From: an uncultured bacterium | GTDB taxonomy: Bacteria; Hydrothermota; UBA3073; NMUJ01; CBEVQO01 | Reading direction: 5' to 3' | Length of the DNA stretch: 64,000 bases | Assembly: GCA_965552055.1 (NCBI GenBank) | Contig: CBEVQO010000005.1 | Location: 13,373 to 77,372, forward strand | Shown here: piece after piece, positions 1-64,000 of the stretch | How positions within the stretch are numbered: position 1 is the stretch's first letter | Layout of the letters: the number at the start of each line of letters is the position of its first letter | Notes under the pieces: generated by a model | Databases searched by the model: none | Told to the model about the DNA's origin: nothing | What the model saw: only the letters and a program-made list of their open reading frames with translations | Position numbers and translations under genes: made by a program

Positions 1-650
1 GAATGAGAAAGGGGCAAAAGATTAATTTCATCAATCACTCTGCCATATAGAGGAGCCTCTGGATTATGCACTTGTAAAAATTGATAAAGCAAACCAACTT
101 CAGAACCTGTCAGCACAACGCATAAATTTTTAAGATTATCATAGATGTATGCAAAAATTTTATCCATGCGATACTTAACAAAACGCCGTAGTTCCTGCGC
201 TTCGTCAAAAATCAATAAAAGGCGTGTAGCCTTTTTATTCGCAATGTCATTTAATTTTTCGAAAATATCGATGAAGTCGAGTTTTTTATCATCAAATTCT
301 ACAGAAATTCCATAAAAAGAAATTCCTTTCACTTTTTGCAAAATATCAATAAAAATTTTTCGCCAGCCTGCATTTCTCTTTATGAAGGTGTCTATTGAAT
401 TACAAAGTTCAAGTAAAAAACTCCTTTTGTCGATTAAGCCTTCAGATGGTAGCCTCCCGCAATCAAATACAATTCCTTTTAATTTATAAGAGTTTAAGGC
501 AGTAAGTAAAAGCGAAGTTTTACCAGTTCGCCTCAAACCTTTTATGATGAAAAGAGGAGAGGATAAAGCAAATTCCCTAAATTTTTTCAATTCATCTTCC
601 CTGTCAAAAAAATCTTTTCTATTTACCTTGGGTCTCGGGTCAAAATACAT
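1..650 (-). CDS. P-loop ATPase (archaeal-type AAA-like ATPase family), N-terminal 216 codons; gene continues past window start
   Basis: Minus-strand frame open from ATG at 648-650 (AGGGGG 4 nt upstream) to the window edge. Translation MYFDPRPKVNRKDFFDREDEL... has Walker A GLRRTGKTS and Walker B LLLIFDEAQ. Absent from the ORF track only because no stop lies inside the window. Confidence 0.6.
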   Translation of the reverse strand, partial: MYFDPRPKVNRKDFFDREDELKKFREFALSSPLFIIKGLRRTGKTSLLLTALNSYKLKGIVFDCGRLPSEGLIDKRSFLLELCNSIDTFIKRNAGWRKIFIDILQKVKGISFYGISVEFDDKKLDFIDIFEKLNDIANKKATRLLLIFDEAQELRRFVKYRMDKIFAYIYDNLKNLCVVLTGSEVGLLYQFLQVHNPEAPLYGRVIDEINLLPLSH

Positions 651-703
651 ACTACCCCCTGGTAGTTACTACCACCTGATAGTATATTCGAAATGTCATT
701 ATG

Positions 704-1051
704 TCAATAAATTTTAAACAAATGGGATTTACATCTACAATCAGATGAGCCAAAGTTTTCAACACAATCAAAATATTTTGCCAGATTTTGGGCAATTTTA
801 CATTCGAAAGATTTTTCATTTGTCTCAATACAAAAAGCACAGATAGGAACTGCTTTTCTCAAAAGGTAATCGATATGCCAGTGCAATTTCTTATCCCGTG
901 AAAAATGCCTTTTAATACGAGGAAATAAACCCTGTAATGCCGACCCCACATATACATAAAAACCTTTTTCAAAAAAGATTTCACCAAGTTTCCCTATTTT
1001 TATCCTCTGAGAGACAGGAAGCCAGATTAAAAGAGCATAAACGCCTTTTAT
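704..1051 (-). CDS. GIY-YIG nuclease-superfamily protein (DUF123-like); N-terminal boundary unresolved
   Basis: ORF-track entry 704..949 starts at GTG, but the same frame is open upstream to a stop at 1085-1087 and encodes ...KGVYALLIWLPVSQRIKIGKLGEIFFEKGFYVYVGSA... (GIY- and YIG-like strands). This is followed by HWHIDYL and a C-terminal Cys cluster (CVENFGSSDCRCKSH). No ATG/GTG/TTG lies upstream of the GVY motif. Confidence 0.45.
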   Translation of the reverse strand: MKGVYALLIWLPVSQRIKIGKLGEIFFEKGFYVYVGSALQGLFPRIKRHFSRDKKLHWHIDYLLRKAVPICAFCIETNEKSFECKIAQNLAKYFDCVENFGSSDCRCKSHLFKIY

Positions 1052-2364
1052 TTTTTCTCCTTTTTCCTCTTCATTATCACCGATTTACCGTATTTGAAAA
1101 GGTGTACAAGAGGACGATGGGCAGGACACTGGAAAGCACAGCATCCACATTCAATGCAGTCAAGCAAGCCCCATTCTTCTGCTTCATCAAATTTGCCTTT
1201 CTCAACAAAGTCAGCAATATAAACAGGAGTAAGATGCATCGGACAAACTTCAAGACAACATCCACATCTTATACAATTGGTTTCATGTGGTAGATATACA
1301 TTTTGAATACTTTGAACAAGAATACCAGATGTGCCTTTCACTACGGGTACTTCATCCGATGCCTGAGCTATACCCATCATGGGACCGCCCATTATCACTT
1401 TGCCCGGTGTGTCTATGTATCCTTCACAAAAATCAATCAAGTCTTTAAACAAAGTGCCAATTCTACAAATTAAATTTTTGGGATTTATAACATCACCTGT
1501 TACTGTGATAGCACGCTCGACAAGTGGCTTTCCATATTTGCATGCTTCATAAATCGCAATGCATGTGCCTACATTTTGCACATAACAGCCGATGTGAAAG
1601 GGAAGACCACCAGATGGCACCTCACGCCCAGTTATCGCTTTAATGAGCTGTTTTTCCGCACCCTGGGGATATTTTGTTTTCAAAACTTTTATTTCAAAGC
1701 CATCGTCTTCTTTCAATTCGTTTTCCATCACTTTTATTGCTTCTGGTTTATTATCTTCAATTGCTATGTAGCCTTTTTTTGCATTGAGAGCACGCATTAT
1801 GAGTTTGCCACCTTCGATGATTTCTCTTGGACGCTCAAGCATCAATCTGTAATCACAGGTAAGATAAGGCTCGCATTCACATCCATTTAAGATTACGATT
1901 TCAACGGGATATTCAGGTGGGGGAGAGAGTTTCACATGGGTGGGAAATGCAGCACCACCGAGACCAACGATACCTGCTTCTTTAACTGCCTCAACAATAT
2001 CTTTTGGCGAAAGTTTATCCGTATCTCTCTCTGTGAGGGAAATCCATTCATCTTTTTCATCGCTTTCGATTATGCACGATAAAACTTCCCGGCCAAGTAC
2101 GGGATGGGGATAGGGGGCAACATCTATCACTTTGCCAGATATTGTAGCGTGAATGTTAGCAGAGATAAATCCTTGCAGTTCACCTATTTTTTGACCTGTT
2201 TTAACTACATCGCCTTTTTTCACGAGTGGTTTGGCAGGTGCACCTGTATGCTGTGAGAATGGTATTACAACTTTCTTTGGCAGGGGTGCTTTCTCCAGTT
2301 TGCTGTCTTTTGTAATTTTACATTCTGGTGGATGGACACCTCCTTTAAATGATAGTTTACCCAT
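1048..2364 (-). CDS. RnfC-family FeS flavoprotein (SLBB / NADH-binding / two 4Fe-4S motifs), not in an rnf operon
   Basis: N-terminus MGKLSFKGGVHPPE and the block GAAFPTHVKL...ILNGCECEPYLTCDYRLM are RnfC-like. Two ferredoxin motifs CIRCGCCLEVCP and CIECGCCAFQCP. ORF track starts at GTG 2370; the ATG at 2362-2364 with GAGG 5 nt upstream is the more likely start. Confidence 0.7.
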   Translation of the reverse strand: MGKLSFKGGVHPPECKITKDSKLEKAPLPKKVVIPFSQHTGAPAKPLVKKGDVVKTGQKIGELQGFISANIHATISGKVIDVAPYPHPVLGREVLSCIIESDEKDEWISLTERDTDKLSPKDIVEAVKEAGIVGLGGAAFPTHVKLSPPPEYPVEIVILNGCECEPYLTCDYRLMLERPREIIEGGKLIMRALNAKKGYIAIEDNKPEAIKVMENELKEDDGFEIKVLKTKYPQGAEKQLIKAITGREVPSGGLPFHIGCYVQNVGTCIAIYEACKYGKPLVERAITVTGDVINPKNLICRIGTLFKDLIDFCEGYIDTPGKVIMGGPMMGIAQASDEVPVVKGTSGILVQSIQNVYLPHETNCIRCGCCLEVCPMHLTPVYIADFVEKGKFDEAEEWGLLDCIECGCCAFQCPAHRPLVHLFKYGKSVIMKRKKEKK

Positions 2365-2384
2365 CATCACCTCACATTTCTATA

Positions 2385-2411
2385 AACTTAATCAATATAC
2401 AGGTATGTCAA
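2385..2411 (-). promoter_or_regulatory. sigma70-like promoter (TTGACA-N15-TAAGTT) for the RnfC/GIY-YIG/ATPase genes
   Basis: Minus-strand TTGACA at 2411-2406 and TAAGTT at 2390-2385. Same ~45-nt block as the promoter upstream of the response-regulator gene at 11189-11215. Confidence 0.45.
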
Positions 2412-2413
2412 CA

Positions 2414-2521
2414 ATTTTTAGCCCCGCCTCCCTATCCCCACCGCCCTCGTGCACACCCCTCCTTTCAGTCGGGGTGTTGACTCACAACCCGTATGTAATA
2501 AGCTCGGCTACGCCTCGCATT
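2414..2521 (-). repeat. Intergenic GC/G-tract-rich repeat, copy 1
   Basis: Plus-strand text atttttagccccgcctccctatccccaccgccctcgtgcacacccctcctttcagtcggggtgttgactcacaacccgtatgtaataagctcggctacgcctcgca. Shares blocks with copies at ~11218-11296, ~15680-15846 and (reverse complement) ~24161-24266. Contains inverted repeat ACACCCC/GGGGTGT (2453-2459 / 2471-2477). Confidence 0.5.
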
Positions 2522-2539
2522 AAAAATTTTAAAGCCGCT

Positions 2540-3196
2540 CTAATATTCACCTTTGTGGTGTTTTATGACTTTGCCTTCTACCATAAATATCACATCTTCA
2601 CAGATGTTTGTAGATAAATCTCCTATGCGCTCTAATGCATGAGAAATTCTCAACAAATGCAGTGAGCGCTCGATGGTAGATGGGTCCGAACACATATAAG
2701 TAATTAGCTCTCTTAAAATCTGCTCACCTAAATTATCAACAATTTCATCACTCTGGCACACTATCCTGGCCTTCTCTGTATCTTCGTTTATAAAAGAATC
2801 TATGGCTTTCTTTAACATATTTGTGGCTTCTTCAGCCATCCTTGGAATATCAATTAATGGTTTGACAGGCGGTCTTTCTATCAAAAACATGGCACTTTGT
2901 GATATATTTACTGCTAAATCGCCGATCCTCTCTAAATCGTTATTCATTTTTAAAATCATAAGAATAGTTCTTAAATTTTTTGCCTCTGGCTGATACAGGG
3001 CGATTAAATTTGTGCATAATTCATCTAATTCTATCTCAAATTCATTCATCTTTGGTTCATATTCTTCTATTACTTCTTTTAAAATTTCTTTCCTTTTTTC
3101 AATAAGTCCTTTGATTGACTTTCTAACCATATCTTCAGCCAGTCCTGCCATCTCAATTAATTTCTTTTTTAATATATTGATTTTTTCTGCAAGCAT
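2540..3196 (-). CDS. phoU: Phosphate transport system regulator PhoU
   Basis: 218 aa with two repeated halves, each carrying LERIGD (LERIGDLAVNI, LERIGDLSTNI). Sits directly downstream of pstB. Confidence 0.85.
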   Translation of the reverse strand: MLAEKINILKKKLIEMAGLAEDMVRKSIKGLIEKRKEILKEVIEEYEPKMNEFEIELDELCTNLIALYQPEAKNLRTILMILKMNNDLERIGDLAVNISQSAMFLIERPPVKPLIDIPRMAEEATNMLKKAIDSFINEDTEKARIVCQSDEIVDNLGEQILRELITYMCSDPSTIERSLHLLRISHALERIGDLSTNICEDVIFMVEGKVIKHHKGEY

Positions 3197-3205
3197 ATCA
3201 CCTCC

Positions 3206-3961
3206 TTATCCAAATTTACCCATTAGATAATCTTCTGTACGCTTATCCCTGGGTCTTGTAAATACTTCTTCAGTTGGACCATATTCTATAAACTCTCCAT
3301 GCATAAGAAATGCTACATAGTCAGATACTCTTGCTGCTTGTTGAATATTGTGAGTTACGATAATTATTGTATATTTATTTTTCAAGTTTTCAAGTAATTC
3401 TTCGAGTTTCGCAGTAGCTATTGGGTCTAAAGCAGATGCAGGTTCATCAAGTAGTATTATTTCGGGCTCAACAGCCAGTGCCCTTGCTATACAAAGTCGT
3501 TGCTGCTGACCACCTGAAAGTGCGAGTGCAGAAGTATGTAATCTATCTTTAACTTCATCGAAAAGATTAGCATCTATCAGTGCCTTCTCAACCCTTTCCT
3601 GTAATTCTCTTTTATTTTTAACTCCATGAATTTTTAGTCCATATGCCACATTCTCAAATATTGATTTGGGTAAAGGATTGGGCTTCTGGAATACCATGCC
3701 TACTCGTTTGCGAAGCTCATACACATCGATGTCATCAGAATATATATCTTTGCCGTCAATAAGAATTTGTCCCTCTACTCTTGCATCATCAATTAAATCT
3801 ATCATTCGGTTGATGCATCTTAGAAAAGTAGATTTACCACAGCCAGATGGTCCCATTATCGCAGTTATCTTATTTTCCTTTATAGATATGTTATTATTAA
3901 CCAAAACATGTTTATCCCCGTACCATACATTTAAATTCTTAACGATTATTTTGTCTACCAT
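3206..3961 (-). CDS. pstB: Phosphate ABC transporter ATP-binding protein PstB
   Basis: Walker [13 protein letters not shown] signature [15 protein letters not shown], Walker [13 protein letters not shown]. Position within pstSCAB order. Confidence 0.9.
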
Positions 3962-4800
3962 TTCTTTCTTCTTCTTTTTATTCTTATTAGTATAGCTGTT
4001 AAGTTTATTCCCACAACGAGTATAAGGAGCACAAGAGCAGTTCCGTAAGCGATAGGCACCTGCAAATCGGGTTTCGTTCCTTCTGTCATCAATGCATAAA
4101 TATGGTAGGGTAATGCCATTACTTCATCGAATATTGACCTTGGTAATCTTCTTGTATAAAAAGTAGCGGCTGTGAATAAAATAGGTGCTGTTTCACCTGC
4201 TGCTCGCCCTATCCCGAGTATAACACCTGTTAATATACCGGGCATAGCATTGGGAAGGACAACATGGGTTATCGTTTGCCATTTTGTCGCACCCAGTGCA
4301 TAAGATGCCTCCATGAATGTTTGAGGCACAGTAAGAATAGCCTCTTCACTTGCTCTTATTATCGTGGGTAATATAAGCATCCCTAATGTCAGTGCTCCTG
4401 CAAGGATTGATACTCCAAATTTAAACAATTTTACAAAAACCGCAAGTCCAAAAAGCCCAAATACAACAGAAGGCGTACCGGCGAGTGTATTTATGCCTAT
4501 TCTTATAATTCTTGTTAGTTTAGATGATTTCGCGTATTCGGTTAGATAAACGGCACTCAAAACCCCTAAGGGTAAGGCAAAAAGTATCGCACCTACAGAA
4601 AGATAAAGTGTACCAATAATAGCAGGGAAAATGCCTCCTTTTGTCATGCCTTCTCTCGGGAAGTCAAAAATAAAATTTAAACTCAAAACTTTAAATCCAC
4701 GAATAAAGATAAAAAAGAGTATTATAAAAAGAGAAAGAACCGCTATCAAGCATGCAAACCTGCACATCAAAAAACCTATATTTTGTTTAAATCTTCTCAT
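3955..4800 (-). CDS. pstA: Phosphate ABC transporter permease PstA
   Basis: Multi-pass permease with ABC transmembrane-domain signature region; sits between pstC and pstB. Confidence 0.8.
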
Positions 4801-5656
4801 AACCTTTTTCTTTTATGTAATTTGCCAAAATATTTAATCCCAGAGTTATTAAAAACAGTATTATGCTGATAGCGAATAGTGCGTGATAATGGGGACTTCC
4901 TACGGGTGCTTCTCCCATTTCTGCTGCAATAGTCGCTGTCATAGGTCTAACGGGTTGTAAGAATGAATGCGGGATGACCGCTGCACCTCCTGCAACCATA
5001 AGCACAGTCATTGTCTCACCTATTGCCCTGCCAAGACCCAGAATAATGGCTCCTAAAATTCCTGATTTCGCAGAGGGTATGATTGCTCGCGTTAGCGTCT
5101 CCCATTTGGTTGCTCCCAATGCATATGATGCCTCTTTTATTTCTTTTGGAACAGATGCTATAGCATCTTCTGCTATGCTGGTAATCGTTGGTAGTGCCAT
5201 AATTCCAAGAAGACAAGACGCAGTAAAGGCGTTCAATCCCACAGGTATTTTAAAAAGCTTTTGTACAAATGGTGCAAAAACTACCATACCAAAGAAACCG
5301 TATATTACAGAAGGTATGCCCGCAAGAAGTTCTATCATCGGCTTTATAATTTCTCTAATTTTTGGATGACTCAATTCAGATATATATATTGCCGTGCCTA
5401 TTCCAAGTGGAACGGCTACCATCATTGCACCAAAAGTAACAATAAGTGAAGCCAGAATGAGTGGTAATATGCCGAACTCAGGTGGCTCATGGGTAGGATA
5501 CCAGAACTTACCGAAAATGAATTTTACAGGATTTACTATTTTAAAAATTGGGAGTCCTTCTTTGAACAAAGAAATAGCAATTCCAAATAGAAAGATAATT
5601 GATAAAGAGGCACAGAAGCGAAGCATATATTCGATGAATTTTTCCTTCTTCAACAT
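4787..5656 (-). CDS. pstC: Phosphate ABC transporter permease PstC
   Basis: Multi-pass permease following pstS. ORF track begins at 5713, overlapping pstS by 44 nt; the internal ATG at 5654-5656 (MLKKEKF...) avoids the overlap and has a weak AAGAG upstream. Confidence 0.75.
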   Translation of the reverse strand: MLKKEKFIEYMLRFCASLSIIFLFGIAISLFKEGLPIFKIVNPVKFIFGKFWYPTHEPPEFGILPLILASLIVTFGAMMVAVPLGIGTAIYISELSHPKIREIIKPMIELLAGIPSVIYGFFGMVVFAPFVQKLFKIPVGLNAFTASCLLGIMALPTITSIAEDAIASVPKEIKEASYALGATKWETLTRAIIPSAKSGILGAIILGLGRAIGETMTVLMVAGGAAVIPHSFLQPVRPMTATIAAEMGEAPVGSPHYHALFAISIILFLITLGLNILANYIKEKGYEKI

Positions 5657-5669
5657 TTTATCACTCTTA

Positions 5670-6506
5670 TCATTCATCTGTCGGCTTAACAGGAACAAAT
5701 CCAGCTTCTTCAACTATCTTTTGTCCTTCTGGGTTCAGAACGAAATCAATAAACTCCTTCGCTAAGCCCTTTGGTTTTCCGTCCGTATAAAAATAAAGCG
5801 GTCTTGAGAGTTTGTATTCCCCTGATGCTACTGTCTTTTTAGTAGGCTTTACTCCATCAACTGTGAGTGCTTTAACTTTTGATGAAACATATCCGAGTCC
5901 CACATATCCTATAGCGCCAGGTGTCTTTTCCACAGTTGTAGCAACTGCCTTATTTGATGCTAGCATAAGCGCATCTGCTCTCGTCTTTGCACCTTTTAAA
6001 ACCAGTTTTTTAAAAACTTCAAATGTGCCTGATGCTACATCTCTCGATATCACCACAATTCTGCCGGATTTACCGCCTACATCTTTCCAGTTGCTTATCT
6101 TACCGGTATAAATATCTCTTAATTGTGCCATAGTTATTTCTGACAGCGGGTTAGATGGATGCACGATAATAGCTATACCATCGCGTGCAATTACAGTAGC
6201 TACGGGATTTATACCTTTACTCCTTGCGGATTTAAGTTCTTTTGTTTTCATTGGTCTTGATGCCATAGCAATATCGCATGTTCCGTCAATAAGAGCAGCA
6301 ATACCAACACCAGAGCCACCTCCTCTTACACTTATATCCACATCAGGATGCTGTTCCATGAATTTTTCAGCGCATAATTGAGCGATTGGAAGTACTGTCG
6401 TTGAGCCAGTCAGCGTGAGAGTTTTTTTAGCGAATGCTGTCTCATACATGAGCACCTGTGCAGATATTACACCTGCACATACTATATTTTTGACCCATCC
6501 CTTCAT
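5670..6506 (-). CDS. pstS: Phosphate-binding protein PstS (periplasmic substrate-binding)
   Basis: Signal peptide, then TLTLTGSTTVLPIAQ...VRGGGSGVGIAALIDGTCDIAMASRPMK typical of PstS-family binding proteins. First gene of the pstSCAB block. Confidence 0.8.
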   Translation of the reverse strand: MKGWVKNIVCAGVISAQVLMYETAFAKKTLTLTGSTTVLPIAQLCAEKFMEQHPDVDISVRGGGSGVGIAALIDGTCDIAMASRPMKTKELKSARSKGINPVATVIARDGIAIIVHPSNPLSEITMAQLRDIYTGKISNWKDVGGKSGRIVVISRDVASGTFEVFKKLVLKGAKTRADALMLASNKAVATTVEKTPGAIGYVGLGYVSSKVKALTVDGVKPTKKTVASGEYKLSRPLYFYTDGKPKGLAKEFIDFVLNPEGQKIVEEAGFVPVKPTDE

Positions 6507-6518
6507 GCTACACCTCCC

Positions 6519-7526
6519 TTAAAAAGGATTTGTCGCAAATTCCCATCTTAATTGCATTAGAAATTCATTCTCAGCATCTTTATTCTGGTTTTCATATTGC
6601 TTTCGTTCGTAATTTACCTGTAGCATCACACCTGGTTTACCTTTTTTACGCCTAACAATGTAATAGTTAAAACCGCATATCATTCTGTAGTGCGCATCTT
6701 TTTCTTTATCAATATTTTCATCCCAGTAATCAACTCTGCCTACTAACTCAAGATTAGGGTTGAGTTTTAAAACCGGCATTATCATAGCACCTAATCCGGT
6801 AATTTCGGGTTTGCCCGTTTTTGTAAAAACGAGTTCACCCCAGCAATCAATCGGTCTGCGTGCAACTCTACAAACACCAGCCATTAAAAATCTTTTTGAT
6901 GCTTCTTTTTTCTCATAAAGGAGAGACCCACCGATAGTTAACCCGGGTATGGGTATAAATCTAACATTACCAACAAATGCAGGATACTTATCAACATTAC
7001 TTTTGCATTTCTTATAACCTTCTCCGTTATAGATTCCGAGTTGCCACTCTCCCATTCCTTTCGGAATATCCGCATTGAAAGTTACGCCGTAGTCAGCACT
7101 TGATACTAACTTCTCTTTATCTTCGAATGATTTTTCAATGGTTACATATTTCCAGTCATAAATAGTTCCCCAGTAAGTTTTCTGTAATCCTGCTGTAATC
7201 TTACCATAAGGGATGATACTCTTAAAATCGAGATACCCGTATTTAAGTTTGATACCAGCTCCATGTGGGTCTTTATCGCTTGAGAATATATCGACATTTA
7301 TTCTACATTTGATTTTATCGGTGAATGCATGTTCCCATCGCAAGTAGCATCTCTCCAGTGCAAAATAACTTTCATCCAGTCCTGTAGTTTCGCCTGCCTC
7401 TCTGGCTGTATATCTGAACCATGTATATGCTTTGAACTGAGATTCCCCCGGTATCAGCCCAGCGTACGAGCAATATGCATAAATCGTCCCCAAAAGCATC
7501 AGCACTTTTATAAATTTACACATCAC
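6519..7526 (-). CDS. Outer-membrane beta-barrel protein, putative phosphate-selective porin (OprO/P-like)
   Basis: Signal peptide MMCKFIKVLMLLGTIYAYCSYA, aromatic-rich alternating pattern, C-terminal Phe (..ATNPF). Lies immediately upstream of pstS in the same operon. Porin specificity is inferred from context only. Confidence 0.45.
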   Translation of the reverse strand: MMCKFIKVLMLLGTIYAYCSYAGLIPGESQFKAYTWFRYTAREAGETTGLDESYFALERCYLRWEHAFTDKIKCRINVDIFSSDKDPHGAGIKLKYGYLDFKSIIPYGKITAGLQKTYWGTIYDWKYVTIEKSFEDKEKLVSSADYGVTFNADIPKGMGEWQLGIYNGEGYKKCKSNVDKYPAFVGNVRFIPIPGLTIGGSLLYEKKEASKRFLMAGVCRVARRPIDCWGELVFTKTGKPEITGLGAMIMPVLKLNPNLELVGRVDYWDENIDKEKDAHYRMICGFNYYIVRRKKGKPGVMLQVNYERKQYENQNKDAENEFLMQLRWEFATNPF

Positions 7527-8026
7527 ACCTCCTTTTTGCTTTTCATATTAATCCTCATCTTCCTTATAAGCAGTTGCCTAATTTGTCTCACTTTCTCTCT
7601 CCGAATACCTAACTCCTCAGCTATCTGTGATAAAGTTTTTCCCTCTTGAAAATGCAATTCAAATATTTTTTGCTCAAGTTGAGATAAGTTTTTAGCAATA
7701 GAAGATATATCTAAATTCATTCCTCTATAATCTTCATTCCTGTTATTATCTTCTAAAATTTCTTCATTTAATTCTAAAAGTCTCATGGTTTGTATTTTTT
7801 CTCTCCTGACTGCTTCCACAATTTTTTTCTTTATCCAGTAAAATGCATAAGTTGAAAATTTTGAGCCATTGGATGGTTCAAATCTTTTTTCTGCTTCAAG
7901 TAGTCCCAGAAATCCTTCCTGTATTAAATCCTCGAGTGGCACACCATTTCCTTTGTATTTAGTAGCAATTGATTTTATCATAGGTAAATAATCCATGCAC
8001 AATTTTGTAAGTCTATCGCTTTTCAT
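7523..8026 (-). CDS. Small sigma-70-family sigma factor (ECF-like) embedded in the phosphate cluster
   Basis: Region 2-like DLIQEGFLGLLEAEKRFEPSNGSKFSTYAFYWIKKKI and region 4 HTH-like LSQIAEELGIRREKVRQIRQ. 167 aa. 4-nt overlap with the porin gene. Confidence 0.6.
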   Translation of the reverse strand: MKSDRLTKLCMDYLPMIKSIATKYKGNGVPLEDLIQEGFLGLLEAEKRFEPSNGSKFSTYAFYWIKKKIVEAVRREKIQTMRLLELNEEILEDNNRNEDYRGMNLDISSIAKNLSQLEQKIFELHFQEGKTLSQIAEELGIRREKVRQIRQLLIRKMRINMKSKKEV

Positions 8027-8741
8027 TTGTTTTCCTCATTAAGTAAATTGCAACATTTTCATTTTTTCTTATAGCATCTTTTATTGCTTCGATATTCTTT
8101 TCTGCTTTTATTAATGTCTTCCACGAATAAAGGTGCCAAGGTTCATGGAAATCAGAATTTGCAATATAATTGTATTTCTTTACTCCAATTGAATTAAACA
8201 AATCATCGCGATTGGCAACTTCCCAGGCATCAAACATTTCTTTGAATTTTTCCTGATTCTCCCATAAATACCATGATAGATGTTCTTTATCTTCTTTTTT
8301 CCTGTCCGGATGAGCAGCAATAACAATGGCATTTTGCTCTTTTACTTCTTTAATAATCTCTTCCACAGGTAAAGATGGTTCAACATATTCTTTTATATCT
8401 ATGGCAAGAATGTGATATAAATCACGATTATTGGTGATTTCTACTCCCGGAATTAACAGCATGTTGTATTCTTTCCATGCTCTTTTTGCTTCTTTCCATA
8501 ATGTTTTTAAATAATCCTTAAAATTTTCTTTTGTTATCGCATTTATTTGTTCTCCTTTCCTTATACGCTCTTCAAGGGTATACTTATCTAAAATATGGTC
8601 AGTTATTGAAATAACATCAAAACCATGTTTCCCGAATAGATCAACAACTTCTCTAAGTGGTAGTTTGCCGTCGCTAAATTTTGTGTGAATATGGAAATCG
8701 CAAAGCAACCAGTTCATCTCACTCACATAATTTATACACAA
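8013..8741 (-). CDS. PHP-domain metal-dependent phosphoesterase
   Basis: N-terminal CDFHIHTKFSDG (HxH metal motif), further His/Asp positions (ITDH, AAHPD, SDFHEP). Probable start at the internal Met MNWLLCDF. Confidence 0.6.
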   Translation of the reverse strand: MCINYVSEMNWLLCDFHIHTKFSDGKLPLREVVDLFGKHGFDVISITDHILDKYTLEERIRKGEQINAITKENFKDYLKTLWKEAKRAWKEYNMLLIPGVEITNNRDLYHILAIDIKEYVEPSLPVEEIIKEVKEQNAIVIAAHPDRKKEDKEHLSWYLWENQEKFKEMFDAWEVANRDDLFNSIGVKKYNYIANSDFHEPWHLYSWKTLIKAEKNIEAIKDAIRKNENVAIYLMRKTNEKR

Positions 8742-8780
8742 TAATTGTTAAGTGAGTATAAAGGAAATGTTAATTTTTGG

Positions 8781-10499
8781 TTAAGATGGGAATGTAATTA
8801 TGAATTCTGTTCCTTCACCTACTTTGCTTTTTACATCTATTTTTCCATTATGTAAAAGCACAACATGTTTTACAATAGAAAGACCAAGTCCTGTTCCACC
8901 AAGTTTCTTGGAGCGAGATTTATCAACAACATAAAATCTTTCAAATATTCGGGGAAGATGCTCATCAGGAATGCCAATCCCTGTATCCCTTACGCTCACA
9001 ATTACTTTTTTATCCACTCTCTTTAAGGAAACAGTCACTTCTCCTTTCTCTGTGTATTTAATAGCATTATCTATTAAATTGATAAACAGTTGCTCCAATT
9101 TAAAAGGGTCTCCCTTTATTACAGGTTCGCCTTCACATATCAAATTCAATTTTAGCCCCTTTTCTTTTGCTTTTTGTTCAAATATTTTAAATACATTTTC
9201 TACTATGCACCTTAAATTTGCATTTTCCTTTATTTGGGTTAATCCTTTTTCTTCAAGTTCCGATAAGAGAAGCAAATCGTTAACAATATTTATAAGCCGT
9301 TCTGTATGCCGTTTTATAACCTCTAAATAATGTTTAGCATTACCTTCTATTTCTTCCTCTAAAGTTTCAATATACCCTTTTATAGCTGTAAGAGGCGTTC
9401 TTAACTCATGAGAAACATTTATCACAAAATCTTTCTTTATCCTTTCAAGTTTTTTAAATTCGGTAATATCATGCAAAACAATTATCAGCTCTTCCTTAGA
9501 AGGTATAATGACAAAACTCGCTAAAAATACTTTTCCATTCAATTCTATCTCTTCAGAAGATATTCTTTTTTCTCTCTTTACCTTCTCTATCAATTCTGCT
9601 ATCTTTGGATTTCTTAAAATTTCCCACCAGAATTTTCCTTCGGGATTTGTCTGGACAACTTTTTTGAAAGATTCATTAAAAAGAATGATTTTTCCTTCTT
9701 TATCCAGAACTAAAAGCCCTTCTTCAAGAAAAGAGATGATGCTATTTAATTCCTCTTGCTTCAATGATAAATCATTAAACAGACGCTTTAATTCTTCTGA
9801 CATTCTGTTGAAACTGCGAGCTAATTCTCCTATCTCATCTTCCCTTCTAAACATTACCTTCGTAGAAAAATCACCACCAGACAATTTTTTAAATGCCAAG
9901 GCAAGTTCTTTTAAAGGATGAGAAATATTTCTTGAAAAAAGGAAAGCTCCTATTAAAGATAGAAGTGTCACAAAAATTACAATCGCAAAAATTTTAAGCC
10001 TGAGGTTATTGAGCAATTTATTTATGTCCTTTAAAAATAAACTTACTCTTAAGATGCCCACGAAGTTTCCTTTTGACTTAACAGGTATCGCGACATATAG
10101 CATCTCTTCTTTCACTGTGGTGCTGAATCTTAAAGATTTACCGAAGCCTTTCTCTCTGGCTTGCTTGACCTCAGGTCTGTTGCTGTGGTTCTCCATTTGT
10201 CGAGGGTCTTTCTCTGAATCTGCCCAAACTTCACCAGAAGGTGCAATAACTGTGATCCTTGTCTTTATTTTTTTACCTACATTTTTAACAAGAGAATCTA
10301 AACCATTGTAATCTTTCCTCTCTATAAAAGGTAAAACTTGAGGTTTAAGTGCGTAAGCTAAATTTTTAAGTTCTAAAGACAGGGTGTTTATGTAATGATG
10401 CCTTATCGTTTTAAAAGAAAAAACGAACACAAGGATTGAAATCAAAAAAATGATTAAACAGAAGCAATAAAAGATTTTAAAGAATATGGATTTTTTCAT
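8781..10499 (-). CDS. Sensor histidine kinase, PhoR-like (periplasmic sensor, HAMP, PAS, HisKA, HATPase)
   Basis: Two TM segments flank a ~150-aa extracytoplasmic domain. H-box HELRTPL, N-box NLIDNAIKYT, G-boxes DTGIGIP and GGTGLGLSIVK. 4-nt overlap with the upstream response regulator. Confidence 0.8.
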   Translation of the reverse strand: MKKSIFFKIFYCFCLIIFLISILVFVFSFKTIRHHYINTLSLELKNLAYALKPQVLPFIERKDYNGLDSLVKNVGKKIKTRITVIAPSGEVWADSEKDPRQMENHSNRPEVKQAREKGFGKSLRFSTTVKEEMLYVAIPVKSKGNFVGILRVSLFLKDINKLLNNLRLKIFAIVIFVTLLSLIGAFLFSRNISHPLKELALAFKKLSGGDFSTKVMFRREDEIGELARSFNRMSEELKRLFNDLSLKQEELNSIISFLEEGLLVLDKEGKIILFNESFKKVVQTNPEGKFWWEILRNPKIAELIEKVKREKRISSEEIELNGKVFLASFVIIPSKEELIIVLHDITEFKKLERIKKDFVINVSHELRTPLTAIKGYIETLEEEIEGNAKHYLEVIKRHTERLINIVNDLLLLSELEEKGLTQIKENANLRCIVENVFKIFEQKAKEKGLKLNLICEGEPVIKGDPFKLEQLFINLIDNAIKYTEKGEVTVSLKRVDKKVIVSVRDTGIGIPDEHLPRIFERFYVVDKSRSKKLGGTGLGLSIVKHVVLLHNGKIDVKSKVGEGTEFIITFPS

Positions 10500-11176
10500 T
10501 CTTCTATTTTGTAGCCTATTCCTCTTACGCTTTTTATAAATTTCTTGGCTTTGCCTAATTTTTCTCTTAAATTCTTAATATGGACATCTACTGTCCTATC
10601 CAGAACAACTTTATCAATTCCCCATAATTTATCCAGAATCTGGTCCCTTGTAAATACCCAGCCTTTTCTTTCTGCCAGTATTTTTAGAATCCTGAATTCC
10701 GTTGGAGTTAAGTCCACTTTTTTATTTTCAACAAAGACTTCATATTTATTGAGGTCTATTACGAGGATATCACCTATTTTAATCTTTTTGCAGGTATCAT
10801 GCGGTGCTTTCCTTCTTAAGACTGCTTTTACTCTGGCAACTAACTCCCTTGGTGAGAAGGGCTTTGTCACATAATCATCTGCTCCCAGTTCCAGACCCAA
10901 AACTTTATCTGCTTCGGTAGTGCGTGCGGTAAGCATAATGATAGGAATAGATTTAAATTCATCTTTTGATTTTAGATACTTACAAACCTCAAAGCCATCC
11001 ATATCAGGAAGCATGAGATCCAAAATTATAAGGTCAGGTATCTGTGAGGATAAAAATTCGAAGAAATCTTCAGCATTCTGAAAGCATTTAACTTTAAAAC
11101 CATGCTTAGTGAGATGTAAAGATACAAGCTCTAAAATATCAGGCTCATCATCTATCACAGCTATTAATTCATTCAT
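10496..11176 (-). CDS. OmpR/PhoB-family response regulator (PhoB-like)
   Basis: Receiver domain (DDEPDIL, LDLMLPDMDGFEV, conserved Lys in YVTKPF) plus winged-helix output (LTPTEFRILKILAERKGWVFTRDQI). First gene of the phosphate cluster. Confidence 0.85.
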   Translation of the reverse strand: MNELIAVIDDEPDILELVSLHLTKHGFKVKCFQNAEDFFEFLSSQIPDLIILDLMLPDMDGFEVCKYLKSKDEFKSIPIIMLTARTTEADKVLGLELGADDYVTKPFSPRELVARVKAVLRRKAPHDTCKKIKIGDILVIDLNKYEVFVENKKVDLTPTEFRILKILAERKGWVFTRDQILDKLWGIDKVVLDRTVDVHIKNLREKLGKAKKFIKSVRGIGYKIEE

Positions 11177-11188
11177 CGCATTTCTCTA

Positions 11189-11215
11189 AACTTATTCAAT
11201 ATACAGGTATGTCAA
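11189..11215 (-). promoter_or_regulatory. sigma70-like promoter (TTGACA-N15-TAAGTT) for the Pho cluster; near-leaderless
   Basis: Minus-strand TTGACA 11215-11210 and TAAGTT 11194-11189. The ATG at 11176 lies about 12 nt after the -10 with no SD. Block is near-identical to 2372-2416. Confidence 0.45.
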
Positions 11216-11217
11216 CA

Positions 11218-11296
11218 ATTTTTAGCCCACCTCCCTATCCCCACCTCCCTATCCCCACCCCACAACCCATTGGTAATTAGCTCGCTTACGCTCGCA
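11218..11296 (-). repeat. Intergenic GC/G-tract-rich repeat, copy 2 (internal 14-bp tandem duplication)
   Basis: atttttagcccacctccctatccccacctccctatccccaccccacaacccattggtaattagctcgcttacgctcgca. Tandem 14-mer acctccctatcccc at 11229-11242 and 11243-11256. Lacks the hairpin block seen in copies 1 and 4. Confidence 0.5.
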
Positions 11297-11303
11297 TTTT
11301 TAC

Positions 11304-11331
11304 TTGACATCCTTAAAGATAAAATTATAAT
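11304..11331 (+). promoter_or_regulatory. sigma70-like promoter (TTGACA-N16-TATAAT) for the restriction-modification operon
   Basis: TTGACA 11304-11309 and TATAAT 11326-11331. The ATG at 11340 lies about 8 nt after the -10, so the AGGAG directly abutting the ATG is probably not a functional SD and the mRNA is likely leaderless. Confidence 0.5.
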
Positions 11332-11339
11332 TAAAGGAG

Positions 11340-12041
11340 ATGAATCTAAAGGAAGTTCAAAATAGACTTCAAGAAATTAAAAATAAAGGATTTGTGCCAT
11401 CTTTAAGAAGAGGAACAACAGGAATTGGATACACCTTTGAGATACTTTTTGGAATAAAGGAAAACAATATCCCAATCCCAGACATCGGCGGAAGAGTTGA
11501 AATTAAAACAATAAGAAGAGATTCGCAATCTTTAATAACATTATTTACTTTTAATAGAGGCGTCTGGCATATAAAGCAAAAAGAACTAATCAAAAAATAT
11601 GGATATGTTGATAAAAAGGGTAGATATGCATTAAAAAATACGGTTTTTTATGGCAAATCCATTCCACAAGGAATATCATTAGAAGTAGATGAAGATAAAA
11701 ACACTATTCATTTAGTTGATACGAATACAAAGAAAGTCCTTGCAACATGGGATGTTTATGTCATTGTCGGTATATTTATGACAAAATTGAGCAAATTATT
11801 ACTCGTAATAGCTGATAGAAAGAAAGAGAAAGGTAAAGAATATTTTCACTACAATGAAGCTTACCTTTTGACAGATCCCAGTGCTCGAAATTTTATAAAA
11901 GCATTTAAAAATTCCCTAATAGGCATTGATATTAGAATGCATCTAAAAGAAAGCGGAGAAGTTAGAAATAGAGGAACTGCATTCCGTATAAAAGAAAAGG
12001 ATTTATTAGAACTTTATGAAAATCGCAAGAAACTTATTTAA
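11340..12041 (+). CDS. Putative type II restriction endonuclease, MutH/MvaI/BcnI-like PD-ExK fold
   Basis: 233 aa with a candidate PD...ExK active site (IPIPDIGGRVEIKT) in a MutH-like arrangement. Stop is 2 nt before the SPPY methyltransferase gene. Confidence 0.5.
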   Translation: MNLKEVQNRLQEIKNKGFVPSLRRGTTGIGYTFEILFGIKENNIPIPDIGGRVEIKTIRRDSQSLITLFTFNRGVWHIKQKELIKKYGYVDKKGRYALKNTVFYGKSIPQGISLEVDEDKNTIHLVDTNTKKVLATWDVYVIVGIFMTKLSKLLLVIADRKKEKGKEYFHYNEAYLLTDPSARNFIKAFKNSLIGIDIRMHLKESGEVRNRGTAFRIKEKDLLELYENRKKLI

Positions 12042-12043
12042 AA

Positions 12044-13312
12044 ATGCCTGCAATTATGCATAGATTTAAAAAATATAGAGACAAAACATGGGATTTTCGT
12101 ATGGCGAATACAAAGCAATATACTCATTGTTTTCATTCTTATCCTGCAATGATGATACCGCAAGTCGCAGGACGCATTTTGGATGAATTTGGAAAAAATT
12201 CTAAACTTTTATTCGATCCATATTGCGGTACAGGAACTTCTTTAGTAGAAGCAAATTTAAGAGGCATAAATGCTATCGGCACAGACATTAACCCATTGGC
12301 TAGATTAATAGCTAAAGTTAAAACAACCATTATTCCTTTAAAATCTTTGGATTTATATATAAAAGATTTCAACGATTTTGTTCTTTCAATACGATTAGGA
12401 GGGAGAAAAGTTTCTCCTAAAATTCCTAATTTTAAAAATATCGATTATTGGTTCAAAAAAGAAACACAATATTGGCTCGCTGTCATTAAAGAATATATTG
12501 AAAAAATTGATAACGAAGATATTAGGGACTTCTTTAAAGTAGCATTTAGTGAAACAGTAAGAGAAGTATCGTTGACCCGAAATAGTGAATTTAAACTATA
12601 TAGAATGAGTGAAAAGCAAATAGAGAAATTTAATCCCGATGTTTTCTTTATAATGATGGAGAAATTAATAAGAAATAGAAATGGAATGGCAGAATATATC
12701 AAAATAAAAAAGAACAAAGCATCTTCTAAAATCTACGATTTTAACACAGTCTATGAGATTCCATTCGATATAATTCCACCAGAAAGTATAGATATCGTGG
12801 TAACTTCTCCACCATATGGTGATTCTAGAACCACAGTAGCATATGGACAATTTTCTCGACTCGCTAACCAATGGTTGGAATTTGAAGAAACTAACGAAGT
12901 AGATAAAAAGTCAATAGGTGGAGTAAGAAAGAAAGAATATAGAAATTTTAATGTTGAAGTGTTAGACAAAGTGCTATTTAAAATTGCACGAATAGATGAA
13001 AAAAGATTATATGATGTGATTTCATTTTACATAGACTATGAAAAATCCATAAATAATGTTGCTAAAGTTGTTAAAAAGGGCGGTATTGTAGCGTATGTAG
13101 TGGGTAATCGCAAGGTAAAGGGCATAGAAATTCCAAATGATGAAATAACCAAAGAATTTTTTGAAAGAAATGGCTTTAAGCATATTAAAACCATAATAAG
13201 AGAAATTCCAAATAAAAGGATGCCTAAAAGAAATAGTCCGAGCAATATAGCAGGAATAACGGATACAACTATGAATTACGAATACATTGTTATCTTGAGA
13301 AAAGAAAAATAA
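12044..13312 (+). CDS. DNA methyltransferase with SPPY motif IV (N4-cytosine/N6-adenine class, alpha-like order)
   Basis: AdoMet motif I FDPYCGTGTSLVEA near the N-terminus and motif IV VVTSPPYGD near residue 255, with the intervening region as presumptive target-recognition domain. Confidence 0.75.
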   Translation: MPAIMHRFKKYRDKTWDFRMANTKQYTHCFHSYPAMMIPQVAGRILDEFGKNSKLLFDPYCGTGTSLVEANLRGINAIGTDINPLARLIAKVKTTIIPLKSLDLYIKDFNDFVLSIRLGGRKVSPKIPNFKNIDYWFKKETQYWLAVIKEYIEKIDNEDIRDFFKVAFSETVREVSLTRNSEFKLYRMSEKQIEKFNPDVFFIMMEKLIRNRNGMAEYIKIKKNKASSKIYDFNTVYEIPFDIIPPESIDIVVTSPPYGDSRTTVAYGQFSRLANQWLEFEETNEVDKKSIGGVRKKEYRNFNVEVLDKVLFKIARIDEKRLYDVISFYIDYEKSINNVAKVVKKGGIVAYVVGNRKVKGIEIPNDEITKEFFERNGFKHIKTIIREIPNKRMPKRNSPSNIAGITDTTMNYEYIVILRKEK

Positions 13313-13318
13313 TTCTTT

Positions 13319-15679
13319 TCACTCATGCTCCTCAAAGCCTTTGAGTAATTCTGCCATTTCTCTCAGTTTCTGGTCAACGAGGTAATTTACGGTATCAGGT
13401 TCATAAGTGCCATCGGGCAAAAGTTTTCCCGCTTTTACACCCGTTAGCAATTCAATGCCTTCATCAATGGTTTTTATCGCATAAATATGAAATTTGCCAT
13501 CTTCAACTGCTTTAACAACTTCTTTATTCAACATTAGATTTTTGATATTCTGATAGGGTATAATCACTCCCTGTGTGCCAGTAAGCCCTTTTGCCTTGCA
13601 TACTCTGAAAAAGCCCTCGATTTTTTCGTTAACACCTCCTATTGGCTGTATCTCACCCCATTGATTCACAGAACCTGTAACAGCGAGGTCCTGACGGATA
13701 GGCAGTCCAGATAGGCACGATAAAAGTGCGTAAAGCTCCGTGCTCGAAGCACTATCACCTTCTATTTCTTCATACATCTGCTCAAAGCATATACTCGCAG
13801 AAAGAGAAAGCGGTTTATTATGTGCATATTTGCCAGCAAGATAAGCACTCAAAATCAAAACTCCTTTGCTGTGAATAGGACCACTCATTTCAATTTCACG
13901 CTCAATGTTTAAAATGCCCTTCTTACCCATATAAACCCTGGCAGTAACACGAACAGGATAGCCAAAAGAATAATCACCGAGCTCAACAACAGTCAAACCA
14001 TTCACCTGACCTACTTTTTTGCCTTCAACATCTATAAGTAATCTGCCTCTTTTTATTTCTTCGTGTATTTTTTCTTCTATCAAATTTACCCTGTAGCGCT
14101 TTTTCTCAAGTGCCTTTTCAACATGCTCTGCCGTCACATATTTACTGCCATCCTGTTCTGCCCAGAAACTCGCTTCAGTTATCACATCAACAACTTCTAT
14201 AAATTTTGTGGATAATTTATCCTGGTCTCCCGTTAACTCCGAGCCATATTCAAGTATGCGTGCTACACCAGATGGGTCAAAATGCTTCAAATTTTTATCC
14301 CTGCATTGTTTCGCAATAAACGAAATATAAGCATCAATATGCTCCTTTGTTCTCGGCATCTCTGTATCAAAATCCGCTTTCACTTTAAACAATTTTCTGA
14401 AATCTTCATCAAATTCATGTAAAAGATGATAAAGCAAAGGTGTACCAATCAAAATAACTTTAACATTATGAGGGATGGGTTCTGGACGCAATGTAACAAC
14501 AGGTGTCTGACGCAATTCCTCACCTATATTCTCAATCCTCAACTCCTTTGTCCTTATCGCACGCTTTAAGGCATCCCATACAAATGGATTTAAAAGGGCT
14601 TCTTTCGCCGGTATTATCAAAAAGCCACCATTAGCCCTGTGAAAAGCTCCGGGTTTTATCAAAGTAAAATGAGTTACGAGATTGCCATCAACACTTTTAT
14701 ACTCAATTCTCCCAAAAAGATTATAATATGTCGGATTTGGTTCAAAAACAAGGGGTGCATGAGATAAATGTGAATTATCAACAAAAACATTAACTTTTAA
14801 GTTAAAAAGAAAATCAGGCTCCTCTTCTCCTGAAAGTGATTTTATCTTTTCAGTAAATTGTGCAAGGTATTCTTTGACACCATCAAAATATTCTTTCAAT
14901 TTCTTATATTTCTGATATTTCGCTTTAAGTTGTTTCACATATCTTCCGACCACATTTTTTACAATCCATTCATCGAGCTGTTTTATTTCTTCTCTCATTA
15001 CATCGTCAATTTCATGTAGCTTATGGAAGGTTTCGTCGAGTTTTTCCTTTATATATGCTCCTGCTTTTTCAATTTTTTCTTTTTCCTTTTTCGGAAGGGC
15101 TTCGAGTTCTTCAAGTGTATATTGTGTGCCATCTTCTTTCAGTGGCACTGCAAAAAGACCTGCAGGACGCCTTAAAACTTCAAAATTATATTTGCGGGCT
15201 TCTTTTTGTAATGATTCTAAAATTTCGGATTTCTTAGCTTCATATTTCTCTTTTATCGTATTGACTTCACGAAAATACTCATCGGATTTGAAAAAATGAG
15301 GCAATTTCTTTTTGCATGCGATTATTAATTTCTCCATATCTTCTGCAAGTTCTTTCCCTTTGCCTTTATCAAGTTCAACAAAAATAGGTTCTTCTGGCTT
15401 TTTAAAATTAAAAAGATAACAATAATCCTTTGGCGGTGGTAATTTTTTTGCGTATTCTTCTACAAATGCACGAACAGTGGAAGTCCTGCCGGTGCCAGGC
15501 AATCCCGATACAAATATGTTAAAGCCATCGGCTTTGGTCTGCAGACCAAATTTTATAGCTTCTACTGCACGCTCCTGACCAATGGTGCCGGTAAGTGGTT
15601 TGACTTCTTCAGTACTCTTAAATTTAAATTGCGAAATATCATATTTTAATCTAAGTTTATCAGCACTTAATTTTTCCAT
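13319..15679 (-). CDS. Lon-like protease (LonB/LonC-type) with degenerate P-loop
   Basis: P-loop-like GLPGTGRTS (Arg in place of the Walker A Lys) and no clear hhhhDE Walker B. C-terminal Lon protease domain with EGDSASST (Ser) and FFRVCKAKG (Lys). ORF track starts at TTG 15751, but the first 24 codons are the intergenic repeat; the likely start is ATG 15677-15679 (MEKLSADK...). Confidence 0.7.
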   Translation of the reverse strand: MEKLSADKLRLKYDISQFKFKSTEEVKPLTGTIGQERAVEAIKFGLQTKADGFNIFVSGLPGTGRTSTVRAFVEEYAKKLPPPKDYCYLFNFKKPEEPIFVELDKGKGKELAEDMEKLIIACKKKLPHFFKSDEYFREVNTIKEKYEAKKSEILESLQKEARKYNFEVLRRPAGLFAVPLKEDGTQYTLEELEALPKKEKEKIEKAGAYIKEKLDETFHKLHEIDDVMREEIKQLDEWIVKNVVGRYVKQLKAKYQKYKKLKEYFDGVKEYLAQFTEKIKSLSGEEEPDFLFNLKVNVFVDNSHLSHAPLVFEPNPTYYNLFGRIEYKSVDGNLVTHFTLIKPGAFHRANGGFLIIPAKEALLNPFVWDALKRAIRTKELRIENIGEELRQTPVVTLRPEPIPHNVKVILIGTPLLYHLLHEFDEDFRKLFKVKADFDTEMPRTKEHIDAYISFIAKQCRDKNLKHFDPSGVARILEYGSELTGDQDKLSTKFIEVVDVITEASFWAEQDGSKYVTAEHVEKALEKKRYRVNLIEEKIHEEIKRGRLLIDVEGKKVGQVNGLTVVELGDYSFGYPVRVTARVYMGKKGILNIEREIEMSGPIHSKGVLILSAYLAGKYAHNKPLSLSASICFEQMYEEIEGDSASSTELYALLSCLSGLPIRQDLAVTGSVNQWGEIQPIGGVNEKIEGFFRVCKAKGLTGTQGVIIPYQNIKNLMLNKEVVKAVEDGKFHIYAIKTIDEGIELLTGVKAGKLLPDGTYEPDTVNYLVDQKLREMAELLKGFEEHE

Positions 15680-15846
15680 TTTTAGCCCCGCCTCCGCTGT
15701 CCCCACCTTCCCGATTAAGTCAGCCCACTCCTTACCCTTCTTTAAACGCAATCAGAAGATAAAGCGTAAACAACCCGAATAACCCACATCCCCGTAATGG
15801 GCTGACATATCAACCCTTATGTAATGTGCTCGGCTGCGCCGAGCAA
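15680..15846 (-). repeat. Intergenic GC/G-tract-rich repeat, copy 3 (divergent middle, perfect 7-bp palindrome)
   Basis: tttttagccccgcctccgctgtccccacc ... caacccttatgtaatgtgctcggctgcgccgagca. Shares 5' and 3' blocks with copies 1, 2 and 4; the middle carries inverted repeat GTCAGCCCA/TGGGCTGAC. Abuts the Lon-like start codon directly (GGGGCTAAAAATG). Confidence 0.45.
15828..15844 (-). terminator. Hairpin GCTCGGC-tgc-GCCGAGC just downstream of the membrane-protein gene stop
   Basis: Perfect 7-bp stem, 3-nt loop, 4 nt after the stop at 15849. Only a weak U-rich tail follows, so terminator function is uncertain; it is also the conserved 3' block of the repeat. Confidence 0.3.
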
Positions 15847-15848
15847 TA

Positions 15849-17042
15849 TTACTCTTTCTTCTCTTCCTCTTTCTTCTCCTCTTTCTTTTCTTCTTCCTTC
15901 TTTTCCTCTTCCTCTATCGGCAATTCTTCTTCGGGCTTCTCTTCAAGCAGGTCTTTTTCATCTTTAATCTTAACAAGGACAACATAAAAGAGAGTTTGAC
16001 CGGCACTCCATGTTGCTAAACCATATCCCGCTACAAACATGCCAATGAAGTGGAAGGATAAACCAGCGAGAAAGCCACCAATCCAGTCAGCCCAGGTAAG
16101 AGGCTTCATCCACTCAACGCCCCACAGCAATACAGGAAGATGGAACACTTTTGCACAAAGTATCTCAGCCCATGGTACTCTCGGACAGCGCGGCAGATAC
16201 CACAAACCATTATTCCACATCACTTCCCACCATCTATAAGCACCGAGCTCCGTATATCTCGTGCCAGACCATAAGTTGAGTGCCCAGTGCATCAAAATGA
16301 GTGCCTTCTTAACCAGCCAGCCAAGAATATACACACCTGCAAACGCTGCAAATGCTATGAAAATCTGCCACAGAACTGTACGCCATGTCTGGTCATTCAA
16401 CACACTGAATACCTCAAAAAGAGTATCAAATGCATCGCTCTCCGTAGTAGCAGTAACAGCAGGAGATACTATAAGCGATAAAAACCATACTATCGCAAGG
16501 TAAACAACAAATAGCGCTCCAAATGCTATCGGGATAAAGAGCAAACCCGTTATTATCTGTCCAGCATAGGGAATCCTTCCAACGAGTCCACAGAGAAAAC
16601 CAACAAGAATCAGGAAGCCAATGAGAAATGTAAGCACAAGAGGAGCACCTATCGTGCCTTTCCACTGCTTCATCGCAAATCTTATAGCCTCTGTTACTTC
16701 GTAAAATTCATTGCCCTTTAACTGCTCAAAGGTCATCTTGCTGATAGCACAAACCGTAGTAAGCAGTATGAATACTCCAGCCGATACCCCTATAACCCAT
16801 ATCACCCAGCTCCATGGTCGAAGATGAGTGCCAACTCCCTTTACAGGTATTATCACCCACGGAATATACCTGAACTCACGCCAGACCTCTTTCCATGTCC
16901 AGCCCGAGGTAACATACGCTACATAGGCCAGTATAGAGTACACAACCGTCGCACTCAGTATCCCCAGGAACGCGATCCAGATTTTTTTAGCAGAGAACCC
17001 AAGACGAGGCGCCCTGACTACATCTGCAAAACCCCACTTCAT
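15849..17042 (-). CDS. Trp-rich polytopic membrane protein with acidic/basic (EEKK)n C-terminal tail
   Basis: Multiple hydrophobic helices; 26 Trp in 397 aa; tail ...EEKKEEEKKEEKKEEEKKE. Begins 12 nt after the trpS stop, so probably co-transcribed. Confidence 0.5.
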   Translation of the reverse strand: MKWGFADVVRAPRLGFSAKKIWIAFLGILSATVVYSILAYVAYVTSGWTWKEVWREFRYIPWVIIPVKGVGTHLRPWSWVIWVIGVSAGVFILLTTVCAISKMTFEQLKGNEFYEVTEAIRFAMKQWKGTIGAPLVLTFLIGFLILVGFLCGLVGRIPYAGQIITGLLFIPIAFGALFVVYLAIVWFLSLIVSPAVTATTESDAFDTLFEVFSVLNDQTWRTVLWQIFIAFAAFAGVYILGWLVKKALILMHWALNLWSGTRYTELGAYRWWEVMWNNGLWYLPRCPRVPWAEILCAKVFHLPVLLWGVEWMKPLTWADWIGGFLAGLSFHFIGMFVAGYGLATWSAGQTLFYVVLVKIKDEKDLLEEKPEEELPIEEEEKKEEEKKEEKKEEEKKE

Positions 17043-17054
17043 AATACCTCCTTT

Positions 17055-18029
17055 TTACCACATTCCTATTGCTTCCTTAACTTCCTTTAAAACCTCAGAT
17101 GCAACACTCCTTGCACGCTTCGAACCTTCAAAAATTATATCCTTAACATCTTCATCTTTTAAACTTTTAGCCCTCTCTCTAATCTCTCTGAAAAACTCCG
17201 ATAACTTTTGGGATGCCTCTTCCTTACACGCTACACAACCTCTTTTACCCTCCCTGCATTCCTTCTCAATGATACTTAAATTCTCTGCATTAACAAGGTT
17301 GTGATAGGCGAAAACAACACAACCTTCGGGATGACCAGGGTCATTTTTTCTTATCTTCTGAGGGTCTGTAAAAGCCTGCATAACTTTTTCTTTTATAACT
17401 TCAGGCTCATCTCTCACCAGTATATAATTTTTCAGCGATTTTGACATCTTTTTACCGTCAATCCCCGGTACTTTCGGTGACCTCGATAGAAGTGGCTGTG
17501 GCTCAGGGAATATCTTTTTATAAAGCGAGTTAAACCAGCGAGCAATTTGACGGGTTAATTCAAGATGAGCAAGCTGGTCTTCACCCACAGGTACTTTATT
17601 CGGCTTATACATCAAAATATCAACCGCCTGTAAAACAGGATACCCCAGTAACCCATAATTAACTTTTTCCCTCAAACCATAATCCCTTATCATCTCTTTG
17701 AGTGTTGGATTTCTTTCGAGCCAAGGCACAGGTACAAACATCGAAAAAATTAAATGCAATTCACAATGCTCGGGAACAAGCGATTGCAAAAAAATTACAG
17801 ATTTTTCAGGAGATATACCGGCAGAAAGCCAGTCCTTAGTCATTTCAATTATATTTTCCTTCAATTTAGATGTATCTTTATAATCTGTTGTCAATGCATG
17901 ATAATCTGCCAGCAAAAAATAACATTTATATTCATCCTGAAGTTTCAGCCAGTTACTTAAAGCACCAAAATAATTACCAATGTGAAGCTTGCCTGTTGTA
18001 CGCATACCAGATAAAATATTCTCTTTCAT
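17055..18029 (-). CDS. trpS: Tryptophan--tRNA ligase
   Basis: Class I signature HIGN (GKLHIGNYFG) and KMSKS (KKMSKSLKN); length 324 aa. Confidence 0.9.
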   Translation of the reverse strand: MKENILSGMRTTGKLHIGNYFGALSNWLKLQDEYKCYFLLADYHALTTDYKDTSKLKENIIEMTKDWLSAGISPEKSVIFLQSLVPEHCELHLIFSMFVPVPWLERNPTLKEMIRDYGLREKVNYGLLGYPVLQAVDILMYKPNKVPVGEDQLAHLELTRQIARWFNSLYKKIFPEPQPLLSRSPKVPGIDGKKMSKSLKNYILVRDEPEVIKEKVMQAFTDPQKIRKNDPGHPEGCVVFAYHNLVNAENLSIIEKECREGKRGCVACKEEASQKLSEFFREIRERAKSLKDEDVKDIIFEGSKRARSVASEVLKEVKEAIGMW

Positions 18030-18264
18030 TTCAATAAGATTTCGAGTTTTTTAGCAAGATATAAGAGCATTAAAAACAAAGCAAGCAGAATTATCAATAA
18101 TTTGTAGTTGGGCGAAGGACTTTTTCTTTCTGAAAATAATCTTCTCATTATCATACTATAAATTATCGTCAAATTACAAGGATGTCAAGAATAAAATGAA
18201 AAATTTGAATTGACATTTTTGTGAAATAAACATAATGGTTAGTGCGTTATATTAAAAAGGGGGT

Positions 18265-19107
18265 GTGATGAGGTATGTATTGTTAGGAGTGATATGTTTG
18301 GGACTGGTGGTAGGATGTGCTCGTAAGTGGATTTCGGATGAAGAAGCGATAAGGGAACTCATAGATGAGCTCGGCTATCTGCTGGGTGCGGGCGAATATT
18401 ACGGTAAGGAAACAGGGGATACCACTGTTACTCAAGGTAAGGGATATGCCGGGGTGTTCTGGTACAGAAGTGTCGATAGTGTGAGCGTAGATCTTAAAGT
18501 GAATATAAATGGCGATTCCGCATGGGTTGAAATAGAAAGAATGATTTACGGAGTATTCCACAGGTTTCCTTTCGATACGATGCCAGCAGGTACTCTGGTT
18601 GATAAGCCAAAAGACCTAAAAGATAAAATCACAAGATATGCTATTTTCAGGAAGACAGGTAAGCCGAGGCGTCATCGTGGATGGTGTTTGCATAAATTGT
18701 CGGGAGCTATGGCAAAATCACAACTTGGAGGTCCCGATATAAAGATTGATAGTGTGAAGTTGATATTGAAAGGCGATACGATAACGATAAGAGAGCCCTT
18801 TGAGTTTACAGATACTGTGAATATTATTGAATGCCAGCAAAATGAAGAAATTGAAGTTTATGCCTATGTATCTCCCGATACTGTTCCTGTTCTTGTATTT
18901 TTACATTTTCCAGGTAATCAGCGCCACATAAGGAGGAGATGCATGATAATAAGTGATGGGGTATTTTATGGTGAGTGCAAGGTAGGCAGGAAGGGTTATG
19001 GAAGATTGGGAGTAGATGTGATATGGAGTCCAACATTGTTTGAAGATGATGAGAGTACTTATCCTTACTGTTCGAGGGCATGGATTATAAATATAAGGTG
19101 CAAGTGA
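18265..19107 (+). CDS. Hypothetical lipoprotein
   Basis: Signal peptide with lipobox LVVGC (MMRYVLLGVICLGLVVGCAR); no recognisable catalytic motif. Confidence 0.5.
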   Translation: MMRYVLLGVICLGLVVGCARKWISDEEAIRELIDELGYLLGAGEYYGKETGDTTVTQGKGYAGVFWYRSVDSVSVDLKVNINGDSAWVEIERMIYGVFHRFPFDTMPAGTLVDKPKDLKDKITRYAIFRKTGKPRRHRGWCLHKLSGAMAKSQLGGPDIKIDSVKLILKGDTITIREPFEFTDTVNIIECQQNEEIEVYAYVSPDTVPVLVFLHFPGNQRHIRRRCMIISDGVFYGECKVGRKGYGRLGVDVIWSPTLFEDDESTYPYCSRAWIINIRCK

Positions 19108-19140
19108 GGAATAAAATTTTGAGATTTTTAAAATTTTAGC

Positions 19141-19169
19141 TTGACAAATTGATATTTTGAATATTATAT
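19141..19169 (+). promoter_or_regulatory. rRNA operon promoter P1
   Basis: agcTTGACAaattgatattttgaatattatat: -35 TTGACA at 19141-19146 with a TAtnaT-like -10 15-17 nt downstream. Confidence 0.5.
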
Positions 19170-19207
19170 AAGTGGGTTCTTTGGATTGAAAAAGTGAAAA
19201 AAGAAGC

Positions 19208-19237
19208 TTGACAAATTGGGATTTTTGATAATATAAT
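19208..19237 (+). promoter_or_regulatory. rRNA operon promoter P2 (tandem duplicate of P1)
   Basis: agcTTGACAaattgggatttttgataatataat: TTGACA 19208-19213, TATAAT-like 19231-19237. The ~67-bp unit agcttgacaaattg...ttctttg is repeated from P1. Confidence 0.55.
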
Positions 19238-19261
19238 AAGAGAGTTCTTTGAAAATAAAGT

Positions 19262-20818
<1,557 letters not shown>

Positions 20819-20851
20819 TTTCTCTCCGGGCAGCACACTTTATTTTTTTAT

Positions 20852-20923
<72 letters not shown>

Positions 20924-20924
20924 T

Positions 20925-20996
20925 GGGGATGTAGCTCAGTGGGAGAGCGCCTGCTTTGCAAGCAGGAGGTCAGGGGTTCGAATCCCCTCATCTCCA
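20925..20996 (+). tRNA. tRNA-Ala (anticodon TGC)
   Basis: Acceptor GGGGAUG/CAUCUCC with G3:U70, anticodon loop UUUGCAA, T-loop GGTTCGAAT. Separated from tRNA-Ile by 1 nt. CCA not encoded. Confidence 0.9.
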
Positions 20997-21040
20997 TGGG
21001 AAGCGATTTAGTTCTTTGACAATCAAGGCAGATGAGCATC

Positions 21041-24047
<3,007 letters not shown>

Positions 24048-24087
24048 GATGCTCATCTGCCTACTTTGTAATTAACCTGTTTTTAAC

Positions 24088-24157
24088 GCCCCGACCGCCT
24101 TCTTAATATTGTCCCTTAGAGGACCTGTGTAAGAATAAGGGGTCGGGGCTTTTTTTT
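24088..24157 (+). terminator. Rho-independent terminator of the rRNA operon (long nested hairpin plus T8)
   Basis: gccccgacc (24088-24096) pairs with ggtcggggc (24141-24149), with inner complementary segments ttctta/taagaa and gtcc/ggac, followed by 8 T at 24150-24157. Confidence 0.6.
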
Positions 24158-24160
24158 ATT

Positions 24161-24266
24161 ACGAGCGATAGCGAGTTTATTACATAAGGGTCTTTTGTCA
24201 CACCCCGACCGAAGGGAGGGGTGTGCACATGGGAAGGTGGGGACTGGGAGGAGGGGCTAAAAATAA
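24161..24266 (+). repeat. Intergenic GC/G-tract-rich repeat, copy 4 (opposite genomic orientation)
   Basis: Reverse complement reads tttttagcccctcctcccagtccccaccttcccatgtgcacacccctcccttcggtcggggtgtgacaaaagacccttatgtaataaactcgctatcgctcgt, colinear with copy 1. Oriented toward the downstream plus-strand promoter. Confidence 0.5.
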
Positions 24267-24273
24267 TTTTTAC

Positions 24274-24300
24274 TTGACTTTGTGACTTTCCTGTTATAAT
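24274..24300 (+). promoter_or_regulatory. sigma70-like promoter (TTGACT-N15-TATAAT) for the downstream envelope gene cluster
   Basis: TTGACT 24274-24279, TATAAT 24295-24300. The first ORF start (GTG 24307) lies 7 nt after the -10. Confidence 0.45.
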
Positions 24301-24306
24301 AAATAG

Positions 24307-24678
24307 GTGTTGCAAATTCTTTTAATATCTGTAACTATTGAATGTTATGTATGGGGTCAGGTTCGTAATCCCGGTGCTTATGAATTATCTCCCTCTTCTA
24401 ATTTAATTGAGTTAATATCGCGTGCAGGTGGTCCCACAGATTATGCTGACCTTTCTCGTATAAAGGTACTGAGACACGATAAAGTTTATAAAATCAATTT
24501 GAAAAAATTTTCCCGTGATGCTTTTTTTATTCTTGAACAGGGTGATGTGGTAATAGTCCCCCCTAACAGGACATATAAAATTAAAAAATATCTCGAGAAT
24601 ATGATGATACTTATATCTTTTCTTGACATCTTGAGATTTGGTTTAGAACTTTACTGGAGGTTATATGTCGCTAAATGA
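24307..24678 (+). CDS. SLBB-domain protein related to polysaccharide export (Wza-like); possibly 5'-truncated
   Basis: VWGQVRNPGAYELSPSSNLIELISRAGGPTDYADLSRIKVLR...GDVVIVPP matches the SLBB/polysaccharide-export motif. No signal peptide or lipobox; GTG start abuts the promoter. Confidence 0.45.
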   Translation: MLQILLISVTIECYVWGQVRNPGAYELSPSSNLIELISRAGGPTDYADLSRIKVLRHDKVYKINLKKFSRDAFFILEQGDVVIVPPNRTYKIKKYLENMMILISFLDILRFGLELYWRLYVAK

Positions 24679-26575
24679 TTTATATTTACTTTTGAAATCG
24701 CGTTATAAACTTTTTATCCTATTTTTTTCATTGGTTATTATTGTTTGTATTGTTTATTATGAAGTATCTGAGCGTATTTATGAAGCTAAAGGTACTTTGT
24801 TAATAGAGACGACTCCCCGTCCTATTTCTATTTTTACCGAGATAACGGCTTATTATTTACCGACCATGCGAGTTGAAAATCAAATAAACATTATGAAGAG
24901 TTTACAATTGCTGGAGGAACTGGTTGATAGTTTGCCATCCGAGATAAAGAGCAAAATTATAAAAGGTAATCCTTCTCCTTCCCGTTTAAAATTGGTGAAG
25001 TATATAAGGAAGAGGCTCAATATTTGTCCCCGTCGTAATACAGACATAATAGATGTGAGATTTGCTTCTCATTATCCCGAGGTAGCGCGTGAGATAGTGA
25101 ATACTCTGATGAGGTTGTATATTGCATTTGATTTGAGGGAGAAAAGGCGTGCAGCCCGTGAGTTTAAGAATTTTATAAAGCAAGAACTGGAACATGCTCA
25201 GAAGCAGTTAACAATTATTGAAGAATCTTTAAGAGTTTATAAAGAGAGATATAAAATTTATGAACTGAGTACTTATGCGAAGGGTTTAGTTTCAACGATA
25301 GAAGCTTTTGAGCGTCAATTAAATAAGGCACTTATAGATAAAGCTGAGATAAAGAGCAAACTGGATTATTTGGAGTCACAGATAGTAAAGCTTGCTGATA
25401 CTTCGCTTACTTCTGATTTTAACACTCCTGTTCTTCAGGAGTTACAGTCATCTCTTGCCGAGCTTGAGCGTAAGCGTCTCGAATTATTATTGAAAGGATA
25501 TAGTGAAGCTGATCCAAAGTATCGTAGCATTTTGAAGCAGATAGAAGAGACGAAGGGAGAAATAAATAAGCGTTTAAGAGAGATAGCAGAGAATGTGTAC
25601 AGTACGGTGCCTGTGGAACAGGTTAGTGATTTACTCAGTAGTTCTCTTGAGTTGCGTGGTGAATTGATAAGTGAGGAAGCGAAGATTTCAGCTTTGCGTT
25701 CTGTTATTTCAGTTTATTCTAGGAAATTGCTGTCTTTACCTCGTCATGAGATGGAGTTAGCGCGTCTTGAGCGTGCTCGTCAATCTTATGAAAATGTTTA
25801 TCTTTTATTGTTGAAAAAATATCAGGAAGCTATGATTAGCGAAAGAGAGAAAGTTTCAAATATAAGGGTTCTGGAATGGGCGGAGCTTCCCCGTTCACCT
25901 GTTCGTCCGAAGTTTTCTTCTGTTTTTGGTTTTGGGATAATAGGCGGTGTTATTTTATCTGTTGCACTTACTTTGTTGATTGCCATTACTGATGTAAAAG
26001 TTCGTCAGGATATTGATTTGCGTAAAATAGGTGAGAGCGGTCTTCCTTTGAATGAAATTTTATATAATGTTTACCTTCAGAAGGGTAAAGTCAAAAGGTT
26101 ACTCATATCTTCTGCTGATGAGAAATTTTCTTCTTTGAAGATCATTTCTTCTTTGCTTTCTGAATTGAAGGTGAAAGATTTGCGTGCGGTTATAATAGAT
26201 GCTGATTATCTTAGTTTTTCTCTTACGCGTATTTACTCAAAAAATGAGACGAATTTTCTTTCGTTGTTGCGGGGAGATGAATTTAAATTTGATGAGATTT
26301 TTTCAAATGTTCATTTTATAGGCATTAAGGATACACATTCTCTATTTTTACCGAGTTATGAAGATAGATTAAAGGATGTATTTCTGGAGCTTGATAAAAA
26401 ATATGACTGTATTATAATGCATTGTGCTCCGTTATGTAAGAGTAAAGACTTTTATTACTTATCTAAATTTTTTGATGTTGCTATAATAGGGATAAAGAAA
26501 GGAGAGGTTAATTTAAACTTTTTGAGAGAAGTGAAATCTAATGTTGAAAATAGTTTGTTTGTACTTGTTGATTAG
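24665..26575 (+). CDS. Polysaccharide chain-length determinant (Wzz/Wzc-like) with degenerate C-terminal kinase-like domain
   Basis: N-terminal TM plus Wzz-like region, long coiled-coil, second TM (GFGIIGGVILSVALTLLIAITD). C-terminal domain has Walker A'-like AVIIDADY and Walker B-like DCIIMHCAP, but no GKS/T P-loop. Confidence 0.6.
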   Translation: MSLNDLYLLLKSRYKLFILFFSLVIIVCIVYYEVSERIYEAKGTLLIETTPRPISIFTEITAYYLPTMRVENQINIMKSLQLLEELVDSLPSEIKSKIIKGNPSPSRLKLVKYIRKRLNICPRRNTDIIDVRFASHYPEVAREIVNTLMRLYIAFDLREKRRAAREFKNFIKQELEHAQKQLTIIEESLRVYKERYKIYELSTYAKGLVSTIEAFERQLNKALIDKAEIKSKLDYLESQIVKLADTSLTSDFNTPVLQELQSSLAELERKRLELLLKGYSEADPKYRSILKQIEETKGEINKRLREIAENVYSTVPVEQVSDLLSSSLELRGELISEEAKISALRSVISVYSRKLLSLPRHEMELARLERARQSYENVYLLLLKKYQEAMISEREKVSNIRVLEWAELPRSPVRPKFSSVFGFGIIGGVILSVALTLLIAITDVKVRQDIDLRKIGESGLPLNEILYNVYLQKGKVKRLLISSADEKFSSLKIISSLLSELKVKDLRAVIIDADYLSFSLTRIYSKNETNFLSLLRGDEFKFDEIFSNVHFIGIKDTHSLFLPSYEDRLKDVFLELDKKYDCIIMHCAPLCKSKDFYYLSKFFDVAIIGIKKGEVNLNFLREVKSNVENSLFVLVD

Positions 26576-28295
26576 TCTTGGTGATGCTTTTCTTTTTGAG
26601 GAATCCGGTAATTACTCTGTTGCTATAGAAGAATACAGGAAATTTTTGAAAGATGATTTAATATCTGATTTTGCTCATTACAGAATAGGTTTTTGTTTTC
26701 AAAAGCTGGGAATTTATGATTCTTCTTTGAAGTATTACAAGATAGTTGTAGATAGTTTTCCTTTCAGTTCTTTTTATATTGATGCTTTGTTAAACATTGC
26801 AGAATGTTATTATGCACTTTCCATTTCTGATAGTGCTGTTTCTTATTTTGTTAAGTTGATGAATTTTTCTGATGATTATAAAGATTTATGCTTGTTTCGT
26901 TTGGGCACAATCTTTTATCGTCGTAAAGAACCCGTGTATTTAAATTTTTATCTCGAACTTGCTCGAGAATATCCAACATCTCCTTATTGCCTTTATATAC
27001 TTGATAAATTACCAAGGGACAGTGCATATTTAAAAGCATTGATTTTGTATAATCATAGAAAATATTATGAAGCTCTTAGATTTTTGCGAGGCACCAGTAA
27101 AAGAGAGCTTTTGTTGAAAGCCAAATGTTATTTTGGTTTGAAAAATTACAGAAGTGCGCTTAAGTTTTTTGAACTCGCTGGAGATTTTTATAATGCCGGA
27201 GAATGCTGTTATAAGTTAAAAGATTATGATAAGGCTTTATCTTTTTATTTGAAATCCGGGACAAAATGTGGTTATGCGAAAGCGGGTGAGCTTTTTGAGA
27301 AAAAGGGAGATATTGCATCTGCCATAGAGTATTATGGTAGGAGTGGTCTATCCTATTACCTGATAAGGGCAGGAGTTTTATGTTTGAGGTTGAAAAAATA
27401 TGAAAAAGCTCTTCTTTATTTTAAGCGTGTAAAAGGCGATGCCGGACTATACTGGCGATATAGGGTTTATAGTGAGATGAAAAAAAGGCGAGCCAGAGCA
27501 TTGGTTAAAGAGCTAAAGAGAAAATATCCTGTGTCGTATTATACATATCTTTTATGTAATGGTGAATCTCATTTTGATTTGCCGTCGTCTTATAAATTTT
27601 CCGGTAGTTCTAATGGTTTGACGCGTAGTGATTATTTTCATTACAAAAGGATGGAAATTTTTCTGCGAGAGGGGCTTCGTTTTTTTGCTTATCGTGAGTT
27701 AAATTATATAAAGACGGATGCAGGTAAATTCTGGCTCAAGGTAGCGAAACTTTTGCACCGATATGGCGAAGATAAAAAAGCAATTATGATAGTTGAGAGA
27801 AAGGTATATAATGGTGGTATTCCATCGAAGGAAATAGCTGAGATTTTGTATCCATTGAGGTATAATGATGTTATAGATGAGCTCTCTGTTGATAAGTATC
27901 TTTTGCTTGCTCTCATAAGGGAGGAGAGTCATTTTGACCCTGTTGCTGTATCTCCTGCGAATGCCATAGGTTTGACGCAAATAATTCCCTCTACCGGTAA
28001 ACAAATCGCAAAAGAGATGGGTTTAAGATTTTCCATGAGTTTATTATTTGACCCTGTTATGAATATTAAGATGGGTGCGTATTATTTGAAAAAATGTCTG
28101 AAAATTTTTGGCGGAGAGAAAATTTTAGCACTTGCTGCTTATAATGCTGGTCCTTTTGCTGTGCAAATATGGCTTTCGAAGTATGGAGGTAGATTGGATG
28201 AATTTGTAGAGTTAATCCCTAATTCACAGGCTCGTAACTATGTTAAAAAGGTTTTGAAAAGTTATTGGGGATATAAAATAACTTATGGAGGGTGA
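26541..28295 (+). CDS. Soluble lytic murein transglycosylase (Slt-like; TPR-like superhelical N-domain plus SLT domain)
   Basis: C-terminal SLT motifs LLALIREESHFDPVAVSPANAIGLTQIIP and AAYNAGP; N-terminal Tyr/Leu-rich helical repeats. Confidence 0.7.
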   Translation: MLKIVCLYLLISLGDAFLFEESGNYSVAIEEYRKFLKDDLISDFAHYRIGFCFQKLGIYDSSLKYYKIVVDSFPFSSFYIDALLNIAECYYALSISDSAVSYFVKLMNFSDDYKDLCLFRLGTIFYRRKEPVYLNFYLELAREYPTSPYCLYILDKLPRDSAYLKALILYNHRKYYEALRFLRGTSKRELLLKAKCYFGLKNYRSALKFFELAGDFYNAGECCYKLKDYDKALSFYLKSGTKCGYAKAGELFEKKGDIASAIEYYGRSGLSYYLIRAGVLCLRLKKYEKALLYFKRVKGDAGLYWRYRVYSEMKKRRARALVKELKRKYPVSYYTYLLCNGESHFDLPSSYKFSGSSNGLTRSDYFHYKRMEIFLREGLRFFAYRELNYIKTDAGKFWLKVAKLLHRYGEDKKAIMIVERKVYNGGIPSKEIAEILYPLRYNDVIDELSVDKYLLLALIREESHFDPVAVSPANAIGLTQIIPSTGKQIAKEMGLRFSMSLLFDPVMNIKMGAYYLKKCLKIFGGEKILALAAYNAGPFAVQIWLSKYGGRLDEFVELIPNSQARNYVKKVLKSYWGYKITYGG

Positions 28296-29445
28296 TATGA
28301 AAGCGTTAATTGTTTTGCTTGATGGCGTAGGTGTCGGCGAGCTTCCTGATGCTGCTGAATACAATGATGCTGGTAGCAATACTTTGGGTAATCTTTCGCG
28401 AGTGGTTGACCTTCATCTGCCCAATTTCACAAAACTTGGTCTCGGTAATATAATTGATATAAAGGGGGTGCCTCCTGTTTCTTCGCCTCTCTGTTGTTAT
28501 GGTAAAATGGCAGAAAAATCAAAAGGCAAGGACAGCACCACCGGTCACTGGGAGATAATGGGTGTAATACTTGAAAAGCCTTTTCCTACTTTTCCTCAGG
28601 GTTTTCCTCGCGAAATGCTTGAAAAATTTGAAAGAGCAATAGGCAGAAAAGTGCTGGGTGGCTATCCTGCATCGGGTACAGAAATTATAAAAGAGTTAGG
28701 AGAAGAACATATGAGGACAGGATATCCCATTGTTTACACATCTGCAGATAGTGTCTTTCAGATAGCAGCACATAAAGATGTTATACCTTTAGAGGAGCTG
28801 TACAAAATGTGCGAGATAGCGCGTAAACTTTTTCCGGATATAGGGAGGGTGATAGCGCGTCCTTTTGTTGGCGAGCCGGGAAACTTTACTCGCACACCGG
28901 AGCGCAAAGATTATGCCTTACCACCGCCAGAAAAAACAGTTCTCGAAATCTTAAAGGAAAATGGAATAAAAGTAATTACAATTGGAAAGGTTGATCAGAT
29001 CTTTTGTGAAAGAGGAGTTAGCAAAGCGATTCATACAAAGAATAATCGTGATGGAATGGAGAAAATTTTGAAAGTTTTAGATGAAGAAGAAAATTGTCTA
29101 ATTTTTGCTAATCTAATAGATTTTGATATGTTGTGGGGGCATCGCAACGATTGTGAGGGCTTTGCGCGTGGTCTTGAAGAAGTAGACAGATGGCTTCCGG
29201 ATTTATTGTCAGCCCTTAAAGAAGGTGATTTACTTATAATAACATCTGACCATGGAAATGACCCCACTACTCCATCTACCGACCATTCCCGTGAATATGC
29301 CTTGTTGCTCGCTATGGTAAAGGGAAAGACAAAAGGAAAAAGTTTGGGAGTTAGGGAATGTTTTTGTGATGTAGGAGCCACAATTTGCAAATATTTTGAT
29401 ATAGAGCCAAAGAGGGGCAAGAGTTTTCTCGATTTATTGCTATGA
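28285..29445 (+). CDS. deoB: Phosphopentomutase
   Basis: Collinear with DeoB blocks: LLDGVGVGELPDA, TGHWEIMGV, LGEEHMRTGYPIVYTSADSVFQIAAH, RVIARPF, ITSDHGNDPTTPSTDHSREY. Likely start at the internal Met MKALIV. Confidence 0.85.
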   Translation: MEGDMKALIVLLDGVGVGELPDAAEYNDAGSNTLGNLSRVVDLHLPNFTKLGLGNIIDIKGVPPVSSPLCCYGKMAEKSKGKDSTTGHWEIMGVILEKPFPTFPQGFPREMLEKFERAIGRKVLGGYPASGTEIIKELGEEHMRTGYPIVYTSADSVFQIAAHKDVIPLEELYKMCEIARKLFPDIGRVIARPFVGEPGNFTRTPERKDYALPPPEKTVLEILKENGIKVITIGKVDQIFCERGVSKAIHTKNNRDGMEKILKVLDEEENCLIFANLIDFDMLWGHRNDCEGFARGLEEVDRWLPDLLSALKEGDLLIITSDHGNDPTTPSTDHSREYALLLAMVKGKTKGKSLGVRECFCDVGATICKYFDIEPKRGKSFLDLLL

Positions 29446-30122
29446 GTGAGATAAAAAATTATGAGAATTTGAAAAAACTTGCGTTAAATTATGGCATAAA
29501 GCTTTTTGGTGTATGTGAGATAACGGAGGATATGCGAAAGGAGTTTCATCCAGAGATTTTAGAAATTTCCAAAAATTTAAAATTCGGGATAGCACTTGGT
29601 TATCCACTTGATAAGAAAGTAATTAAAGGGATTAAAGATAAGCCAACTTTGATTTATAAGCATCATTATAAAACGGTAAACTGGCTTCTTGACCAGGCAT
29701 CTGAATTGATATCTTTATATATTCGAGAACAAGGTTTTAGTGCGCTTTCGATTCCCGCGTCCCAGGTTGTCGATTTTGAAAAACAATTGGGTCATTTGTC
29801 TCATAAAATGATTGCAAAGAAAGCGGGATTGGGTTTTATTGGAAGGTCGGGTCTGCTTATAAATCCACATTATGGACCTGCTGTAAGATATGCTACAATA
29901 TTAACAAATTTTCCATTAAAAATTGATGAAGAATATAAGGGCGATTGCGGAGATTGCATGCTTTGTGCAGATGCATGTCCTGCTGGTGCAATAACAAAAG
30001 AAGGTTATGACCGCTGGAAATGCTATCAAAAATTAAAAGAATTTGCTGGAATGAGGGGAATAGGTGTTTGTATTTGCGGTATCTGTATAAAAGTTTGTCC
30101 GTATTCAAAGATTGAGGAGTAA
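29442..30122 (+). CDS. QueG-like 4Fe-4S protein (epoxyqueuosine-reductase family core, short form)
   Basis: GLGFIGRSGLLINPHYGPAVRYATILTNFPL followed by CGDCMLCADACPAGAI and CICGICIKVCP. 226 aa, shorter than canonical QueG. Confidence 0.45.
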   Translation: MSEIKNYENLKKLALNYGIKLFGVCEITEDMRKEFHPEILEISKNLKFGIALGYPLDKKVIKGIKDKPTLIYKHHYKTVNWLLDQASELISLYIREQGFSALSIPASQVVDFEKQLGHLSHKMIAKKAGLGFIGRSGLLINPHYGPAVRYATILTNFPLKIDEEYKGDCGDCMLCADACPAGAITKEGYDRWKCYQKLKEFAGMRGIGVCICGICIKVCPYSKIEE

Positions 30123-30820
30123 GAAAGAGATAAGAGAATACATTTGGGATTTATTGTATAAGAAAGGGGTATGGGATTTTCCTCCGCCTTATGGTCGCAT
30201 TCCGAATTTTAAAAACGCAAAGAAATGTGCGGATTTAATTAGAAAAATGGAAATATGGAAAAATGCAAAAGTTTTAAAGATAAATCCTGACAGTCCACAA
30301 TACTGGGTTAGATATTATTGCTTATGTGATAGGAAGATTTTAGTAATGCCGACTCCCCGTCTCAGGGAAGGTTTTTTATTGCTTGAACCACAGACTATAC
30401 CTGAAAGCGAGTACAGATATGCAGCGAAGATAAAAGGTGCGTTTATGTGGGGTAAAAAAAGTGAAACCCTGGGATTTACCCGAGATAGACCTTATTGTTG
30501 AGGGTTCAGTTGCTGTTACGCTAAAAGGTGCGCGTATAGGCAAGGGCGAGGGCTACGGCGAAATAGAATACGCTATTCTAAGACAATTTGGCAAGGTTAA
30601 AGAGGAAACACCCATTGTGACAACGATTCACAATTTACAAATAGTTGATGATTTTGAAATAGATGAATGGGATGTTCCCGTTGATTACATAGTTTTGCCA
30701 GATAAAATAATAGAAACCAGGACAAAAATAAAGAGACCTGAAGGAATTTTATGGGATAAATTGAAAAAAGAGAAACTAGAAGAAATACCTTTGTTGCGTG
30801 AGATAAGGAAATTAAAGTAA
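30112..30820 (+). CDS. 5-formyltetrahydrofolate cyclo-ligase-like family protein, interrupted by a frameshift in an A7 run
   Basis: Two overlapping ORFs (30112..30501, 30437..30820) in different frames. The second carries GARIGKGEGYGEIEY and DEWDVPVDYIVLPDKII, resembling the 5-FCL G-rich and C-terminal blocks. Removing one A from the run at 30454-30460 fuses them into a single ~235-aa protein. Confidence 0.45.
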
Positions 30821-32578
30821 TTTTTTGACTGCATATACTTTTACTGGTAGTTCTTTTCCTCTTATTTTCACATAACCCAAATCTTCTGCTTCTACAAATC
30901 CTCTAACTTCTTTATATGTCATTTCGCTTATTATTATTTCTTTTTTAAACTCTTTTGTTAGGGGTTCTAATCTTGCAGCCAGGTTTACATTATCGCCTAT
31001 GACTGTGTAATCGAGGCGTTTTTCCGAGCCAACAAATCCGCATACCATTTCGCCAGTATTTATTCCGACTCCTATTCTTATTCCGAGTCTCATTTCCTTT
31101 ACTGTTTCTACCATTTTGATAGCGGTTCTGACTGCTCTAAGTGCGTGGTCGTGATAGTAGATGGGTGCTCCAAATATTGCCATGATGCCATCACCAATAA
31201 ATTTATCAACGGTTCCTCCTTCGGAAAAGATGATATCTGTCATTTTAGAATGATAAATGTTTAACATTTTTAAAACTTCTTCGGGTGGCAATTTCTCCGA
31301 AAGCGAAGTAAATCCTCTGATATCTGCGAACATTACGGTTAATACTTTTCTTTCTGCTGTCTTTTCGTCTATTTCTCTTTTTTCTGTAAGAATTTGAATA
31401 ACAGGTTCGTCCACAAATCTTCTAAATAGCCCTCTTATTTTATTTTTTTCTCTTTGTTCCGTTAAAAACTTTTGCAAAGCAGTGATTGCAAATCCAAAAA
31501 ATATGCAGTAAGTTGGTCTTACTACTTCAATCCATAAATTATATTTTGCGAAGAATAAATATGATATGTAAAAAAATAAGAATCCGAATAATAGGGCAAA
31601 AATTCCCCCTCCCAATGGCGGTAGGTTCATTACACAGAAAATAGTTATAAATCCACATAATAAGGATAGTAAAAAGATAAAAGGATTCGAGATTTTTTTG
31701 ATCATCGAATTTTTAAGTAGAGAATAAAGTGCAGAGGCATGTATTTTGACACCGGGATATCTTCCACCTGAGGCAACCGGTTTTATGTCGAACAGTCCTT
31801 TGGCACTACCCCCTATAAAAATGATTTTATCTTTAAAAAATTCTGCAGGTAATCTTCTTTTCAACACATCATAAAATGAGATATCACGGAACTTAAAGAA
31901 TTTTATAAAAATTGATTTCGATTTTAAAATCTTCAGTGAATCTTTCATTAAATCAATGGCTACTCTTGCTGCTAAAGTTAAATAAGTTGAATCTCTGGTA
32001 GAAAAAATTAAAGGATATCTCCTTACTATTCCATCAGCTTCTGGCATTATTAAACCGACTCCTATTCCTTTTGCATTTTCTCGTAACATAGATATGGGTA
32101 ATTTAACGGCATTTGGCAAAGGTAAGGCTGCCAAGTAAACTTTTCCACTTCTTTTGATAGCGTCTGCAAGAACTTTATCGAAACTAATTTTTCTAAGGAT
32201 TTGAGAAATTCGCAGTGAATCTGTAAAGTCCGTGTTAGTTAGAAATTCATGAATTATAATTTCCGGAAAGCTATCGGGTTCGGTAAAGAAAACATCGAAA
32301 ACTATAGCTTTTGCTTTGCCCTGAGATAAGAAATCAATTACTTTTGCGTAAAAAGACCTTGGCCAGTGTCTGAAATTGCCGAGTTTTTCTATGCTTTTTT
32401 CATCAACATCAACGATTACAATTTCTTCTATTTGCTTTTTAGGAGCGTTCAAATAGTGGAAGAGGTCAAATATCCTTAATTCAAATTCTTGATATGAAGA
32501 ACGCCAAAATGTTACAAAAGATAAAATTAAAATTATCGCTATTGAAGGTGTTAAAATATCTTTCTTCAAATAGCCCAT
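30812..32578 (-). CDS. CHASE2-domain sensor adenylate/guanylate cyclase (class III)
   Basis: N-terminal CHASE2-like extracytoplasmic domain, four TM helices, C-terminal cyclase domain (VLTVMFADIRGFTSLSEKL, KFIGDGIMAIFGAP, IGVGINTGEMVCGFVGS, GDNVNLAARLE). Confidence 0.75.
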   Translation of the reverse strand: MGYLKKDILTPSIAIILILSFVTFWRSSYQEFELRIFDLFHYLNAPKKQIEEIVIVDVDEKSIEKLGNFRHWPRSFYAKVIDFLSQGKAKAIVFDVFFTEPDSFPEIIIHEFLTNTDFTDSLRISQILRKISFDKVLADAIKRSGKVYLAALPLPNAVKLPISMLRENAKGIGVGLIMPEADGIVRRYPLIFSTRDSTYLTLAARVAIDLMKDSLKILKSKSIFIKFFKFRDISFYDVLKRRLPAEFFKDKIIFIGGSAKGLFDIKPVASGGRYPGVKIHASALYSLLKNSMIKKISNPFIFLLSLLCGFITIFCVMNLPPLGGGIFALLFGFLFFYISYLFFAKYNLWIEVVRPTYCIFFGFAITALQKFLTEQREKNKIRGLFRRFVDEPVIQILTEKREIDEKTAERKVLTVMFADIRGFTSLSEKLPPEEVLKMLNIYHSKMTDIIFSEGGTVDKFIGDGIMAIFGAPIYYHDHALRAVRTAIKMVETVKEMRLGIRIGVGINTGEMVCGFVGSEKRLDYTVIGDNVNLAARLEPLTKEFKKEIIISEMTYKEVRGFVEAEDLGYVKIRGKELPVKVYAVKKLL

Positions 32579-33645
32579 ATTTTTAGTGATATGGCAAGAA
32601 AGATAAAAATAAATCCAAGTGCTAATTTTATCCAGAAATTATTTTTTCTCAGGAATTTTGAAATTTTTTCAATAGAATAAATTTTTGTAAGGCATGCTAT
32701 TGCTATTAAAGGTGTTATGAAACACACATTATAAAGGACAAGGTAAGAGTATGCTTTGAACTTCAGGGAGGGTACTGCTGTCATATAAATTATAGTCGGC
32801 AAGTAAATTTGTCCTGTGCAACCAAATTCCAATCCTCCTATTAATATTCCTGTGATAAATCCAAGAGAAATATTACTTATTTTGCTTTTTATAAGCATAT
32901 GCATTATTCTGTGTAATTTTCCCGGTAATTTTAAAATTTGCTGACTTATGTTTTTGCGTGAGATATAAGCATCATAAAAACTAAAACCAGCAAAAATTAT
33001 TAAAATTATAATTGTGATAGGATAAATGTATTTTTTGATAATCTGGTAATTAAGAAGTAAAACTGTTTCGAAAAATCCTATGCCTATTAAGAAATAAATT
33101 GTGAAAATTCCGATAATGAAAGAAAGAGCAATAAAAATTATTTTCTTTTCTTCGGTCTGTCTATAGGTTAAAAATGATAATAGAAAGATGAGAGTAGCGA
33201 ATGCACAGGGGTTAATTCCGTCGATAAGTCCTGCTGAGATTATGTTTATGATTTTTATTTTTTCGAAGACAGCTCTAATTTTCAATCGTGCGGTGTCAAG
33301 AAAAGGTGCTGCCTGTTTCCATGGAGGTTCTACTTTCCTATCGGCATATTTTTCGATATAATGTTTTATCCATTTTTCTGATATCTGGAAATAAGGTATA
33401 TAATTGTATCCCACAAAAATAATTGGCACGACACACATTCTTGGATGCACTTTATATTTTTCGCAAAGAGCATACAACATTTCAATTCCTTCTCTTTCTT
33501 TTACATTGTATCTTCTTACTCTGATAAAGGGATATTTTTTCTCAAATTTTTTAAGCATTTTATCAACTTCTGAACAATGTTTGCATCCTGGTTTGTAAAA
33601 AAATGCAAAATAGATAACGGATAGTAATAAGAGCAGCTGCATCAT
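32566..33645 (-). CDS. Thiol:disulfide interchange protein (thioredoxin-like CxxC domain fused to CcdA/DsbD-like membrane domain)
   Basis: N-terminal YKPGCKHCSEV (CxxC), then polytopic domain with GLIDGINPCAF and LEFGCTGQ Cys-containing helices. Confidence 0.6.
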   Translation of the reverse strand: MMQLLLLLSVIYFAFFYKPGCKHCSEVDKMLKKFEKKYPFIRVRRYNVKEREGIEMLYALCEKYKVHPRMCVVPIIFVGYNYIPYFQISEKWIKHYIEKYADRKVEPPWKQAAPFLDTARLKIRAVFEKIKIINIISAGLIDGINPCAFATLIFLLSFLTYRQTEEKKIIFIALSFIIGIFTIYFLIGIGFFETVLLLNYQIIKKYIYPITIIILIIFAGFSFYDAYISRKNISQQILKLPGKLHRIMHMLIKSKISNISLGFITGILIGGLEFGCTGQIYLPTIIYMTAVPSLKFKAYSYLVLYNVCFITPLIAIACLTKIYSIEKISKFLRKNNFWIKLALGFIFIFLAISLKIWAI

Positions 33646-33719
33646 ATAATTTTAATTGGGATATGTAAAAGTCAATAAATAATAAATGTTGACATACTTT
33701 TTATTTCATTAAAATATGG

Positions 33720-34832
33720 GTGTTTGTTTTACTGCGATTATATTTTCTGGCGTTTTGTGGTAATACTATTTTCTGGATTTTGCGACCACTTCTTACGGTA
33801 TATGTGAGGGACCTTGGTTTTTCTGCTTTACTTGTTGGTGCTTTATCTTCTGCTTTTATGTCTGGCAGGGGTTTATTTTCTGTGCTTATCGGCATTTTAT
33901 CTGACAGGCTCAAGAATCGCAAGTTATTTGTTATTGCTGGTTTCTTCATTTTTTCTCTTGCTTCTTATCTTATTTCGGTTTCTAAAAAGAGCTATGAGTT
34001 TTTATTGTCTTCTTTTCTACTGGGTGTTGCGTCTGGCAGTGTATGGCCTGTGGTTCAGACGATGGTTGTTGAGAGTGTCGATAGCGTCAAAGCTGGCAGG
34101 TCTTTAAGTATTTATTTTAATTGCGGAGCAATGGGAAGAATTCTGGGTAATTTTCTTCTCGCACAGCTGAGTGCACTTTTCTCCAGCAATCGCATTTTCT
34201 TCTTTTGTGCATTATTCTATGTTTTGCCATTTTGTATTTCCTGTTTTATAAGTGATACTTATAAAGAGAAGGTGAAGCCGGAATCTTCTTTTGCTTCCGG
34301 TAGTTTTTTATGGTTTTTCATTATAATATTCCTTGTGGGATGGATAATGGGGAGGGCTATGATAATTCTTTATTTAAAAGAAAGATTTTTGATGAGCACA
34401 TCGGATATTGCTTATGTTCTGATGATTTTATCTGTTGTTACAATTCCTTTGAGTTATATTATTTCATGGGTTTTTGACAGGAATATGAGAGCGGGCTTTT
34501 TACTGCTGTCATCTTTGCTTTTCCTTGGTGTGTTTTTACCTTTAGCCGGGACTAAATATTTATTCGTAATTTTACTTTCTTTGTGGTTCTCCGGGACATC
34601 TTCTTTCTTTTCTATTTCCCGTGCTTATATTTCTCGTATGTCAAAGAATGTTGGTAGTGCGATAGGTGTATTGAATACGGTTTCGAATGCAGGTACTGCG
34701 ATAGGTCCGCTTTTCCTTGGTTATATTTATGATTTGTTCCCAAAAGGTTCTCCACTTACCATGATAGGTTATTCTATTTTATCGTTCGTTGTATGTGCAG
34801 GAATATGGTTGACAATTTTAAAAAAGAGATAA
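33720..34832 (+). CDS. MFS transporter
   Basis: About 12 TM helices; MFS loop motif GILSDRLKNRKL between TM2 and TM3. Confidence 0.7.
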   Translation: MFVLLRLYFLAFCGNTIFWILRPLLTVYVRDLGFSALLVGALSSAFMSGRGLFSVLIGILSDRLKNRKLFVIAGFFIFSLASYLISVSKKSYEFLLSSFLLGVASGSVWPVVQTMVVESVDSVKAGRSLSIYFNCGAMGRILGNFLLAQLSALFSSNRIFFFCALFYVLPFCISCFISDTYKEKVKPESSFASGSFLWFFIIIFLVGWIMGRAMIILYLKERFLMSTSDIAYVLMILSVVTIPLSYIISWVFDRNMRAGFLLLSSLLFLGVFLPLAGTKYLFVILLSLWFSGTSSFFSISRAYISRMSKNVGSAIGVLNTVSNAGTAIGPLFLGYIYDLFPKGSPLTMIGYSILSFVVCAGIWLTILKKR

Positions 34833-34840
34833 ATTAACAG

Positions 34841-35860
34841 ATGAAAGTAGGGGTACTTGCAGGTGGTAACAGTCCTGAATACGATATTTCTTTGATGTCA
34901 GCAAGGGAAGTTGTTTCACATGCTCCTTCTGGGTATCTTATAAAGCCAATAATTTTGACAAAAGAAGGTAAATGGAAGATACCTGTTAATTTTACCAGAG
35001 AATTTGAAGAAGTACTTAATTTGAAGGAAGTTTCCACAGATGAAGCAATACCATTACTTAAAGAGCTTTCTGTTATTTTCATTGCGATGCACGGCCCCCA
35101 GGGAGAAGATGGCAAGATACAGGGTTTTTTTGAAATACTGGGAATTCCCTATACGGGTCCGGATGTGCTCGGTGCATCAATTACCATGAGTAAATCAAAG
35201 ACACACGAAATATTAAAATTACACGGAATAAAAACTCCTGAATTCATGGTGATTAAAAAATGGGATTATAACAGGGATAAAAATATTTTTTTGAAATTGA
35301 TAGAGGAGAAAATGGGTTTTCCCTGCGTAATAAAGCCAGATAATCAGGGTTCGAGTATAGGCACATCGATACCTGAATCTGCGAATGAGCTGAAAGAAGC
35401 TCTTTCTGATTGTTTTAAATACTCTGATATTTGTGTATGTGAGAAATATATTGGAGGCGAAGAATTTACCTGTTCTGTTTTACAGGCTAAAAAATCGGAT
35501 AAACCTGTGGCACTTGCTGTTACCAAAATCGTTCCGAAAAGGGGCAAATTTTTTGAATTTTCTGTTAAATATGAAGAAGGAGCGACAGAAGAGTTGACAC
35601 CAGCACCGATAAGTAAGGATTTAGAGGATAAGATAAAGGAAATTAGTATAAAGGCACATGAGGTATTGCGGGCAGGACAGATGTCACGCACAGATATTAA
35701 AATTTTTAGAGAAGAAATATATGTGCTGGAGACAAATTCGATACCAGGTTTAACAAGGTATAGTATTTATCCTAAAGCCGCTGAATATTATGGTATAAGT
35801 TTTGAGAAATTGATAAAGATTTTAGTTGAAGGAGCTTTGGAAAATTTTCAAAATTTTTAA
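34841..35860 (+). CDS. ddl: D-alanine--D-alanine ligase
   Basis: N-terminal GGNSPEYDISLMSA, HGPQGEDGKIQGFFEILGIPYTG, and an ATP-grasp C-terminal half. Confidence 0.85.
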   Translation: MKVGVLAGGNSPEYDISLMSAREVVSHAPSGYLIKPIILTKEGKWKIPVNFTREFEEVLNLKEVSTDEAIPLLKELSVIFIAMHGPQGEDGKIQGFFEILGIPYTGPDVLGASITMSKSKTHEILKLHGIKTPEFMVIKKWDYNRDKNIFLKLIEEKMGFPCVIKPDNQGSSIGTSIPESANELKEALSDCFKYSDICVCEKYIGGEEFTCSVLQAKKSDKPVALAVTKIVPKRGKFFEFSVKYEEGATEELTPAPISKDLEDKIKEISIKAHEVLRAGQMSRTDIKIFREEIYVLETNSIPGLTRYSIYPKAAEYYGISFEKLIKILVEGALENFQNF

Positions 35861-35863
35861 CAT

Positions 35864-37081
35864 TTAGAGATTTAAGAATTCTCTAATAGCACTACAAATT
35901 CTTCGTGCTCCTTCTTTAGTTCTCTCTTCAGGATAATAAGGAAAGTTAATTCTCAAAGCTTTTTGTATTTCTATATCGCAATCCGGTGGATAAAAGTCAT
36001 AACTTGGTATGAAAGCAACTCCTTTTTTAATTGCGAATTCCAAAAACTTATCAAGGTCGATATCTTGAGGCAAAGTAAGCCAGATGTAGGTGCCTCCTTC
36101 AGGTTCATTATAGGTTATCTCAGGGTGTTTTGGAAGTTCTTTTTTCAAAACTTCAAGCATCGCAAGTAATCTTGGATAATGAACATTTTTTATTCTTTTT
36201 ATTTGTTCATCCCACAATCCTCTTTCTATAAATTCTTTTATTATGTATTGATTTAATCTGGGAGTATTATAATCGCAGAGCTGTTTTATTGGTTTCATTT
36301 TCTTTATAAAATCTTTTTGTGCGAGCACATATCCTACTCTGAGACCTGTTGAAAGAACTTTTGAAAAGCTATTGCAATGTATAACGATATCTTTTGCGAG
36401 TTCAAATAGCGAAGGGATGCTTTTGCCTTTATATCTCATATATCTGTAAGGTGTGTCTTCGAATACTGGTAATTCATATTTTTTAGCGATTTCAATTATT
36501 TCTTTTCTCCTTTGAAGGGGCAAAGTTCTGCCTGTGGGATTTTGAAAATCCGGAATCGTATATAAAAACTTTGGTTTAATTCCTTTCTTTTTCAGTTCGA
36601 ATAATCTTTTTTCTAAGTCTTCGGGTATCAATCCGTTTTCGTCCATTTTTACGCTTACGATGTTTGCCTGGAACATCCTGAAATTTTGCAGATGAAGTGA
36701 ATAAAATGGAGTTTCAGCGAGTATGTAATCACCGGGATTCAAAAGAGTTTGGCAGGTAAGAAATCCACCCTGAAGAGCGCCAGTCAAAATTATCACTTCG
36801 TCTTCCTCTACCTCTATAGTGTCGTATTTTTTAAGAAAATCTACTATTGTTGGGATTATATCACCGCATGTAGCACCATATTGAAGCACTTTTGTGCCAT
36901 ATTTTGAGAGGACATCTTCTGTAATTTCTTTTATCTTTTCTGTTGGTATTATTTCAGGTGCAGGTTCTCCGACTGTGAATGCAATGAGGTCTTTGACTTC
37001 CTTTGCAAGTTCAGTGAGCTTTACGATTGAAGTGAGGGTAGATGTTTCAGCAAATTTCGAATATCTAAAAACTTCTTTCAT
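35864..37081 (-). CDS. PLP-dependent aminotransferase (class I/II fold)
   Basis: Candidate PLP-lysine motif NSFSKVLSTGLRVGY; overall aminotransferase layout; 405 aa. Confidence 0.7.
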   Translation of the reverse strand: MKEVFRYSKFAETSTLTSIVKLTELAKEVKDLIAFTVGEPAPEIIPTEKIKEITEDVLSKYGTKVLQYGATCGDIIPTIVDFLKKYDTIEVEEDEVIILTGALQGGFLTCQTLLNPGDYILAETPFYSLHLQNFRMFQANIVSVKMDENGLIPEDLEKRLFELKKKGIKPKFLYTIPDFQNPTGRTLPLQRRKEIIEIAKKYELPVFEDTPYRYMRYKGKSIPSLFELAKDIVIHCNSFSKVLSTGLRVGYVLAQKDFIKKMKPIKQLCDYNTPRLNQYIIKEFIERGLWDEQIKRIKNVHYPRLLAMLEVLKKELPKHPEITYNEPEGGTYIWLTLPQDIDLDKFLEFAIKKGVAFIPSYDFYPPDCDIEIQKALRINFPYYPEERTKEGARRICSAIREFLNL

Positions 37082-38007
37082 ACTTCAGGAATAGCCAAAT
37101 CTTGTGGTGTTTTTTCAGAGCATTTTATATCTGGATTCTGTTTCTGTATCAATTCTATAATTATTTCTGCGTATTTTACTTTTTCTCGAGCAAACCATGC
37201 TAAAAATTCTGGCGATACCCAGGGTTTATAAAGTGCACTTACGCTTACACCGGGTTCTATTTTGAAATAACAGGGCGAAGCAATTCTGGCTATTTCTGCA
37301 CATTCATAAAAACGATTAAATCCTCCCCATTGATCAAAAAGATAAACATGGATATCCATTGGGATGTCGATTACCTTTCTTATAGCTGCGAGTGTTGGCA
37401 AACTAATATCGCCGATTGGATTGAAAGTATTTGCTCCCAGGTCCTGTAAGACCTTCGCAGAAAAAGGTGTGCCATGACCCGTATAAATCGAAACTTTGAA
37501 AACAGTATTTTTGGGAATAATTCCTTCTTCCCTGAGTTTGTTCATAAGCCATAGGACGCCTTCATCCCACACCAGAAAGCCTCTAAATCCAGCATCACAA
37601 CATCTGAGCACATCTTCGACATAATATTTGACCCAGCGAGTACTGCGAAAGCGCGGACCACAGACCATTCCCTCTGGAGTAACAATTTGACGCCCTGTAT
37701 CCCAGAAGGCACGGGGTCCAGGGGTTAATATCGCTTCAACACCGTAATCTTTGCATAATTTTGCAAACCTTTTGAGTTCTTCTTTCGATAAAAGAGTAGC
37801 TCCCATTACAGTTGATATCAAACGATGCACAGGTACTCCTCTTTTATCAGCTTCGTCGAGCACGGCTTCGCAAACTTCCGGTCTTTCGATACCCGAGATT
37901 TCTATCCTGTAATGTGCACCATCCGGAAAGCGCTTATCAGAGGAAGGTAGTCCCCATTCATCGTCTTCAGGCATACCAATTTTTTTAAAAAAATCAGACA
38001 AATTCAT
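37078..38007 (-). CDS. Hypothetical protein (possible TIM-barrel-like enzyme) co-transcribed with the aminotransferase
   Basis: 309-aa ORF with alternating hydrophobic-strand/helix pattern, 4-nt overlap with the aminotransferase gene. No family recognised by eye. Confidence 0.3.
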   Translation of the reverse strand: MNLSDFFKKIGMPEDDEWGLPSSDKRFPDGAHYRIEISGIERPEVCEAVLDEADKRGVPVHRLISTVMGATLLSKEELKRFAKLCKDYGVEAILTPGPRAFWDTGRQIVTPEGMVCGPRFRSTRWVKYYVEDVLRCCDAGFRGFLVWDEGVLWLMNKLREEGIIPKNTVFKVSIYTGHGTPFSAKVLQDLGANTFNPIGDISLPTLAAIRKVIDIPMDIHVYLFDQWGGFNRFYECAEIARIASPCYFKIEPGVSVSALYKPWVSPEFLAWFAREKVKYAEIIIELIQKQNPDIKCSEKTPQDLAIPEV

Positions 38008-38086
38008 AACCCCTCCTTACAAATTATAGAGGAAATATGGATTAGTCAACATTTTTCTTGACAAGGGAAAATATAATTTAAAATTT

Positions 38087-40768
38087 ATGATGGTGATTTT
38101 AATTTTCATACTGGGAACATTAATTGACTCTGCAGGTGGCAAATGTATAATTTCGCCGAAAGAGGATTTTGTAATTAAGGTGACACCCTTTTTATGGATA
38201 AAAATAGAAGATTTACCCGAAATTGTAAAGGAAGCCATAGATTCTGCTCCTTCCTGGCTTCGAGGTCGCTTAACTTTGAATTTTATGAAAATGTACGGTC
38301 AATGTCAAGAAGTTTATGCTGGACTTATTCTTTCTGTTGATAAAAGTTATCGTGATGAAATTGCTTTTCAGATAGCAACGCTTGACCCCCTTATCCTTTA
38401 TCATTATGTAGGTGACCCTTCGCTCTTTGTAGAAAATGTGAAGTTGATTTATAAAAGCGATAGTTTACTCGATTATGTTGAGCTTGTGGAGTATCCAGAA
38501 TATACAACCTGCAGATATAGAATATCTGACCATGGGAAAGATACTTTTGAGATTGAGATTCCGAAAGAGATTTATTACTGGGATATTGTTCATCCTGTAA
38601 TTGGCTGGGAGGCTCCTCTTTATATTGACCCGAAGGTACCTGACCCTTATCATACAGGTGCAGGGGAAGCGCCTCCGCCCCGTGGACATTTCTGGCGCGA
38701 ATATTATCTCTTTTATCCTGATACCGTTGAAAGTACAGTGATATCGGATAATGGTAAAGATACAGTTAAAGAAGGATATGTTTGCACTCCTTTAAAAGAC
38801 CTGTTAAAGGATGAAAAAATATTATGGGCGATGAAGAAAGATACAATAGAAGGTAACGGTGCAATAGGTAAACTTACTCAATGGGTTAAAGATGTTATGG
38901 TTTTTAACTCTGGTAGTGAGCGTCCCTGGCAGCCTGTTCGTGTTTATCACATGCATATGGGGAGGTGTGGTGAGCATGGGCATATTACTGGAGCAGCTGC
39001 AAGAGCAGCTCTTATACCTGCAACTTATATTTTGACACTTTGCAATGACCATGTATGGAATGAATTTTATGACGAAGAATGGCATACATGGGAGCCTGTA
39101 AACACTTATATAAATCATCCTGAAAGCTATGATAACTGGTGGAGCGGAAAGGCAGTGTTACCCTTTGCTTTCAGAGGCGACGGATGCATTATCGATGTTA
39201 CACAAAGATACACCCCGCATTGTACTCTTACCGTGTTTGTTGCAGATAGCGTGGGTAATCCGGTTGATGGTGCATGTGTAAAACTTTATGCAACACATAT
39301 TTATGGTGGGACTTATATATGCGGATGGCATTACACAAATACAGATGGATTGGCAAGATTTATAATCGGTGATAATGTAAGTTATTACATAAAAATAGAA
39401 TCAGACATTGGTAACTATCCTTCAAGTGGAAGTATGCAGATAATAACGATTTCGCAACCAGATACTCATTATTATTATGAGCATTATTTTGATGAATTTT
39501 TACCGCAATTAAATGCAGAAAGTACCCAAATAACAGAACCTGTAGAATATCGAGTTGAGATAACATTTAAACTTGAGGATGAATATACAGAAGCACAAAC
39601 TTTGTTTTCGAATGAACTGGGAGTTGCGCAAAAGTGGTTTAAAAAAGGGTTGCCAAAAATAAACTTTTTCATTTGTGATGAGGAGAATTATAAAAAATAT
39701 CTTGAAGGTGAAAATTTTGATGCTGTTTACATTGCAAAAAATGTAGATTCGGGATATGTGTCTTTTCAATTTCCAGTGCCTCATCTTACAAATTGGTACA
39801 TTGTTTTTATGAATAAAAATAAATGCAAGACTTATGAACTTCTTGAATTTGAAGTGAAGAGCTATCAATTAACTTCAGTAGCACATATTAAAGTTGAGAA
39901 AGCAGTTTATGATTTTGGGACAGTTATAGCAGGTAAATTTTCACAGGATACAATGTGGATTTATAACATTGGACTTGGTGACTTAAAAGTTGATAGTATA
40001 AAATTAATTTCAAATGTTTTTGATTTTGATGATAATTTGCCTTATATGCTTTCCTCGCATGATAGTGTGGGTGTTTTATTATATTTTGCTCCAGAAGATA
40101 CAGGTATTTTTTGTGATACTTTGTTTATTTATTCAGATGACATTGATGCCCAAGAGTTACCGGTAGTTTTGGTTGGTGAGAGTAGAGTGCCCGATATTGA
40201 GTTTGCAGATAGTGTGTGTGATTTTGGTACGGTATCCATAGGCCAAACTGTTTATAAAAGAGAAAAAGTGTGGAATTGCGGGAGTTATCCTTTAAAAATT
40301 GACAGTGTTATCTCGACGAGCAATTCATTTGGTGTTTACTCTCCTTCTTTTCCACAACAGTTAGAAGAGGGTGATACTCTCGAGATGATAATTTATTGTT
40401 CGCCACGGGATACGGGAATTCTTGAAGGCGAGTTTTTGTTCTATTCAAATGATCCCGATGAAAATCCAGCTGTGTTAAAATTAACGGCAAGGGGATATGG
40501 TCTTCAGGAAAAGTTAGGCAGTTTTTATGTGAAATACAATCCAAATCCCTGTAAGGATTTCTGTGTTATTACTTATTATTTGCCAAGAGAAGAAAAAGTT
40601 AGTTTAAAGATATATGATGTATGTGGCAGATGTGTTGAAAAAATTAATTCTTTTGAGAAAACAGGCATTCACAAAATTTTTATTAAAGATTTGCCATCGG
40701 GAGTGTATTTCTGCGAGTTTAAAGCAATGAAAAAATTGCATAGATTTAAGATAATCTTTATAAGATGA
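38087..40768 (+). CDS. Secreted transglutaminase-like domain protein with Ig-like domains and T9SS C-terminal sorting domain
   Basis: Transglutaminase-like core GRCGEHGHITGAAARAALIPATYILTLCNDHVWNEFYDEEWHTWEP (Cys/His). DUF1573-like Ig modules (YDFGTV...NIGLGDLKVDSI). C-terminal tail KIYDVCGRCV...GVYFCEF...FKIIFIR typical of T9SS sorting domains. Confidence 0.6.
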   Translation: MMVILIFILGTLIDSAGGKCIISPKEDFVIKVTPFLWIKIEDLPEIVKEAIDSAPSWLRGRLTLNFMKMYGQCQEVYAGLILSVDKSYRDEIAFQIATLDPLILYHYVGDPSLFVENVKLIYKSDSLLDYVELVEYPEYTTCRYRISDHGKDTFEIEIPKEIYYWDIVHPVIGWEAPLYIDPKVPDPYHTGAGEAPPPRGHFWREYYLFYPDTVESTVISDNGKDTVKEGYVCTPLKDLLKDEKILWAMKKDTIEGNGAIGKLTQWVKDVMVFNSGSERPWQPVRVYHMHMGRCGEHGHITGAAARAALIPATYILTLCNDHVWNEFYDEEWHTWEPVNTYINHPESYDNWWSGKAVLPFAFRGDGCIIDVTQRYTPHCTLTVFVADSVGNPVDGACVKLYATHIYGGTYICGWHYTNTDGLARFIIGDNVSYYIKIESDIGNYPSSGSMQIITISQPDTHYYYEHYFDEFLPQLNAESTQITEPVEYRVEITFKLEDEYTEAQTLFSNELGVAQKWFKKGLPKINFFICDEENYKKYLEGENFDAVYIAKNVDSGYVSFQFPVPHLTNWYIVFMNKNKCKTYELLEFEVKSYQLTSVAHIKVEKAVYDFGTVIAGKFSQDTMWIYNIGLGDLKVDSIKLISNVFDFDDNLPYMLSSHDSVGVLLYFAPEDTGIFCDTLFIYSDDIDAQELPVVLVGESRVPDIEFADSVCDFGTVSIGQTVYKREKVWNCGSYPLKIDSVISTSNSFGVYSPSFPQQLEEGDTLEMIIYCSPRDTGILEGEFLFYSNDPDENPAVLKLTARGYGLQEKLGSFYVKYNPNPCKDFCVITYYLPREEKVSLKIYDVCGRCVEKINSFEKTGIHKIFIKDLPSGVYFCEFKAMKKLHRFKIIFIR

Positions 40769-40798
40769 GATTTAATTCAGAAAGAGAAAGGGAGTGTT

Positions 40799-43141
40799 AT
40801 GAAGAAGTGTGTTTTAATACTATGTGTATTTTGGGGTCTATTAATGGCTAATGCCGATGCTGAGAAATGGGTTGTGGATACTTCTGGTGTAGAGGGCGAA
40901 TCTTTACAGGTGGCGATAGATAAAGCATGGAATGACCCTGGAATTGATACTGTAGTGGTTAAAAACGGGAAATATCATCTTGCTATAAATGGCGATACGG
41001 GTTTAATAATGCGAGATTCTGTTGTATTGATAAGCGAAGGTGGTGCGTACAAATGCACACTTACAGCAATAAAAGAAGATTTCAGTGACACTGCATGGCA
41101 TGTGATTTTTTGTGATACAAGTGGCTTCAAAGATACTGCATCTCATGCAGCACTGATAAAAGGTTTTACAATAAAAGATGGCAAGACAGAGTTCGGTTCT
41201 CCACCGCACAACCAAGGTGGAGGCATTTTCTTATACAGGGCTTCTCCTGTTATTGAATCATGCAATATTGTTTACAATACCGCCTACAATGGAGCAGGCA
41301 TTTACATTGAATATGCTTCACCTATATTGAGGGATAACATAATAGCGCATAATTATGCTTACTATTTTTGCGGAGGCGTTCATATTGCTGACCATTCCTC
41401 ACCTTATTTAAGCGGTAACATTATAAAAGATAACTCGGGATATTATGCAGGTGGTATTTGCATTATAGGTTATTCAAGACCTGAATTGTGCAATAATATT
41501 ATAGAAAAGAATTGGGCGGGTGCTCTTGGTGCGGGCATTTATATCCTTGCTTCTTCTTCAGCAACTCTAAATAATAACATTATTAAAAACAATCATGCCG
41601 ATTATAAAGGAGGCGGTATTTGCATTTTGCAAAATTCTTCCGCGATATTAAGGGCTAGCATTATAAAGGGCAATAGTGTTTATCACCATGGTGGTGCTTT
41701 ATGCATAGGTAAAAATTCTTGGTGTGTGCTTTCGAATAATGTTATTATCGATAATAAAGCTCGTGATTATGGTGGATGTGTTTTTATTTGTGATAATGCT
41801 TCTCTTTTGATGAAAAATTGTGTTATTGCGATGAACAAAGCACTGGAAGGCGGGGTAATATTTGAAAGTTGTTCAAGCAAAACTGTAATTGATTCGTGTT
41901 TTATAATTGATAATGGCAGTCATTCTTCGCGCACGGGTCTTGCATTCATTGATAGCACTGCGGATTCAGGTGTGACATTTAAAATTTCAAATTCAAATGT
42001 TTATTATAATACCTATCAGCCCGATACCGAGATTTATAACTTATCGAGTGTTATGATAGATTTAAAGAACAATTTCTGGTGGGATACAACCGATAGTGAA
42101 ATATCATCATTGATTTACGGCTTAAATGACCATTCTAACTGGCGAAAAGATTTTGTGTCTGGTGTGCCAGGTGAGCCTCTTCAAGTTGATTCTGTAAAAG
42201 TGTATATTGATTCGATGTATTCTGAATTAGCCGATAACATATGGGAACCATGCACCCTTTATTTGAGATTATTCGGCAGAGATAGATTAAGGAATGTGAA
42301 AGAAATAGCCATTGCCATCGTTAAGACATCCATTTACCAGGTAGGGATTGCTGTTAGTTTGTTAGAAACGGATACTTCATCTGGAATATACGAGGGTGAA
42401 ATTTATGTGAAGGAAGTTACAGGAAAGGATACCATTCAAACTGATGATATTTATCAAAGAATAAAGGTTGATTCAATATGGGATACGATAATTGTTTTTC
42501 CTAACATTGATGTTACAAAGAGATACCGTGTAATTTACAAAGGTCCTGATATTGATGTATCTTATAAGAATTATGATTTTGGAAGTATAAATGTTGGAGA
42601 TAGTGCTGATTTTGAATTTTACTGCATGAATAAAGGTATTGCGAATCTTATAATTGATAGTGCAAAAGTAGATTCACCTTTCTTTGTAGTTTCTCCTGTA
42701 TTACCTTGCAGTATCGGGAGTGGTGATAGTGTAAAAATGGTTGTAAGATTTATCCCGCGTGATACGGGCAACTATACGGATACACTTAAAATTTATTCCA
42801 ATGACCCGAATGAACAGGTGATTTATATTTTGCTATCAGGTAGCGCTGTTTCGCCTTTTGTAAAAGAAATAAAACCTGTTAGATTCGAATTTAAAGGCGT
42901 GACCCCCAATCCTTTATGCAATCACGGTAAAATTCATTATGCTGTTCCTGAGAAATCGCACATTAATATAAGAATATATGATGTCACCGGTAGATTCATC
43001 AAAGAAATTATCAATGAAGAAAGTTCACCTGGCTTTTATGATGTTGAATTCAAAATTAATTTACCGGAAGGCGTTTACTTCATCGTAATGGAAGCTGACA
43101 AATTCAAATCGATTCGCAAATTTCTGGTAATAAAATGGTGA
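40799..43141 (+). CDS. Secreted right-handed parallel beta-helix repeat protein with T9SS C-terminal sorting domain
   Basis: Signal peptide; more than 8 repeats of ~23 aa of the form NNII.(D/N)N...GGGI.I.; Ig-like module (YDFGSINVGDSADFEF); tail RIYDVTGRFIKEI...GVYFIVMEADKFKSIRKFLVIKW. Confidence 0.6.
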   Translation: MKKCVLILCVFWGLLMANADAEKWVVDTSGVEGESLQVAIDKAWNDPGIDTVVVKNGKYHLAINGDTGLIMRDSVVLISEGGAYKCTLTAIKEDFSDTAWHVIFCDTSGFKDTASHAALIKGFTIKDGKTEFGSPPHNQGGGIFLYRASPVIESCNIVYNTAYNGAGIYIEYASPILRDNIIAHNYAYYFCGGVHIADHSSPYLSGNIIKDNSGYYAGGICIIGYSRPELCNNIIEKNWAGALGAGIYILASSSATLNNNIIKNNHADYKGGGICILQNSSAILRASIIKGNSVYHHGGALCIGKNSWCVLSNNVIIDNKARDYGGCVFICDNASLLMKNCVIAMNKALEGGVIFESCSSKTVIDSCFIIDNGSHSSRTGLAFIDSTADSGVTFKISNSNVYYNTYQPDTEIYNLSSVMIDLKNNFWWDTTDSEISSLIYGLNDHSNWRKDFVSGVPGEPLQVDSVKVYIDSMYSELADNIWEPCTLYLRLFGRDRLRNVKEIAIAIVKTSIYQVGIAVSLLETDTSSGIYEGEIYVKEVTGKDTIQTDDIYQRIKVDSIWDTIIVFPNIDVTKRYRVIYKGPDIDVSYKNYDFGSINVGDSADFEFYCMNKGIANLIIDSAKVDSPFFVVSPVLPCSIGSGDSVKMVVRFIPRDTGNYTDTLKIYSNDPNEQVIYILLSGSAVSPFVKEIKPVRFEFKGVTPNPLCNHGKIHYAVPEKSHINIRIYDVTGRFIKEIINEESSPGFYDVEFKINLPEGVYFIVMEADKFKSIRKFLVIKW

Positions 43142-43172
43142 TAAAAATTGATAAAAATTTTTAATTTTTAGC

Positions 43173-43199
43173 TTGACAAAGTCAAAATTTGATTAAAAT
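43173..43199 (+). promoter_or_regulatory. sigma70-like promoter (TTGACA-N15-TAAAAT) for the giant surface-protein gene
   Basis: agcTTGACAaagtcaaaatttgatTAAAAT, then SD AGGAGG at 43206-43211 and ATG at 43217. Confidence 0.5.
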
Positions 43200-43216
43200 A
43201 GATAAAGGAGGTTGTT

Positions 43217-46200
43217 ATGAGGTGGTTAATTTTTATGTTTTTAACTGCAAATCTGTGGGGGGCTGAATACTGGTGGAGGATTGAGGTCGTTGATTCTGGG
43301 GTTCAGCGTGGTCAATATACAAGTGTTGTTCTTGATGATAGTGGTAGACCCTGGATTTCTTATTATGATGCCAATAATGGGTGGTTGATGTGTGCGCACT
43401 GGACAGGGACTGCATGGGATATTGATACGGTTGATGATAGTGGCAATGTTGGTATGTATTCGAATATTGCTCTTGATAAAGCAGGTTATCCTCATATCGT
43501 TTACTTTGATGATGGGAATACAAGGTTAAAGCATGCGTGGTGGACTGGTGCTTTTTGGAAAACAGAGACCGTGAATGACCCTAACTCAAATGATTATGGA
43601 TACTGGTGCGATATTGCTATAGATTCTTTAAATCGCATCTGGGTATCGTACTATGATGCTGATAACAAAAGGCTTATGTGTGCACGCAAAGTAGGAGCTG
43701 TGTGGGATACTATTTATATCGTAGTTGAAGCATTTGGACCTCCGGTCGGGGAATACTCATCAATTTGTATTGATACATCTAATAATCCCCATATATCCTA
43801 TTATCATCAGATTAATGGGTTATCTCATGCATGGTGGGATGGTTCAAAATGGCAGGCTCAGCAGGTTGATTTTGCAGGCGGTTATTACACAAGCATAATT
43901 GCAAGCGAATGTGATACACTGCATATATCTTATTACAATCCTTCTTCGCGGGATTTAAAATATGCGAAAGGTTATTATTCTTCGGGTAGCTGGGGATGGA
44001 CGACGCAGGTAGTTGATACACAGGGAGATGTTGGCAAATGGACGAGCATAGCTGTCTGTGGAAATTCACCTCATATATCCTATTATGATGCTACAAATTT
44101 ATGTCTCAAATATGCACATTTTGAGAATGGTAGCTGGGAGATAGAAGTTGTTGATTCGCCGAAAGTCGGTGAATACACATCAATTGCACTTGATACAAAT
44201 GGCTTACCCTGTATATCCTATTATGACGGAGGTAGTGAATGGCTTAAATTTGCAAGATTGCTTATAAGACCAGAGGTTGATTCAACTTCACCTCTTCATA
44301 ATGAAGTTAATGTATCGCGTGCAACTCAGATAAATGTCTGGTTCTCAAAGGATATTGAATCTGCAACAATAAATAGTGCGAGTTTTAAAGTAATTGGTTC
44401 ACAATCGGGTGAAAGGAAGGGCACGATAACTTACGATTCTAATGAACGCAAAGCAACTTTTACATTGAATGCAGGTGAAACTTTCTATACCGGTGAGAAG
44501 GTGACAGTAATTTTAACAGATTCTATTAAGTCAGTGGATGGTGCACCACTTGTGCCTTATGTGTTTGAATTTACGATAAAGGCAGCCGAAGGGATTGCAG
44601 AGTTTAGTAATGAGGTAAGGTATAGTGTATTGGGTACGCCTGTTGATATAGAGGTTTGTGACCTTGACCTTGATGGTGACCCAGACATTGTTACGCTTTC
44701 ACAGGATACGATAATGATATGGCGTAATGATGTTGATAGTCTGGTACCTGTGGATACTATTCCCTCGCCTTCTTCACAGTACTGCATTGCGATATTAGAC
44801 CTTGATTTGGATGGTTTACCTGATATTGTGGTTGATTCAACTCCATCGAGTGCTCCTTATAGTATAAAGTTTTACAAAAATCAAGGTGGATTGAATTTCG
44901 CCTGGGGTTTTCGTTGTCAAACTGCTTATGGTGTAACAGATATGTTTGTGTCTGACTTTGATGGAGATGGCGACTTTGATATTGCTGCACTGGAATTAAC
45001 TCAGGTTGAGATTCTTTTAAATGAAGGATTTTTTAATTTTACATCGAGTGATACGATTGACCTTACATTTTCGCACAATAAATTATATGGTGCTGATTAT
45101 AATAATGATGGGTTGATTGACCTTGCTGTTACTGCCGCAGCGGGCACTCCCGGTTATGATGTTCTTGCAAATGAAGGTGAAGGCAAATTTAAGCACATTG
45201 GAACAATAACTTTAAGTCAGGGTGTTAAGGATATTATTGCATCTGATTTCGACAATGATTACAATGCGGATAATGCTTTGACGGGCGATGATACACTTAT
45301 TATTTCAGAAGGCAATGGTGATTTTAGTTTTGCACCGGAAGATGATTATGTTGCTACTGGTTCAAATTTTCTTACTTCCGGTGATTTTGATGCAGATGGT
45401 GATATAGACCTTGCGGTTAGTGGGAATGTTACAGGTGGTGATACTTTATTTATATTTTTGAATGATAATGCTAGTTTTGATTCTGTTCACAAATTTTCTG
45501 CAACTGCGATAGAAAGAATTGTGAGTGCAGATTTTAACCTTGATAGCACAATTGATATTGCATCTATTCATTCTGGTGGAATATTATCAATATTTTACAA
45601 TACGCCCGATACATTTCCACCTCCGCCTCCTGAAAGTTTAACTGCAAATGGTGGTTCTCCCTCTCCATGGGATTCCAGTGCTCGATTTGTAATTGACTGG
45701 ATAAATCCTAATGACCCATCGGGGATACTTTTTGCCAATTATAAGATAGGTTCGAGACCTGTGAGTGACTGGGATACAACAGGTCATATGTCTGCACCGT
45801 ATACTCATCCCAAAGATACGATTTACTGGAAAGGGGAAGGGATAGATACATTGTGGGTGTGGCTTGTTGATGGTAACCTTAACACCTCGAAAGATTCTGT
45901 TTCATTTGTGCTTTTAAGAAGGGATACAACACCTCCTCCTGAGCCACAAAAGATTTCTCCATCTGATGGAATATGGGTTGATAGTGCAAGGATAAAATTT
46001 ATGTGGCATTCTGTTGTTGATTCTCTATCAGGGACAATGAGTTATGGGATAGTGCTTGAATATGATGATGTAATAGGTCCTCCTTATATTAGAACAGCGG
46101 GCGATTTGAGTGGCACAACTTACTTTTATACATGTCCTGAGACTGCTGTTTACTGGAGAGTATTTGCAAAGGATTCGGCAACAAACAGGAGTCCGCAATC

Positions 46201-49200
46201 ATTCTGGTGTGTAAAAATAGACACAACTCCTCCAAATAAATTTTATGTTATTTCTCCCGATGGTGTATGGTTGAGGAAACCTCCTTATACATTTATCTGG
46301 CATAGTGCAAAAGACCACTGGTCAGGTGTTGAAAGTTATAAATTGAGAGTGTGGAGAGAAGGTTTTGCTGCTAGCAATTGGTCCGGTATAACTGATACCT
46401 CTTACATTGTGTTTGGTTTGCCTGGTTTTGCCGAAACTACATACTGGTGGTGTGTTATAGCGTATGATTCTGCTGGAAATTATGTGTATAGTGATACAGG
46501 GATTTTCTGGACAGATACTACAATTTTGCCGCCTTCTAATCTCACGATAAATGGTAAAAATCCGAACGACTGGACCAATGATAGTGTATTTACATTGAAC
46601 TGGACAAATCCTTCTGATTATTCCGGTATCGTTAGAGCATTATATAAGATTGGCAATAGACCTTCTTCTGATTATGATACAACTGGTTCTCTCACAGGAA
46701 TTCCTCCTGTAAGTATTATCTGGCGGGATGAAGGTGTAGAAACATTATGGCTGTGGCTCGAAGATAAGGCAGGTAATGTTGATTACACAAAAAATGCATT
46801 TGCAATAATAAGAAGGGATATAACTCCGCCTCAATCTTTTACTCAGATTTCACCTGTAAATAATTTCTGGCTAAATACCATTAATCCTCGCCTTATATGG
46901 CACAGCACTATGGATACTTTGTCGGGCTTGGCTTATTATACGATAAATGTTGATACAGTTCAAACATTTTCAACGAAAATAATTTGTGATACTGTTTCGG
47001 ATACCATTTACAATGCAAATCTATTTGAAGACGCGTTTTACTGGTATGTTGAGGCATGGGATTCTGCTGGTAATGTATGTTCTACTTTTGTGTGGAATTT
47101 CAAAATAGATACAACCCATCCTCCCAAACCTGTTTTAATATCTCCTCCTGATGGCTCATGGAACGGCAAATATGCTCATTTTGTATGGCATAAAGTTGAA
47201 GATTACTGGTCTGGTCTAGCTGCTTATCGCTTAAACATTGATACGAATGCTTTGATGCCAAATCCTCTGACATTTTCACTTACAGATACAGAGACAACAA
47301 TTGTGCTTACTCATGAAGGCAAAACTTATTACTGGATGGTGGAAGCTGAAGATTCGGCATTTAATATATCGCAAAGTTTGGTATGGACTTTCAAACTTGA
47401 CACAACAGTTCTTGCACCGATTAATTTAATTGCAAATGATAGTTCTCCGTCACCGTGGCAAAGGAGTTCTATGTTTGTTATTAACTGGCAAAATCCATCT
47501 GATTCCGCTGGAATAAAGTTTGCATTATACAAACTTGGCACAGGACCCAGTAATAACTGGGATACCACAGGTACGATGCATTTACCACCCGATACGATTT
47601 ACTGGCAGGGCGAGGGCAAAGAAACTTTATGGGTATGGCTTTGCGATAGTGCAGGCAATGTTAATTACCATAATCGCTCTTTTGTGTTGTTAAGAAGAGA
47701 TACAACTCCTCCTTTTGCATTTTCAAAAATAAGACCCCAGGATAATGCGTGGATAAGGGTTGTTAAGCCTTCTCTTATCTGGCATAGCACTCAAGATTCT
47801 CTATCGGGTCTGAGGATTTATCGTGTTGCTGTAGATAAAGATATGACTCCTCCTTTTATGATTGATTTTGTTTTGCGAGGTACTCTATATGTTACACCCC
47901 ATTTACCTGAGACGATACTTTACTGGGCAGTCGTAGCAGTTGATTCTGCAGGTAACTTTAAAGAAGCTGATGCGGATACAAAAGTATGGTGGAAGATGAA
48001 AATAGATACAACTCCTCCTGATACAGTCCATCCAGTTTATCCTGTATCTAATCAATGGACGAGAGGTGGATTTATGTGGCGTAGTGCTAAAGATTACTGG
48101 TCAGGGATTAGATTTTATCATTTTGTGATAGATACAGTTTATCCATTCACTCCCAGTCCCATAAAGGATACAGTTTGCAGGGATACCGTGATATTTATCA
48201 AAGGACTTTCTGAGCGGAATTATTACTGGAAAGTTGTAGCATTAGATTCTGCTTTTAATGGAGGTGCTGGTGTTGTTCATCAATGTCGAGTTGATACCAC
48301 GCCACCGGATAGCGTTAAATTAATCTCTCCTGAGAACCTTTCTTACACGAATGATATACATTCTGTATTTACATGGGATACAGGCTATGATGCGCGTTCA
48401 GGTGTTATGGGCTATATTTTCTGGGATTCTTCACTTGCATATGGTGAAAAAATTGATACTCTTATCTTAGGCGTATTTAACACATCTTATAAGCCTTTAA
48501 AAGGTTTAAAGGAGGGCTGGCATTGCTGGGCAGTTGTAGCAATGGATTCAGCCTACAATGTTAGTGATGGTCATTATCCTTATTCTGTGCATTTGTTATG
48601 TGTGGATACTACTCCTCCTGAGTCCGCAATTGCAACTTCGCCTCTTTATGTTGATAGCCTTGTATTTGTTGTGCAATGGAGTAAAGGTAAAGATACTTTA
48701 TCGGGCATCACAGATACTTATAAATTGAGATATTCTACAGATTTAGTTTCATGGTATGATACGGCTGTTACGGGTACCGCATTTATTTTCAAAGGAGAAG
48801 ACCAGACAAAATATTACTTTGAGGTGCTTTCTCGGGATTATGCTGGCAATTTTGAGCGCATCACAGGAGTGCCTGAATGCTCAACCTATGTTGATACTAC
48901 ACCGCCTCAGCAGGTTCAGTTAATCTCACCTGAAGGCTGGATTAAAGAATTATCACCTGTTTTAATATGGCACAAAGCAAATGACTTTACAGGGATAGCA
49001 GAATATTATGTGCAGCTAAGTAAAGATATGGGTTTCGATACCATTATTTTTTCGGATACCGTTGCAGATACATTTGCGGTGGTAGGTTTAAATTTAATGG
49101 AAAATGTTAAGTACTACTGGCGAGTTAGGGCAAAAGACAACGCAGGCAATGTAAACATGTGGTCAGGTTATAATATGTTTAAAGTGGATACATCATCGCC

Positions 49201-51430
49201 GCAAATACCTGAACTTGTAAGTCCTCTAAATGATACTCCAGTAACAACGGTTGATGATACTTTGACACTTATATGGAGGGCATCTTACGATGAGCTTTCT
49301 GGTATTTATGCTTATCAGGTGCAGATAAGCGAAGTTCCTGATTTCTCATCGCTTATACTTGATACTATTTTGTATCATCCTGATACTATATTGAGGTATC
49401 CAAGAGAATTAAATGAAATTAAGCATTATTGGCGAGTATTTGCGATAGATAGTGTCTGGAATGTTAGCGATGGACATAAAGGGACATTTATGGTTGACAA
49501 TACCGCGCCTGTACTTGTTCATAAGTATCCTGACCTGAATGACACGGTTGACCCGCGTATAAAAATAGAAATTGCATTTTCTGAAAAAGTAGACCCCAAA
49601 ACGGTTGATACTCTCTCCTTCTGTTTATATATGGAAGCAGAAAAAGTGAGAGGAAATGTTTATCAACATCCAGCTATAGAGACATTGTTTTACTTTGAGC
49701 CTAAAGAAAATCTTGAACCCAACACCAAATATCTTGTTGTTGTTTCAACAAAAGATAAAAAAGTTAAAGATATTGCAGGTAATAAGATGTCGATGGTGAG
49801 CTGGAGTTTTTACACTGCAGGCAGTGCTGATAATATGCCTCCGGATGTTAAGGAAATAAAAACTTATCCCGAAGTTACTTATGGTGCGCCTTATGTAGTT
49901 ATAAAAGCATTGCTAAAGGATGATATTTCGCGCATTAAATATGCTGAATATTTCGTTGATTCAGTGGGTTCACCTGGTACGGGCGATGCAATGATGCCAC
50001 TCGATGGTGCGTTTGATAGCAAAGAAGAGTGGGTGATAGATACTCTATTCACTAAAGATTATAGTGGCACTTTGAGGATATTTATTCAGGGTAAGGATGA
50101 ATGGGACAACTGGAGTGATGCAGTTAAATCGAAGATAATAGTATGTCCTCCCGATACAATACCTCCGCTTTTTGATATAATGGTTAATGGAAGCCGAGAA
50201 GATACACTTCAGGTGACAGATACTATTGTAGTGAGAACTAAATCTTCGGAAATTATAAATCCCGATTATCCCGTAGTATGCACTTTGAAATACAATTCCA
50301 CAGTTATTGCACAAACTATGAAGAGAGAAGATAGTGTTACCTATACTGTGCAATTTGTAATTACACATCCTCCTTTGACAGAATATGATGTTAAAGTGCT
50401 TGGTTACGATTATGGATGGCATTGGGATACTTTGAAGGATAGCATTGTAAGTATGCCAAATCTCGGTGTCAACGAAAAGCATTTTATACTTTATGACTTT
50501 GAATCACCCAGTATAATCTCATTTACATTAAAACCAGAGACCCTTGAAATAACGGATAAACTAAATGTGGAGATTACAATAAAAGATAATTATGAGCTTA
50601 AAGAAGTTAGATTTTATTTTGACTCCGACACCGTACCTGTGGAAACGATTTCATTGAGTGGCAGGGATACTTCTTTAACAACGAACATACCTGTTAGTGG
50701 TTTGACTCCTGCCTCTTCCCATATATTGCGTGCCCTTGCATCTGATATATGTGATAATATTAGCCCTGAAGTTTCTGCTGGCTTTTATATCAGAGAACTC
50801 GATGTCATACCACCTGTTTTGATGCTTCAGAGACCGGATACATTTTATCTTGGAGATTCCGTTTTAATAGTAGCAATCGCGAGCGAGAAATTGTCAAGAG
50901 ATTCAATTCCGGTTTGTTTGATAAAAGGCTTAAGAGGTAATGATACTTTGATAGATACTTTAAAGATGACTTTTGTGGATGATTCTACCTGTCAGACGAA
51001 ATACAGGGTTCAGGGTTTAAATCTGGGAGTTGCTTACATTGATGTATATGCTTATGATGAAGCAGGCAACCTTGGACTCGTTGAAGATTCGGTTTACATC
51101 AGTAAGAGAGGAAGATTATTTGACCCAAGGAGAGATGTGTTCCCGTTTCCTAATCCTGTTAGAAAATCCAACGAGGTGTATTTCCATATTTATGTGAATC
51201 AAAATGCCTATGTTGATATAAGAATTTATACGATAGAAGGTCGTCTTGTTAAGAGATTAGAAAGAATATTTGTAGAAGGAGGTCGTCCGAAATACAGCTG
51301 GGAGGCAAATGTAATTAAGGTTGACATTTCTAAATTAAAAACAGGATTATATTATGCCAAGATTACGATAAGGAGTCTGGATGGGAAAGAAAAACAGAGT
51401 TGCACCAAGAGATTTGTGGTGATAAAGTAA
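43217..51430 (+). CDS. Giant (2737 aa) modular secreted surface protein: N-terminal propeller-like repeats, FG-GAP/VCBS-like repeats, at least ten Ig/FN3-like modules, T9SS C-terminal sorting domain
   Basis: Signal peptide; about seven ~45-aa repeats (G.YTSIALD..G.PHISYYD....LKYA); DxDxDG repeats (DLDLDGDPDIV, DFDGDGDFDIA, DFDADGDIDLA); ~100-aa modules separated by (K/R)(I/V)DTTPP linkers, each with YW.V.A.D.AGN; tail FPFPNPV...IRIYTIEGRLV...KRFVVIK. Confidence 0.75.
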   Translation: MRWLIFMFLTANLWGAEYWWRIEVVDSGVQRGQYTSVVLDDSGRPWISYYDANNGWLMCAHWTGTAWDIDTVDDSGNVGMYSNIALDKAGYPHIVYFDDGNTRLKHAWWTGAFWKTETVNDPNSNDYGYWCDIAIDSLNRIWVSYYDADNKRLMCARKVGAVWDTIYIVVEAFGPPVGEYSSICIDTSNNPHISYYHQINGLSHAWWDGSKWQAQQVDFAGGYYTSIIASECDTLHISYYNPSSRDLKYAKGYYSSGSWGWTTQVVDTQGDVGKWTSIAVCGNSPHISYYDATNLCLKYAHFENGSWEIEVVDSPKVGEYTSIALDTNGLPCISYYDGGSEWLKFARLLIRPEVDSTSPLHNEVNVSRATQINVWFSKDIESATINSASFKVIGSQSGERKGTITYDSNERKATFTLNAGETFYTGEKVTVILTDSIKSVDGAPLVPYVFEFTIKAAEGIAEFSNEVRYSVLGTPVDIEVCDLDLDGDPDIVTLSQDTIMIWRNDVDSLVPVDTIPSPSSQYCIAILDLDLDGLPDIVVDSTPSSAPYSIKFYKNQGGLNFAWGFRCQTAYGVTDMFVSDFDGDGDFDIAALELTQVEILLNEGFFNFTSSDTIDLTFSHNKLYGADYNNDGLIDLAVTAAAGTPGYDVLANEGEGKFKHIGTITLSQGVKDIIASDFDNDYNADNALTGDDTLIISEGNGDFSFAPEDDYVATGSNFLTSGDFDADGDIDLAVSGNVTGGDTLFIFLNDNASFDSVHKFSATAIERIVSADFNLDSTIDIASIHSGGILSIFYNTPDTFPPPPPESLTANGGSPSPWDSSARFVIDWINPNDPSGILFANYKIGSRPVSDWDTTGHMSAPYTHPKDTIYWKGEGIDTLWVWLVDGNLNTSKDSVSFVLLRRDTTPPPEPQKISPSDGIWVDSARIKFMWHSVVDSLSGTMSYGIVLEYDDVIGPPYIRTAGDLSGTTYFYTCPETAVYWRVFAKDSATNRSPQSFWCVKIDTTPPNKFYVISPDGVWLRKPPYTFIWHSAKDHWSGVESYKLRVWREGFAASNWSGITDTSYIVFGLPGFAETTYWWCVIAYDSAGNYVYSDTGIFWTDTTILPPSNLTINGKNPNDWTNDSVFTLNWTNPSDYSGIVRALYKIGNRPSSDYDTTGSLTGIPPVSIIWRDEGVETLWLWLEDKAGNVDYTKNAFAIIRRDITPPQSFTQISPVNNFWLNTINPRLIWHSTMDTLSGLAYYTINVDTVQTFSTKIICDTVSDTIYNANLFEDAFYWYVEAWDSAGNVCSTFVWNFKIDTTHPPKPVLISPPDGSWNGKYAHFVWHKVEDYWSGLAAYRLNIDTNALMPNPLTFSLTDTETTIVLTHEGKTYYWMVEAEDSAFNISQSLVWTFKLDTTVLAPINLIANDSSPSPWQRSSMFVINWQNPSDSAGIKFALYKLGTGPSNNWDTTGTMHLPPDTIYWQGEGKETLWVWLCDSAGNVNYHNRSFVLLRRDTTPPFAFSKIRPQDNAWIRVVKPSLIWHSTQDSLSGLRIYRVAVDKDMTPPFMIDFVLRGTLYVTPHLPETILYWAVVAVDSAGNFKEADADTKVWWKMKIDTTPPDTVHPVYPVSNQWTRGGFMWRSAKDYWSGIRFYHFVIDTVYPFTPSPIKDTVCRDTVIFIKGLSERNYYWKVVALDSAFNGGAGVVHQCRVDTTPPDSVKLISPENLSYTNDIHSVFTWDTGYDARSGVMGYIFWDSSLAYGEKIDTLILGVFNTSYKPLKGLKEGWHCWAVVAMDSAYNVSDGHYPYSVHLLCVDTTPPESAIATSPLYVDSLVFVVQWSKGKDTLSGITDTYKLRYSTDLVSWYDTAVTGTAFIFKGEDQTKYYFEVLSRDYAGNFERITGVPECSTYVDTTPPQQVQLISPEGWIKELSPVLIWHKANDFTGIAEYYVQLSKDMGFDTIIFSDTVADTFAVVGLNLMENVKYYWRVRAKDNAGNVNMWSGYNMFKVDTSSPQIPELVSPLNDTPVTTVDDTLTLIWRASYDELSGIYAYQVQISEVPDFSSLILDTILYHPDTILRYPRELNEIKHYWRVFAIDSVWNVSDGHKGTFMVDNTAPVLVHKYPDLNDTVDPRIKIEIAFSEKVDPKTVDTLSFCLYMEAEKVRGNVYQHPAIETLFYFEPKENLEPNTKYLVVVSTKDKKVKDIAGNKMSMVSWSFYTAGSADNMPPDVKEIKTYPEVTYGAPYVVIKALLKDDISRIKYAEYFVDSVGSPGTGDAMMPLDGAFDSKEEWVIDTLFTKDYSGTLRIFIQGKDEWDNWSDAVKSKIIVCPPDTIPPLFDIMVNGSREDTLQVTDTIVVRTKSSEIINPDYPVVCTLKYNSTVIAQTMKREDSVTYTVQFVITHPPLTEYDVKVLGYDYGWHWDTLKDSIVSMPNLGVNEKHFILYDFESPSIISFTLKPETLEITDKLNVEITIKDNYELKEVRFYFDSDTVPVETISLSGRDTSLTTNIPVSGLTPASSHILRALASDICDNISPEVSAGFYIRELDVIPPVLMLQRPDTFYLGDSVLIVAIASEKLSRDSIPVCLIKGLRGNDTLIDTLKMTFVDDSTCQTKYRVQGLNLGVAYIDVYAYDEAGNLGLVEDSVYISKRGRLFDPRRDVFPFPNPVRKSNEVYFHIYVNQNAYVDIRIYTIEGRLVKRLERIFVEGGRPKYSWEANVIKVDISKLKTGLYYAKITIRSLDGKEKQSCTKRFVVIK

Positions 51431-52428
51431 TGTTGAAGCAATTAGAGTACTGGATAAGAAAGGTGATAAGAGAAACAAAAGACCTTGAATTTGACACTCA
51501 CCTGATCGGTGTAAGGACTAAAAAAGAGGATTATCCGAAAGCCATTTTTAATAGGACTTTAAGTGAAGCTGTAAAAAGGAAATATGGTTCAAGGTTTGAC
51601 CCCAAGAATCCCGATGTTCAGATAATATGCGATATTGATAAAGATGAGATAGAATTTTACATAAAGCCTGTCTTCCTTTATGGTAGATACAGAAAACTTG
51701 TGCGTGGTATTCCTCAAACTCGCTGGGATTGTAAGGAATGCGGAGGAAAAGGATGTGAAAAATGTAATTACACAGGCAAAATGTATCCTGAATCTGTAGA
51801 GGAGATAATAGGTGATAAGGTTAAAGAATATTTTAAAGCAGAAGAAATAATTTTGCATGGTTGTGGCAGAGAAGATGTAGATGCGAGGATGCTTGGAAAT
51901 GGCAGACCATTTGTGCTCGAAATAAGAAAACCATGGAAAAGAAGAGTTGATTTGAACAAACTTACAGAAGAAATAAATGATAGTGCAAAAGGGAAAATTG
52001 AAGTTTTATTTTTGCGTTATACTGAGAGGCATGCCGTTAGATTGATAAAAGCGGTTCGTCCAAAGAAAGTTTATCTTGTAAATGTGAAGTTCGAGGAGCG
52101 GGTTGACAAAAGTAAGCTTCTGATGGCACTGGATGAATTAAAAGGTAAGGAGATAGTGCAAAGGACACCGATAAGGGTTCTGCATCGCAGAGCCAATTTA
52201 AAAAGGATAAGAAAAGTTTATGATTGTAAATTGATAGAGTTTAACGATTCTACTGCAAAGATAGAGTTTACATGTGAAAGCGGTATGTATGTTAAAGAGA
52301 TGATTTCAGGTGACTTTGGCAGGACGAAGCCCAGTTTAAGCGAAATACTCGGCGTGCAATGTGAGGTGCAGGAGCTCGATGTAATAGGTGTTGAGAAGAT
52401 TCCGTTAGAAGAATTTGGGTTCCTCTAA
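51430..52428 (+). CDS. tRNA pseudouridine synthase Pus10-like (archaeal/eukaryotic type)
   Basis: Zinc ribbon CKECGGKGCEKCNYTG and block HGCGREDVDARMLGNGRPF resembling the Pus10 catalytic-Asp region. ORF track starts at 51400; the ATG at 51430 (MLKQLEYW) overlaps the giant gene stop as TAATG. Confidence 0.55.
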   Translation: MLKQLEYWIRKVIRETKDLEFDTHLIGVRTKKEDYPKAIFNRTLSEAVKRKYGSRFDPKNPDVQIICDIDKDEIEFYIKPVFLYGRYRKLVRGIPQTRWDCKECGGKGCEKCNYTGKMYPESVEEIIGDKVKEYFKAEEIILHGCGREDVDARMLGNGRPFVLEIRKPWKRRVDLNKLTEEINDSAKGKIEVLFLRYTERHAVRLIKAVRPKKVYLVNVKFEERVDKSKLLMALDELKGKEIVQRTPIRVLHRRANLKRIRKVYDCKLIEFNDSTAKIEFTCESGMYVKEMISGDFGRTKPSLSEILGVQCEVQELDVIGVEKIPLEEFGFL

Positions 52429-53217
52429 AACATAATCCAGTGGATTTTTTGGTACACCGTCATATAAAATTTCATAATGGAGGACAGGTCCCACTGTTAA
52501 TCCTGTTTTGCCGACATATCCGATAATTTGTCCTCTTTTTACTTTATCTCCTTTTTTAACGATAATTTCTTTTAAATGTGAATATTTTGTTTTAAAGCCA
52601 TTGCCGTGATCAATAACAATTGTTTTTCCGAAGAATCTTTTATAACCTGCGAATTCCACTTCTCCTGATGCTGTGGCTATAACAGCTGCCCCTTCTTTAC
52701 ACGCAATATCTATGCCCGTTGAAATACGCGTTTGGTCTGTAAAAATATCCCTTTGATAGCCATAAGTCTTTATAATCCAGCCATCTACAGGTAGAATCGA
52801 TGGAACAGTTTCTGAAAGTTTTTTATCTTTACTGATAATATCTTCAATATGACTTAACAAAAATGAACTTAATCTTACATCCTGATACATTTTGTTAATA
52901 TCCATTGTGAAGACTTCTTTTTTCTTTTTATAATTTGTATAAAAGGATTTTCTTACTTTTTTCGCAAGCGAGAATAATGCTTCCGTTTTTTCCTTTAAGG
53001 AATCAAGTTTCACTTTTAAATTTTGCAGTTTTTCTCTTTTAATTTTTAAATCTTCAATAACTTTTTGCGGTGATTTTCTTACAAACTGTATTTTAAACCC
53101 AATAATAGGCGTCGCAATCATCGCAGATAAAAATATGATCAGTAATATGAAAAGAGGTAGAGGTATCTTTATTTGTCTTATTTTACCTGAATGATGGGGA
53201 ATTATTTTTATAACCAT
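52405..53217 (-). CDS. M23/LytM-domain protein with coiled-coil N-terminus and degenerate active site (EnvC/NlpD-like activator candidate)
   Basis: TM/signal segment, coiled-coil (LKIKREKLQNLKVKLDSLKEKTEAL), M23 domain with VIDHGNGFKTKYSHL but GPVLHYEI where catalytic M23 enzymes have an HxH motif (first His missing). Confidence 0.6.
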   Translation of the reverse strand: MVIKIIPHHSGKIRQIKIPLPLFILLIIFLSAMIATPIIGFKIQFVRKSPQKVIEDLKIKREKLQNLKVKLDSLKEKTEALFSLAKKVRKSFYTNYKKKKEVFTMDINKMYQDVRLSSFLLSHIEDIISKDKKLSETVPSILPVDGWIIKTYGYQRDIFTDQTRISTGIDIACKEGAAVIATASGEVEFAGYKRFFGKTIVIDHGNGFKTKYSHLKEIIVKKGDKVKRGQIIGYVGKTGLTVGPVLHYEILYDGVPKNPLDYVLEEPKFF

Positions 53218-54026
53218 TTAGACATTTTTCTGAGCTTCTCGATTGCTCTGTTTTTAATTTGTCTTACTCTTTCTCTTGTGAGTCCCAGCATTTCTCCTAT
53301 TTCCTTCAAAGTATGAGGTCTATTATCTCCGAGTCCGAAATATTTTTCGAGAACGAATCTTTCCTTATCGGACAATTCTTTTATTTTTTCTTGAATTTCC
53401 TCGCGTACCATTTCTTTCAGTGCAACATCTTCCAGTGGCTCTGTATGTTCTTCTATTACTTCCAGCATCTGTAATCCATCTCTTACCGATGCATCTAGTG
53501 AGATATCTTTTTGTGCAAGTTCCATGGCATAGAGAACTTCTTTTTCTCTCAATCCAAGTGCTTTTGCTATTTCTTTGACACCCGGTTGCTTTCCTTCTTC
53601 TGCCATTATTTTCTCTTCATGTTCTCTTACCGCTTTTGAGCTTATCATTTTGTGTGTCGGATAGCGTACTACTTTCATTTGACTGCATATTAGTTTCAGC
53701 ATTCTTTGTCTTATCCACCATGCAGCATAGGATATAAACCTCACTCCTTTGTTGGGGTCAAAACTCTGGAAAGCTCTAACCAGTCCCCAGTTACCTTCAT
53801 TTATCAATTCGGCAAAAGGTATACCTTCTCTCTTATAGAGCTTCGCAAGATTTATTACGAATTTCAGATGAGCGCTTAAGAATCTCTCCATCGCTTTTCT
53901 ATCTCCTGCTTTGGCTCGTTTCAATAATTCTTTCTCCTCTTCAGGCGTTAAATCAGGGATTCTGGCTATTTCTTTCATATATATGCTTAAAGGATCGTCC
54001 CTCATTTTGGCTCCACTGTTAACCAA
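53208..54026 (-). CDS. Sigma-70-family RNA polymerase sigma factor (group 2/3-like, 272 aa)
   Basis: Region 2 LINEGNWGLVRAFQSFDPNKGVRFISYAAWWIRQRM, region 3, and region 4.2 HTH LKEIGEMLGLTRERVRQIKNRAIEKLR. Confidence 0.75.
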   Translation of the reverse strand: MVNSGAKMRDDPLSIYMKEIARIPDLTPEEEKELLKRAKAGDRKAMERFLSAHLKFVINLAKLYKREGIPFAELINEGNWGLVRAFQSFDPNKGVRFISYAAWWIRQRMLKLICSQMKVVRYPTHKMISSKAVREHEEKIMAEEGKQPGVKEIAKALGLREKEVLYAMELAQKDISLDASVRDGLQMLEVIEEHTEPLEDVALKEMVREEIQEKIKELSDKERFVLEKYFGLGDNRPHTLKEIGEMLGLTRERVRQIKNRAIEKLRKMSKWL

Positions 54027-55300
54027 ACTTTCATTTCACCTCTTTTCAAAACAAACAAAATTGGCTTCTCTGAATCTTTATATTGATTGATAGCTTCTTT
54101 ATAATCTTTAATGTCTTTTATTCTTTTATCTCCTATTCTTATGATTATGTCATCTTTTTCAATCCCTGCTTTTTCTGCTTTGCTTCTTGGTGCTACTTCA
54201 ACGACTTTCACACCTTCTTCTGTCTGCTTGACTTTGATTCCAAGCCATTCTGTCTCTGCTACTTCTAACTTCTCTGGTCTTTCACCCAATTTTACTTTTA
54301 TGGTTTTTTCTTTCTTTTCTCTCAAGATTTTGAGTGTTATTTCTGTTCCCGGTTTTGTATACATTATTTTCCACTGGAAGTTATCAGGATTCACTTTTTC
54401 TCCGTCTATTTCCAGTATTATGTCTCCTGCTTCGAGACCTGCTTTTTCCGCAGGACTTCCTTTTATTACATCCTGAACAAGTATTCCGTCTTCTTTAACT
54501 CCGAGTGCCTCTTTTAAGCTTTTTGTAAGCGGTCGCCAGTAAATTCCGAGGTATCCGTATTTTATCCCTCCTGCAATCAATTCTCCAAGAAATCTTTTCA
54601 CAAGATTTATAGGAATTGCAAAGCCTATCCCCACATTTCCGCCACTTGGAGTCGCTATAGCAGTATTTACACCTATGACCCTTCCGTAAATGTCACAGAG
54701 AGGACCTCCTGAATTCCCCGGATTTATAGCTGCGTCTGTTTGAATAAAGTTCTGATAACGGGGACCCCCGGGTAGTGGCACATGAGAGCGTCCTTTTGCA
54801 CTTACTACTCCAACGGTAACAGTATATTCGAAACCAAAAGGATTACCGATGGCGATAACCCAGTCACCCACTTCTATTGAATCAGAATTACCAAGTTCAG
54901 CACATGGTAAATTTTTTGCATCAATCTTTAGTAATGCGATATCAATGTTTGCATCTTTGCTGACAATCTTTGCATCATATTCTTTTTCTCCCACTTTTAC
55001 TTTAATTTTTTGCGCTCCCTTAACAACATGATAATTTGTGATGATATAACCATCTTCCCTGATGATAAATCCTGAACCCAAACTTCTTCTTGGTATTTCA
55101 TACTCTCTGAACAGTTCAGGGAACAATTGTTTTAGCCATTCATCAGCAAAGAAAGGTTCGAAAGGCGACTTATATTTTATCACACTTTCAGCGCTTATGT
55201 TCACAACTGCTGGCTTTATCTTTTTAACCGCTTTCGTAAAAGGACTGTGATAGGTAAATACATTCTGCGACACTATTAAGAGTGCCAGCAATACACCCAT
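54002..55300 (-). CDS. HtrA/DegP-family periplasmic serine endopeptidase with PDZ domains
   Basis: Signal peptide; catalytic triad context (ITNYHVV His, DIALLKI Asp, GNSGGPL Ser); two PDZ-like regions (GSPAEKAGLEAGDIILEIDG, APRSKAEKAGIEKDDIIIRIG). Confidence 0.85.
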   Translation of the reverse strand: MGVLLALLIVSQNVFTYHSPFTKAVKKIKPAVVNISAESVIKYKSPFEPFFADEWLKQLFPELFREYEIPRRSLGSGFIIREDGYIITNYHVVKGAQKIKVKVGEKEYDAKIVSKDANIDIALLKIDAKNLPCAELGNSDSIEVGDWVIAIGNPFGFEYTVTVGVVSAKGRSHVPLPGGPRYQNFIQTDAAINPGNSGGPLCDIYGRVIGVNTAIATPSGGNVGIGFAIPINLVKRFLGELIAGGIKYGYLGIYWRPLTKSLKEALGVKEDGILVQDVIKGSPAEKAGLEAGDIILEIDGEKVNPDNFQWKIMYTKPGTEITLKILREKKEKTIKVKLGERPEKLEVAETEWLGIKVKQTEEGVKVVEVAPRSKAEKAGIEKDDIIIRIGDKRIKDIKDYKEAINQYKDSEKPILFVLKRGEMKVWLTVEPK

Positions 55301-55309
55301 TTTGCCCTC

Positions 55310-55888
55310 CTATTCATAACGCTTAACTTCCCCATTATATTTCTTATATTTTTTTCCACATTTCTTACATACTGCTTTGCCATTTTCAAAATATAATTTT
55401 TCTCCACATTCACACATGTAACCTATTATCTTTGCAGGCACTCCTACAACGATTGCGTAATCTGGCACATCTTTCGTTACAACCGCACCAGCACCAACAA
55501 ATGCCCATCTCCCAATAGTTATTCCGCAAACTATAGTAGCATTTGCACCAATAGTGGCACCCTCTTTCACAAGAGTTGGCACCCAATTACCATGTTTCGG
55601 ATAAGGGGCACGCGGATTAATATCATTCGTGAAAACGGCAGAAGGTCCTACAAAAACATTATCTTCGAGGGTGACAAGGTCATAAACAGATACATTATTT
55701 TGTATTTTTACACCGTTTCCAATCACGGCTCTTCTTCCTATAAAGCAATTTTGTCCTATTACACAGTTTTTACCTATTTTCGCACCGCCCATTACATGAG
55801 TGAAATGCCAGATCTTTGTGCCATCGCCAATCTCTGCACCTTCATCAACAACAGCCGTCGGATGAATAAAATAATCTCCCATATCCAA
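55310..55888 (-). CDS. Left-handed beta-helix (hexapeptide-repeat) acyltransferase with C-terminal Cys4 zinc ribbon
   Basis: Tandem hexapeptide repeats ([43 protein letters not shown]...); C-terminal CECGEK...CKKCGKK. Confidence 0.65.
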
Positions 55889-55914
55889 AAATTTATTATA
55901 TTCATATTTTCAAT

Positions 55915-56889
55915 TTGTCAAGTAGAAATTTCTTTATTGCCATTTTAATATTCCGAATAAATTTAATGGTGAAAAGATTTTTATTCATGATAATTATTTT
56001 GCTAACCTGTTCGCCACCCAGGGACAACCCCTTTGACCCCAATTCTCCCATTTTTAAATTTGGTTTCTTAAAGGGAAGTGTTAAAAATCATTATCATATT
56101 CCTGTTCCTTATCCCGAAATCTATATTTTAGGTTCACAGAAAGGTTGTGGAGATTCTACGGGTAACTTCTTTTTTAAACTCGAAGAGGATTCCTATAAAG
56201 TCATTTTTTCAAAAAGCGGATATACATCGTCAACTTTATCTGTATGGATTGCATCTAAAGATACTCTTGAGGTCTTTCCCGTTATTGCAGGGATACCTTA
56301 TTTTGAAGAAGTCGGTGTTGCTTCTGAATTTTACAAAGGTACAGCGATTCAACCTGATAGATGTTATCTCACTATAAGAGCGGAAGTCAAAGACCCCGAT
56401 GGATTACAGGATATAGATAGTGTGAAGTGCCTTATACCTGCTGATAATCCATATTATGTAACTCTTTTTCCTTCTGCAGGATACTATGAGGCTACAATAA
56501 AGGGCACGAGTATTGTGACGATAGAAAACTGGGTTGGCAGGACTTTTCGCGCTTATGCAGTAGATAAATGGGGGATTAGGGGTTTTTCTCGTGATTTTAC
56601 ACTTGTAAGAGTTATAAAGGAGACAGCGAATCCTTTATATCCCCAAAATGGTGATTCGGTGGAATCTCCCGTGACCTTTGTGTGGAGAAAGCCGGATGTG
56701 AATTTTAGCATTCATTATCAGCTGATATTATACGAAGAAAACGGTGCAGAGAGAATTTTCGATACAGAAGATACCACAATTACGCTTTCACTTAATCCTT
56801 CACGCTATAGCTATTACATAAGAGCAATAGACGAATTCGGTAATTTCTCACAATCCACTTACACTGTCTTTTATGTTATCTCAAAATGA
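55915..56889 (+). CDS. Hypothetical lipoprotein with Ig-like beta-sandwich regions
   Basis: Probable start at internal Met MVKRFLFMIIILLTCSPP (lipobox LLTC); beta-rich sequence. Confidence 0.45.
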   Translation: MSSRNFFIAILIFRINLMVKRFLFMIIILLTCSPPRDNPFDPNSPIFKFGFLKGSVKNHYHIPVPYPEIYILGSQKGCGDSTGNFFFKLEEDSYKVIFSKSGYTSSTLSVWIASKDTLEVFPVIAGIPYFEEVGVASEFYKGTAIQPDRCYLTIRAEVKDPDGLQDIDSVKCLIPADNPYYVTLFPSAGYYEATIKGTSIVTIENWVGRTFRAYAVDKWGIRGFSRDFTLVRVIKETANPLYPQNGDSVESPVTFVWRKPDVNFSIHYQLILYEENGAERIFDTEDTTITLSLNPSRYSYYIRAIDEFGNFSQSTYTVFYVISK

Positions 56890-58438
56890 TGAGCTTTTCT
56901 ACTCTATTATCCTGAGTTCTTACAAAGTAAATTCCCTCTTTAAGATTTGAAATACGAATAATCCCTGACTCATTTTTCAAAGAGCATATTTTTCTGCCTG
57001 TTATGTCGAATATTTCAATATTGCCTTTATAATTTATTTTTATGTAATCTTTTGCGGGATTTGGTATTAATTTTAATTTTGAAATCTTATTTTTATTTTC
57101 ATAGGTTGCTACTACTCCTTCGTTTATAACAACAGGTATCGATTCGTCGAAAGTTGCTGCGAAAACAGTATCACTGATAAAATCAGGTGTATTCCCGTAA
57201 ATTTTGTATAAGCCCGGAGTTAAACCGGTGAGATAAAAATTACCATAGGGGTCAGAGAGCGTAGTTTTCACACTTTTAGAGTTTCTGGCGATTATAATGC
57301 CTATCTTCTGTATCTTACAATAAGAAAGTTTTCCGTAAAGTGTAAAATACCCTGTTTTGCTTCTATTAAGTTTAAAGTTAATGTTCGAAGCCGATGATGA
57401 GAATTTAATCGCTTCCTGAAAATTAAAAGTGGATGGATAAAGTACACCTGTATGATTTTTTGCGAAGCAATAAAGATAAACTTCACCATGTAATCCGCTT
57501 AATCTGTAAAATCCATCACGATTTGTGATCGCACAATAGAACTTTGAGTTTTCATCAAATGCAAATACAAAAGCAGGATAAATTGGTGCACTGTCTTCTA
57601 CATAGCCTTCGATTGAAAAGCCTGTATTAACACTATCAAAAGTAAGTATAAGTGATGTATCGTTTTTGAGAAAAATGCTATCTATCGATGGTAGATAACC
57701 ATTTGCTACCGCTAATATCTTGTAGTTACCCTCAGGTAATAATAGAGTGTCCGTTATATCAACTTTTTTAATGGTGCAATATGTTTTTGATGCTATAAAA
57801 ACATAAGCTGAGCAATTTGTTGTTAGAGTTAAATTCAATAAGTTTGAAGGTTGCCTATATATTTCGATGTAGTAGTTTTCATCGGGTGCGAGATGTAAGT
57901 TTTCTATTTTGTTGATTATAAGGCCTTTGTAAAATGCTTCGAGTGTATAATGTGAGATTTTGCTTGTGTCCGGTGGTATATTATCGATGATGAACTCACC
58001 ATTTTCATCCGTTGATGCTGTTCCTACCGTATAAAGGTCGTTAAATTTTAATATTAAAGTTGCATCTTTTAAAGGTGTGGAATCCGTGTCCATTACTTTT
58101 CCGCTTATAGTAGCCGGATGCCAGTCGGGATTAGGCGATAGATTAAAATTTACATCTGTTATTTCACCTGTGATGATTATTTCAACGGCATCCTCAGGGA
58201 AATCCGCATTATACCACCACTGGGGGAAATATCCTCCTTTTTCTGCGTAAACATAAACGGTTTCCCCTGCTCTTAGACCGCTGAATTTATATCTCCCATC
58301 AGGAAAAGTATATGTCCATTTGTAAGGATATAAAGGTGCATCGAAAGCATTTTTTAATAGCAGTACGATAGAAAAATTCAAAGGTTCTCCATTACTTTCT
58401 ACTCTGCCAGTAAGTAATATTCCGATTAAAAAAATCAT
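56876..58438 (-). CDS. Secreted protein with carboxypeptidase-regulatory-like domains and T9SS C-terminal sorting domain
   Basis: Signal peptide; repeated CarboxypepD_reg-like modules (ISGKVMDTDSTPLKDATLIL...TDENGEFIID; GYVEDSAPIYPAFVFAFDENS...TNRDGFYRLSGL); tail LIPNPAKDYIKINYKGNIEIFDITGRKI...GIYFVRTQDNRVEKLIILR. Confidence 0.55.
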   Translation of the reverse strand: MIFLIGILLTGRVESNGEPLNFSIVLLLKNAFDAPLYPYKWTYTFPDGRYKFSGLRAGETVYVYAEKGGYFPQWWYNADFPEDAVEIIITGEITDVNFNLSPNPDWHPATISGKVMDTDSTPLKDATLILKFNDLYTVGTASTDENGEFIIDNIPPDTSKISHYTLEAFYKGLIINKIENLHLAPDENYYIEIYRQPSNLLNLTLTTNCSAYVFIASKTYCTIKKVDITDTLLLPEGNYKILAVANGYLPSIDSIFLKNDTSLILTFDSVNTGFSIEGYVEDSAPIYPAFVFAFDENSKFYCAITNRDGFYRLSGLHGEVYLYCFAKNHTGVLYPSTFNFQEAIKFSSSASNINFKLNRSKTGYFTLYGKLSYCKIQKIGIIIARNSKSVKTTLSDPYGNFYLTGLTPGLYKIYGNTPDFISDTVFAATFDESIPVVINEGVVATYENKNKISKLKLIPNPAKDYIKINYKGNIEIFDITGRKICSLKNESGIIRISNLKEGIYFVRTQDNRVEKLIILR

Positions 58439-58516
58439 CTCATTTGTTTTTTAGCAAATTTCATATCTACAGAATTTTGTAAAATTTAACCAATTTCATG
58501 CTTTATAAAGATAAAG

Positions 58517-58537
58517 TTAATGCAAATTTTGCATTAA
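58517..58537. promoter_or_regulatory. Perfect 10-bp inverted repeat TTAATGCAAA-t-TTTGCATTAA (operator or AT-rich terminator candidate)
   Basis: Located 15 nt downstream of the stop of gene 58553..59188 and ~80 nt upstream of the start of gene 56876..58438. A U-rich tract follows on the minus strand. Confidence 0.3.
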
Positions 58538-58552
58538 AATTGCAATTTTTGC

Positions 58553-59188
58553 TTACTTTAACAAAAAAATAAGATTTATAATGGGAAAGCAAAATGCAAG
58601 TGTAAAAGAGATATTACGCACATTATACCATAATTTGTATTTTTTATAAAATCTTTCAATTTCGCTTTCTTCCTTTGCACTTAAATATTTAAGATGAGCT
58701 TCTTCGTATTCTTTTTGCGAAAAATAAGAAAATCCAATCAAAAATAATTGTGTTCCCAGCAAAATAAATCCCTTTTTTCTTTTCCCGTTTTGTATGTCGT
58801 AAACACCCGGAATTATATGAATTGGTTTCAATACTTTTTTTCTCACAAAAACGGTTTCGATTTTTATTTTTTCGATAACAGGAATTTTAAATTCTTCTTT
58901 TGCTTTTTTAAACACTTTTATTACTTTTGGGGGAGTTACTGTGGGGTCGAGTTCGAGTTCAGGATTCAGAATAAGAGCCTCTCCGAACTCCAGCATTGCA
59001 AGATTTTCTTTGGATAAAGCAATATAAGAATATGCGAGGATTAAATGTAAATCTATTTTTTCACTTTTTTTCAACTTTTCTTCTTTCAAAATTTTTTTGG
59101 CAAGTTCTATTGTTGTTAAAAAATCGCCTTCTTCAAAATGTTTTTTTACTTCACTTAAATCGACCAAAATCAAAAAAATGAAAATCAT
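58553..59188 (-). CDS. Hypothetical membrane-anchored protein (TPR-like helical N-region, two C-terminal TM helices)
   Basis: 211-aa ORF, 4-nt overlap with the upstream Ser/Thr kinase gene; hydrophobic segments LLGTQLFLIGFSYF and FTLAFCFPIINLIFLL. Confidence 0.4.
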   Translation of the reverse strand: MIFIFLILVDLSEVKKHFEEGDFLTTIELAKKILKEEKLKKSEKIDLHLILAYSYIALSKENLAMLEFGEALILNPELELDPTVTPPKVIKVFKKAKEEFKIPVIEKIKIETVFVRKKVLKPIHIIPGVYDIQNGKRKKGFILLGTQLFLIGFSYFSQKEYEEAHLKYLSAKEESEIERFYKKYKLWYNVRNISFTLAFCFPIINLIFLLK

Positions 59189-60576
59189 TTTAGTTTGACT
59201 TTTATTCTTACGGTATCTCCTGCTTTAAAATTTATCTCCTTTTCCCACGGTTCAAAGTATGGATTTTGTAATCTTACTTTATGTTTTCCCGGTTTTATCT
59301 TAATAGCTTCTGCAATGGGTGTTTGGGTTATATATTCACCGTCTATGAAAACTTCTGCCCATGGTTTCACATTTAAAAATAGATAAGAAACTTCATTAAA
59401 TAAATTTACTGCAATTTTTTTATTTCCATTTATCTCAACTATTTTTGCAATTTCAGGAAAAGCCGGGTTCTTGAATTTAAGAGTATATTTTCCTTCTTTT
59501 AGCCCAAGTTTACAATAATTCGTATTTTTTGCGATTAACTTTTCGTTAAGGTAAATATCGCATTTGGGCTTGCATTCCACTTCTATTTCGTAAATTTTTA
59601 TCCGCTCTCTTATGATTTCAACTTTTCTTACAGTATCAACTTTTATTATAGTTTCTTTTGTTATTTTTTCCTCTGCTATTTTTCCTTTCCCCTTCTGTTC
59701 TTTTAAAAAGAGAATTAAAAATGCGAGCAAAACCGGGATTATATAAAACCATGATAATCTTTTTACTTTTTTCTTTGGGAGTTCTACTTTTAAATCTCTC
59801 AAAACTTCATCTGCGGATTTATATCTTTTTTCTGGCTCTTTTTCTATCATTTTCAATATCACATTTGCAAAGTCTTCGGGTGTTTGTTCCTGTAATTCTT
59901 TAATTCCTTCTGGTTTTTCTGTTAATATTTTTTTTAAAATCTCTGTAAATGTTTTTCCTGAATAAGGTGGTTTTCCTGTTATCATTTCGAGTGCGCATAT
60001 TCCCAGTGAATAGATGTCGGATGATGGTGTATAATCACGCCCTTGTAGCACTTCAAAGGGCAGGTAAGCTGGAGTGCCGGGTAATGTATCTTCTGATGTT
60101 ATTCTTAAAGCTTCCTTTGAGACAGCGAGACCGAAATCGGTTAAAACAGCTCTTTCTTCTGTTAGAATTATATTTTCGGGCTTAATATCTCTATGCACTA
60201 TTCCACGCGAATGAATATAAGATAATGCAGATAAAATATCTATTAAAATTTTTCTGGCTTCATTTAAAGGAATTCTTCCACGATTTATCCTTTGCCTTAA
60301 AGTTTCACCTTTTATGTATTCGAGACAGATGAAATAAGAGTCATCCATTTTTCCGAAATCTATAACCTTGACAATAGAAGGATGATTTAATTTTGATAAA
60401 ATTCTCGCTTCTCTGTGGAATCTTTTAATCATTTCTTCATTTTTTGAGATGGAATGATGTAAAACTTTTAAAATTACTTCTCTATCAAGTGATTTCTGTT
60501 TAGCGAGGTAGCATACGGATAAACCACCTCTTGCTATTTCTTTTATTATTTCAAATCCACAGATGATATTCCCCAT
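59185..60576 (-). CDS. Hanks-type serine/threonine protein kinase with TM segment and C-terminal beta-rich domain
   Basis: ATP-site Lys (VILKVL), catalytic loop HRDIKPENIIL, DFGLA, GTPAYLPFEVL; TM segment WFYIIPVLLAFLILFL; C-terminal ~170-aa extracytoplasmic region. Confidence 0.8.
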   Translation of the reverse strand: MGNIICGFEIIKEIARGGLSVCYLAKQKSLDREVILKVLHHSISKNEEMIKRFHREARILSKLNHPSIVKVIDFGKMDDSYFICLEYIKGETLRQRINRGRIPLNEARKILIDILSALSYIHSRGIVHRDIKPENIILTEERAVLTDFGLAVSKEALRITSEDTLPGTPAYLPFEVLQGRDYTPSSDIYSLGICALEMITGKPPYSGKTFTEILKKILTEKPEGIKELQEQTPEDFANVILKMIEKEPEKRYKSADEVLRDLKVELPKKKVKRLSWFYIIPVLLAFLILFLKEQKGKGKIAEEKITKETIIKVDTVRKVEIIRERIKIYEIEVECKPKCDIYLNEKLIAKNTNYCKLGLKEGKYTLKFKNPAFPEIAKIVEINGNKKIAVNLFNEVSYLFLNVKPWAEVFIDGEYITQTPIAEAIKIKPGKHKVRLQNPYFEPWEKEINFKAGDTVRIKVKLK

Positions 60577-61997
60577 TGTTTTAATTTATGATATAAAGTG
60601 CGTACGGGAATACCGAGGCTTTCTGCTGCTTTCTTCTTATTACCACCAAATTCTTTAATCCTTTCGAGAATTACTTTTTTCTCAATTTCTTCGAGGGTTC
60701 TGGGTTTTAATTCTTTTTTCTCTTCCCATTGTATATGTTCGGGTTTTATAACTGTTCCCTGGCATAATAAAACGGCTTTTTGTATTATATTTTCAAGTTC
60801 TCTTACATTCCCGGGGTAATGCCATTCCATCAGTTTTTTGATGGCAGCATCGGATAAAACTAAATTTTCTTTTCCCCATTTTTTACCATATTTTTTAACA
60901 AAATAAGACGCCAAAGCGGGTATGTCTTCTTTTCTTTCCCTTAAAGGTGGAATTCTTATGGTTATAACATTCAGCCTGTAATAAAGGTCTTCTCTGAATC
61001 TTTTTTCTTTAATTTCTTCTTCGACATCTTTGTTAGTTGCGGATATTATTCTTACATTAACCTTTTTAATTTTTGTATCGCCCACTCTTCTTATTTCTCC
61101 AAGTTCTATTGCTCTTAGCAATTTTGCTTGAGTTTCTATTGGTATATCGCATACTTCATCCAAAAAGAGTGTTCCTTCGTGCGCTACTTCGAATAATCCT
61201 TTTTTATCTTCGTGTGCACCTGTAAAAGCTCCTTTTTTGTGTCCAAATAATTCTGATTCTATTAAAGTTTCGGGTAATCCGCCGCAATAAAGCGGTACAA
61301 ATTCTTTGTTCTTTCTCGCGCTGTTAAAATGAATTGCTCTTGCTACGAGTTCCTTTCCTGTTCCACTTTCGCCTAATATTAGCACAGGGCAGTCAACTGC
61401 TGCTGTTTTCTTGATAAGGTCAAAAATATGCTGCATCTTCTCACTTACTCCAATCAGGTCACCAAATTGGGTTATTCTTTTTAATCTTTCGTGTTCTTTT
61501 TTCAAAGAAGAATAAAGCAAAGCATTTTTAAGAGCTATCGAAACAATGTTTGTGAAAAGTTCGAGAAAGTTAAGAGTATCTTTTGTGAAAAGACCCGATT
61601 TAAGACTTGAATCAAGATAAATTATCCCTCTTAACTCTTCATCAATAAAAATCGGAGCAGATATTACAGATGAAATTGATTGGGTTAAAACGGTTTCTGA
61701 ATCTTTAAATCGTGGGTCTTCTCTTGCATTTACGGACAATATGGGTTTTCTTTCCTTTTCTACTTCCTTTATTATTTTTGTGGAAATATCTTCTGTTACA
61801 TCTTCTTTCTGTATGTTTCTTCCGATTTTGAATTCAAAAGGAGCATTTTTCTCTTCGCGTAAGAGGAAAAAACCCCTTTCAGCGCCCGTGTGTTCGAGAA
61901 GAACATCCATCACTCTGCGTAGCAATTCTTCTATGTCAAGTGTGGAGTTTAGAATCTGCGAAATCCTGTAAAGTGCTTCAAATTGATTCCGCATCAA
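60546..61997 (-). CDS. Sigma-54-dependent transcriptional activator (GAF sensor, AAA+ domain with GAFTGA, Fis-type HTH)
   Basis: Walker A GESGTGKELVARAIH, GAFTGA loop (KKGAFTGAHEDKKG), Walker B LFLDEV, arginine-finger region, C-terminal HTH GGNKKKAAESLGIPVRTLYHKLK; N-terminal GAF-like domain. Confidence 0.85.
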   Translation of the reverse strand: MMRNQFEALYRISQILNSTLDIEELLRRVMDVLLEHTGAERGFFLLREEKNAPFEFKIGRNIQKEDVTEDISTKIIKEVEKERKPILSVNAREDPRFKDSETVLTQSISSVISAPIFIDEELRGIIYLDSSLKSGLFTKDTLNFLELFTNIVSIALKNALLYSSLKKEHERLKRITQFGDLIGVSEKMQHIFDLIKKTAAVDCPVLILGESGTGKELVARAIHFNSARKNKEFVPLYCGGLPETLIESELFGHKKGAFTGAHEDKKGLFEVAHEGTLFLDEVCDIPIETQAKLLRAIELGEIRRVGDTKIKKVNVRIISATNKDVEEEIKEKRFREDLYYRLNVITIRIPPLRERKEDIPALASYFVKKYGKKWGKENLVLSDAAIKKLMEWHYPGNVRELENIIQKAVLLCQGTVIKPEHIQWEEKKELKPRTLEEIEKKVILERIKEFGGNKKKAAESLGIPVRTLYHKLKQWGISSVDLK

Positions 61998-62056
61998 TAA
62001 TTATAATGCATTTTACGAATTTGTCAATAATTTTCTACATTTATCAAATTTTATCC

Positions 62057-62083
62057 TTGACATTGTGACTTTTTCATTAAAAT
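62057..62083 (+). promoter_or_regulatory. sigma70-like promoter (TTGACA-N15-TAAAAT) for dxs; likely leaderless
   Basis: TTGACA 62057-62062, TAAAAT 62078-62083, ATG 62089 only ~6 nt after the -10. The ORF-track GTG start at 62065 lies inside the promoter spacer. Confidence 0.45.
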
Positions 62084-62088
62084 GTTTG

Positions 62089-63945
62089 ATGATAGAAAAG
62101 ATAAAATCTCCGGAGGATATAAAAAGATTATCCATTGGTGAACTTTATGAACTTGCTGGAGAAATAAGGAAAGTGATTATTGAAACTGTTGCGAAAAATG
62201 GGGGACATCTTGCACCGAATTTGGGAGCAGTTGAGCTGACGCTTGCACTCCATTATGTTTTTAACAGCCCAAAGGACAAGATAATATGGGATGTGGGTCA
62301 TCAGTGTTATACTCATAAATTGATAACAGGGAGGTATGGGGTTTTTCACACTTTAAGGCAATATGGTGGGATAAGTGGTTTTCCGAGGCTTGAAGAAAGT
62401 CCGCACGATGTTTTTGGTACAGGACATGCCAGCACTTCTATTTCTGCTGCTCTTGGCTTTGCCTGTGCTCGCGACATTAAAGGAGAAGATTATAAAGTAA
62501 TAGCCGTAATAGGTGATGGCGCCTTAACAGGGGGAATGGCATTCGAAGGTTTAAATAATGCAGCATATTTGAAGAAAAATTTGATAGTTGTTTTGAACGA
62601 TAATAAAATGTCAATATCAGAAAATGTCGGAGGCTTATCACAGTATTTACGAAAAATATCTCTGTCTCCTGTTTACAATGAATTGAAAAAAGATGTATGG
62701 GAGCTTCTTGGCAGGTTGCCCGATAATCTTGGTTCGAGGGCACGCGGTCTTGTACGCAAAATAAAAGAATCTTTAAAAAGTTTTATAGTGCCTACCGTTC
62801 TATTTGAAGAACTCGGTTTTCGTTATATAGGTCCTGTTGATGGTCATAATTTAAAGGTTTTGATCGATACTTTTGAAGCTGTGAAAAGGATGAAAGGTCC
62901 CATTTTAGTACATGTACTTACAGAGAAAGGAAGGGGCTACACTCCTGCGGAGAGAGCTCCATCGAAGTTCCATGGTATAGGTAAATTCGACCCAAGTACA
63001 GGTGAGCCTGTTTCATCTGGTAAATCTTATTCCCGGGTATTTGGAGAAAAGATGGTCGAGCTTGGTAAGAGATACAAGGACCTTGTTGCTATTACTGCTG
63101 CTATGGCGGAGGGCACGGGTCTAATTCTTTTTGCTCGAGAGTTTCCCGAAAGATTTTTCGATGTGGGGATATGTGAACAGCATGCTGTTACATTTGCAGC
63201 TGGACTTGCTTTACAGGGTCTCAGGGTAGTTTGTGCGATTTACTCTACATTTCTACAAAGGGCATTTGACCAGATAATACATGATGTATGTCTTCAAAAA
63301 ATACCCGTTGTGTTTTGTCTTGATAGAGCAGGGATTGTAGGTGAAGATGGTCCGACACATCACGGATGTTTTGATTTGTCGTATTTGCGTATGATTCCGA
63401 ATATAGTGGTTTGTGCACCGAAGGATGCACCTGAACTTTGTGCTATGCTAGATTTCGCAGTGGAATATAAAAAATCGGCAATAGCAATAAGGTATCCAAG
63501 AGATAGAGCCATAGAAATTGAGAAAACGCCAAAAGAAGTAAAATTAGGAAAATGGGAAATTTTAAAAGAGGGAAAAGAGGGTTATATAATCGCTGTTGGT
63601 AGCATGGTTGCAGAGGCATTGAAGGCTGTAGAAGATATTCCAGAATTTGGAGTTATAAATGCCCGTTTTGTAAAACCTCTGGATGAAGATATGCTTCTTG
63701 CTATTATAAATCGAGTGAAAAAGATAGTTACTTGTGAAGAAAATGTTTTACAGGGAGGATTTGGCAGTGCGGTTCTGGAATTCTATGAAGAAAAAGGGCT
63801 AAAAGCAGATGTTTTGCGAATAGGGATACCCGACAGATTTATAGAACATGGAGAGAGACATTTTCTACTCGAGAAATATGGCTTAAAGGCAAAGTGCATT
63901 CGTGAAAAAATTTTGAAGTATTTTGGAAGGAGGGGCAATGCGTAA
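62089..63945 (+). CDS. dxs: 1-deoxy-D-xylulose-5-phosphate synthase
   Basis: N-terminal GGHLAPNLGAVELTLALHYVFNSPKDKIIWDVGHQCYTHKLITGR, ThDP motif GDGALTGGMAFEGLNNA...NDN, transketolase-like C-terminal domains. Confidence 0.9.
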   Translation: MIEKIKSPEDIKRLSIGELYELAGEIRKVIIETVAKNGGHLAPNLGAVELTLALHYVFNSPKDKIIWDVGHQCYTHKLITGRYGVFHTLRQYGGISGFPRLEESPHDVFGTGHASTSISAALGFACARDIKGEDYKVIAVIGDGALTGGMAFEGLNNAAYLKKNLIVVLNDNKMSISENVGGLSQYLRKISLSPVYNELKKDVWELLGRLPDNLGSRARGLVRKIKESLKSFIVPTVLFEELGFRYIGPVDGHNLKVLIDTFEAVKRMKGPILVHVLTEKGRGYTPAERAPSKFHGIGKFDPSTGEPVSSGKSYSRVFGEKMVELGKRYKDLVAITAAMAEGTGLILFAREFPERFFDVGICEQHAVTFAAGLALQGLRVVCAIYSTFLQRAFDQIIHDVCLQKIPVVFCLDRAGIVGEDGPTHHGCFDLSYLRMIPNIVVCAPKDAPELCAMLDFAVEYKKSAIAIRYPRDRAIEIEKTPKEVKLGKWEILKEGKEGYIIAVGSMVAEALKAVEDIPEFGVINARFVKPLDEDMLLAIINRVKKIVTCEENVLQGGFGSAVLEFYEEKGLKADVLRIGIPDRFIEHGERHFLLEKYGLKAKCIREKILKYFGRRGNA

Positions 63946-64000
63946 GTATGTGTTTTTATTCTTATTTTCAGCAAATCTATTTGCAGAGACATTTGTGGTG
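63938..64000 (+). CDS. Start of a secreted/membrane protein gene (N-terminal 21 codons only; runs off window end)
   Basis: ATG at 63938 overlapping the dxs stop; MRKYVFLFLFSANLFAETFVV looks like a signal peptide. Too short to classify. Confidence 0.3.
   Translation, partial: MRKYVFLFLFSANLFAETFVV

Follow-up and report, generated by a model that had tools for sequence, protein, structure and literature searches.

An rnfC gene, a DUF123 GIY-YIG gene and an archaeal-type ATPase_2 gene as probable accidental neighbours in an uncultured bacterium

At one end of the 64-kb stretch of DNA analysed here (hereafter the window), which comes from an uncultured, probably thermophilic bacterium, three genes follow each other on the minus strand, encoding an RnfC protein, a GIY-YIG protein of the DUF123 family and an AAA+ ATPase of the ATPase_2 family. 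The first-pass annotation of this region had described three co-directional genes, which is borne out by the open reading frames at positions 1–2370, and profile searches confirmed the family name that it had given to each of them. It had left two explanations side by side, a nucleic-acid-targeting or stress module and a merely coincidental operon, and the question that the locus raises is therefore whether the three proteins have anything to do with each other. In our view, the locus is probably an accidental neighbourhood, peculiar to this lineage, whose three genes have no common task, since the gene order is not conserved outside a near-identical sister strain. Taken singly, the genes are routine representatives of families that are already described, and the evidence presented below argues against a shared function.

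The sister strain (L015), whose contig was reached through an RnfC (P0243) that is 98% identical to the one in the window, provided the comparison for the selection analysis. All three genes are intact and under purifying selection, with pN/pS values of 0.06 for RnfC, 0.15 for the DUF123 protein and 0.11 for the ATPase, and judging from these substitution patterns all three appear to be functional.

rnfC and its missing operon partners

The first gene, rnfC (positions 1048–2364, minus strand), codes for 438 amino acids from an ATG at 2364 to the stop codon TAA at 1050–1048. Two further in-frame starts are available (ATG at 2367 and GTG at 2370), and the rnfC of the sister strain was also called at 438 amino acids. 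The product scores 563.5 bits with the TIGR01945 (rnfC) model, for which the cut-off is 245.95, covering model positions 3–434 of 435, and 492 bits with NF003454 (RsxC), for which the cut-off is 345. Because both scores exceed the cut-offs and the match runs from end to end, gene 1 is, as far as its sequence can tell, a true RnfC and not merely an RnfC-like protein. The Pfam domains RnfC_N, Complex1_51K (FMN/NADH), SLBB and Fer4 (2x[4Fe-4S]) are all found in the product, both CxxCxxCxxxCP motifs are present in its translation (CIRCGCCLEVCP and CIECGCCAFQCP), and it matches solved RnfC chains over the full length (7zc6_C, at 1e-140, 9eri_C and 8ahx_C; range 1e-140 to 1e-112). The gene is thus an ordinary rnfC, specifying the cytoplasmic NADH-oxidising FMN/Fe–S subunit of the Rnf ferredoxin:NAD+ oxidoreductase.

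The earlier remark that this gene is not accompanied by those for the Rnf membrane subunits holds, as a tblastn search of the whole 64-kb window returned no RnfD, RnfG, RnfE or RnfA. We considered whether the genes after rnfC had been inserted into an rnf operon that is otherwise intact, so that rnfD would lie just past the window edge, and rejected this on the evidence of the sister strain. There rnfC is followed by the DUF123 gene, the ATPase gene, a coiled-coil gene in convergent orientation and a TolC/OEP gene, and the ~1.5 kb that follow the ATPase gene contain none of rnfD, rnfG, rnfE and rnfA. Among RnfC relatives at 48–56% identity, rnfC, D, G, E and A stand in a row in five out of five cases. 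In a relative at 63% identity (P0244) rnfC is followed by rnfD and then by an aldehyde dehydrogenase gene, and in one at 65% identity (P0246) rnfC is followed by the gene for GAPDH. We conclude that the rnf operon has been broken up in the clade to which the window belongs, leaving rnfC apart from the membrane-subunit genes, and the other rnf genes would then lie elsewhere in the genome. With rnf operons split up in this way in an FCB-type clade of thermophiles, the "orphan" rnfC is not a hint of a new redox partner.

PrdC and PduS are RnfC-type proteins that are encoded without the Rnf membrane subunits, and in the manner of these proteins the RnfC of the window might be an NADH-dependent Fe–S flavoprotein that supplies electrons to a Cys/His metal cluster of the DUF123 nuclease, or that gates it by redox state. 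The overlapping stop and start codons of the two genes, an arrangement common to both strains, are consistent with such a partnership, as are the absence of rnf membrane-subunit genes nearby, the invariant C/C/C/H cluster of the DUF123 protein and the existence of a second solitary rnfC within this RnfC clade. However, the scores with the RnfC and RsxC models are well above their cut-offs whereas that with the PrdC model is well below it (226 bits against 490), and the clade member at 63% identity still adjoins rnfD. In addition, no RnfC adjoins a DUF123 homologue at any of the 82 loci examined, and there is no PF01986 in the best 120 RnfC homologues listed and no RnfC domain in the best 120 DUF123 homologues. 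We therefore regard a functional link between RnfC and the DUF123 protein as extremely unlikely.

The DUF123 gene and its putative ATA start

The second gene (positions 704–1051, minus strand) encodes a COG1833/DUF123 GIY-YIG protein of 115 amino acids, reading from an ATA at 1051–1049 to the stop codon TGA at 706–704. The protein matches PF01986 with 99.5 bits (cut-off 25, E = 1.6e-28) and is 46–60% identical to mainly archaeal members of the family. The columns that are invariant among 34 members are all kept (G3, Y5, Y32, Y34, G36, R45, R48, H49, E83, C84, D104, C105, C107 and H110), and altogether 25 of the 25 invariant family residues are retained, with the C/C/C/H cluster among the invariant features. 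The predicted structure (pLDDT 95.5) has the GIY-YIG alpha/beta fold, and its nearest folds are those of I-TevI, UvrC, EndoII and Eco29kI. The motif description used here is that of Dunin-Horkawicz et al. 2006 (PMC1564403), in which COG1833 is described as an archaeal family with sporadic transfers into thermophilic bacteria and without a known function. No characterised member of COG1833 was found in the literature searched, a sequence search found no solved structure of a member, and literature searches returned no functional study of DUF123, COG1672 or PF01637. The window gene codes for a stand-alone member of this mainly archaeal family, whose presence in thermophilic bacteria is attributed to horizontal transfer, and the protein is predicted to be a nuclease, presumably of the DNA-repair type.

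The start of this gene is unusual. The reading frame has no ATG, GTG or TTG until position 949, and a start there would lose the GIY motif. The ATA at 1051–1049 aligns with the Met of all homologues and overlaps by 2 nt the rnfC stop codon TAA (1050–1048). A Shine–Dalgarno-like GGAG, which may direct initiation at the ATA, lies 5 nt upstream of it (positions 1057–1060, minus strand), inside the 3′ end of rnfC, and this junction of GGAG and ATA is kept in both strains. As there is no promoter of its own, and as the ATA overlaps the rnfC stop behind the GGAG, the DUF123 gene would be read from the rnfC transcript, with low-level translation through coupled or weak initiation, and the two genes are probably expressed together.

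An alternative would make the DUF123 gene a decayed pseudogene whose start codon is gone, so that the trio is really a pair. The missing ATG, GTG or TTG at the place where homologues start could be read in this way, and so could the absence of the gene from the NCBI gene calls for the sister strain and a C-terminal tail that in most homologues is longer. Against this, all of the invariant residues are kept, the frame is open across the domain, the 5-nt spacing between GGAG and ATA is maintained in both strains, the only indel between them is in frame, and the structural model folds with the high pLDDT given above. The pN/pS of 0.15 corresponds to five synonymous and three non-synonymous substitutions, where neutrality predicts ~80% non-synonymous ones, and our own binomial estimate from these counts gives p ~0.01. 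A decayed gene is thus an unlikely explanation, and the standard gene callers would have missed the DUF123 gene because its start is ATA. This conserved GIY-YIG gene, which is under selection and absent from the annotation, illustrates how tightly coupled genes with non-canonical starts can go unannotated.

The same junction could also be read as a programmed −1 ribosomal frameshift in the A-rich final codons of rnfC (GAG AAA AAA TAA), by which the DUF123 protein would be made as a C-terminal extension of RnfC. The DUF123 gene does lie in the −1 frame with respect to rnfC, no stop codon interrupts that frame in the 11 codons before the ATA, and in the window a run of six A residues stands directly before the rnfC stop codon, with GGAG upstream. 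In the sister strain, however, the A-run is broken (GAG AAG AAA TAA) although the DUF123 gene is kept, no RnfC–DUF123 fusion occurs among the best 120 homologues of either family, and initiation at an ATA with a correctly spaced GGAG is the simpler explanation. As the slippery A-run is not conserved, we rejected the frameshift fusion, which is barely credible, in favour of separate initiation at the ATA.

The ATPase gene and the candidate promoters

The third gene (positions 1–650, minus strand) starts with an ATG at 650–648 and runs off the window edge, so that only its N-terminal 216 codons are seen. The truncation had been pointed out before, and the complete protein is now available as P0121, which has 368 amino acids and is 100% identical over the window fragment, and in the sister strain the gene is followed by those for the coiled-coil and the TolC-like proteins. 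The fragment is hit by the Pfam families ATPase_2 (PF01637) and AAA_14, and the sequence contains a Walker A (GLRRTGKTS) and a Walker B motif (LLIFDEAQ). The full-length protein scores 55.4 bits with PF01637 (cut-off 33.2) and 40.6 bits with the MCM_C winged-helix model (cut-off 27), the latter domain being C-terminal, at residues 296–354, and it matches the PDB entries 2fna and 2qen over the full length (E ~1e-55). As the function of the ATPase_2 winged-helix family is not known, we state only its membership. The product is an AAA+ protein of the archaeal ATPase_2 type that ends in a DNA-binding winged helix, and its gene would probably form a transcription unit separate from that of rnfC, because a promoter-like site and a ribosome-binding site of its own precede it.

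This promoter-like site, TTGACA-17-TACTAT (positions 679–707, minus strand), is the best sigma-70-like match in a scan of positions 1–3300, agreeing at 10 of 12 positions. It lies in the 53-nt gap before the ATPase gene, where it overlaps the stop codon of the DUF123 gene at a distance of ~30 nt from the ATPase start, and it is identical in the sister strain. It is a consensus match only. Positions 1–3300 gave 10 promoter-like hits, compared with 10.7 in shuffled sequence, which is no excess. Between this site and the ATPase start, two mutually exclusive hairpins can be read from the sequence (GGTAG-TAA-CTACC and ACTACC-AGGG-GGTAGT; positions 651–673, minus strand). The second, which was flagged as terminator-like, covers the ATPase Shine–Dalgarno sequence AGGGGGT, and a regulatory role for these hairpins is speculative.

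The first-pass annotation had placed a single promoter for all three genes at 2385–2411, and this proposal is not supported. The site was not called by the scan, as it has a perfect −35 hexamer and no acceptable −10, the best match lies instead before the ATPase gene, and the proposed site is part of a repeat. This repeated intergenic element, upstream of rnfC (positions 2372–2526, minus strand), contains the TTGACA at 2411–2406, a G-quadruplex-type tract at 2422–2446 and a GC-rich hairpin. It occurs three times in the window, the other copies being at 11176–11250 (92% identical to 2372–2447), upstream of a response-regulator gene, and at 24153–24264 (81%, in the opposite orientation), upstream of a plus-strand gene at 24307. 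A structured RNA in the GC-rich spacer 2412–2545 was considered and rejected, as Rfam gave nothing for the spacer, whether with the gathering threshold or with E <= 1, its folding z-scores are weak (−1.6 and −0.6), and it proved to be the repeated intergenic element.

Gene order, surroundings and related systems

If the three genes formed a working unit, their order might be expected in related genomes, where the earlier annotation had proposed to look for it. It was recovered only in the sister strain, and, since the RnfC proteins of the two strains are 98% identical, this pair is too close to say anything about selection on the order. A tblastn search found no RnfC, RnfD/G/E/A or ATPase neighbour at 80 metagenome DUF123 loci, which come from one collection and many of which are short (41 with at least 1.5 kb upstream and 44 with at least 1.2 kb downstream). 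We also searched the 573 flanking ORFs of 82 DUF123 loci with family HMMs made from 113 ATPases and 120 RnfCs, which found both positive controls and detected no ATPase_2 or RnfC in these ORFs. The recurrent neighbours of DUF123 genes are instead those for CutA1, an Mrp/ParA-type protein, a ThiI-like protein and a histidine phosphatase, and on proteobacterial plasmids the gene adjoins bio genes or one for a cytochrome c. No consistent partner thus emerges from the neighbourhoods of COG1833/DUF123, a family without an experimentally known function. Similarly, neither DUF123 nor RnfC is a neighbour at three loci that represent two distinct proteins, P0122 and P0125, which are the closest homologues of the ATPase with 51% identity each, and the trio order is absent from 10 other loci of RnfC homologues. 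By this comparison of sequences, the gene order does not appear to be that of a conserved module, recurring as it does only in a near-identical strain. The earlier annotation had itself named a lack of conservation beyond this genome as refuting its observation, and this is the outcome obtained here.

Nor do the surroundings point to defence. No defence island surrounds the locus, another point that had been put forward for checking; it is bordered by pstSCAB-phoU on one side and by the TolC-like gene on the other, with the nearest restriction–modification pair 9 kb away. RnfC and the DUF123 protein have no match in PADLOC-DB, and the ATPase has only partial, weak PDC-S01 matches, which cover its AAA core (residues 115–217 against a model of 412 positions; best E = 2.5e-12). 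A mobile or viral origin was also rejected, as there were no viral-contig relatives of the DUF123 protein or of the ATPase and no plasmid matches for the ATPase; the plasmid matches of the DUF123 protein are to large proteobacterial replicons, in housekeeping contexts. As the order is unconserved, recurring in none of the DUF123, ATPase and RnfC contexts examined beyond the sister strain, and as there is no defence island, the coincidental reading of the locus is favoured over the nucleic-acid-targeting or stress module.

A narrower proposal would leave rnfC aside and treat the DUF123 and ATPase_2 winged-helix genes as a two-gene DNA-processing or defence pair, acquired from archaea and landed behind rnfC by chance, with the ATPase recognising DNA or loading onto it and the GIY-YIG protein acting as the cutting partner. 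The two genes stand side by side in the same orientation, both are under purifying selection, and both families are mainly archaeal, which makes a co-transfer possible; the winged-helix DNA-binding domain of the ATPase and its weak PADLOC matches to PDC-S01 would also fit. Yet an ATPase_2 neighbour was found by family HMM at 0 of 82 DUF123 loci and a DUF123 neighbour at 0 of three ATPase-homologue loci, the PADLOC match is confined to the generic AAA core, the surroundings do not form a defence island, and searches gave no viral or plasmid copy of the ATPase, which makes this pair decidedly unlikely. A more elaborate form, in which the co-acquired archaeal pair is expressed off the rnfC transcript and the nuclease is throttled by an ATA start coupled to rnfC termination, we hold to be very unlikely.

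The window RnfC has the same full-length architecture as the RnfC/RsxC subunits of the Rnf complexes (7ZC6, 9ERI and 8AHX), and its gene differs from that of most relatives in not being followed by rnfD-G-E-A. It does not belong with PrdC of proline reductase, because the score below that model's cut-off contrasts with 563 bits on the rnfC model. The DUF123 protein resembles the COG1833/DUF123 family in its size, in the GIY and YIG strands and in the conserved Arg and Glu, and shares with it the His/Cys-rich C-terminal cluster in place of the usual Asn; it differs in being encoded by a bacterium, in its putative ATA start over an upstream stop codon and in its very short C-terminal tail, and, with respect to EndoIII, it has neither a fusion to this enzyme nor its gene as a neighbour. 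The ATPase is homologous over the full length to the archaeal ATPase_2 proteins with a winged helix, of ~360–370 amino acids, that are deposited as "Conserved hypothetical protein" (2FNA) and "Walker-type ATPase" (2QEN), from which the window copy differs in being encoded in a bacterium.

The rnfC gene and its operon context

Three head-to-tail open reading frames on the minus strand occupy positions 1-2370, as the first-pass annotation had described, and the family names it gave to all three are correct, as follows from domain and profile matches, solved-structure matches and homologues. The first, rnfC, runs from a likely start at ATG 2364, which matches the sister-strain call, to TAA 1050-1048 and encodes 438 aa; ATG 2367 and GTG 2370 are in-frame alternatives. 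Its product carries the Pfam domains RnfC_N, Complex1_51K, SLBB and 4Fe-4S dicluster, scores 563 bits on TIGR01945 (cut-off 246), 492 bits on NF003454 RsxC (cut-off 345) and 226 bits, below the cut-off of 490, on the PrdC model, and aligns end to end with the RnfC chains 7zc6_C, 9eri_C and 8ahx_C (E = 1e-140 to 1e-112). Judged by these matches it is a genuine RnfC.

The partner genes are indeed absent from the window: tblastn with RnfD, RnfG, RnfE and RnfA from a related operon gave no match over its 64 kb. In the sister strain (contig CAYQON010000040.1 of GCA_964419125.1, RnfC 98% identical) the order is phoBR, sigma factor, pstSCAB, phoU, rnfC, DUF123 (not called as a gene) and ATPase, then a convergent gene for a 224-aa coiled-coil protein and a TolC/OEP-type gene, so rnfD does not lie downstream of the ATPase. 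The trio is thus flanked on one side by the pst-phoU operon and on the other, as seen in the sister strain, by the TolC-like gene. The convergent gene, beyond the window edge (12815-13489, minus strand, of the sister-strain locus L015), directly follows the ATPase gene, their ends overlapping by 4 nt; its product has a long coiled-coil N-terminal half, a C-terminal domain without a Pfam family above threshold, and only weak database matches, as expected for coiled coils.

Among relatives, the arrangement downstream of rnfC varies with identity to the window RnfC. The order rnfC-D-G-E-A is contiguous in all five relatives at 48-56% identity, P0244 (63%) has rnfC-rnfD followed by an aldehyde dehydrogenase, and in P0246 (65%) GAPDH and a toxin-antitoxin-like pair come after rnfC. 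The rnf operon had therefore already loosened in this clade, with a variable gene after rnfC, and since the close relative P0244 retains rnfD beside rnfC, the simplest reading would place the remaining rnf genes elsewhere in this genome. Between the two strains the pS of rnfC is 0.114 (window 1048-2364 versus L015 9995-11317), 3-10 times that of the flanking genes (ATPase, phoU, pstB, pstA and pstS, 0.010-0.037), with DUF123 in between at 0.072, an elevation that may point to rnfC having recombined with a more divergent allele.

The DUF123 gene and its ATA codon

The product of the second gene matches PF01986 (E = 1.6e-28) and, in a 34-member alignment, retains all 25 invariant columns, including the GIY and YIG tyrosines, Arg and Glu, as well as the C84/C105/C107/H110 cluster. 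Its family, COG1833, was described as a GIY-YIG family, uncharacterised and found mostly in archaea, in which the C-terminus is rich in His and Cys; sporadic copies in thermophilic bacteria were ascribed to horizontal transfer, and a fusion to EndoIII in Methanococcales suggested base-excision repair (Dunin-Horkawicz et al., PMC1564403).

The frame is open from 1084 to TGA 706-704 (minus strand) and holds no ATG, GTG or TTG before 949. When it is aligned with 13 homologues, all starting MKGVY, their Met corresponds to ATA 1051-1049, which overlaps the rnfC stop (aaATAAaa) and has GGAG upstream with a 5-nt spacer. Both the ATA (L015 11314-11316) and the GGAG recur unchanged in the two strains, which were assembled independently, so a sequencing error is unlikely; because of this non-canonical start the gene is unannotated in the sister strain's NCBI assembly. 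The pN/pS between the strains is 0.06 for RnfC (33 synonymous and 7 non-synonymous differences), 0.15 for DUF123 (5 and 3, plus one in-frame codon indel) and 0.11 for the ATPase fragment, similar to the neighbouring pst genes. For DUF123, 3 of 8 changes are non-synonymous, versus about 80% under neutrality (p ~0.01 by our own binomial estimate). From these sequence comparisons we conclude that the gene is functional and would start at the ATA, initiation there probably being low-level and coupled to termination of rnfC translation.

A -1 frameshift yielding an RnfC-DUF123 fusion is unlikely, as the A6 run that precedes the rnfC stop in the window is interrupted in the sister strain (GAG AAG AAA TAA) and no such fusion occurs among the best homologues listed for either family.

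Promoters and conservation of the gene order

A single promoter at 2385-2411 had been proposed for the trio. A consensus scan of 1-3300 did not call this site, where a perfect TTGACA (2411-2406) is followed by no acceptable -10 at 16-18 nt spacing. The top match, TTGACA-17-TACTAT at 707-679, overlaps the DUF123 stop some 30 nt upstream of the ATPase start, promoter-like matches being no commoner overall than in shuffled sequence. The ATPase gene starts at ATG 650-648 (minus strand), after a 53-nt gap, exits the window, and carries its own ribosome-binding site, AGGGGGT. This site and the promoter match make it likeliest that rnfC and DUF123 share a transcript, the ATPase being able to be transcribed separately. 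The ribosome-binding site lies within two alternative short hairpins (651-673, minus strand), mutually exclusive and sharing ACTACC, one of which buries it just before the ATG; this arrangement may serve as a small switch for translation, or may have no meaning if growth temperature is high.

Upstream of rnfC lies a repeated intergenic element (2372-2526 and 11176-11298, minus strand; 24153-24264, plus strand; fragments at 15678-15712 and 15811-15848). Copies sit immediately ahead of three or more transcription units, namely those of rnfC, of the phoB-like response regulator and of the SLBB/GNVR polysaccharide-export genes. Between the rnfC and phoB copies identity is 92% over a stretch that reaches from the G-rich tract through TTGACA nearly to the start codon. 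All three G-quadruplex-type motifs of the 64 kb (GGG-N-GGGG-N-GGG-N-GGGG) fall in element copies, where they share the strand of the gene that follows and precede the -35 hexamer by about 10 nt. The element has no Rfam match.

We found no support for a redox/nuclease module. Scanning metagenome contigs with a DUF123 alignment gave 80 loci (41 with at least 1.5 kb upstream, 44 with at least 1.2 kb downstream), none of which matched RnfC, RnfD/G/E/A or the full ATPase by tblastn. Profile HMMs built from 113 ATPase and 120 RnfC homologues, for which both positive controls scored strongly, gave no match among the 573 ORFs lying up to 3 kb from DUF123 across 82 loci. Genes that repeatedly flank DUF123 instead encode CutA1, an Mrp/ParA-type ATPase, a ThiI-like protein and a histidine phosphatase. 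On plasmids of Azospirillum and Sphingobium it adjoins biotin genes or cytochrome c, and the genes around the two nearest ATPase homologues, each 51% identical, are unrelated. The order is thus not conserved outside this genome in the DUF123 and ATPase-homologue loci surveyed, and recurs only in the near-identical sister strain, too close to count as independent evidence.

PADLOC models gave no match for RnfC or DUF123 and, for the ATPase, only partial PDC-S01 matches covering the AAA core; viral contigs yielded no relative of either DUF123 or the ATPase. A type II restriction-modification pair (11340-13312, plus strand), an MvaI/BcnI-family endonuclease (E = 3.5e-43) followed by an N4/N6 DNA methyltransferase, lies about 9 kb from the trio, divergent from the phoBR operon.

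A bacterial host and an archaeal-type ATPase

The window carries a complete bacterial rRNA operon (19266-24049, plus strand; 16S-tRNA-Ile(GAT)-tRNA-Ala(TGC)-23S), with no 5S rRNA reported beside it at gathering threshold. Its 61% GC, versus about 36% for the genome, fits a thermophilic bacterium. Three consecutive large secreted proteins (38087-51430, plus strand; 893, 780 and 2737 aa) have type-IX-secretion C-terminal sorting domains, which together with the nearest named RnfC relatives, from WOR-3 and Stahlbacteria MAGs, suggest an FCB-group lineage. These proteins also bear transglutaminase, beta-helix, FG-GAP and Ig-like domains.

Overall, the first-pass observation holds in part: the three genes, the families assigned to them and the lack of rnf partners in the window stand, a single promoter is unsupported, and the middle gene has an unusual ATA start. 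Its alternative of a coincidental operon is the best explanation, and we consider it likely that the trio is a lineage-specific chance juxtaposition, in which rnfC would have come away from a fragmented rnf operon, a COG1833 GIY-YIG gene gained by horizontal transfer would ride on its transcript, and an archaeal-type ATPase would be promoted independently. All three genes add members to known families, and as probable chance neighbours they are, in our judgement, of low interest.

Archaeal-type genes are common in thermophilic bacteria (PMC1564403), fitting the archaeal flavour of the second and third genes; an 810-aa LonC/LonB-like AAA+ protease of archaeal type (13319-15751, minus strand) is another such gene here. 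The third gene belongs to ATPase_2/AAA_14 by Pfam, and its named homologues are almost all archaeal, in line with the family being typical of archaea. Its full-length form, P0121 (368 aa, 100% identical across the window fragment), ends in an MCM_C-type winged helix. Two solved chains are its homologues from end to end, one titled 'Conserved hypothetical protein' (2fna) and the other 'Walker-type ATPase' (2qen).

Follow-up and report, generated by a model that had tools for sequence, protein, structure and literature searches.

In E. coli reporters AUA initiates translation at 1-2% of the level of AUG, in common with AUC, AUU and CUG (bioRxiv 10.1101/063800), while an AUG-to-AUA mutant of T4 rIIB retained about 15% of its translation and a phage hydrolase 7.5% (PMC5499595). 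Natural AUA starts have been mapped by retapamulin Ribo-seq at infC, ccpN and citZ of S. aureus, where extended Shine-Dalgarno (SD) sequences accompany an output of about 10-30% of AUG (PMC13009471). A non-canonical AUN start is likewise found at E. coli infC, where a conserved AUU serves the autoregulation of IF3 and expression is low or regulated (PMC5499595). A second group of relevant systems comprises co-directional gene pairs that overlap by the four nucleotides ATGA, with an intragenic SD in the tail of the upstream gene (PMC6728339, PMC10666635, PMC12548453). Such overlaps support termination-reinitiation coupling (PMC6728339), with reinitiation enhanced by SD motifs and reduced by over-expression of IF3 (PMC2268962). 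In the literature on overlapping pairs no report of reinitiation at AUA was found.

The locus described here lies in a window of 64,000 nucleotides, the whole stretch of DNA analysed, from an uncultured bacterium. It carries a reading frame of the DUF123 family (PF01986) that has no canonical start codon at the N-terminus expected from its homologues. We regard it as probable, though well short of certain, that this is a functional 'Uri' endonuclease-like gene translated from the near-cognate codon AUA, with an extended SD and overlap-coupling to the upstream gene rnfC aiding initiation, a reading drawn from sequence and its comparison.

The DUF123 frame is read from the minus strand and directly follows rnfC (Table 1), whose product is identified by TIGR01945 (563.6 bits) and by the Pfam domains RnfC_N, Complex1_51K and Fer4 and has a basic C-terminal tail of normal length when set against homologues. 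The frame is open from the upstream TAA, 12 codons before the ATA, down to the TGA, and its translation between these stops reads IGDNEEEKGEK-IKGVYALLIWLPVSQRIKIGKLGEIFFEKGFYVYVGSA...HLFKIY. It holds no ATG, GTG or TTG before codon 35, a GTG that would open an ORF of 81 amino acids, and the only near-cognate codons 5′ of that GTG are ATC at 1084-1082 and the ATA at 1051-1049. By rough estimate 45 codons free of ATG, GTG and TTG will occur by chance in about 10% of cases, which is unremarkable alone, and it is because of homology, not because of the chance rarity of such an open stretch, that the missing canonical start is a real case. The first-pass annotation had placed this frame correctly in all its coordinates, as minus-strand reading and translation confirmed, and was right that no canonical start lies upstream of the conserved N-terminal motif and that the ATA overlaps the stop codon of rnfC with a GGAG upstream, the GGAG falling at 1060-1057, 5 nt before the ATA.

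Table 1. Coordinates of the features at the rnfC-DUF123 junction in the window.
Feature	Position	Strand	Details
DUF123 / GIY-YIG-superfamily coding frame	704..1051	minus	115 codons from ATA (1051 to 707) plus stop TGA 706-704
ATA, proposed near-cognate initiation codon	1049..1051	minus	at the Met1 position of homologues; also in L130 and L131
Extended Shine-Dalgarno AAAAAGGAG	1057..1065	minus	within the rnfC tail; 5-nt spacer to ATA
rnfC stop TAA	1048..1050	minus	overlaps the ATA, giving ATAA (1051-1048)
rnfC	1048..2364	minus	438 aa from ATG 2364; alternative GTG/ATG at 2370/2367
First canonical in-frame start, GTG (codon 35)	947..949	minus	inside the YVYVGSA strand
In-frame TAA closing the DUF123 frame upstream	1085..1087	minus	from sequence and translation

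The protein encoded from the ATA matches Pfam DUF123 over profile positions 3-94 of 95, scoring 99.8 bits (E=1.2e-28) where the cutoff is 25. A protein database search gave 229 DUF123 homologues, mostly archaeal and at most 59% identical to the window protein, which their sources name 'GIY-YIG nuclease family' or 'Uri superfamily endonuclease'. All 21 columns that are invariant in a 47-sequence alignment (A2) are kept in the window protein, the residues being Y5, G20, G30, Y32, Y34, G36, S37, R45, W58, H59, D61, Y62, E83 and those of the motif FG.SDC.C..HL. An AlphaFold model built on that alignment (pLDDT 95.4) places strands at residues 3-11, 15-19, 23-27 and 30-38, followed by helices, and the predicted fold is GIY-YIG-like, being closest to I-TevI, UvrC-N and T4 EndoII; KGVYALLI is labelled the 'GIY' strand and YVYVGSA the 'YIG' strand by their resemblance to I-TevI. 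No match of the window protein to the Pfam GIY-YIG profile (PF01541) was seen at E<=10; two homologues (P0021 and P0032) exceeded the profile's cutoff of 22.6 bits, scoring 27.1 and 27.9, and the profile aligns to homologues only from about residue 25 on. The DUF123 protein gave no match in the PDB, whether by Foldseek or by sequence, neither PADLOC nor NCBIfam holds a model matching it, and the DUF123 papers listed in a literature search yielded no experimental data for the family, nuclease activity included. ATA codons inside the gene align with Ile of the homologues (as in RIKIG) and the standard genetic code is therefore in use; an alternative code in which AUA specifies Met was rejected on the same ground.

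Most homologues begin MKG-x-Y-x-L-x-I, and in both alignments (A1 and A2) their Met falls exactly on the window ATA, which is where alignment to the family, the check proposed in the first-pass annotation, places the expected Met1. To this was added a census in which the codon equivalent to Met1 was extrapolated across GTDB genomes and JGI metagenomes, about 125 homologous loci in all, the two scans serving the census only and giving a best DUF123 identity of 58% for genome contigs and 57% for metagenome contigs. A canonical start stands at the Met1-equivalent codon in 89 of the about 125 loci (ATG in 72, GTG in 12 and TTG in 5), while in 34 loci a canonical start lies a few codons upstream or the domain is fused to an upstream SfsA domain. 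Two flagged exceptions proved to be extrapolation artefacts of frameshifted HSPs, and among these loci the window lineage is the sole one without a canonical start. A second ATA was considered at one locus (L104), where the corresponding codon, preceded by a G-run, is also ATA; an ATG lies 11 codons upstream of it, however, and the case is not decisive. The ATC at 1084-1082 of the window was rejected as a start, having no SD and lying 11 codons before the family N-terminus.

Upstream of the ATA, AAAAAGGAG can pair over 7-9 bp with the 3′ tail of the 16S rRNA (...CACCUCCUUUUUU / ...GGAUCACCUCCUUUUUU / CCUCCUUUUUU), making this a strong, extended SD, of a motif that is not rare by chance in this genome. 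AGGAGG or GGAGG, 4-5 nt ahead of the ATG, is typical of genes in the window. As regards chance, AGGAG-N4-7-ATA occurs 19 times in the window and AAAGGAG 36 times, counting both strands of an A/G-rich genome, and the SD before the ATA alone is thus weak evidence, supportive only together with the Met1 alignment. Elsewhere in the window co-directional genes overlap by 4 nt as ATGA four times and as GTGA once; the ATAA of the rnfC-DUF123 junction has the same geometry and is one transition away from ATGA, a transition that leaves rnfC with a stop. No promoter- or terminator-like site was found between rnfC and the DUF123 gene, a TTGACA-17-TACTAT site overlapping the DUF123 stop codon upstream of the ATPase gene, and RNA folding at the junction gave no structure beyond that of shuffled sequences (MFE -19 kcal/mol, z=+0.61). 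The upstream rnfC is probably the deliverer of ribosomes to the junction.

No close relative of the DUF123 protein was found in any collection searched, and relatives of the locus were reached through RnfC. An RnfC 98% identical to that of the window (P0121) has a 90% cluster of four members, two of which (P0241 and P0243) are identical to the window RnfC, while the other two led to the assemblies L130 (GCA_964419125.1, NCBI) and L131 (ERZ27248328, ENA). Both share the gene order of the window, in which pst, phoU and rnfC are followed by 395 bp with no called gene and then the ATPase gene, and both are 98.6-98.7% identical to it (about 1.3% diverged), with differences between the two at 18 of 4279 positions. 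In each, ATA stands at the corresponding position and the frame, of 114 codons, is intact, so that the ATA is present in three of three assemblies, and the window differs from L130 and L131 also at flanking bases. The AAGGAG of the SD is kept in both, with one A-to-G change in the spacer. The DUF123 frame is absent from the gene calls of both assemblies, which shows that annotation pipelines skip the gene, probably because gene callers take only ATG, GTG and TTG. The three genomes form a single shallow clade, diverged by about 1.4% at most, and the age of the ATA is demonstrated no further back than that. Relatives of intermediate distance were absent from the databases searched, the next RnfC being 65% identical and having no DUF123 gene, and an exact-protein look-up of the window PstB returned no record.

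Between the window and these two assemblies the DUF123 frame differs by 5-6 synonymous changes, by two conservative replacements in variable columns (E24K and R106K) and by a 3-nt deletion that stays in frame and turns FP into S, with all substitutions being transitions. The resulting pN/pS of 0.10 and 0.084 (range 0.08-0.10) compares with 0.095 for rnfC, 0.093 for pstB, 0.08-0.12 for phoU and 0.07-0.11 for the ATPase gene. Under an equal-rates model the binomial probability is P=0.005 for 5 of 7 substitutions being synonymous and 0.001 for 6 of 8, and under a neutral model of transitions only, in which 34% are synonymous, these become P=0.049 and 0.022. The pattern is consistent with purifying selection such as acts on a coding gene, in a signal that comes from only 7-8 substitutions within a shallow clade. 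The first 34 codons hold a single change in 102 nt, which is non-synonymous, against an expectation of about 7-9 from the local synonymous rate (P ~0.002-0.006, or P=0.19 at the lower rate of the pst genes), and this segment is conserved without a clear coding signature of its own.

These counts bear most directly on the explanation that the frame is a young pseudogene, in which an ATG became ATA in a recent ancestor of the three genomes and the protein was lost, with decay not yet begun. The frame has no canonical start and goes uncalled by gene callers in L130 and L131, the divergence is shallow (about 1.3%), AUA initiates poorly in E. coli, at 1-2% of AUG (bioRxiv 10.1101/063800), and the gene looks like a lineage-specific acquisition which the nearest RnfC relatives do not have, all of which would suit a pseudogene. 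However, the frame has the same pN/pS, about 0.1, as the essential-type genes beside it, its one indel leaves the frame unshifted, the two conservative replacements affect variable columns, and no invariant residue is lost. Neither a disrupted frame nor relaxed selection, the marks by which a pseudogene would be recognised, was found in the three intact frames, with small substitution counts and hence limited power. A young pseudogene is on this evidence unlikely, although it deserves to be taken seriously. Both readings had been put forward in the first-pass annotation. Its pseudogene branch, by start-codon mutation, is disfavoured, within the reach of small substitution counts; its other branch, non-AUG initiation or termination-reinitiation, is favoured by the persistence of the ATA in all three assemblies, by the long SD, by an overlap of ATGA type and by the low pN/pS.

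Lys-rich A-runs are classic shifty sites, as in the A AAA AAG of dnaX. A programmed -1 frameshift in the last codons of rnfC, at G AAA AAG (1066-1060) or G AAA AAA (1057-1051), would produce an RnfC-DUF123 fusion that needs no start codon, and the DUF123 frame is indeed offset by -1 from that of rnfC and stays open over the 11 codons that precede the ATA, with Lys A-runs present and G AAA AAG conserved in L130 and L131. Neither heptamer, however, fits X XXY YYZ perfectly, L130 and L131 have an interrupted A6 run ahead of the stop (GAG AAG AAA TAA) and no downstream stimulatory structure is predicted (z=+0.61 for the junction). Moreover, the upstream in-frame stop is only 12 codons before the ATA, fusions among the about 125 DUF123 loci are to SfsA and never to RnfC, and it would be an unexplained coincidence that an ATA with an SD before it occupies precisely the Met1 position, an arrangement not needed for a fusion. 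Frameshifting is accordingly a very improbable source of the protein. It is just as doubtful that the AUA is a selected mode of expression, be it as a weak restart codon tying a tiny output to RnfC translation or with a -1 slip at G AAA AAG yielding an RnfC-GIY-YIG fusion.

A start at the GTG, the sole ATG, GTG or TTG in the frame, would give a truncated protein of 81 amino acids. It would take away the 34 upstream codons that hold the invariant residues Y5, G20, G30, Y32 and Y34 and, as judged from model and alignment, would lose the first three predicted strands and truncate the fourth, in agreement with the loss of the first beta-strands that had been foreseen in the first-pass annotation. 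There is no SD before this GTG, the 102 nt upstream are highly conserved and homologues truly beginning at the equivalent position, which that annotation had named as counter-evidence to its reading, were absent from both alignments and census. The one homologue that seemed N-terminally truncated (P0102) was set aside as a mis-called start with an in-frame GTG upstream. We hold so short a product to be highly unlikely. Least credible of all is a sequencing or assembly error with a true base G (ATG), for although the base lies in an A-rich, homopolymer-like context, the same ATA stands in three assemblies of different records that are 1.3% apart, flanking bases included, no genes are broken in the rest of the window and, because the independent L130 and L131 also carry ATA and not ATG, an error private to the window, a concern that had called for re-checking in reads, is excluded.

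Translation from the AUA would be accounted for as follows. The DUF123 start and the rnfC stop would once have overlapped as ATGA, and a G-to-A transition would have made this ATAA, keeping the stop of rnfC (TGA to TAA) while turning ATG into ATA. The DUF123 gene would be co-transcribed with rnfC, and fMet-tRNA would be set on the AUA either by ribosomes that have terminated at the UAA of rnfC or by free 30S subunits bound through the SD over 7-9 bp. Full-length protein beginning Met-Lys-Gly-Val-Tyr, with the free N-terminus (f)MKGVYALLIWLPVSQRIKIGKLGE, would then be made at a low level, which for a protein of this putative nuclease family may be tolerated or even useful. The mechanism proposed is fully precedented, since natural AUA starts, coupling overlaps and SD-aided reinitiation have all been published.

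Among described systems the locus is most like the AUA starts of S. aureus infC, ccpN and citZ and of B. subtilis ccpN (PMC13009471), in which AUA also occupies the start position and an extended SD at short spacing compensates for it. The output expected here would likewise be a fraction of that from AUG, as with the about 10-30% in the reporters for these Firmicutes genes (those of S. aureus in the NCTC 8325 lineage), and at S. aureus citZ the AUG-to-AUA change is lineage-restricted, as is the one proposed for the window DUF123 gene. Unlike the Firmicutes starts, which were mapped by Ribo-seq and reporters, the window AUA is inferred from sequence only; it also lies inside a 4-nt overlap with an upstream stop, is conserved within a clade that is at most 1.4% diverged, and belongs to an uncultured, probably thermophilic bacterium with an RnfC nearest to WOR-3/Stahlbacteria. 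With the ATGA coupled pairs (PMC6728339, PMC10666635, PMC12548453) the junction shares co-directional genes, a 4-nt overlap and an intragenic SD in the tail of the upstream gene, whereas the overlap here is ATAA, the restart codon is near-cognate and rnfC with a nuclease-like DUF123 gene is not an obvious functional pair. The likeness to E. coli infC (PMC5499595) extends to the AUN start, but the window DUF123 protein is unrelated to translation and a regulatory loop has no support here. Within its own family (DUF123/COG 'Uri superfamily endonuclease'), which it matches at full length, the gene stands apart, its relatives being mostly from archaea or other bacterial phyla with at most 59% identity, some of them SfsA-fused and none located behind rnfC.

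As to the host, the window contains an rRNA operon (19266-24049) whose GC is high while that of the genome is about 36%, a contrast that suggests a thermophile, and this operon and two tRNAs are the only Rfam matches in the window. Beyond its own cluster the window RnfC has its nearest matches, at about 60-65% identity, in WOR-3/Stahlbacteria. In the window rnfC stands alone, the next-nearest rnfC is followed by GAPDH and not by DUF123 and the nearest DUF123 homologues sit in unrelated gene contexts, so that the rnfC-DUF123 junction is lineage-specific.

An AUA-started DUF123 gene would be a rare but known phenomenon and not a new kind of biology. The locus nonetheless presents an apparently functional gene that is missing from the gene calls of both related assemblies and for which the protein database holds no homologue above 59% identity. 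It also illustrates how an ATGA overlap constrains evolution, in that G-to-A is the one change that destroys the start yet keeps the upstream stop. If confirmed, initiation at this AUA would extend natural AUA starts with an extended SD from the Firmicutes to a deep-branching, uncultured and apparently thermophilic bacterium.

The rnfC gene that precedes the DUF123 gene stands alone downstream of pstSCAB-phoU, with rnfDGEAB absent behind it at this locus. Likewise, the rnfC of L132, the locus carrying the next-nearest homologue (65% identical), is solitary and is followed by a GAPDH gene. Upstream of the window rnfC lies a stretch of approximately 150 nt that is nearly duplicated 5′ of a PhoB-like response-regulator gene, the two regions having in common the core TTGACATACCTGTATATTGAWTAAGTTTA preceded on its 5′ side by the G-rich GGTGGGGATAGGGAGG, with an extra insert of approximately 35 nt in the rnfC copy. 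Given this near-duplication, the pho/pst cluster and rnfC, together with the DUF123 gene that follows rnfC, may be under common regulation.

Coordinates of the features discussed (window positions unless a locus is named)
Feature	Position	Strand	Remark
Archaeal-type ATPase gene	1-650; full length in L130, 11712-12818	minus (window)	next after DUF123
rnfC	1048-2370	minus	stand-alone, after pstSCAB-phoU
Near-duplicate region, rnfC	2365-2545	minus	
Near-duplicate region, PhoB-like response regulator	11170-11345	minus	
rRNA operon	19266-24049		16S, tRNA-Ile GAT, tRNA-Ala TGC, 23S
DUF123 homologue	L104, 609-1043		JGI metagenome; ATA at Met1-equivalent codon

Comparison with the closely related loci L130 and L131 revealed synonymous divergence of 0.09-0.10 in rnfC (window 1048-2364) and 0.07-0.085 in DUF123 compared with 0.02-0.036 in the pst/phoU genes (window 2540-5713), an unevenness that suggests recombination within this population.

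The ATPase gene following DUF123 encodes a 368-aa product with PF01637 ATPase_2 and an MCM-like winged helix, matching the PADLOC candidate defence family PDC-S01 weakly (E=3e-12). At 707-679, a promoter-like site (TTGACA-17-TACTAT) extends over the stop codon of DUF123.

Elsewhere in the window, the GC content of the rRNA operon (~61%) is well above that of the genome (~36%), which is a thermophile-like signature, and the 16S 3′ tail carries a U-run of unusual length, CCUCCUUUUUU. A single ORF of 2737 aa (43217-51430, plus strand) has AGGAGG 5 nt before its ATG.

Among the DUF123 homologues, the L104 gene has GGGGGGAAG immediately 5′ of its ATA and an ATG 11 codons upstream that lacks an obvious SD; here ATG may have changed to ATA independently, for a second time within the family. 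In five further loci (L042, L051, L065, L076 and L077), all from bacteria (Thermodesulfovibrio, Nitrospiraceae, Acetomicrobium, Syntrophomonadaceae and a deltaproteobacterial MAG), a complete SfsA protein, comprising an OB domain and a restriction-endonuclease-like domain, carries DUF123 fused at its C-terminus, and these fusions hint at a nucleic-acid function common to SfsA and DUF123.

Follow-up and report, generated by a model that had tools for sequence, protein, structure and literature searches.

A lineage-specific family of modular, strand-asymmetric intergenic elements with DNA-type mini-hairpins, possibly a dispersed repeat

A short GC-rich element lies between phoU and the promoter of an RnfC-like gene near one end of the 64-kb stretch of DNA that was analysed as a whole (hereafter the window), and it raises the question whether such an element is a part of the promoter, the gene for a structured RNA, a signal acting in DNA, or one copy of a dispersed repeat. 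The sequence-only reading had listed four related copies with a set of shared sequence blocks, all placed just upstream of a promoter and pointing with the downstream gene, and had proposed as roles an upstream regulatory module, a protein-binding site, a small structured RNA or a MITE-like mobile repeat. A strict pattern built from the first shared block, TTTAGCCCN{1,2}CCTCCN{3,4}TCCCCACC, gave four matches in the window, precisely at the four known sites, against 0.00 expected from 100 shuffles, and direct re-reading of the sequences confirmed both the four copies and the listed blocks. Outside its rRNA operon (19266-24049), which is about 61% G+C, the window is 36% G+C, and a contrast of this kind between rRNA and genome suggests a thermophile. 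The four copies, designated W1 to W4, and their features are as follows.

2415-2519, minus strand: copy W1, 105 nt, short-hairpin type, C-rich strand on plus
2502-2518, minus strand: W1 5' mini-hairpin, GCGAGGC-GTA-GCCGAGC, with tandem G.A mismatches and a GNA triloop
2453-2477, minus strand: W1 central hairpin, ACACCCC-GA-CT-GAA-AG-GA-GGGGTGT
2415-2446, minus strand: W1 G-rich 3' module, terminating in GGGGCTAAAAA
2406-2411, minus strand: -35 box (TTGACA) belonging to the RnfC-like gene, separated by 3 nt from the end of W1
11219-11296, minus strand: copy W2, 78 nt, minimal type without central hairpin, C-rich strand on plus
11229-11256, minus strand: two tandem 14-nt units, GGGGATAGGGAGGT, within W2
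15679-15845, minus strand: copy W3, 167 nt, long type, C-rich strand on plus
15719-15806, minus strand: W3 long central hairpin, in which the 9-bp stem GTCAGCCCA/TGGGCTGAC is invariant and the interior varies
15828-15844, minus strand: W3 mini-hairpin, GCTCGGC-GCA-GCCGAGC
24160-24263, plus strand: copy W4, 104 nt, short-hairpin type, G-rich strand on plus
24161-24176, plus strand: W4 mini-hairpin, ACGAGC-GATA-GCGAGT, with an outer A-T pair that is G-C in most copies
24199-24225, plus strand: W4 central hairpin, CACACCCC-GA-CC-GAA-GG-GA-GGGGTGTG

The gene contexts of the four copies are different. W1 has the phoU stop codon (2540) on one side and the promoter of the RnfC-like gene on the other, and the TTGACA box next to it is a host promoter element outside the family core. 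W2 is flanked by divergent promoters, with -35 boxes at 11210-11215 (minus) and 11304-11309 (plus), and W4 is situated between the terminator of the rRNA operon (24088-24149, plus a T run) and the promoter of an SLBB-domain gene (TTGACT, 24274-24279; TATAAT, 24295-24300). The distance to the TTGAC(A/T) box is 3 nt for W1, 3 nt for W2 and 10 nt for W4. W3 occupies an operon junction in which a 397-aa ORF (stop at 15849) is followed by a LonC-like gene; it abuts the latter directly, the final A of the element being the A of the ATG. Without the element this junction would measure 3 nt, and the stretch from W3 to the ATG contains no promoter. The placement just upstream of a promoter is thus not found at this operon junction. 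In all four cases a co-oriented gene is located on the GGGGCTAAAAA (TAAAAA) side.

Contigs of the family end within the element, and a public call for LonC extends 24 codons into it. In this poorly sampled lineage assemblies break at the element, and gene callers are misled by it.

When read 5' to 3' on the G-rich strand, the element is composed of six parts. An A/T run, frequently AAATTTTTAA, is followed by a mini-hairpin of the form (T)G/A-CGAG(G)C - GNA/GNNA - G(C)CGAG-C/T with tandem G.A mismatches, and 3' of the latter by a conserved linker, ATTACATATGGGTTG. The fourth part is an optional central hairpin, which is absent from W2 and from the metagenomic loci L025 and L057, about 30 nt long and of two sequence kinds in W1, W4, L038 and L023, and about 90 nt long in eight complete copies and in L058, which is cut by a contig end; the 9-bp stem of the 90-nt hairpin is invariant throughout while its interior varies. 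A G-rich tail, GG(T/C)GGGGA..GGAGGNGGGGC, and the terminal TAAAAA(T) complete the element as the fifth and sixth parts. The consensus of the 5' module is TGCGAGCGTAAGCGAGC..ATTACATATGGGTTG and that of the 3' module ..GGAGGNGGGGCTAAAAA. The modules are also found separately, as solo 5' modules (L028:2621-2637, and L059:347-374, also classed as an internally deleted copy) and a solo 3' module (L054), and L057 is a truncated copy. Small units also differ in number, the 14-nt unit of W2 being present twice in the window and once in other strains. Among the eight long copies there is almost no variation in the flanking modules, against about 35% in the interior, and some constraint therefore acts on the modules, which could come from a host function, a cognate protein or gene conversion.

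The two ends of the element, TGCGAGCG (5') and GGCGGGGC (3'), are not complementary, and only the flanking TTTTTA/TAAAAA runs mirror each other. TAAAAAT faces outward at both ends. TAA precedes the core in seven of 16 copies, and in 11 of the 16 the last bases of the 5' flank are TTTAA, TTTAT or TTAAT. Within these 16 copies, neither terminal inverted repeats past the 7-nt A/T run nor a clear target duplication were detected.

The family is not confined to the window. Exact-protein look-up of the response regulator next to W2 identified four contigs of near-identical strains with the same copies. A metagenome scan gave 49 stretches, among which 16 from JGI sample Ga0190367 and one from Ga0180302 also contained the second shared block. 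Altogether at least 13 further loci were recognized in same-lineage metagenome contigs, and together with the window the family includes 17 distinct loci and one ortholog. Hidden Markov models of the 5' and 3' modules re-found all the same-lineage loci plus the two solo 5' modules, and gave no match in 139 other fetched loci, viral contigs included. Upon search of one genome per species (185,579 species), the strict pattern gave 15 single matches in unrelated, mostly GC-rich genomes; none of the pattern matches from these genomes, other metagenomes or viral contigs passed either module model, and the plasmid and phage collections searched contained no family match. Both chance and local duplication are ruled out as the origin of the similarity by the shuffles and the further loci, and in the collections searched no relatives were found in other organisms, viruses, plasmids or phages, all outside matches failing in the module models. 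Since the closest LonC relative outside the lineage is only 55% identical, the host lineage is an isolated one. A literature search with the family consensus sequences returned nothing matching. These observations altogether indicate that the family is genuine and previously undescribed, although of a general kind already known.

The association with promoters was then evaluated for the family as a whole. A TTGAC(A/T) box is located within 20 nt of the TAAAAA end in 12 of the 17 loci, and an outward-facing box within 20 nt of either end in 13, the commonest distance from element to box being 3-4 nt, in six loci. Uniform insertion into the intergenic DNA of the window predicts about 18-20%, a fraction slightly too low because W3 was left unexcised, and 12 of 17 departs from it with p = 2e-6. 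The 5'-side gene is divergent in six loci (W2, L027, L028, L030, L060 and L065; in L030 and L060 the 3'-side gene lies beyond the contig end), and in all of these except L028 a -35-like box is present within 20 nt of each end, so that five elements sit between back-to-back -35 boxes.

Such an arrangement is what a promoter-upstream DNA module kept by the host would show, its GC-rich core extending upstream from about -38 with an A5 tract at each outer end. This module could act through UP-like contact, as a platform for protein binding, or as a non-B DNA sink or insulator formed by the mini-hairpin and a G-quadruplex, and in the last case it could absorb negative supercoiling behind promoters, especially between divergent ones, at high temperature. 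The outward TAAAAAT at both ends agrees with this proposal, and so do the canonical G-quadruplex motifs (four G3+ tracts with loops of 1-7 nt), since the only three such motifs in the 64 kb, the rRNA included, are located in W1 (2422-2446, inside the 3' module), W2 and W4. The slow evolution of the element is in the same direction. In the ortholog pair L023/L055 only four of 103 element nucleotides differ, all at positions that also vary between paralogs. The gene alongside differs at 47 of 309 third codon positions (Fisher p = 0.0016 vs the element), and its promoter next to the element at seven of 42 (p = 0.014); this orthologous copy has thus evolved at roughly a quarter of the rate of nearby synonymous sites and of the adjacent promoter, and is under some constraint.

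Against the same proposal stands the distribution of the copies. W3 serves no promoter, and the elements at L038 (after mutS) and L057 point towards the 3' end of a gene. The element is missing from about three quarters of the promoter-like sites in the window, among them P1 and P2, the strong promoters of the rRNA operon, and the divergent gap at 18181-18216. The distance from 5' module to promoter ranges over 90 nt, and degenerate and internally deleted copies exist. The G-quadruplex motif is present in seven of the eight short or minimal copies but in none of the eight long ones, and is therefore ruled out as a conserved family feature. Nor is the promoter a portion of the repeat. The host promoter consensus, cTTGACA-N15-TAtAAT, is strikingly uniform, P1 and P2 included, and the promoters adjacent to elements are no more similar to each other (identity 0.57) than to element-free promoters including P1 and P2 (0.56), with the single exception of the W1/W2 pair, of which the promoters are 0.94 identical within a stretch of 71 nt shared at 94.4%, including promoter and 5' UTR. 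An internal promoter on the C-rich strand, (C/T)TGAC(A/T/C)-N13-14-TAATAA, was rejected on inspection, its spacing being wrong against the host N15 and its -10 box not conserved. The genes downstream are unrelated, coding for the RnfC-like protein, a PhoB-like regulator, LonC, an SLBB export protein, MnmG and ribosomal protein L28.

The compactness of the genome provides another account of the same association. Convergent genes in the window, five pairs in all, either overlap or are at most 6 nt apart, and the gaps that hold an element measure 67, 84 and 3 nt after subtraction of the element. In an element-free divergent gap the two -35 boxes are separated by only 20 nt. In a compact genome of this type hardly any free DNA is left other than the few bases upstream of -35 boxes, where an insertion would spare both promoter and 5' UTR, and closeness to these boxes is therefore expected. 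The adjacency to promoters most likely reflects this nearly sole supply of free DNA rather than a promoter switch, and we consider the host-kept promoter module to be rather unlikely. The rule that the element is always upstream of a promoter and oriented with its gene is correct for the window insofar as every copy is 5' of a co-oriented gene, but it does not extend to the family: two tandem loci (L038 and L057) are reversed against five to six that are co-oriented, a difference that is not significant among informative tandem contexts, and six more loci have a divergent gene on the 5' side. Likewise the positional bias exists, but is of the kind that compaction predicts, and the family illustrates how genome compaction can mimic a promoter association.

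The hairpins provide information on the nature of the folded molecule. Mini-hairpins were compared in 21 instances: the 16 extracted elements, one strain variant each of W3 and W4, both solo 5' modules, and an inner hairpin of L023. Among these, 19 fit the form C[G/T][A/C]G(G)C-G N(N) A-G(C)CGAG, that is, 15 of the 16 extracted elements, both strain variants, the solo 5' module of L028 and the inner hairpin of L023. An added G-C pair appears jointly on both arms (CGAGC..GCGAG vs CGAGGC..GCCGAG), and the outermost pair covaries, being G-C in 12 copies and A-T in three. At the W3 locus the change can be followed stepwise from G.A/A.G through T-A/A.G in one strain, the intermediate GCTAGGC of a sister strain, to T-A/C-G in the window strain, in which Watson-Crick pairs replace both G.A mismatches. 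The short central hairpins are of the same design, with a stem, tandem G.A, two pairs (CT/AG, CC/GG or GC/GC) and a GAA loop. On the C-rich strand the G.A positions would give C.T/T.C pyrimidine-pyrimidine mismatches. These compensatory changes support the hairpins and indicate that they are selected, specifically on the G-rich strand.

The loops found, GTAA, GAAA, GATA, GTTA, GTCA, GTA, GAA and GCA, all obey the rule for DNA mini-hairpins, while three of the tetraloops (GATA, GTTA and GTCA) violate the GNRA rule for RNA. Tandem sheared G.A pairs of the CGAG/CGAG type are a known motif of DNA. The sequences of 19 of the 21 instances agree with the d(GCGNAGC)/d(GCGNNAGC) form, with its GC/GC stem and G-N(N)-A loop, and mini-hairpins of the types GCGNAGC and GCGNNAGC are extraordinarily stable, with reported Tm values of 69.5-76.5 C (PMC13037366). 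As judged by their sequences, the loops suit the DNA mini-hairpin rule better than the RNA rule, which is evidence, if not proof, that the relevant folded species would be single-stranded DNA and not RNA.

This point bears directly on the alternative that the G-rich strand encodes a structured RNA, either an sRNA or an element of 3' or 5' UTRs that stabilizes or regulates the adjacent mRNAs. Its observable basis consists of the covariation in the hairpins, the tolerance of G.U-type pairs on the G-rich strand only, the position of W3, which is necessarily transcribed within its operon, and the start of the element 0-26 nt past the upstream stop codon in the five to six tandem loci. Nearest-neighbour folding also recovers the two hairpins. 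In the centroid fold of W1 only the central hairpin survives as a helix. The folding z-scores, however, do not stand out for W1 (G strand +0.5, C strand -0.1) or W2 (G +0.6, C -0.2), and for W4 they go no lower than -2.0 (G) and -2.5 (C), indicating that the C-rich strand folds at least as well as the G-rich strand. RNAalifold on the eight long copies gave a covariation term of +0.16 with only two of 34 pairs compensatory. More than half of the element, namely, linker and G-rich tail, is unpaired, and no consensus promoter for the G-rich strand precedes the element in the six loci with a divergent 5'-side gene. Neither hairpin is followed by a U run on either strand, so that an intrinsic terminator is ruled out and an RNA would be without its own terminator; the three tetraloops that break the GNRA rule also argue against RNA. 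Rfam gave no match at gathering score and only chance-level E values of 1.7-7.6 at a permissive threshold of E <= 10, ruling out a known RNA family.

As a variant of the RNA alternative, the long type could carry a small gene for a hydrophobic peptide resembling type I toxins, with the start codon inside the 9-bp stem. All eight long copies do hold an ORF of 15-44 codons, with ATG-initiated examples such as MSAHYGFWVVAGVVALSAVCVF, and an ALS(A/S)(V/D)CV frame is retained in seven of the eight in spite of indels. Start and frame vary, however, base changes fall mainly at codon positions 1 and 2 (8:4:2 as counted by eye), and half of the copies are wholly without the ORF. A search of Pfam gave no match for these small peptides. 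Altogether a structured RNA, with or without a peptide, appears quite improbable.

If the element acts as single-stranded DNA, its orientation to replication is of interest. The gene strand switches near 18.5 kb, and so do GC skew and third-position skew, the mean third-position GC skew being +0.23 for leading-strand genes and -0.06 for lagging-strand genes. W1 to W3 are located left of the switch and W4, inverted, to its right, and the G-rich strand is the leading-strand sequence, and hence the lagging-strand template, in four of four window copies. By analogy with the mini-hairpin-bearing origins of phage G4 and ssiA of plasmid RSF1010, the element could be a chromosomal single-strand DNA signal in replication, for instance a site at which priming or restart takes place on the template of the lagging strand. 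The mini-hairpins match a motif found at primase-dependent single-strand initiation sites (PMC13037366), the folding strand flips at the skew minimum, and all the window copies are within 16 kb of this minimum, the remaining 40 kb having none. In the window, however, replication direction is fully confounded with the direction of genes and transcription, and among short contigs 10 of 14 agree with a G-rich leading strand by a likelihood test on third-position (codon) skew that is weak and noisy. The core motif GCGN(N)AGC is also frequent elsewhere in the window (26 matches), and the G-rich tail is left without explanation. No chromosomal single-strand signals of this kind are known to be required in bacteria, and we regard the replication signal as highly improbable.

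The mosaic construction, the decayed copies, the unrelated neighbours, the variety of contexts, the restriction to one lineage and the hairpins on one strand altogether make a lineage-specific dispersed repeat, similar to REP and BOX and working through hairpins of single-stranded DNA, the best among the explanations considered, and we favour it tentatively, with somewhat less than even confidence. Among the four roles that the sequence-only reading had put forward, the MITE-like dispersed repeat likewise fits best and the small structured RNA poorly. The element would be dispersed in the chromosome as a non-autonomous unit with, as recognizable features, the hairpins of its G-rich strand, which are GCGNAGC/GCGNNAGC mini-hairpins lengthened by tandem sheared G.A pairs. 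It may spread through a single-stranded DNA intermediate, and the G-rich leading strand in four of four copies is the outcome that replication-coupled single-strand mobilization would give. It would have no dedicated promoter function, and copies would survive only at harmless sites, either the few AT-rich bases upstream of a -35 box or positions just past a terminator or stop codon. Selection or a cognate protein would maintain the 5' and 3' modules, and the central part would be dispensable.

Some observations do not favour a simple repeat. No transposase, RAYT or other mobilizing gene was detected in the 64-kb window or the short contigs scanned. No filled-versus-empty polymorphism was observed either among strains 0.6-1.4% apart or in the pair diverged by about 6%. 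Between the strains 0.6-1.4% apart, in all of which every copy is present, seven events in 461 element nucleotides correspond to nearly the overall rate. The slow change between L023 and L055 points to a selected function or gene conversion rather than an inert repeat, and the excess of promoter-proximal loci over the uniform null possibly represents a genuine promoter link. A further reading, which we hold to be distinctly unlikely, is a strand-specific non-B DNA device selected by the host in a thermophile, acting as a promoter insulator responsive to supercoiling or temperature or as a single-strand initiation signal. The ultra-stable GCGN(N)AGC mini-hairpins with their tandem G.A pairs and, in half of the copies, the G-quadruplex would be extruded from the G-rich strand upon underwinding or strand separation, be it behind promoters that are active or divergent or on the lagging-strand template.

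A dispersed repeat can be compared with the families already known. Dispersed intergenic repeats are common, and one more lineage-specific family is by itself unsurprising. The element is modular and strand-asymmetric and in its general kind resembles REP/BIME, pneumococcal BOX and bcr1, but is a member of none. Elements of the MITE type with terminal inverted repeats (Correia elements and those derived from IS630 and IS5) are defined by such repeats and a fixed target-site duplication, neither of which is evident here; the promoter-bearing Correia elements of Neisseria, in particular, have terminal inverted repeats and a TA duplication. The IS200/IS605-derived PATEs are closer in lacking inverted terminal repeats, in having hairpins on one strand and in an orientation consistent with the lagging-strand template. 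The hairpins of PATEs are, however, sub-terminal and present at both ends, whereas the 5' hairpin of the element is always present at the extreme tip and the second is optional (absent from W2, L025 and L057) and 45 nt from the 3' end. PATEs also use a fixed target of 4-5 nt, while the element has no fixed target, and neither TnpA nor TnpB was found among the genes scanned.

REP/BIME sequences (REPINs) share more properties with the family, being short, GC-rich, extragenic, multi-copy and lineage-specific mosaics of modules with imperfect hairpins, of which the conserved mismatches are relevant on one strand, and being capable of long persistence. They are characterized by an imperfect palindrome of 20-40 nt with a GTAG or GTGG head, which is missing in all 16 aligned copies of the element, the hairpins of which begin with (T)G/A-CGAG. 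REP sequences form inverted pairs, whereas the module models detected single modules in the same orientation without an inverted partner; the element also does not cluster at the 3' ends of genes or in gaps between convergent genes, and has a long unpaired G-rich tail. REP/BIME sequences are mobilized by RAYT, a Y1 HUH transposase, and none was found among the window genes scanned. On the features that sequence allows to be compared, the family is outside REP/BIME and the MITEs with terminal inverted repeats, and probably also outside the PATEs of IS200/IS605.

The type I toxin-antitoxin repeats of E. coli (QUAD/Sib-Ibs and LDR) resemble the long variant only, in the intergenic position and the tiny hydrophobic ORF, and are different in that half of the family is without an ORF and neither a promoter nor an antisense RNA is recognizable. 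Putative mobile promoters have been defined operationally as more than 50 nt of at least 80% identity upstream of non-homologous genes, the upstream genes also being non-homologous (PMC3488235, Matus-Garcia et al. 2012). The W1/W2 pair (71 nt, 94.4%, unrelated flanking genes) agrees with this definition, but in the functional sense the promoter does not travel with the repeat (0.57 vs 0.56), W1/W2 alone reaching 0.94.

The pneumococcal BOX element (boxA-boxB(n)-boxC) is similar in its conserved terminal modules, variable or optional middle, lack of its own transposase and intergenic location, frequently close to promoters. It differs in its unrelated sequence, its larger modules and the folding of the element as a whole, the present family being distinguished by strand-asymmetric composition and DNA-type mini-hairpins.

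The DNA mini-hairpins d(GCGNAGC)/d(GCGNNAGC) of Hirao are a structural motif and not a family, with natural settings in the single-strand origins of phages and plasmids and in the promoters of phage N4. The exact motif is present in every intact copy of the element, and the loop variants belong to those measured as stable (PMC13037366). The mini-hairpin features are unusually clear in this family, since tandem sheared G.A pairs accompany an extraordinarily stable DNA mini-hairpin in all the intact copies, within the AT-rich genome of a probable thermophile, where ordinary short hairpins would melt. The family thus offers a natural test case for whether such mini-hairpins act as single-stranded DNA in cells.

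The similarity between two copies of the GC-rich modular repeat, W1 (2415-2519) and W2 (11219-11296), comprises 71 nt in common at 94% identity (2372-2442 against 11176-11250) and runs 41 nt past the element, across the -35 box, the -10 box and the 5' UTR, indicating that the promoter of the RnfC-like gene is identical in kind to that of the regulator gene. The cluster of the phoB/phoR-like regulator, pstSCAB and phoU is flanked by W1 on one side and W2 on the other.

Both copies vary among strains. The 14-nt unit GGGGATAGGGAGGT of W2 is tandemly duplicated only in the window strain (11229-11256) and is single in three other assemblies, and W1 in the related contig L016 shows a one-G difference within a G tract. 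A gene for an MvaI/BcnI-type restriction endonuclease adjoins W2, and is without a gene call in one MAG (L016:3702-4451 versus window 11340-12041). Since the alignment of L016 with the window is broken within this region, at about 11668-11875, the endonuclease gene may be disrupted in the L016 strain.

Only three canonical G-quadruplex motifs were identified in the whole 64 kb, the GC-rich rRNA genes included:

2422-2446: motif in W1
11247-11268: motif in W2
24231-24256: motif in W4 (24160-24263)

The canonical motif is missing from every copy of the long type, with a central hairpin of about 90 nt. A possible small hydrophobic ORF, such as MSAHYGFWVVAGVVALSAVCVF or MWV..ALSSDCV, was noticed inside this hairpin:

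15719-15806: long central hairpin with candidate ORF, in W3 (15679-15845)
L027, L028, L030, L058, L059, L060, L065 and L067: the same in metagenome contigs of the same lineage

The candidate start codon is placed at the foot of a 9-bp stem, and the frame ALS(A/S)(V/D)CV is maintained, indels notwithstanding, in seven of the eight complete long copies. Among the long copies compared, most changes fall on codon positions 1 and 2, and a Pfam search with the small ORF gave no match.

The element also affects gene calls and assemblies. The LonC-like protein is publicly called as 810 aa (13319-15751) from a TTG start within W3; the ATG at 15679, giving 786 aa, is more likely to be the true start. 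Several metagenome contigs end inside the element, indicating that it breaks assemblies. A further GC-rich segment (L028:2563-2640, C-rich strand numbering) lies between a solo 5' module, the stand-alone mini-hairpin part, and a full element; it contains several short palindromes (AAGGCACTGCCTT, CCACGCTGTGG and AGCGCT) and may be part of a different repeat.

Promoters of the source organism resemble cTTGACAaa-N-TTTTGAt-TAtAAT, with a hexamer spacing of 15 nt, not 17 nt. Examples, two tandem rRNA promoters being among those of this form, are:

19141-19175: promoter
19209-19240: promoter
18181-18216: promoter

The coding strand changes at about 18030-19265, together with the sign of the GC skew and of the third-position skew, and this joint switch suggests a replication origin nearby. 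No DnaA-box cluster (TTATCCACA, at most one mismatch) was found within 14783-19959, and the 280-aa ORF at 18265-19107 gave no Pfam match. The stretch downstream of the 23S gene, at 24050-24160, lacks a 5S rRNA gene; what looks like the rRNA-operon terminator is there instead, made up of a long hairpin rich in GC (24088-24149) and a T run after it.

Elsewhere in the window, an ORF of 2737 aa is located at 43217-51430, and 51400-52428 clearly matches a Pus10-type pseudouridine synthase (Pus10_C, E = 3.5e-70), a family usually considered archaeal and eukaryotic.

Follow-up and report, generated by a model that had tools for sequence, protein, structure and literature searches.

An optional, structurally maintained hairpin within a dispersed intergenic repeat family of an uncultured WOR-3-like lineage

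The ACACCCC/GGGGTGT hairpin near the start of the window, by which we mean the whole 64-kb stretch of DNA that was analysed, is real and structurally maintained, yet it is an optional module. It is probably an internal component of a lineage-specific, non-coding mosaic intergenic repeat, of the general kind represented by the BIME/REP, BOX, ERIC and Correia elements. The pattern ACACCCC-N(4-20)-GGGGTGT occurs exactly twice in the 64 kb (2453-2477 and 24200-24224) and in none of 100 dinucleotide-preserving shuffles, and both matches fall within copies of one four-copy repeat. Pattern searches together with nhmmer and arm profiles recover these four copies and no fifth one in the window, and all four are intergenic, as judged by Pfam annotation of the flanking genes. 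The sequences quoted in an earlier note on this DNA are present in copies 1 and 4: the copy 1 block reads gtgcacacccctcctttcagtcggggtgttgac at 2449-2481, one base beyond the end recorded there (2480), and the copy 4 block reads gtgcacacccctcccttcggtcggggtgtgac on the minus strand at ~24194-24226. The elements and their parts are distributed as follows.

2372-2414, plus strand: extra block found only in copies 1 and 2 (repeat family D13; alignments)
2415-2524, plus strand (C-rich strand): copy 1, hairpin form (nhmmer arm matches, layout)
2415-2446, plus strand: copy 1 left arm, TTTTTAGCCCCGCCTCCCTATCCCCACCGCCC (pattern, nhmmer)
2422-2446, minus strand: complement of the copy 1 left arm, a canonical G-quadruplex motif
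2447-2484, plus strand: copy 1 hairpin module, outer stem 2453-2459 with 2471-2477 (folding)
2485-2524, plus strand: copy 1 right arm, CAACCCGTATGTAATAAGCTCGGCTACGCCTCGCATTAAA (pattern, nhmmer, layout)
11219-11300, plus strand: copy 2, short form without a middle module
15679-15850, plus strand: copy 3, long form, middle closed by GTCAGCCCA (15719-15727) and TGGGCTGAC (15798-15806)
24154-24263, minus strand: copy 4, hairpin form, stem core 24200-24224
24231-24256, plus strand: copy 4 G-quadruplex motif

Each copy is built from a left arm and a right arm, both conserved and non-palindromic, which enclose one of several alternative middles. The left arm runs from TTTTTAGCCCCNCCTCC to TCCCCACC and the right arm from CAACCCNTATGTAAT to CTCGCTTACGCTCGCATTAAA. 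On the C-rich strand, the left arm follows the consensus TTTTTAGCCCC-N-CCTCC-N3-4-TCCCCACC-(G/T/A)(C/T)CC, and the right arm follows CAACCC-N-TATGTAAT-NN-(G/A)CTCG(G)CT-NN-CGC(C)TCG(C/T)A-(A/T)T(A/T)AAA. Between the arms lies either nothing, as in copy 2; a 38-nt hairpin, as in copies 1 and 4; a segment of ~100 nt with a closing stem of 9-12 bp, as in copy 3, whose inverted repeat is thus a different one; or, in one metagenome copy, the hairpin stem around 228 nt. The overall length ranges from 67 to 330 nt. Neither the hairpin nor the long insert was found independently of the arms in the DNA examined. Moreover, the two strands of the element are markedly asymmetric, one being strongly C-rich and nearly devoid of G and the other G-rich. 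The whole window contains just three canonical G-quadruplex motifs (four G3+ tracts with loops of 1-7 nt), namely the G-rich strands of the left arms of copies 1, 2 and 4; the same motif is present at loci L002, L004, L007, L009, L012, L017 and L018, and is missing from all long forms, which have no fourth G3 tract, and from the short form at L019, in which one loop is too long.

The hairpin itself occurs in three sequence variants that share one architecture, in which a 2x2 internal loop separates an outer stem of 7-8 bp from a 2-bp inner stem that carries a 3-nt loop. For the copy 1 module, RNA folding energies are -13.8 (C-rich strand) and -15.6 kcal/mol (G-rich strand), the variants span -13 to -21 kcal/mol with z scores of -2.4 to -4.4, and DNA parameters yield the same shape. 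Covariation was assessed in an alignment of five sequences, namely copy 1, L012, copy 4, L002 and an L018 sequence joined artificially after removal of its interior. Standard pairs make up 98% of the pair cells, and 3 of the 11 pairs are changed on both sides, compensatory changes that derive from very few independent events. The lack of compensatory changes that the earlier note named as one ground for refutation is thus not what the copies show. Specifically, an outer A-U pair becomes G-C in L002, an inner C-G pair becomes G-C in L002 and L018, and an inner U-A pair of the copy 1 type becomes C-G in the copy 4 type. The observed covariation score is reached by 1 of 500 shuffles, and all slid registers give 35-45% pairing. 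The third of these changes modifies the earlier description of a kept stem with a differing loop: the stem is indeed kept, but the T-to-C and A-to-G differences between copies 1 and 4 lie opposite each other in the 2-bp inner stem and are therefore a compensatory replacement of U-A by C-G. This symmetry fits RNA and single-stranded or cruciform DNA alike, as palindromes can stay symmetric through hairpin-templated repair. Additionally, the right arm begins with a sequence, CACAACCC, that is nearly the same as the 5' stem arm of the hairpin, CACACCCC, and slippage between the two would be a simple way of turning the hairpin form into the short form.

The four window copies occupy distinct genomic settings. 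Copy 1 falls within the gap separating the phoU stop (2540) from the rnfC start (~2364); both genes are on the minus strand (Pfam). The D13 repeat adjoining it (2372-2424) is 94% identical to 11176-11228 at copy 2 and reaches 10 nt into the left arm; this 53-nt block spans the TTGACA box and 5' leader of the downstream gene (minus strand at copy 1), and its presence at both copies indicates that the element was duplicated at least once together with the adjacent promoter region. Copy 2 separates divergent genes, a response regulator (minus strand; operon) and an MvaI/BcnI-like endonuclease (plus strand), and contains a 13-nt tandem duplication (11226-11238) that is missing in three other strains. 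The restriction endonuclease forms a gene pair with an N6/N4 methyltransferase (11340-13312) that directly adjoins this copy. Copy 3 is flanked directly by the lonC ATG (15679, minus strand) on one side and by the stop of the unknown upstream ORF (15849) on the other, and its left arm provides a GGAGG 11 nt upstream of the lonC ATG. ORF finders run lonC into this copy (15679-15751), giving 810 aa from a TTG here and 817 aa on the ENA contig (L001, 5944-8397); the ATG at 15679 is likely the true start and the longer calls an annotation artefact due to the repeat. Copy 4 sits between a terminator-like stem after the 23S rRNA and the TTGACT/TATAAT boxes of an SLBB/GNVR (polysaccharide-export) operon.

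Several features of the window bear on its host. The window has ~36% G+C and carries a bacterial 16S-tRNAIle-tRNAAla-23S operon of ~60% G+C, a combination that fits a thermophile. The nearest named RnfC homologues, at 58-61% identity, belong to candidate division WOR-3 and Stahlbacteria, and the metagenome-assembled genome GCA_964419125.1 represents the same species (98% RnfC identity). Relatives occur in records named GBSed, Ga0190286 and ERZ27248455, names which suggest hydrothermal sediment as the sample type. Several window proteins carry a T9SS C-terminal sorting domain. The rRNA operon (19266-24150) has no 5S gene after the 23S gene or elsewhere in the window at the Rfam gathering threshold, and the 23S gene is followed by a long-loop GC stem, GCCCCGACC…GGTCGGGGC, with T8 (~24088-24150). 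At ~17000-19200, the GC skew changes sign (cumulative minimum near 18 kb) together with a switch in gene orientation; this position may be the replication origin, and no dnaA was identified, the ORF at 18265-19107 having no Pfam match. Near-identical promoter-like blocks, AGCTTGACAAATTG…TATA, occur twice in tandem upstream of the 16S rRNA gene (19113-19168 and 19180-19235), once upstream of a giant ORF (43145-43200) and once inverted near 55.9 kb (55894-55931), and may represent a shared strong-promoter consensus. The giant ORF (43217-51430, 2737 aa) contains internal tandem repeats of ~890 nt (families D1, D5, D9, D10 and D12; 45.8-48.3 kb) and is preceded by two T9SS-sorted surface proteins (38087-43141). 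The ORF at 51400-52428 encodes Pus10 C-terminal and archaeal-type THUMP domains (E = 3.5e-70) in this bacterial genome; Pus10-type pseudouridine synthases are typical of archaea and eukaryotes. In addition, a 56-nt segment of a PHP-domain gene (8424-8479) is missing from the contigs of two other strains (L001 and L010), changing the predicted protein from 242 to 215 aa.

Beyond the window, the family appears confined to a single species. The left-arm pattern has no match in 185,579 representative species genomes and 20 matches in JGI metagenomes, of which 17 are true copies, all from sample Ga0190367, and the remaining three are chance matches in GC-rich DNA. Eight of these 17 copies lie <200 nt from a contig end, the position in which repeats present in many copies typically interrupt an assembly. 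Four of the 17 (L003, L010, L016 and L001, the last from ENA) are orthologues of window copies with 98.6-99.7% identity, and orthologous copies are found in four assemblies of the same species; the remaining loci are new. The arm profiles have no match in 80 LonC-homologue loci or in the RnfC loci of the nearest relatives (63-65% identity), both arm patterns have none in viral contigs, and blastn returns none in plasmid and phage collections. All copies thus come from one species, of which ~130 kb of DNA was examined, and they represent at least 17 independent loci with unrelated flanking genes. These include rnfC, phoU, a response regulator, lonC, nuo-type subunits, mnmG, mutS, a subtilase and an FBP aldolase/phosphatase, which share no common functional theme.

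The alternative forms recur across these loci. The short form is found at copy 2, L004, L007, L009 and L019; the hairpin form at copy 1, L012, copy 4 and L002; the long form at copy 3, L005, L006, L008, L014, L020 and L021; and the expanded form at L018. Both hairpin-containing and hairpin-lacking forms, as well as the long-insert form, therefore exist at independent loci, and the modular organisation proposed in the earlier note, with conserved arms around alternative middles, is borne out. Partial arrangements occur as well. L017 consists of a left arm alone, L019 carries a fragment resembling the 5' half of the hairpin placed after its right arm, and L006 has an extra solo right-arm end, GCTCGCTTACGCTCGTAATAAAAA (2622-2645; region 2569-2645), located 52 nt past a complete long-form element, with the TTGACA box of the FBP aldolase/phosphatase gene following 21 nt further downstream.

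The larger middles differ from the hairpin in how far structure is preserved. In L018, the ACACCCC…GGGGTGT arms, including the inner TCGC/GCTC pairs, close a unique, G-poor segment of 228 nt that has no similarity to other DNA examined and whose folding does not exceed that of shuffles; the G-rich strand of the element at this locus likewise folds no better than shuffles (z = +0.24). The 25-nt hairpin thus looks like the closing stem of a larger domain that either was deleted down to its loop or accepts insertions in the loop. For the long form, every stem that RNAalifold predicts from seven sequences is invariant, with 0 covarying pairs whichever strand is folded, and the interior has no conserved fold, its single-sequence predictions disagreeing from copy to copy. 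Identity across six paralogous long-form loci is 94-95% in the arms and outer stem, 65% in the 62-column interior and just 64% in the distal right arm. Between strains, the elements change at approximately the background rate; a 1-nt indel within copy 3 distinguishes strains and speaks against coding capacity, and the other differences are the copy 2 13-nt polymorphism and small changes in C-run length. Uniform arms with drifting middles fit either frequent gene conversion among arm-sharing copies or selection on the arms.

The mosaic-repeat reading accounts for a dispersed family whose copies are confined to intergenic DNA beside unrelated housekeeping genes. Copies would have been spread or homogenised through recombination or gene conversion, or by an arm-acting enzyme encoded elsewhere, a process that would keep the arms uniform while the middles drift, shrink by deletion or are swapped. 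They would persist only at harmless sites, just upstream of -35 boxes and just after stop codons. Where transcribed within neighbouring mRNAs, the stem-loops would probably act, by analogy with REP and BOX elements, as 3' exonuclease barriers or processing sites. REP and BIME sequences are often co-transcribed at gene 3' ends and affect mRNA stability.

Comparison with known systems places the family among such mosaics without equating it to any of them. Like the REP-built BIMEs of enterobacteria, the elements are short, non-coding, strictly intergenic, multi-copy mosaics of a few conserved motifs, with GC-rich palindromic stem-loops in which compensatory changes keep the pairing. The mosaic character is evident from at least four module combinations together with the solo right-arm end of L006, the isolated left arm of L017 and the displaced hairpin half of L019. 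Unlike in BIMEs, with which no sequence similarity is seen, the conserved parts here are non-palindromic, strand-asymmetric arms and the palindrome is optional; it is not the repeated unit, as it would be in REPs or REPINs, given that the short forms have no palindrome. Furthermore, there is no GTAG-type head, no RAYT gene seen and no paired-REP orientation pattern. The closest architecture is that of the Streptococcus pneumoniae BOX elements (boxA-boxB(n)-boxC), which likewise combine two conserved terminal modules with an optional, variable middle, lie between genes, are able to fold into stable stem-loops and are not known to have a transposase. The two differ in the middle, which in BOX elements consists of 0-n copies of one unit and here is drawn from several unrelated alternatives, in the host phylum, and in the G-rich/C-rich arms with a G-quadruplex motif of the present family. 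The elements have no match in phage and plasmid collections or in Rfam and are probably unrelated in sequence to boxA, boxB and boxC. With ERIC/IRU and the Neisseria Correia elements, the family shares size classes produced by internal indels at fixed positions, locations near promoters and gene ends, and transcribed stem-loops; in those elements, however, the whole repeat is a long imperfect palindrome or has 26-bp terminal inverted repeats and TA duplications, features for which the present family was tested with negative results. A looser parallel is offered by the G/C-rich intergenic repeats of the E. coli BoxC type, discussed as triplex or non-B DNA motifs and linked to local instability (PMC4666352). 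The present elements resemble these in their non-B potential, through the left-arm G-quadruplex motif, and in the 13-nt slippage polymorphism of copy 2, but have another motif and predicted structure, with no triplex-type arrangement of C-G-G blocks with short loops.

The main rival explanation, though unlikely, is that the element is a host cis-acting module positioned upstream of promoters, in which a G-rich arm (G-quadruplex motif and A-tract) and an optional stem-loop act at the DNA level. Sited immediately before -35 boxes, such a module would work as an insulator, as a UP-like element or as a platform for protein binding, and in a thermophile its structure could be heat-stable. The left end of the element points towards a gene 5' end in 11 of 14 independent loci, with a TTGACA-like hexamer 3-20 nt away, and beyond the right end there is often a divergent TTGACA box, at a distance of 7-21 nt. 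The solo right-arm end upstream of the FBPase promoter in L006, the arms conserved far above the interior and the coincidence of the window's only canonical G-quadruplex motifs with left arms point in the same direction. Against this, the distance to the -35 box is variable and unphased, L012, L014 and L019 have their left end beside a gene 3' end, copy 3 abuts a start codon with no intervening promoter, all long forms are without the fourth G3 tract, and the downstream genes show no functional theme. A compact genome, moreover, places any tolerated intergenic insertion beside a promoter, and the promoter proximity is probably due mainly to this compactness, which would leave little room for insertions other than the short gap from a stop codon to the next -35 box. 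A purely selfish model nevertheless explains only indirectly the TTGACA-like box 3-20 nt from the left end in most copies, and the uniformity of the arms could equally reflect host use. A related reading, which we regard as quite unlikely, holds that the host maintains the arms, either as a heat-stable G-quadruplex arm with an exchangeable stem-loop that would insulate promoters from upstream transcription or supercoiling, or as a scaffold RNA with an exchangeable central domain.

It is improbable that the family is a classical transposase-driven MITE or a currently mobile hairpin element of the IS200/IS605 or RAYT type (PATE/REPIN). The earlier comparison with MITEs holds insofar as the elements are short, multi-copy, non-coding and intergenic, and it fails for terminal inverted repeats and target-site duplications, both of which were tested. 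The size classes do resemble internal-deletion derivatives, and the asymmetric ends with internal palindromes recall IS200/IS605-derived elements and REPs. When the first 35 nt were compared with the reverse complement of the last 35 nt, however, only TTTTTA matched, and the terminal-inverted-repeat scores of 4-6 are no better than those of shuffles (mean 4.1-4.5), being equalled by 65-373 of 500. The flanks show no target-site duplication, with a mean longest common substring of 4.93 compared with 4.87 +/- 0.25 for flanks re-paired across loci. The window ORFs scanned contain no transposase domain, and no RAYT (Y1 transposase) gene was seen in ~130 kb of the species. Four strains display no insertion polymorphism and no empty site in any of them. 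In each of the four window copies, the G-rich strand is the one favoured by GC skew; across loci, 11 of 18 agree with the local skew, so that no orientation bias is apparent, and a replication-strand orientation of the IS200/IS605, KOPS or Chi kind is not supported. Finally, the hairpin, being optional, cannot be a transposition recognition element. The missing enzyme, terminal repeats, duplications and empty sites also weigh against the mosaic-repeat reading, in which mobility would follow from dispersal alone.

It is decidedly improbable that the element is a structured small RNA gene in multiple copies, or a cis-regulatory RNA, in which conserved 5' and 3' segments would enclose a variable central helix, and the hairpin is unlikely to represent a new RNA gene, contrary to the small-RNA resemblance suggested earlier. 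The compensatory pairs agree with an RNA, as does a single stem that closes inserts of 11 nt or 228 nt in the manner of the variable helices of some RNAs; on the G-rich strand, G-U pairs additionally lengthen the long-form outer helix and the hairpin internal loop becomes a tandem G-A. These points are outweighed by the behaviour of the element as a whole. Covariation is confined to the optional hairpin, the long form again showing none on either strand and interior folds that differ from copy to copy, while the short forms are unstructured (z = -0.2 and +1.1, no better than shuffles for both strands) and L018 likewise folds at shuffle level. Rfam gives no match on the elements, whether for the window at the gathering threshold, for copy 1 at E<=10 or for ten related loci at E<=1, and consensus scans find neither a promoter nor an intrinsic terminator framing any of the four window copies. 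Both orientations also occur in tandem gene contexts, with the G-rich strand as sense 5 times and the C-rich strand 3 times.

The least credible reading, that the long-form module encodes a small hydrophobic, type I toxin-like peptide from ATGTCAGCCCATTACGGG ('MSAHYG…', G-rich strand), draws on an ATG within the conserved GATATGTCAGCC and on ORFs of 18-44 codons, some of them hydrophobic-looking, but is effectively refuted by the conserved islands GGTTAT and CTTTATC, which are read in differing frames among copies owing to 1- and 2-nt indels, in addition to which ORF length and stop position vary in every copy, the hydrophobic look is due to G/T-rich composition, and the short and hairpin forms contain no ATG whatever.

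Collectively, these observations define a dispersed repeat family of an uncultured WOR-3-like lineage from hydrothermal-type samples that is previously undescribed, a literature word search having found no description of it. The repeat breaks metagenome assemblies of the organism, supplies the only G-quadruplex motifs of the region and misleads gene callers, one of which extended lonC by 31 codons into the element. As a mosaic repeat, it adds another case of modular intergenic repeats in which arms are kept uniform and middles are exchanged, and opens no new mechanism at present. The host-maintained or scaffold reading, if true, would explain the ~95% identity of the arms against ~65% for the interior. 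The family may also serve as a strain-typing marker and, given a complete genome, could be used to test gene conversion against selection on the arms.
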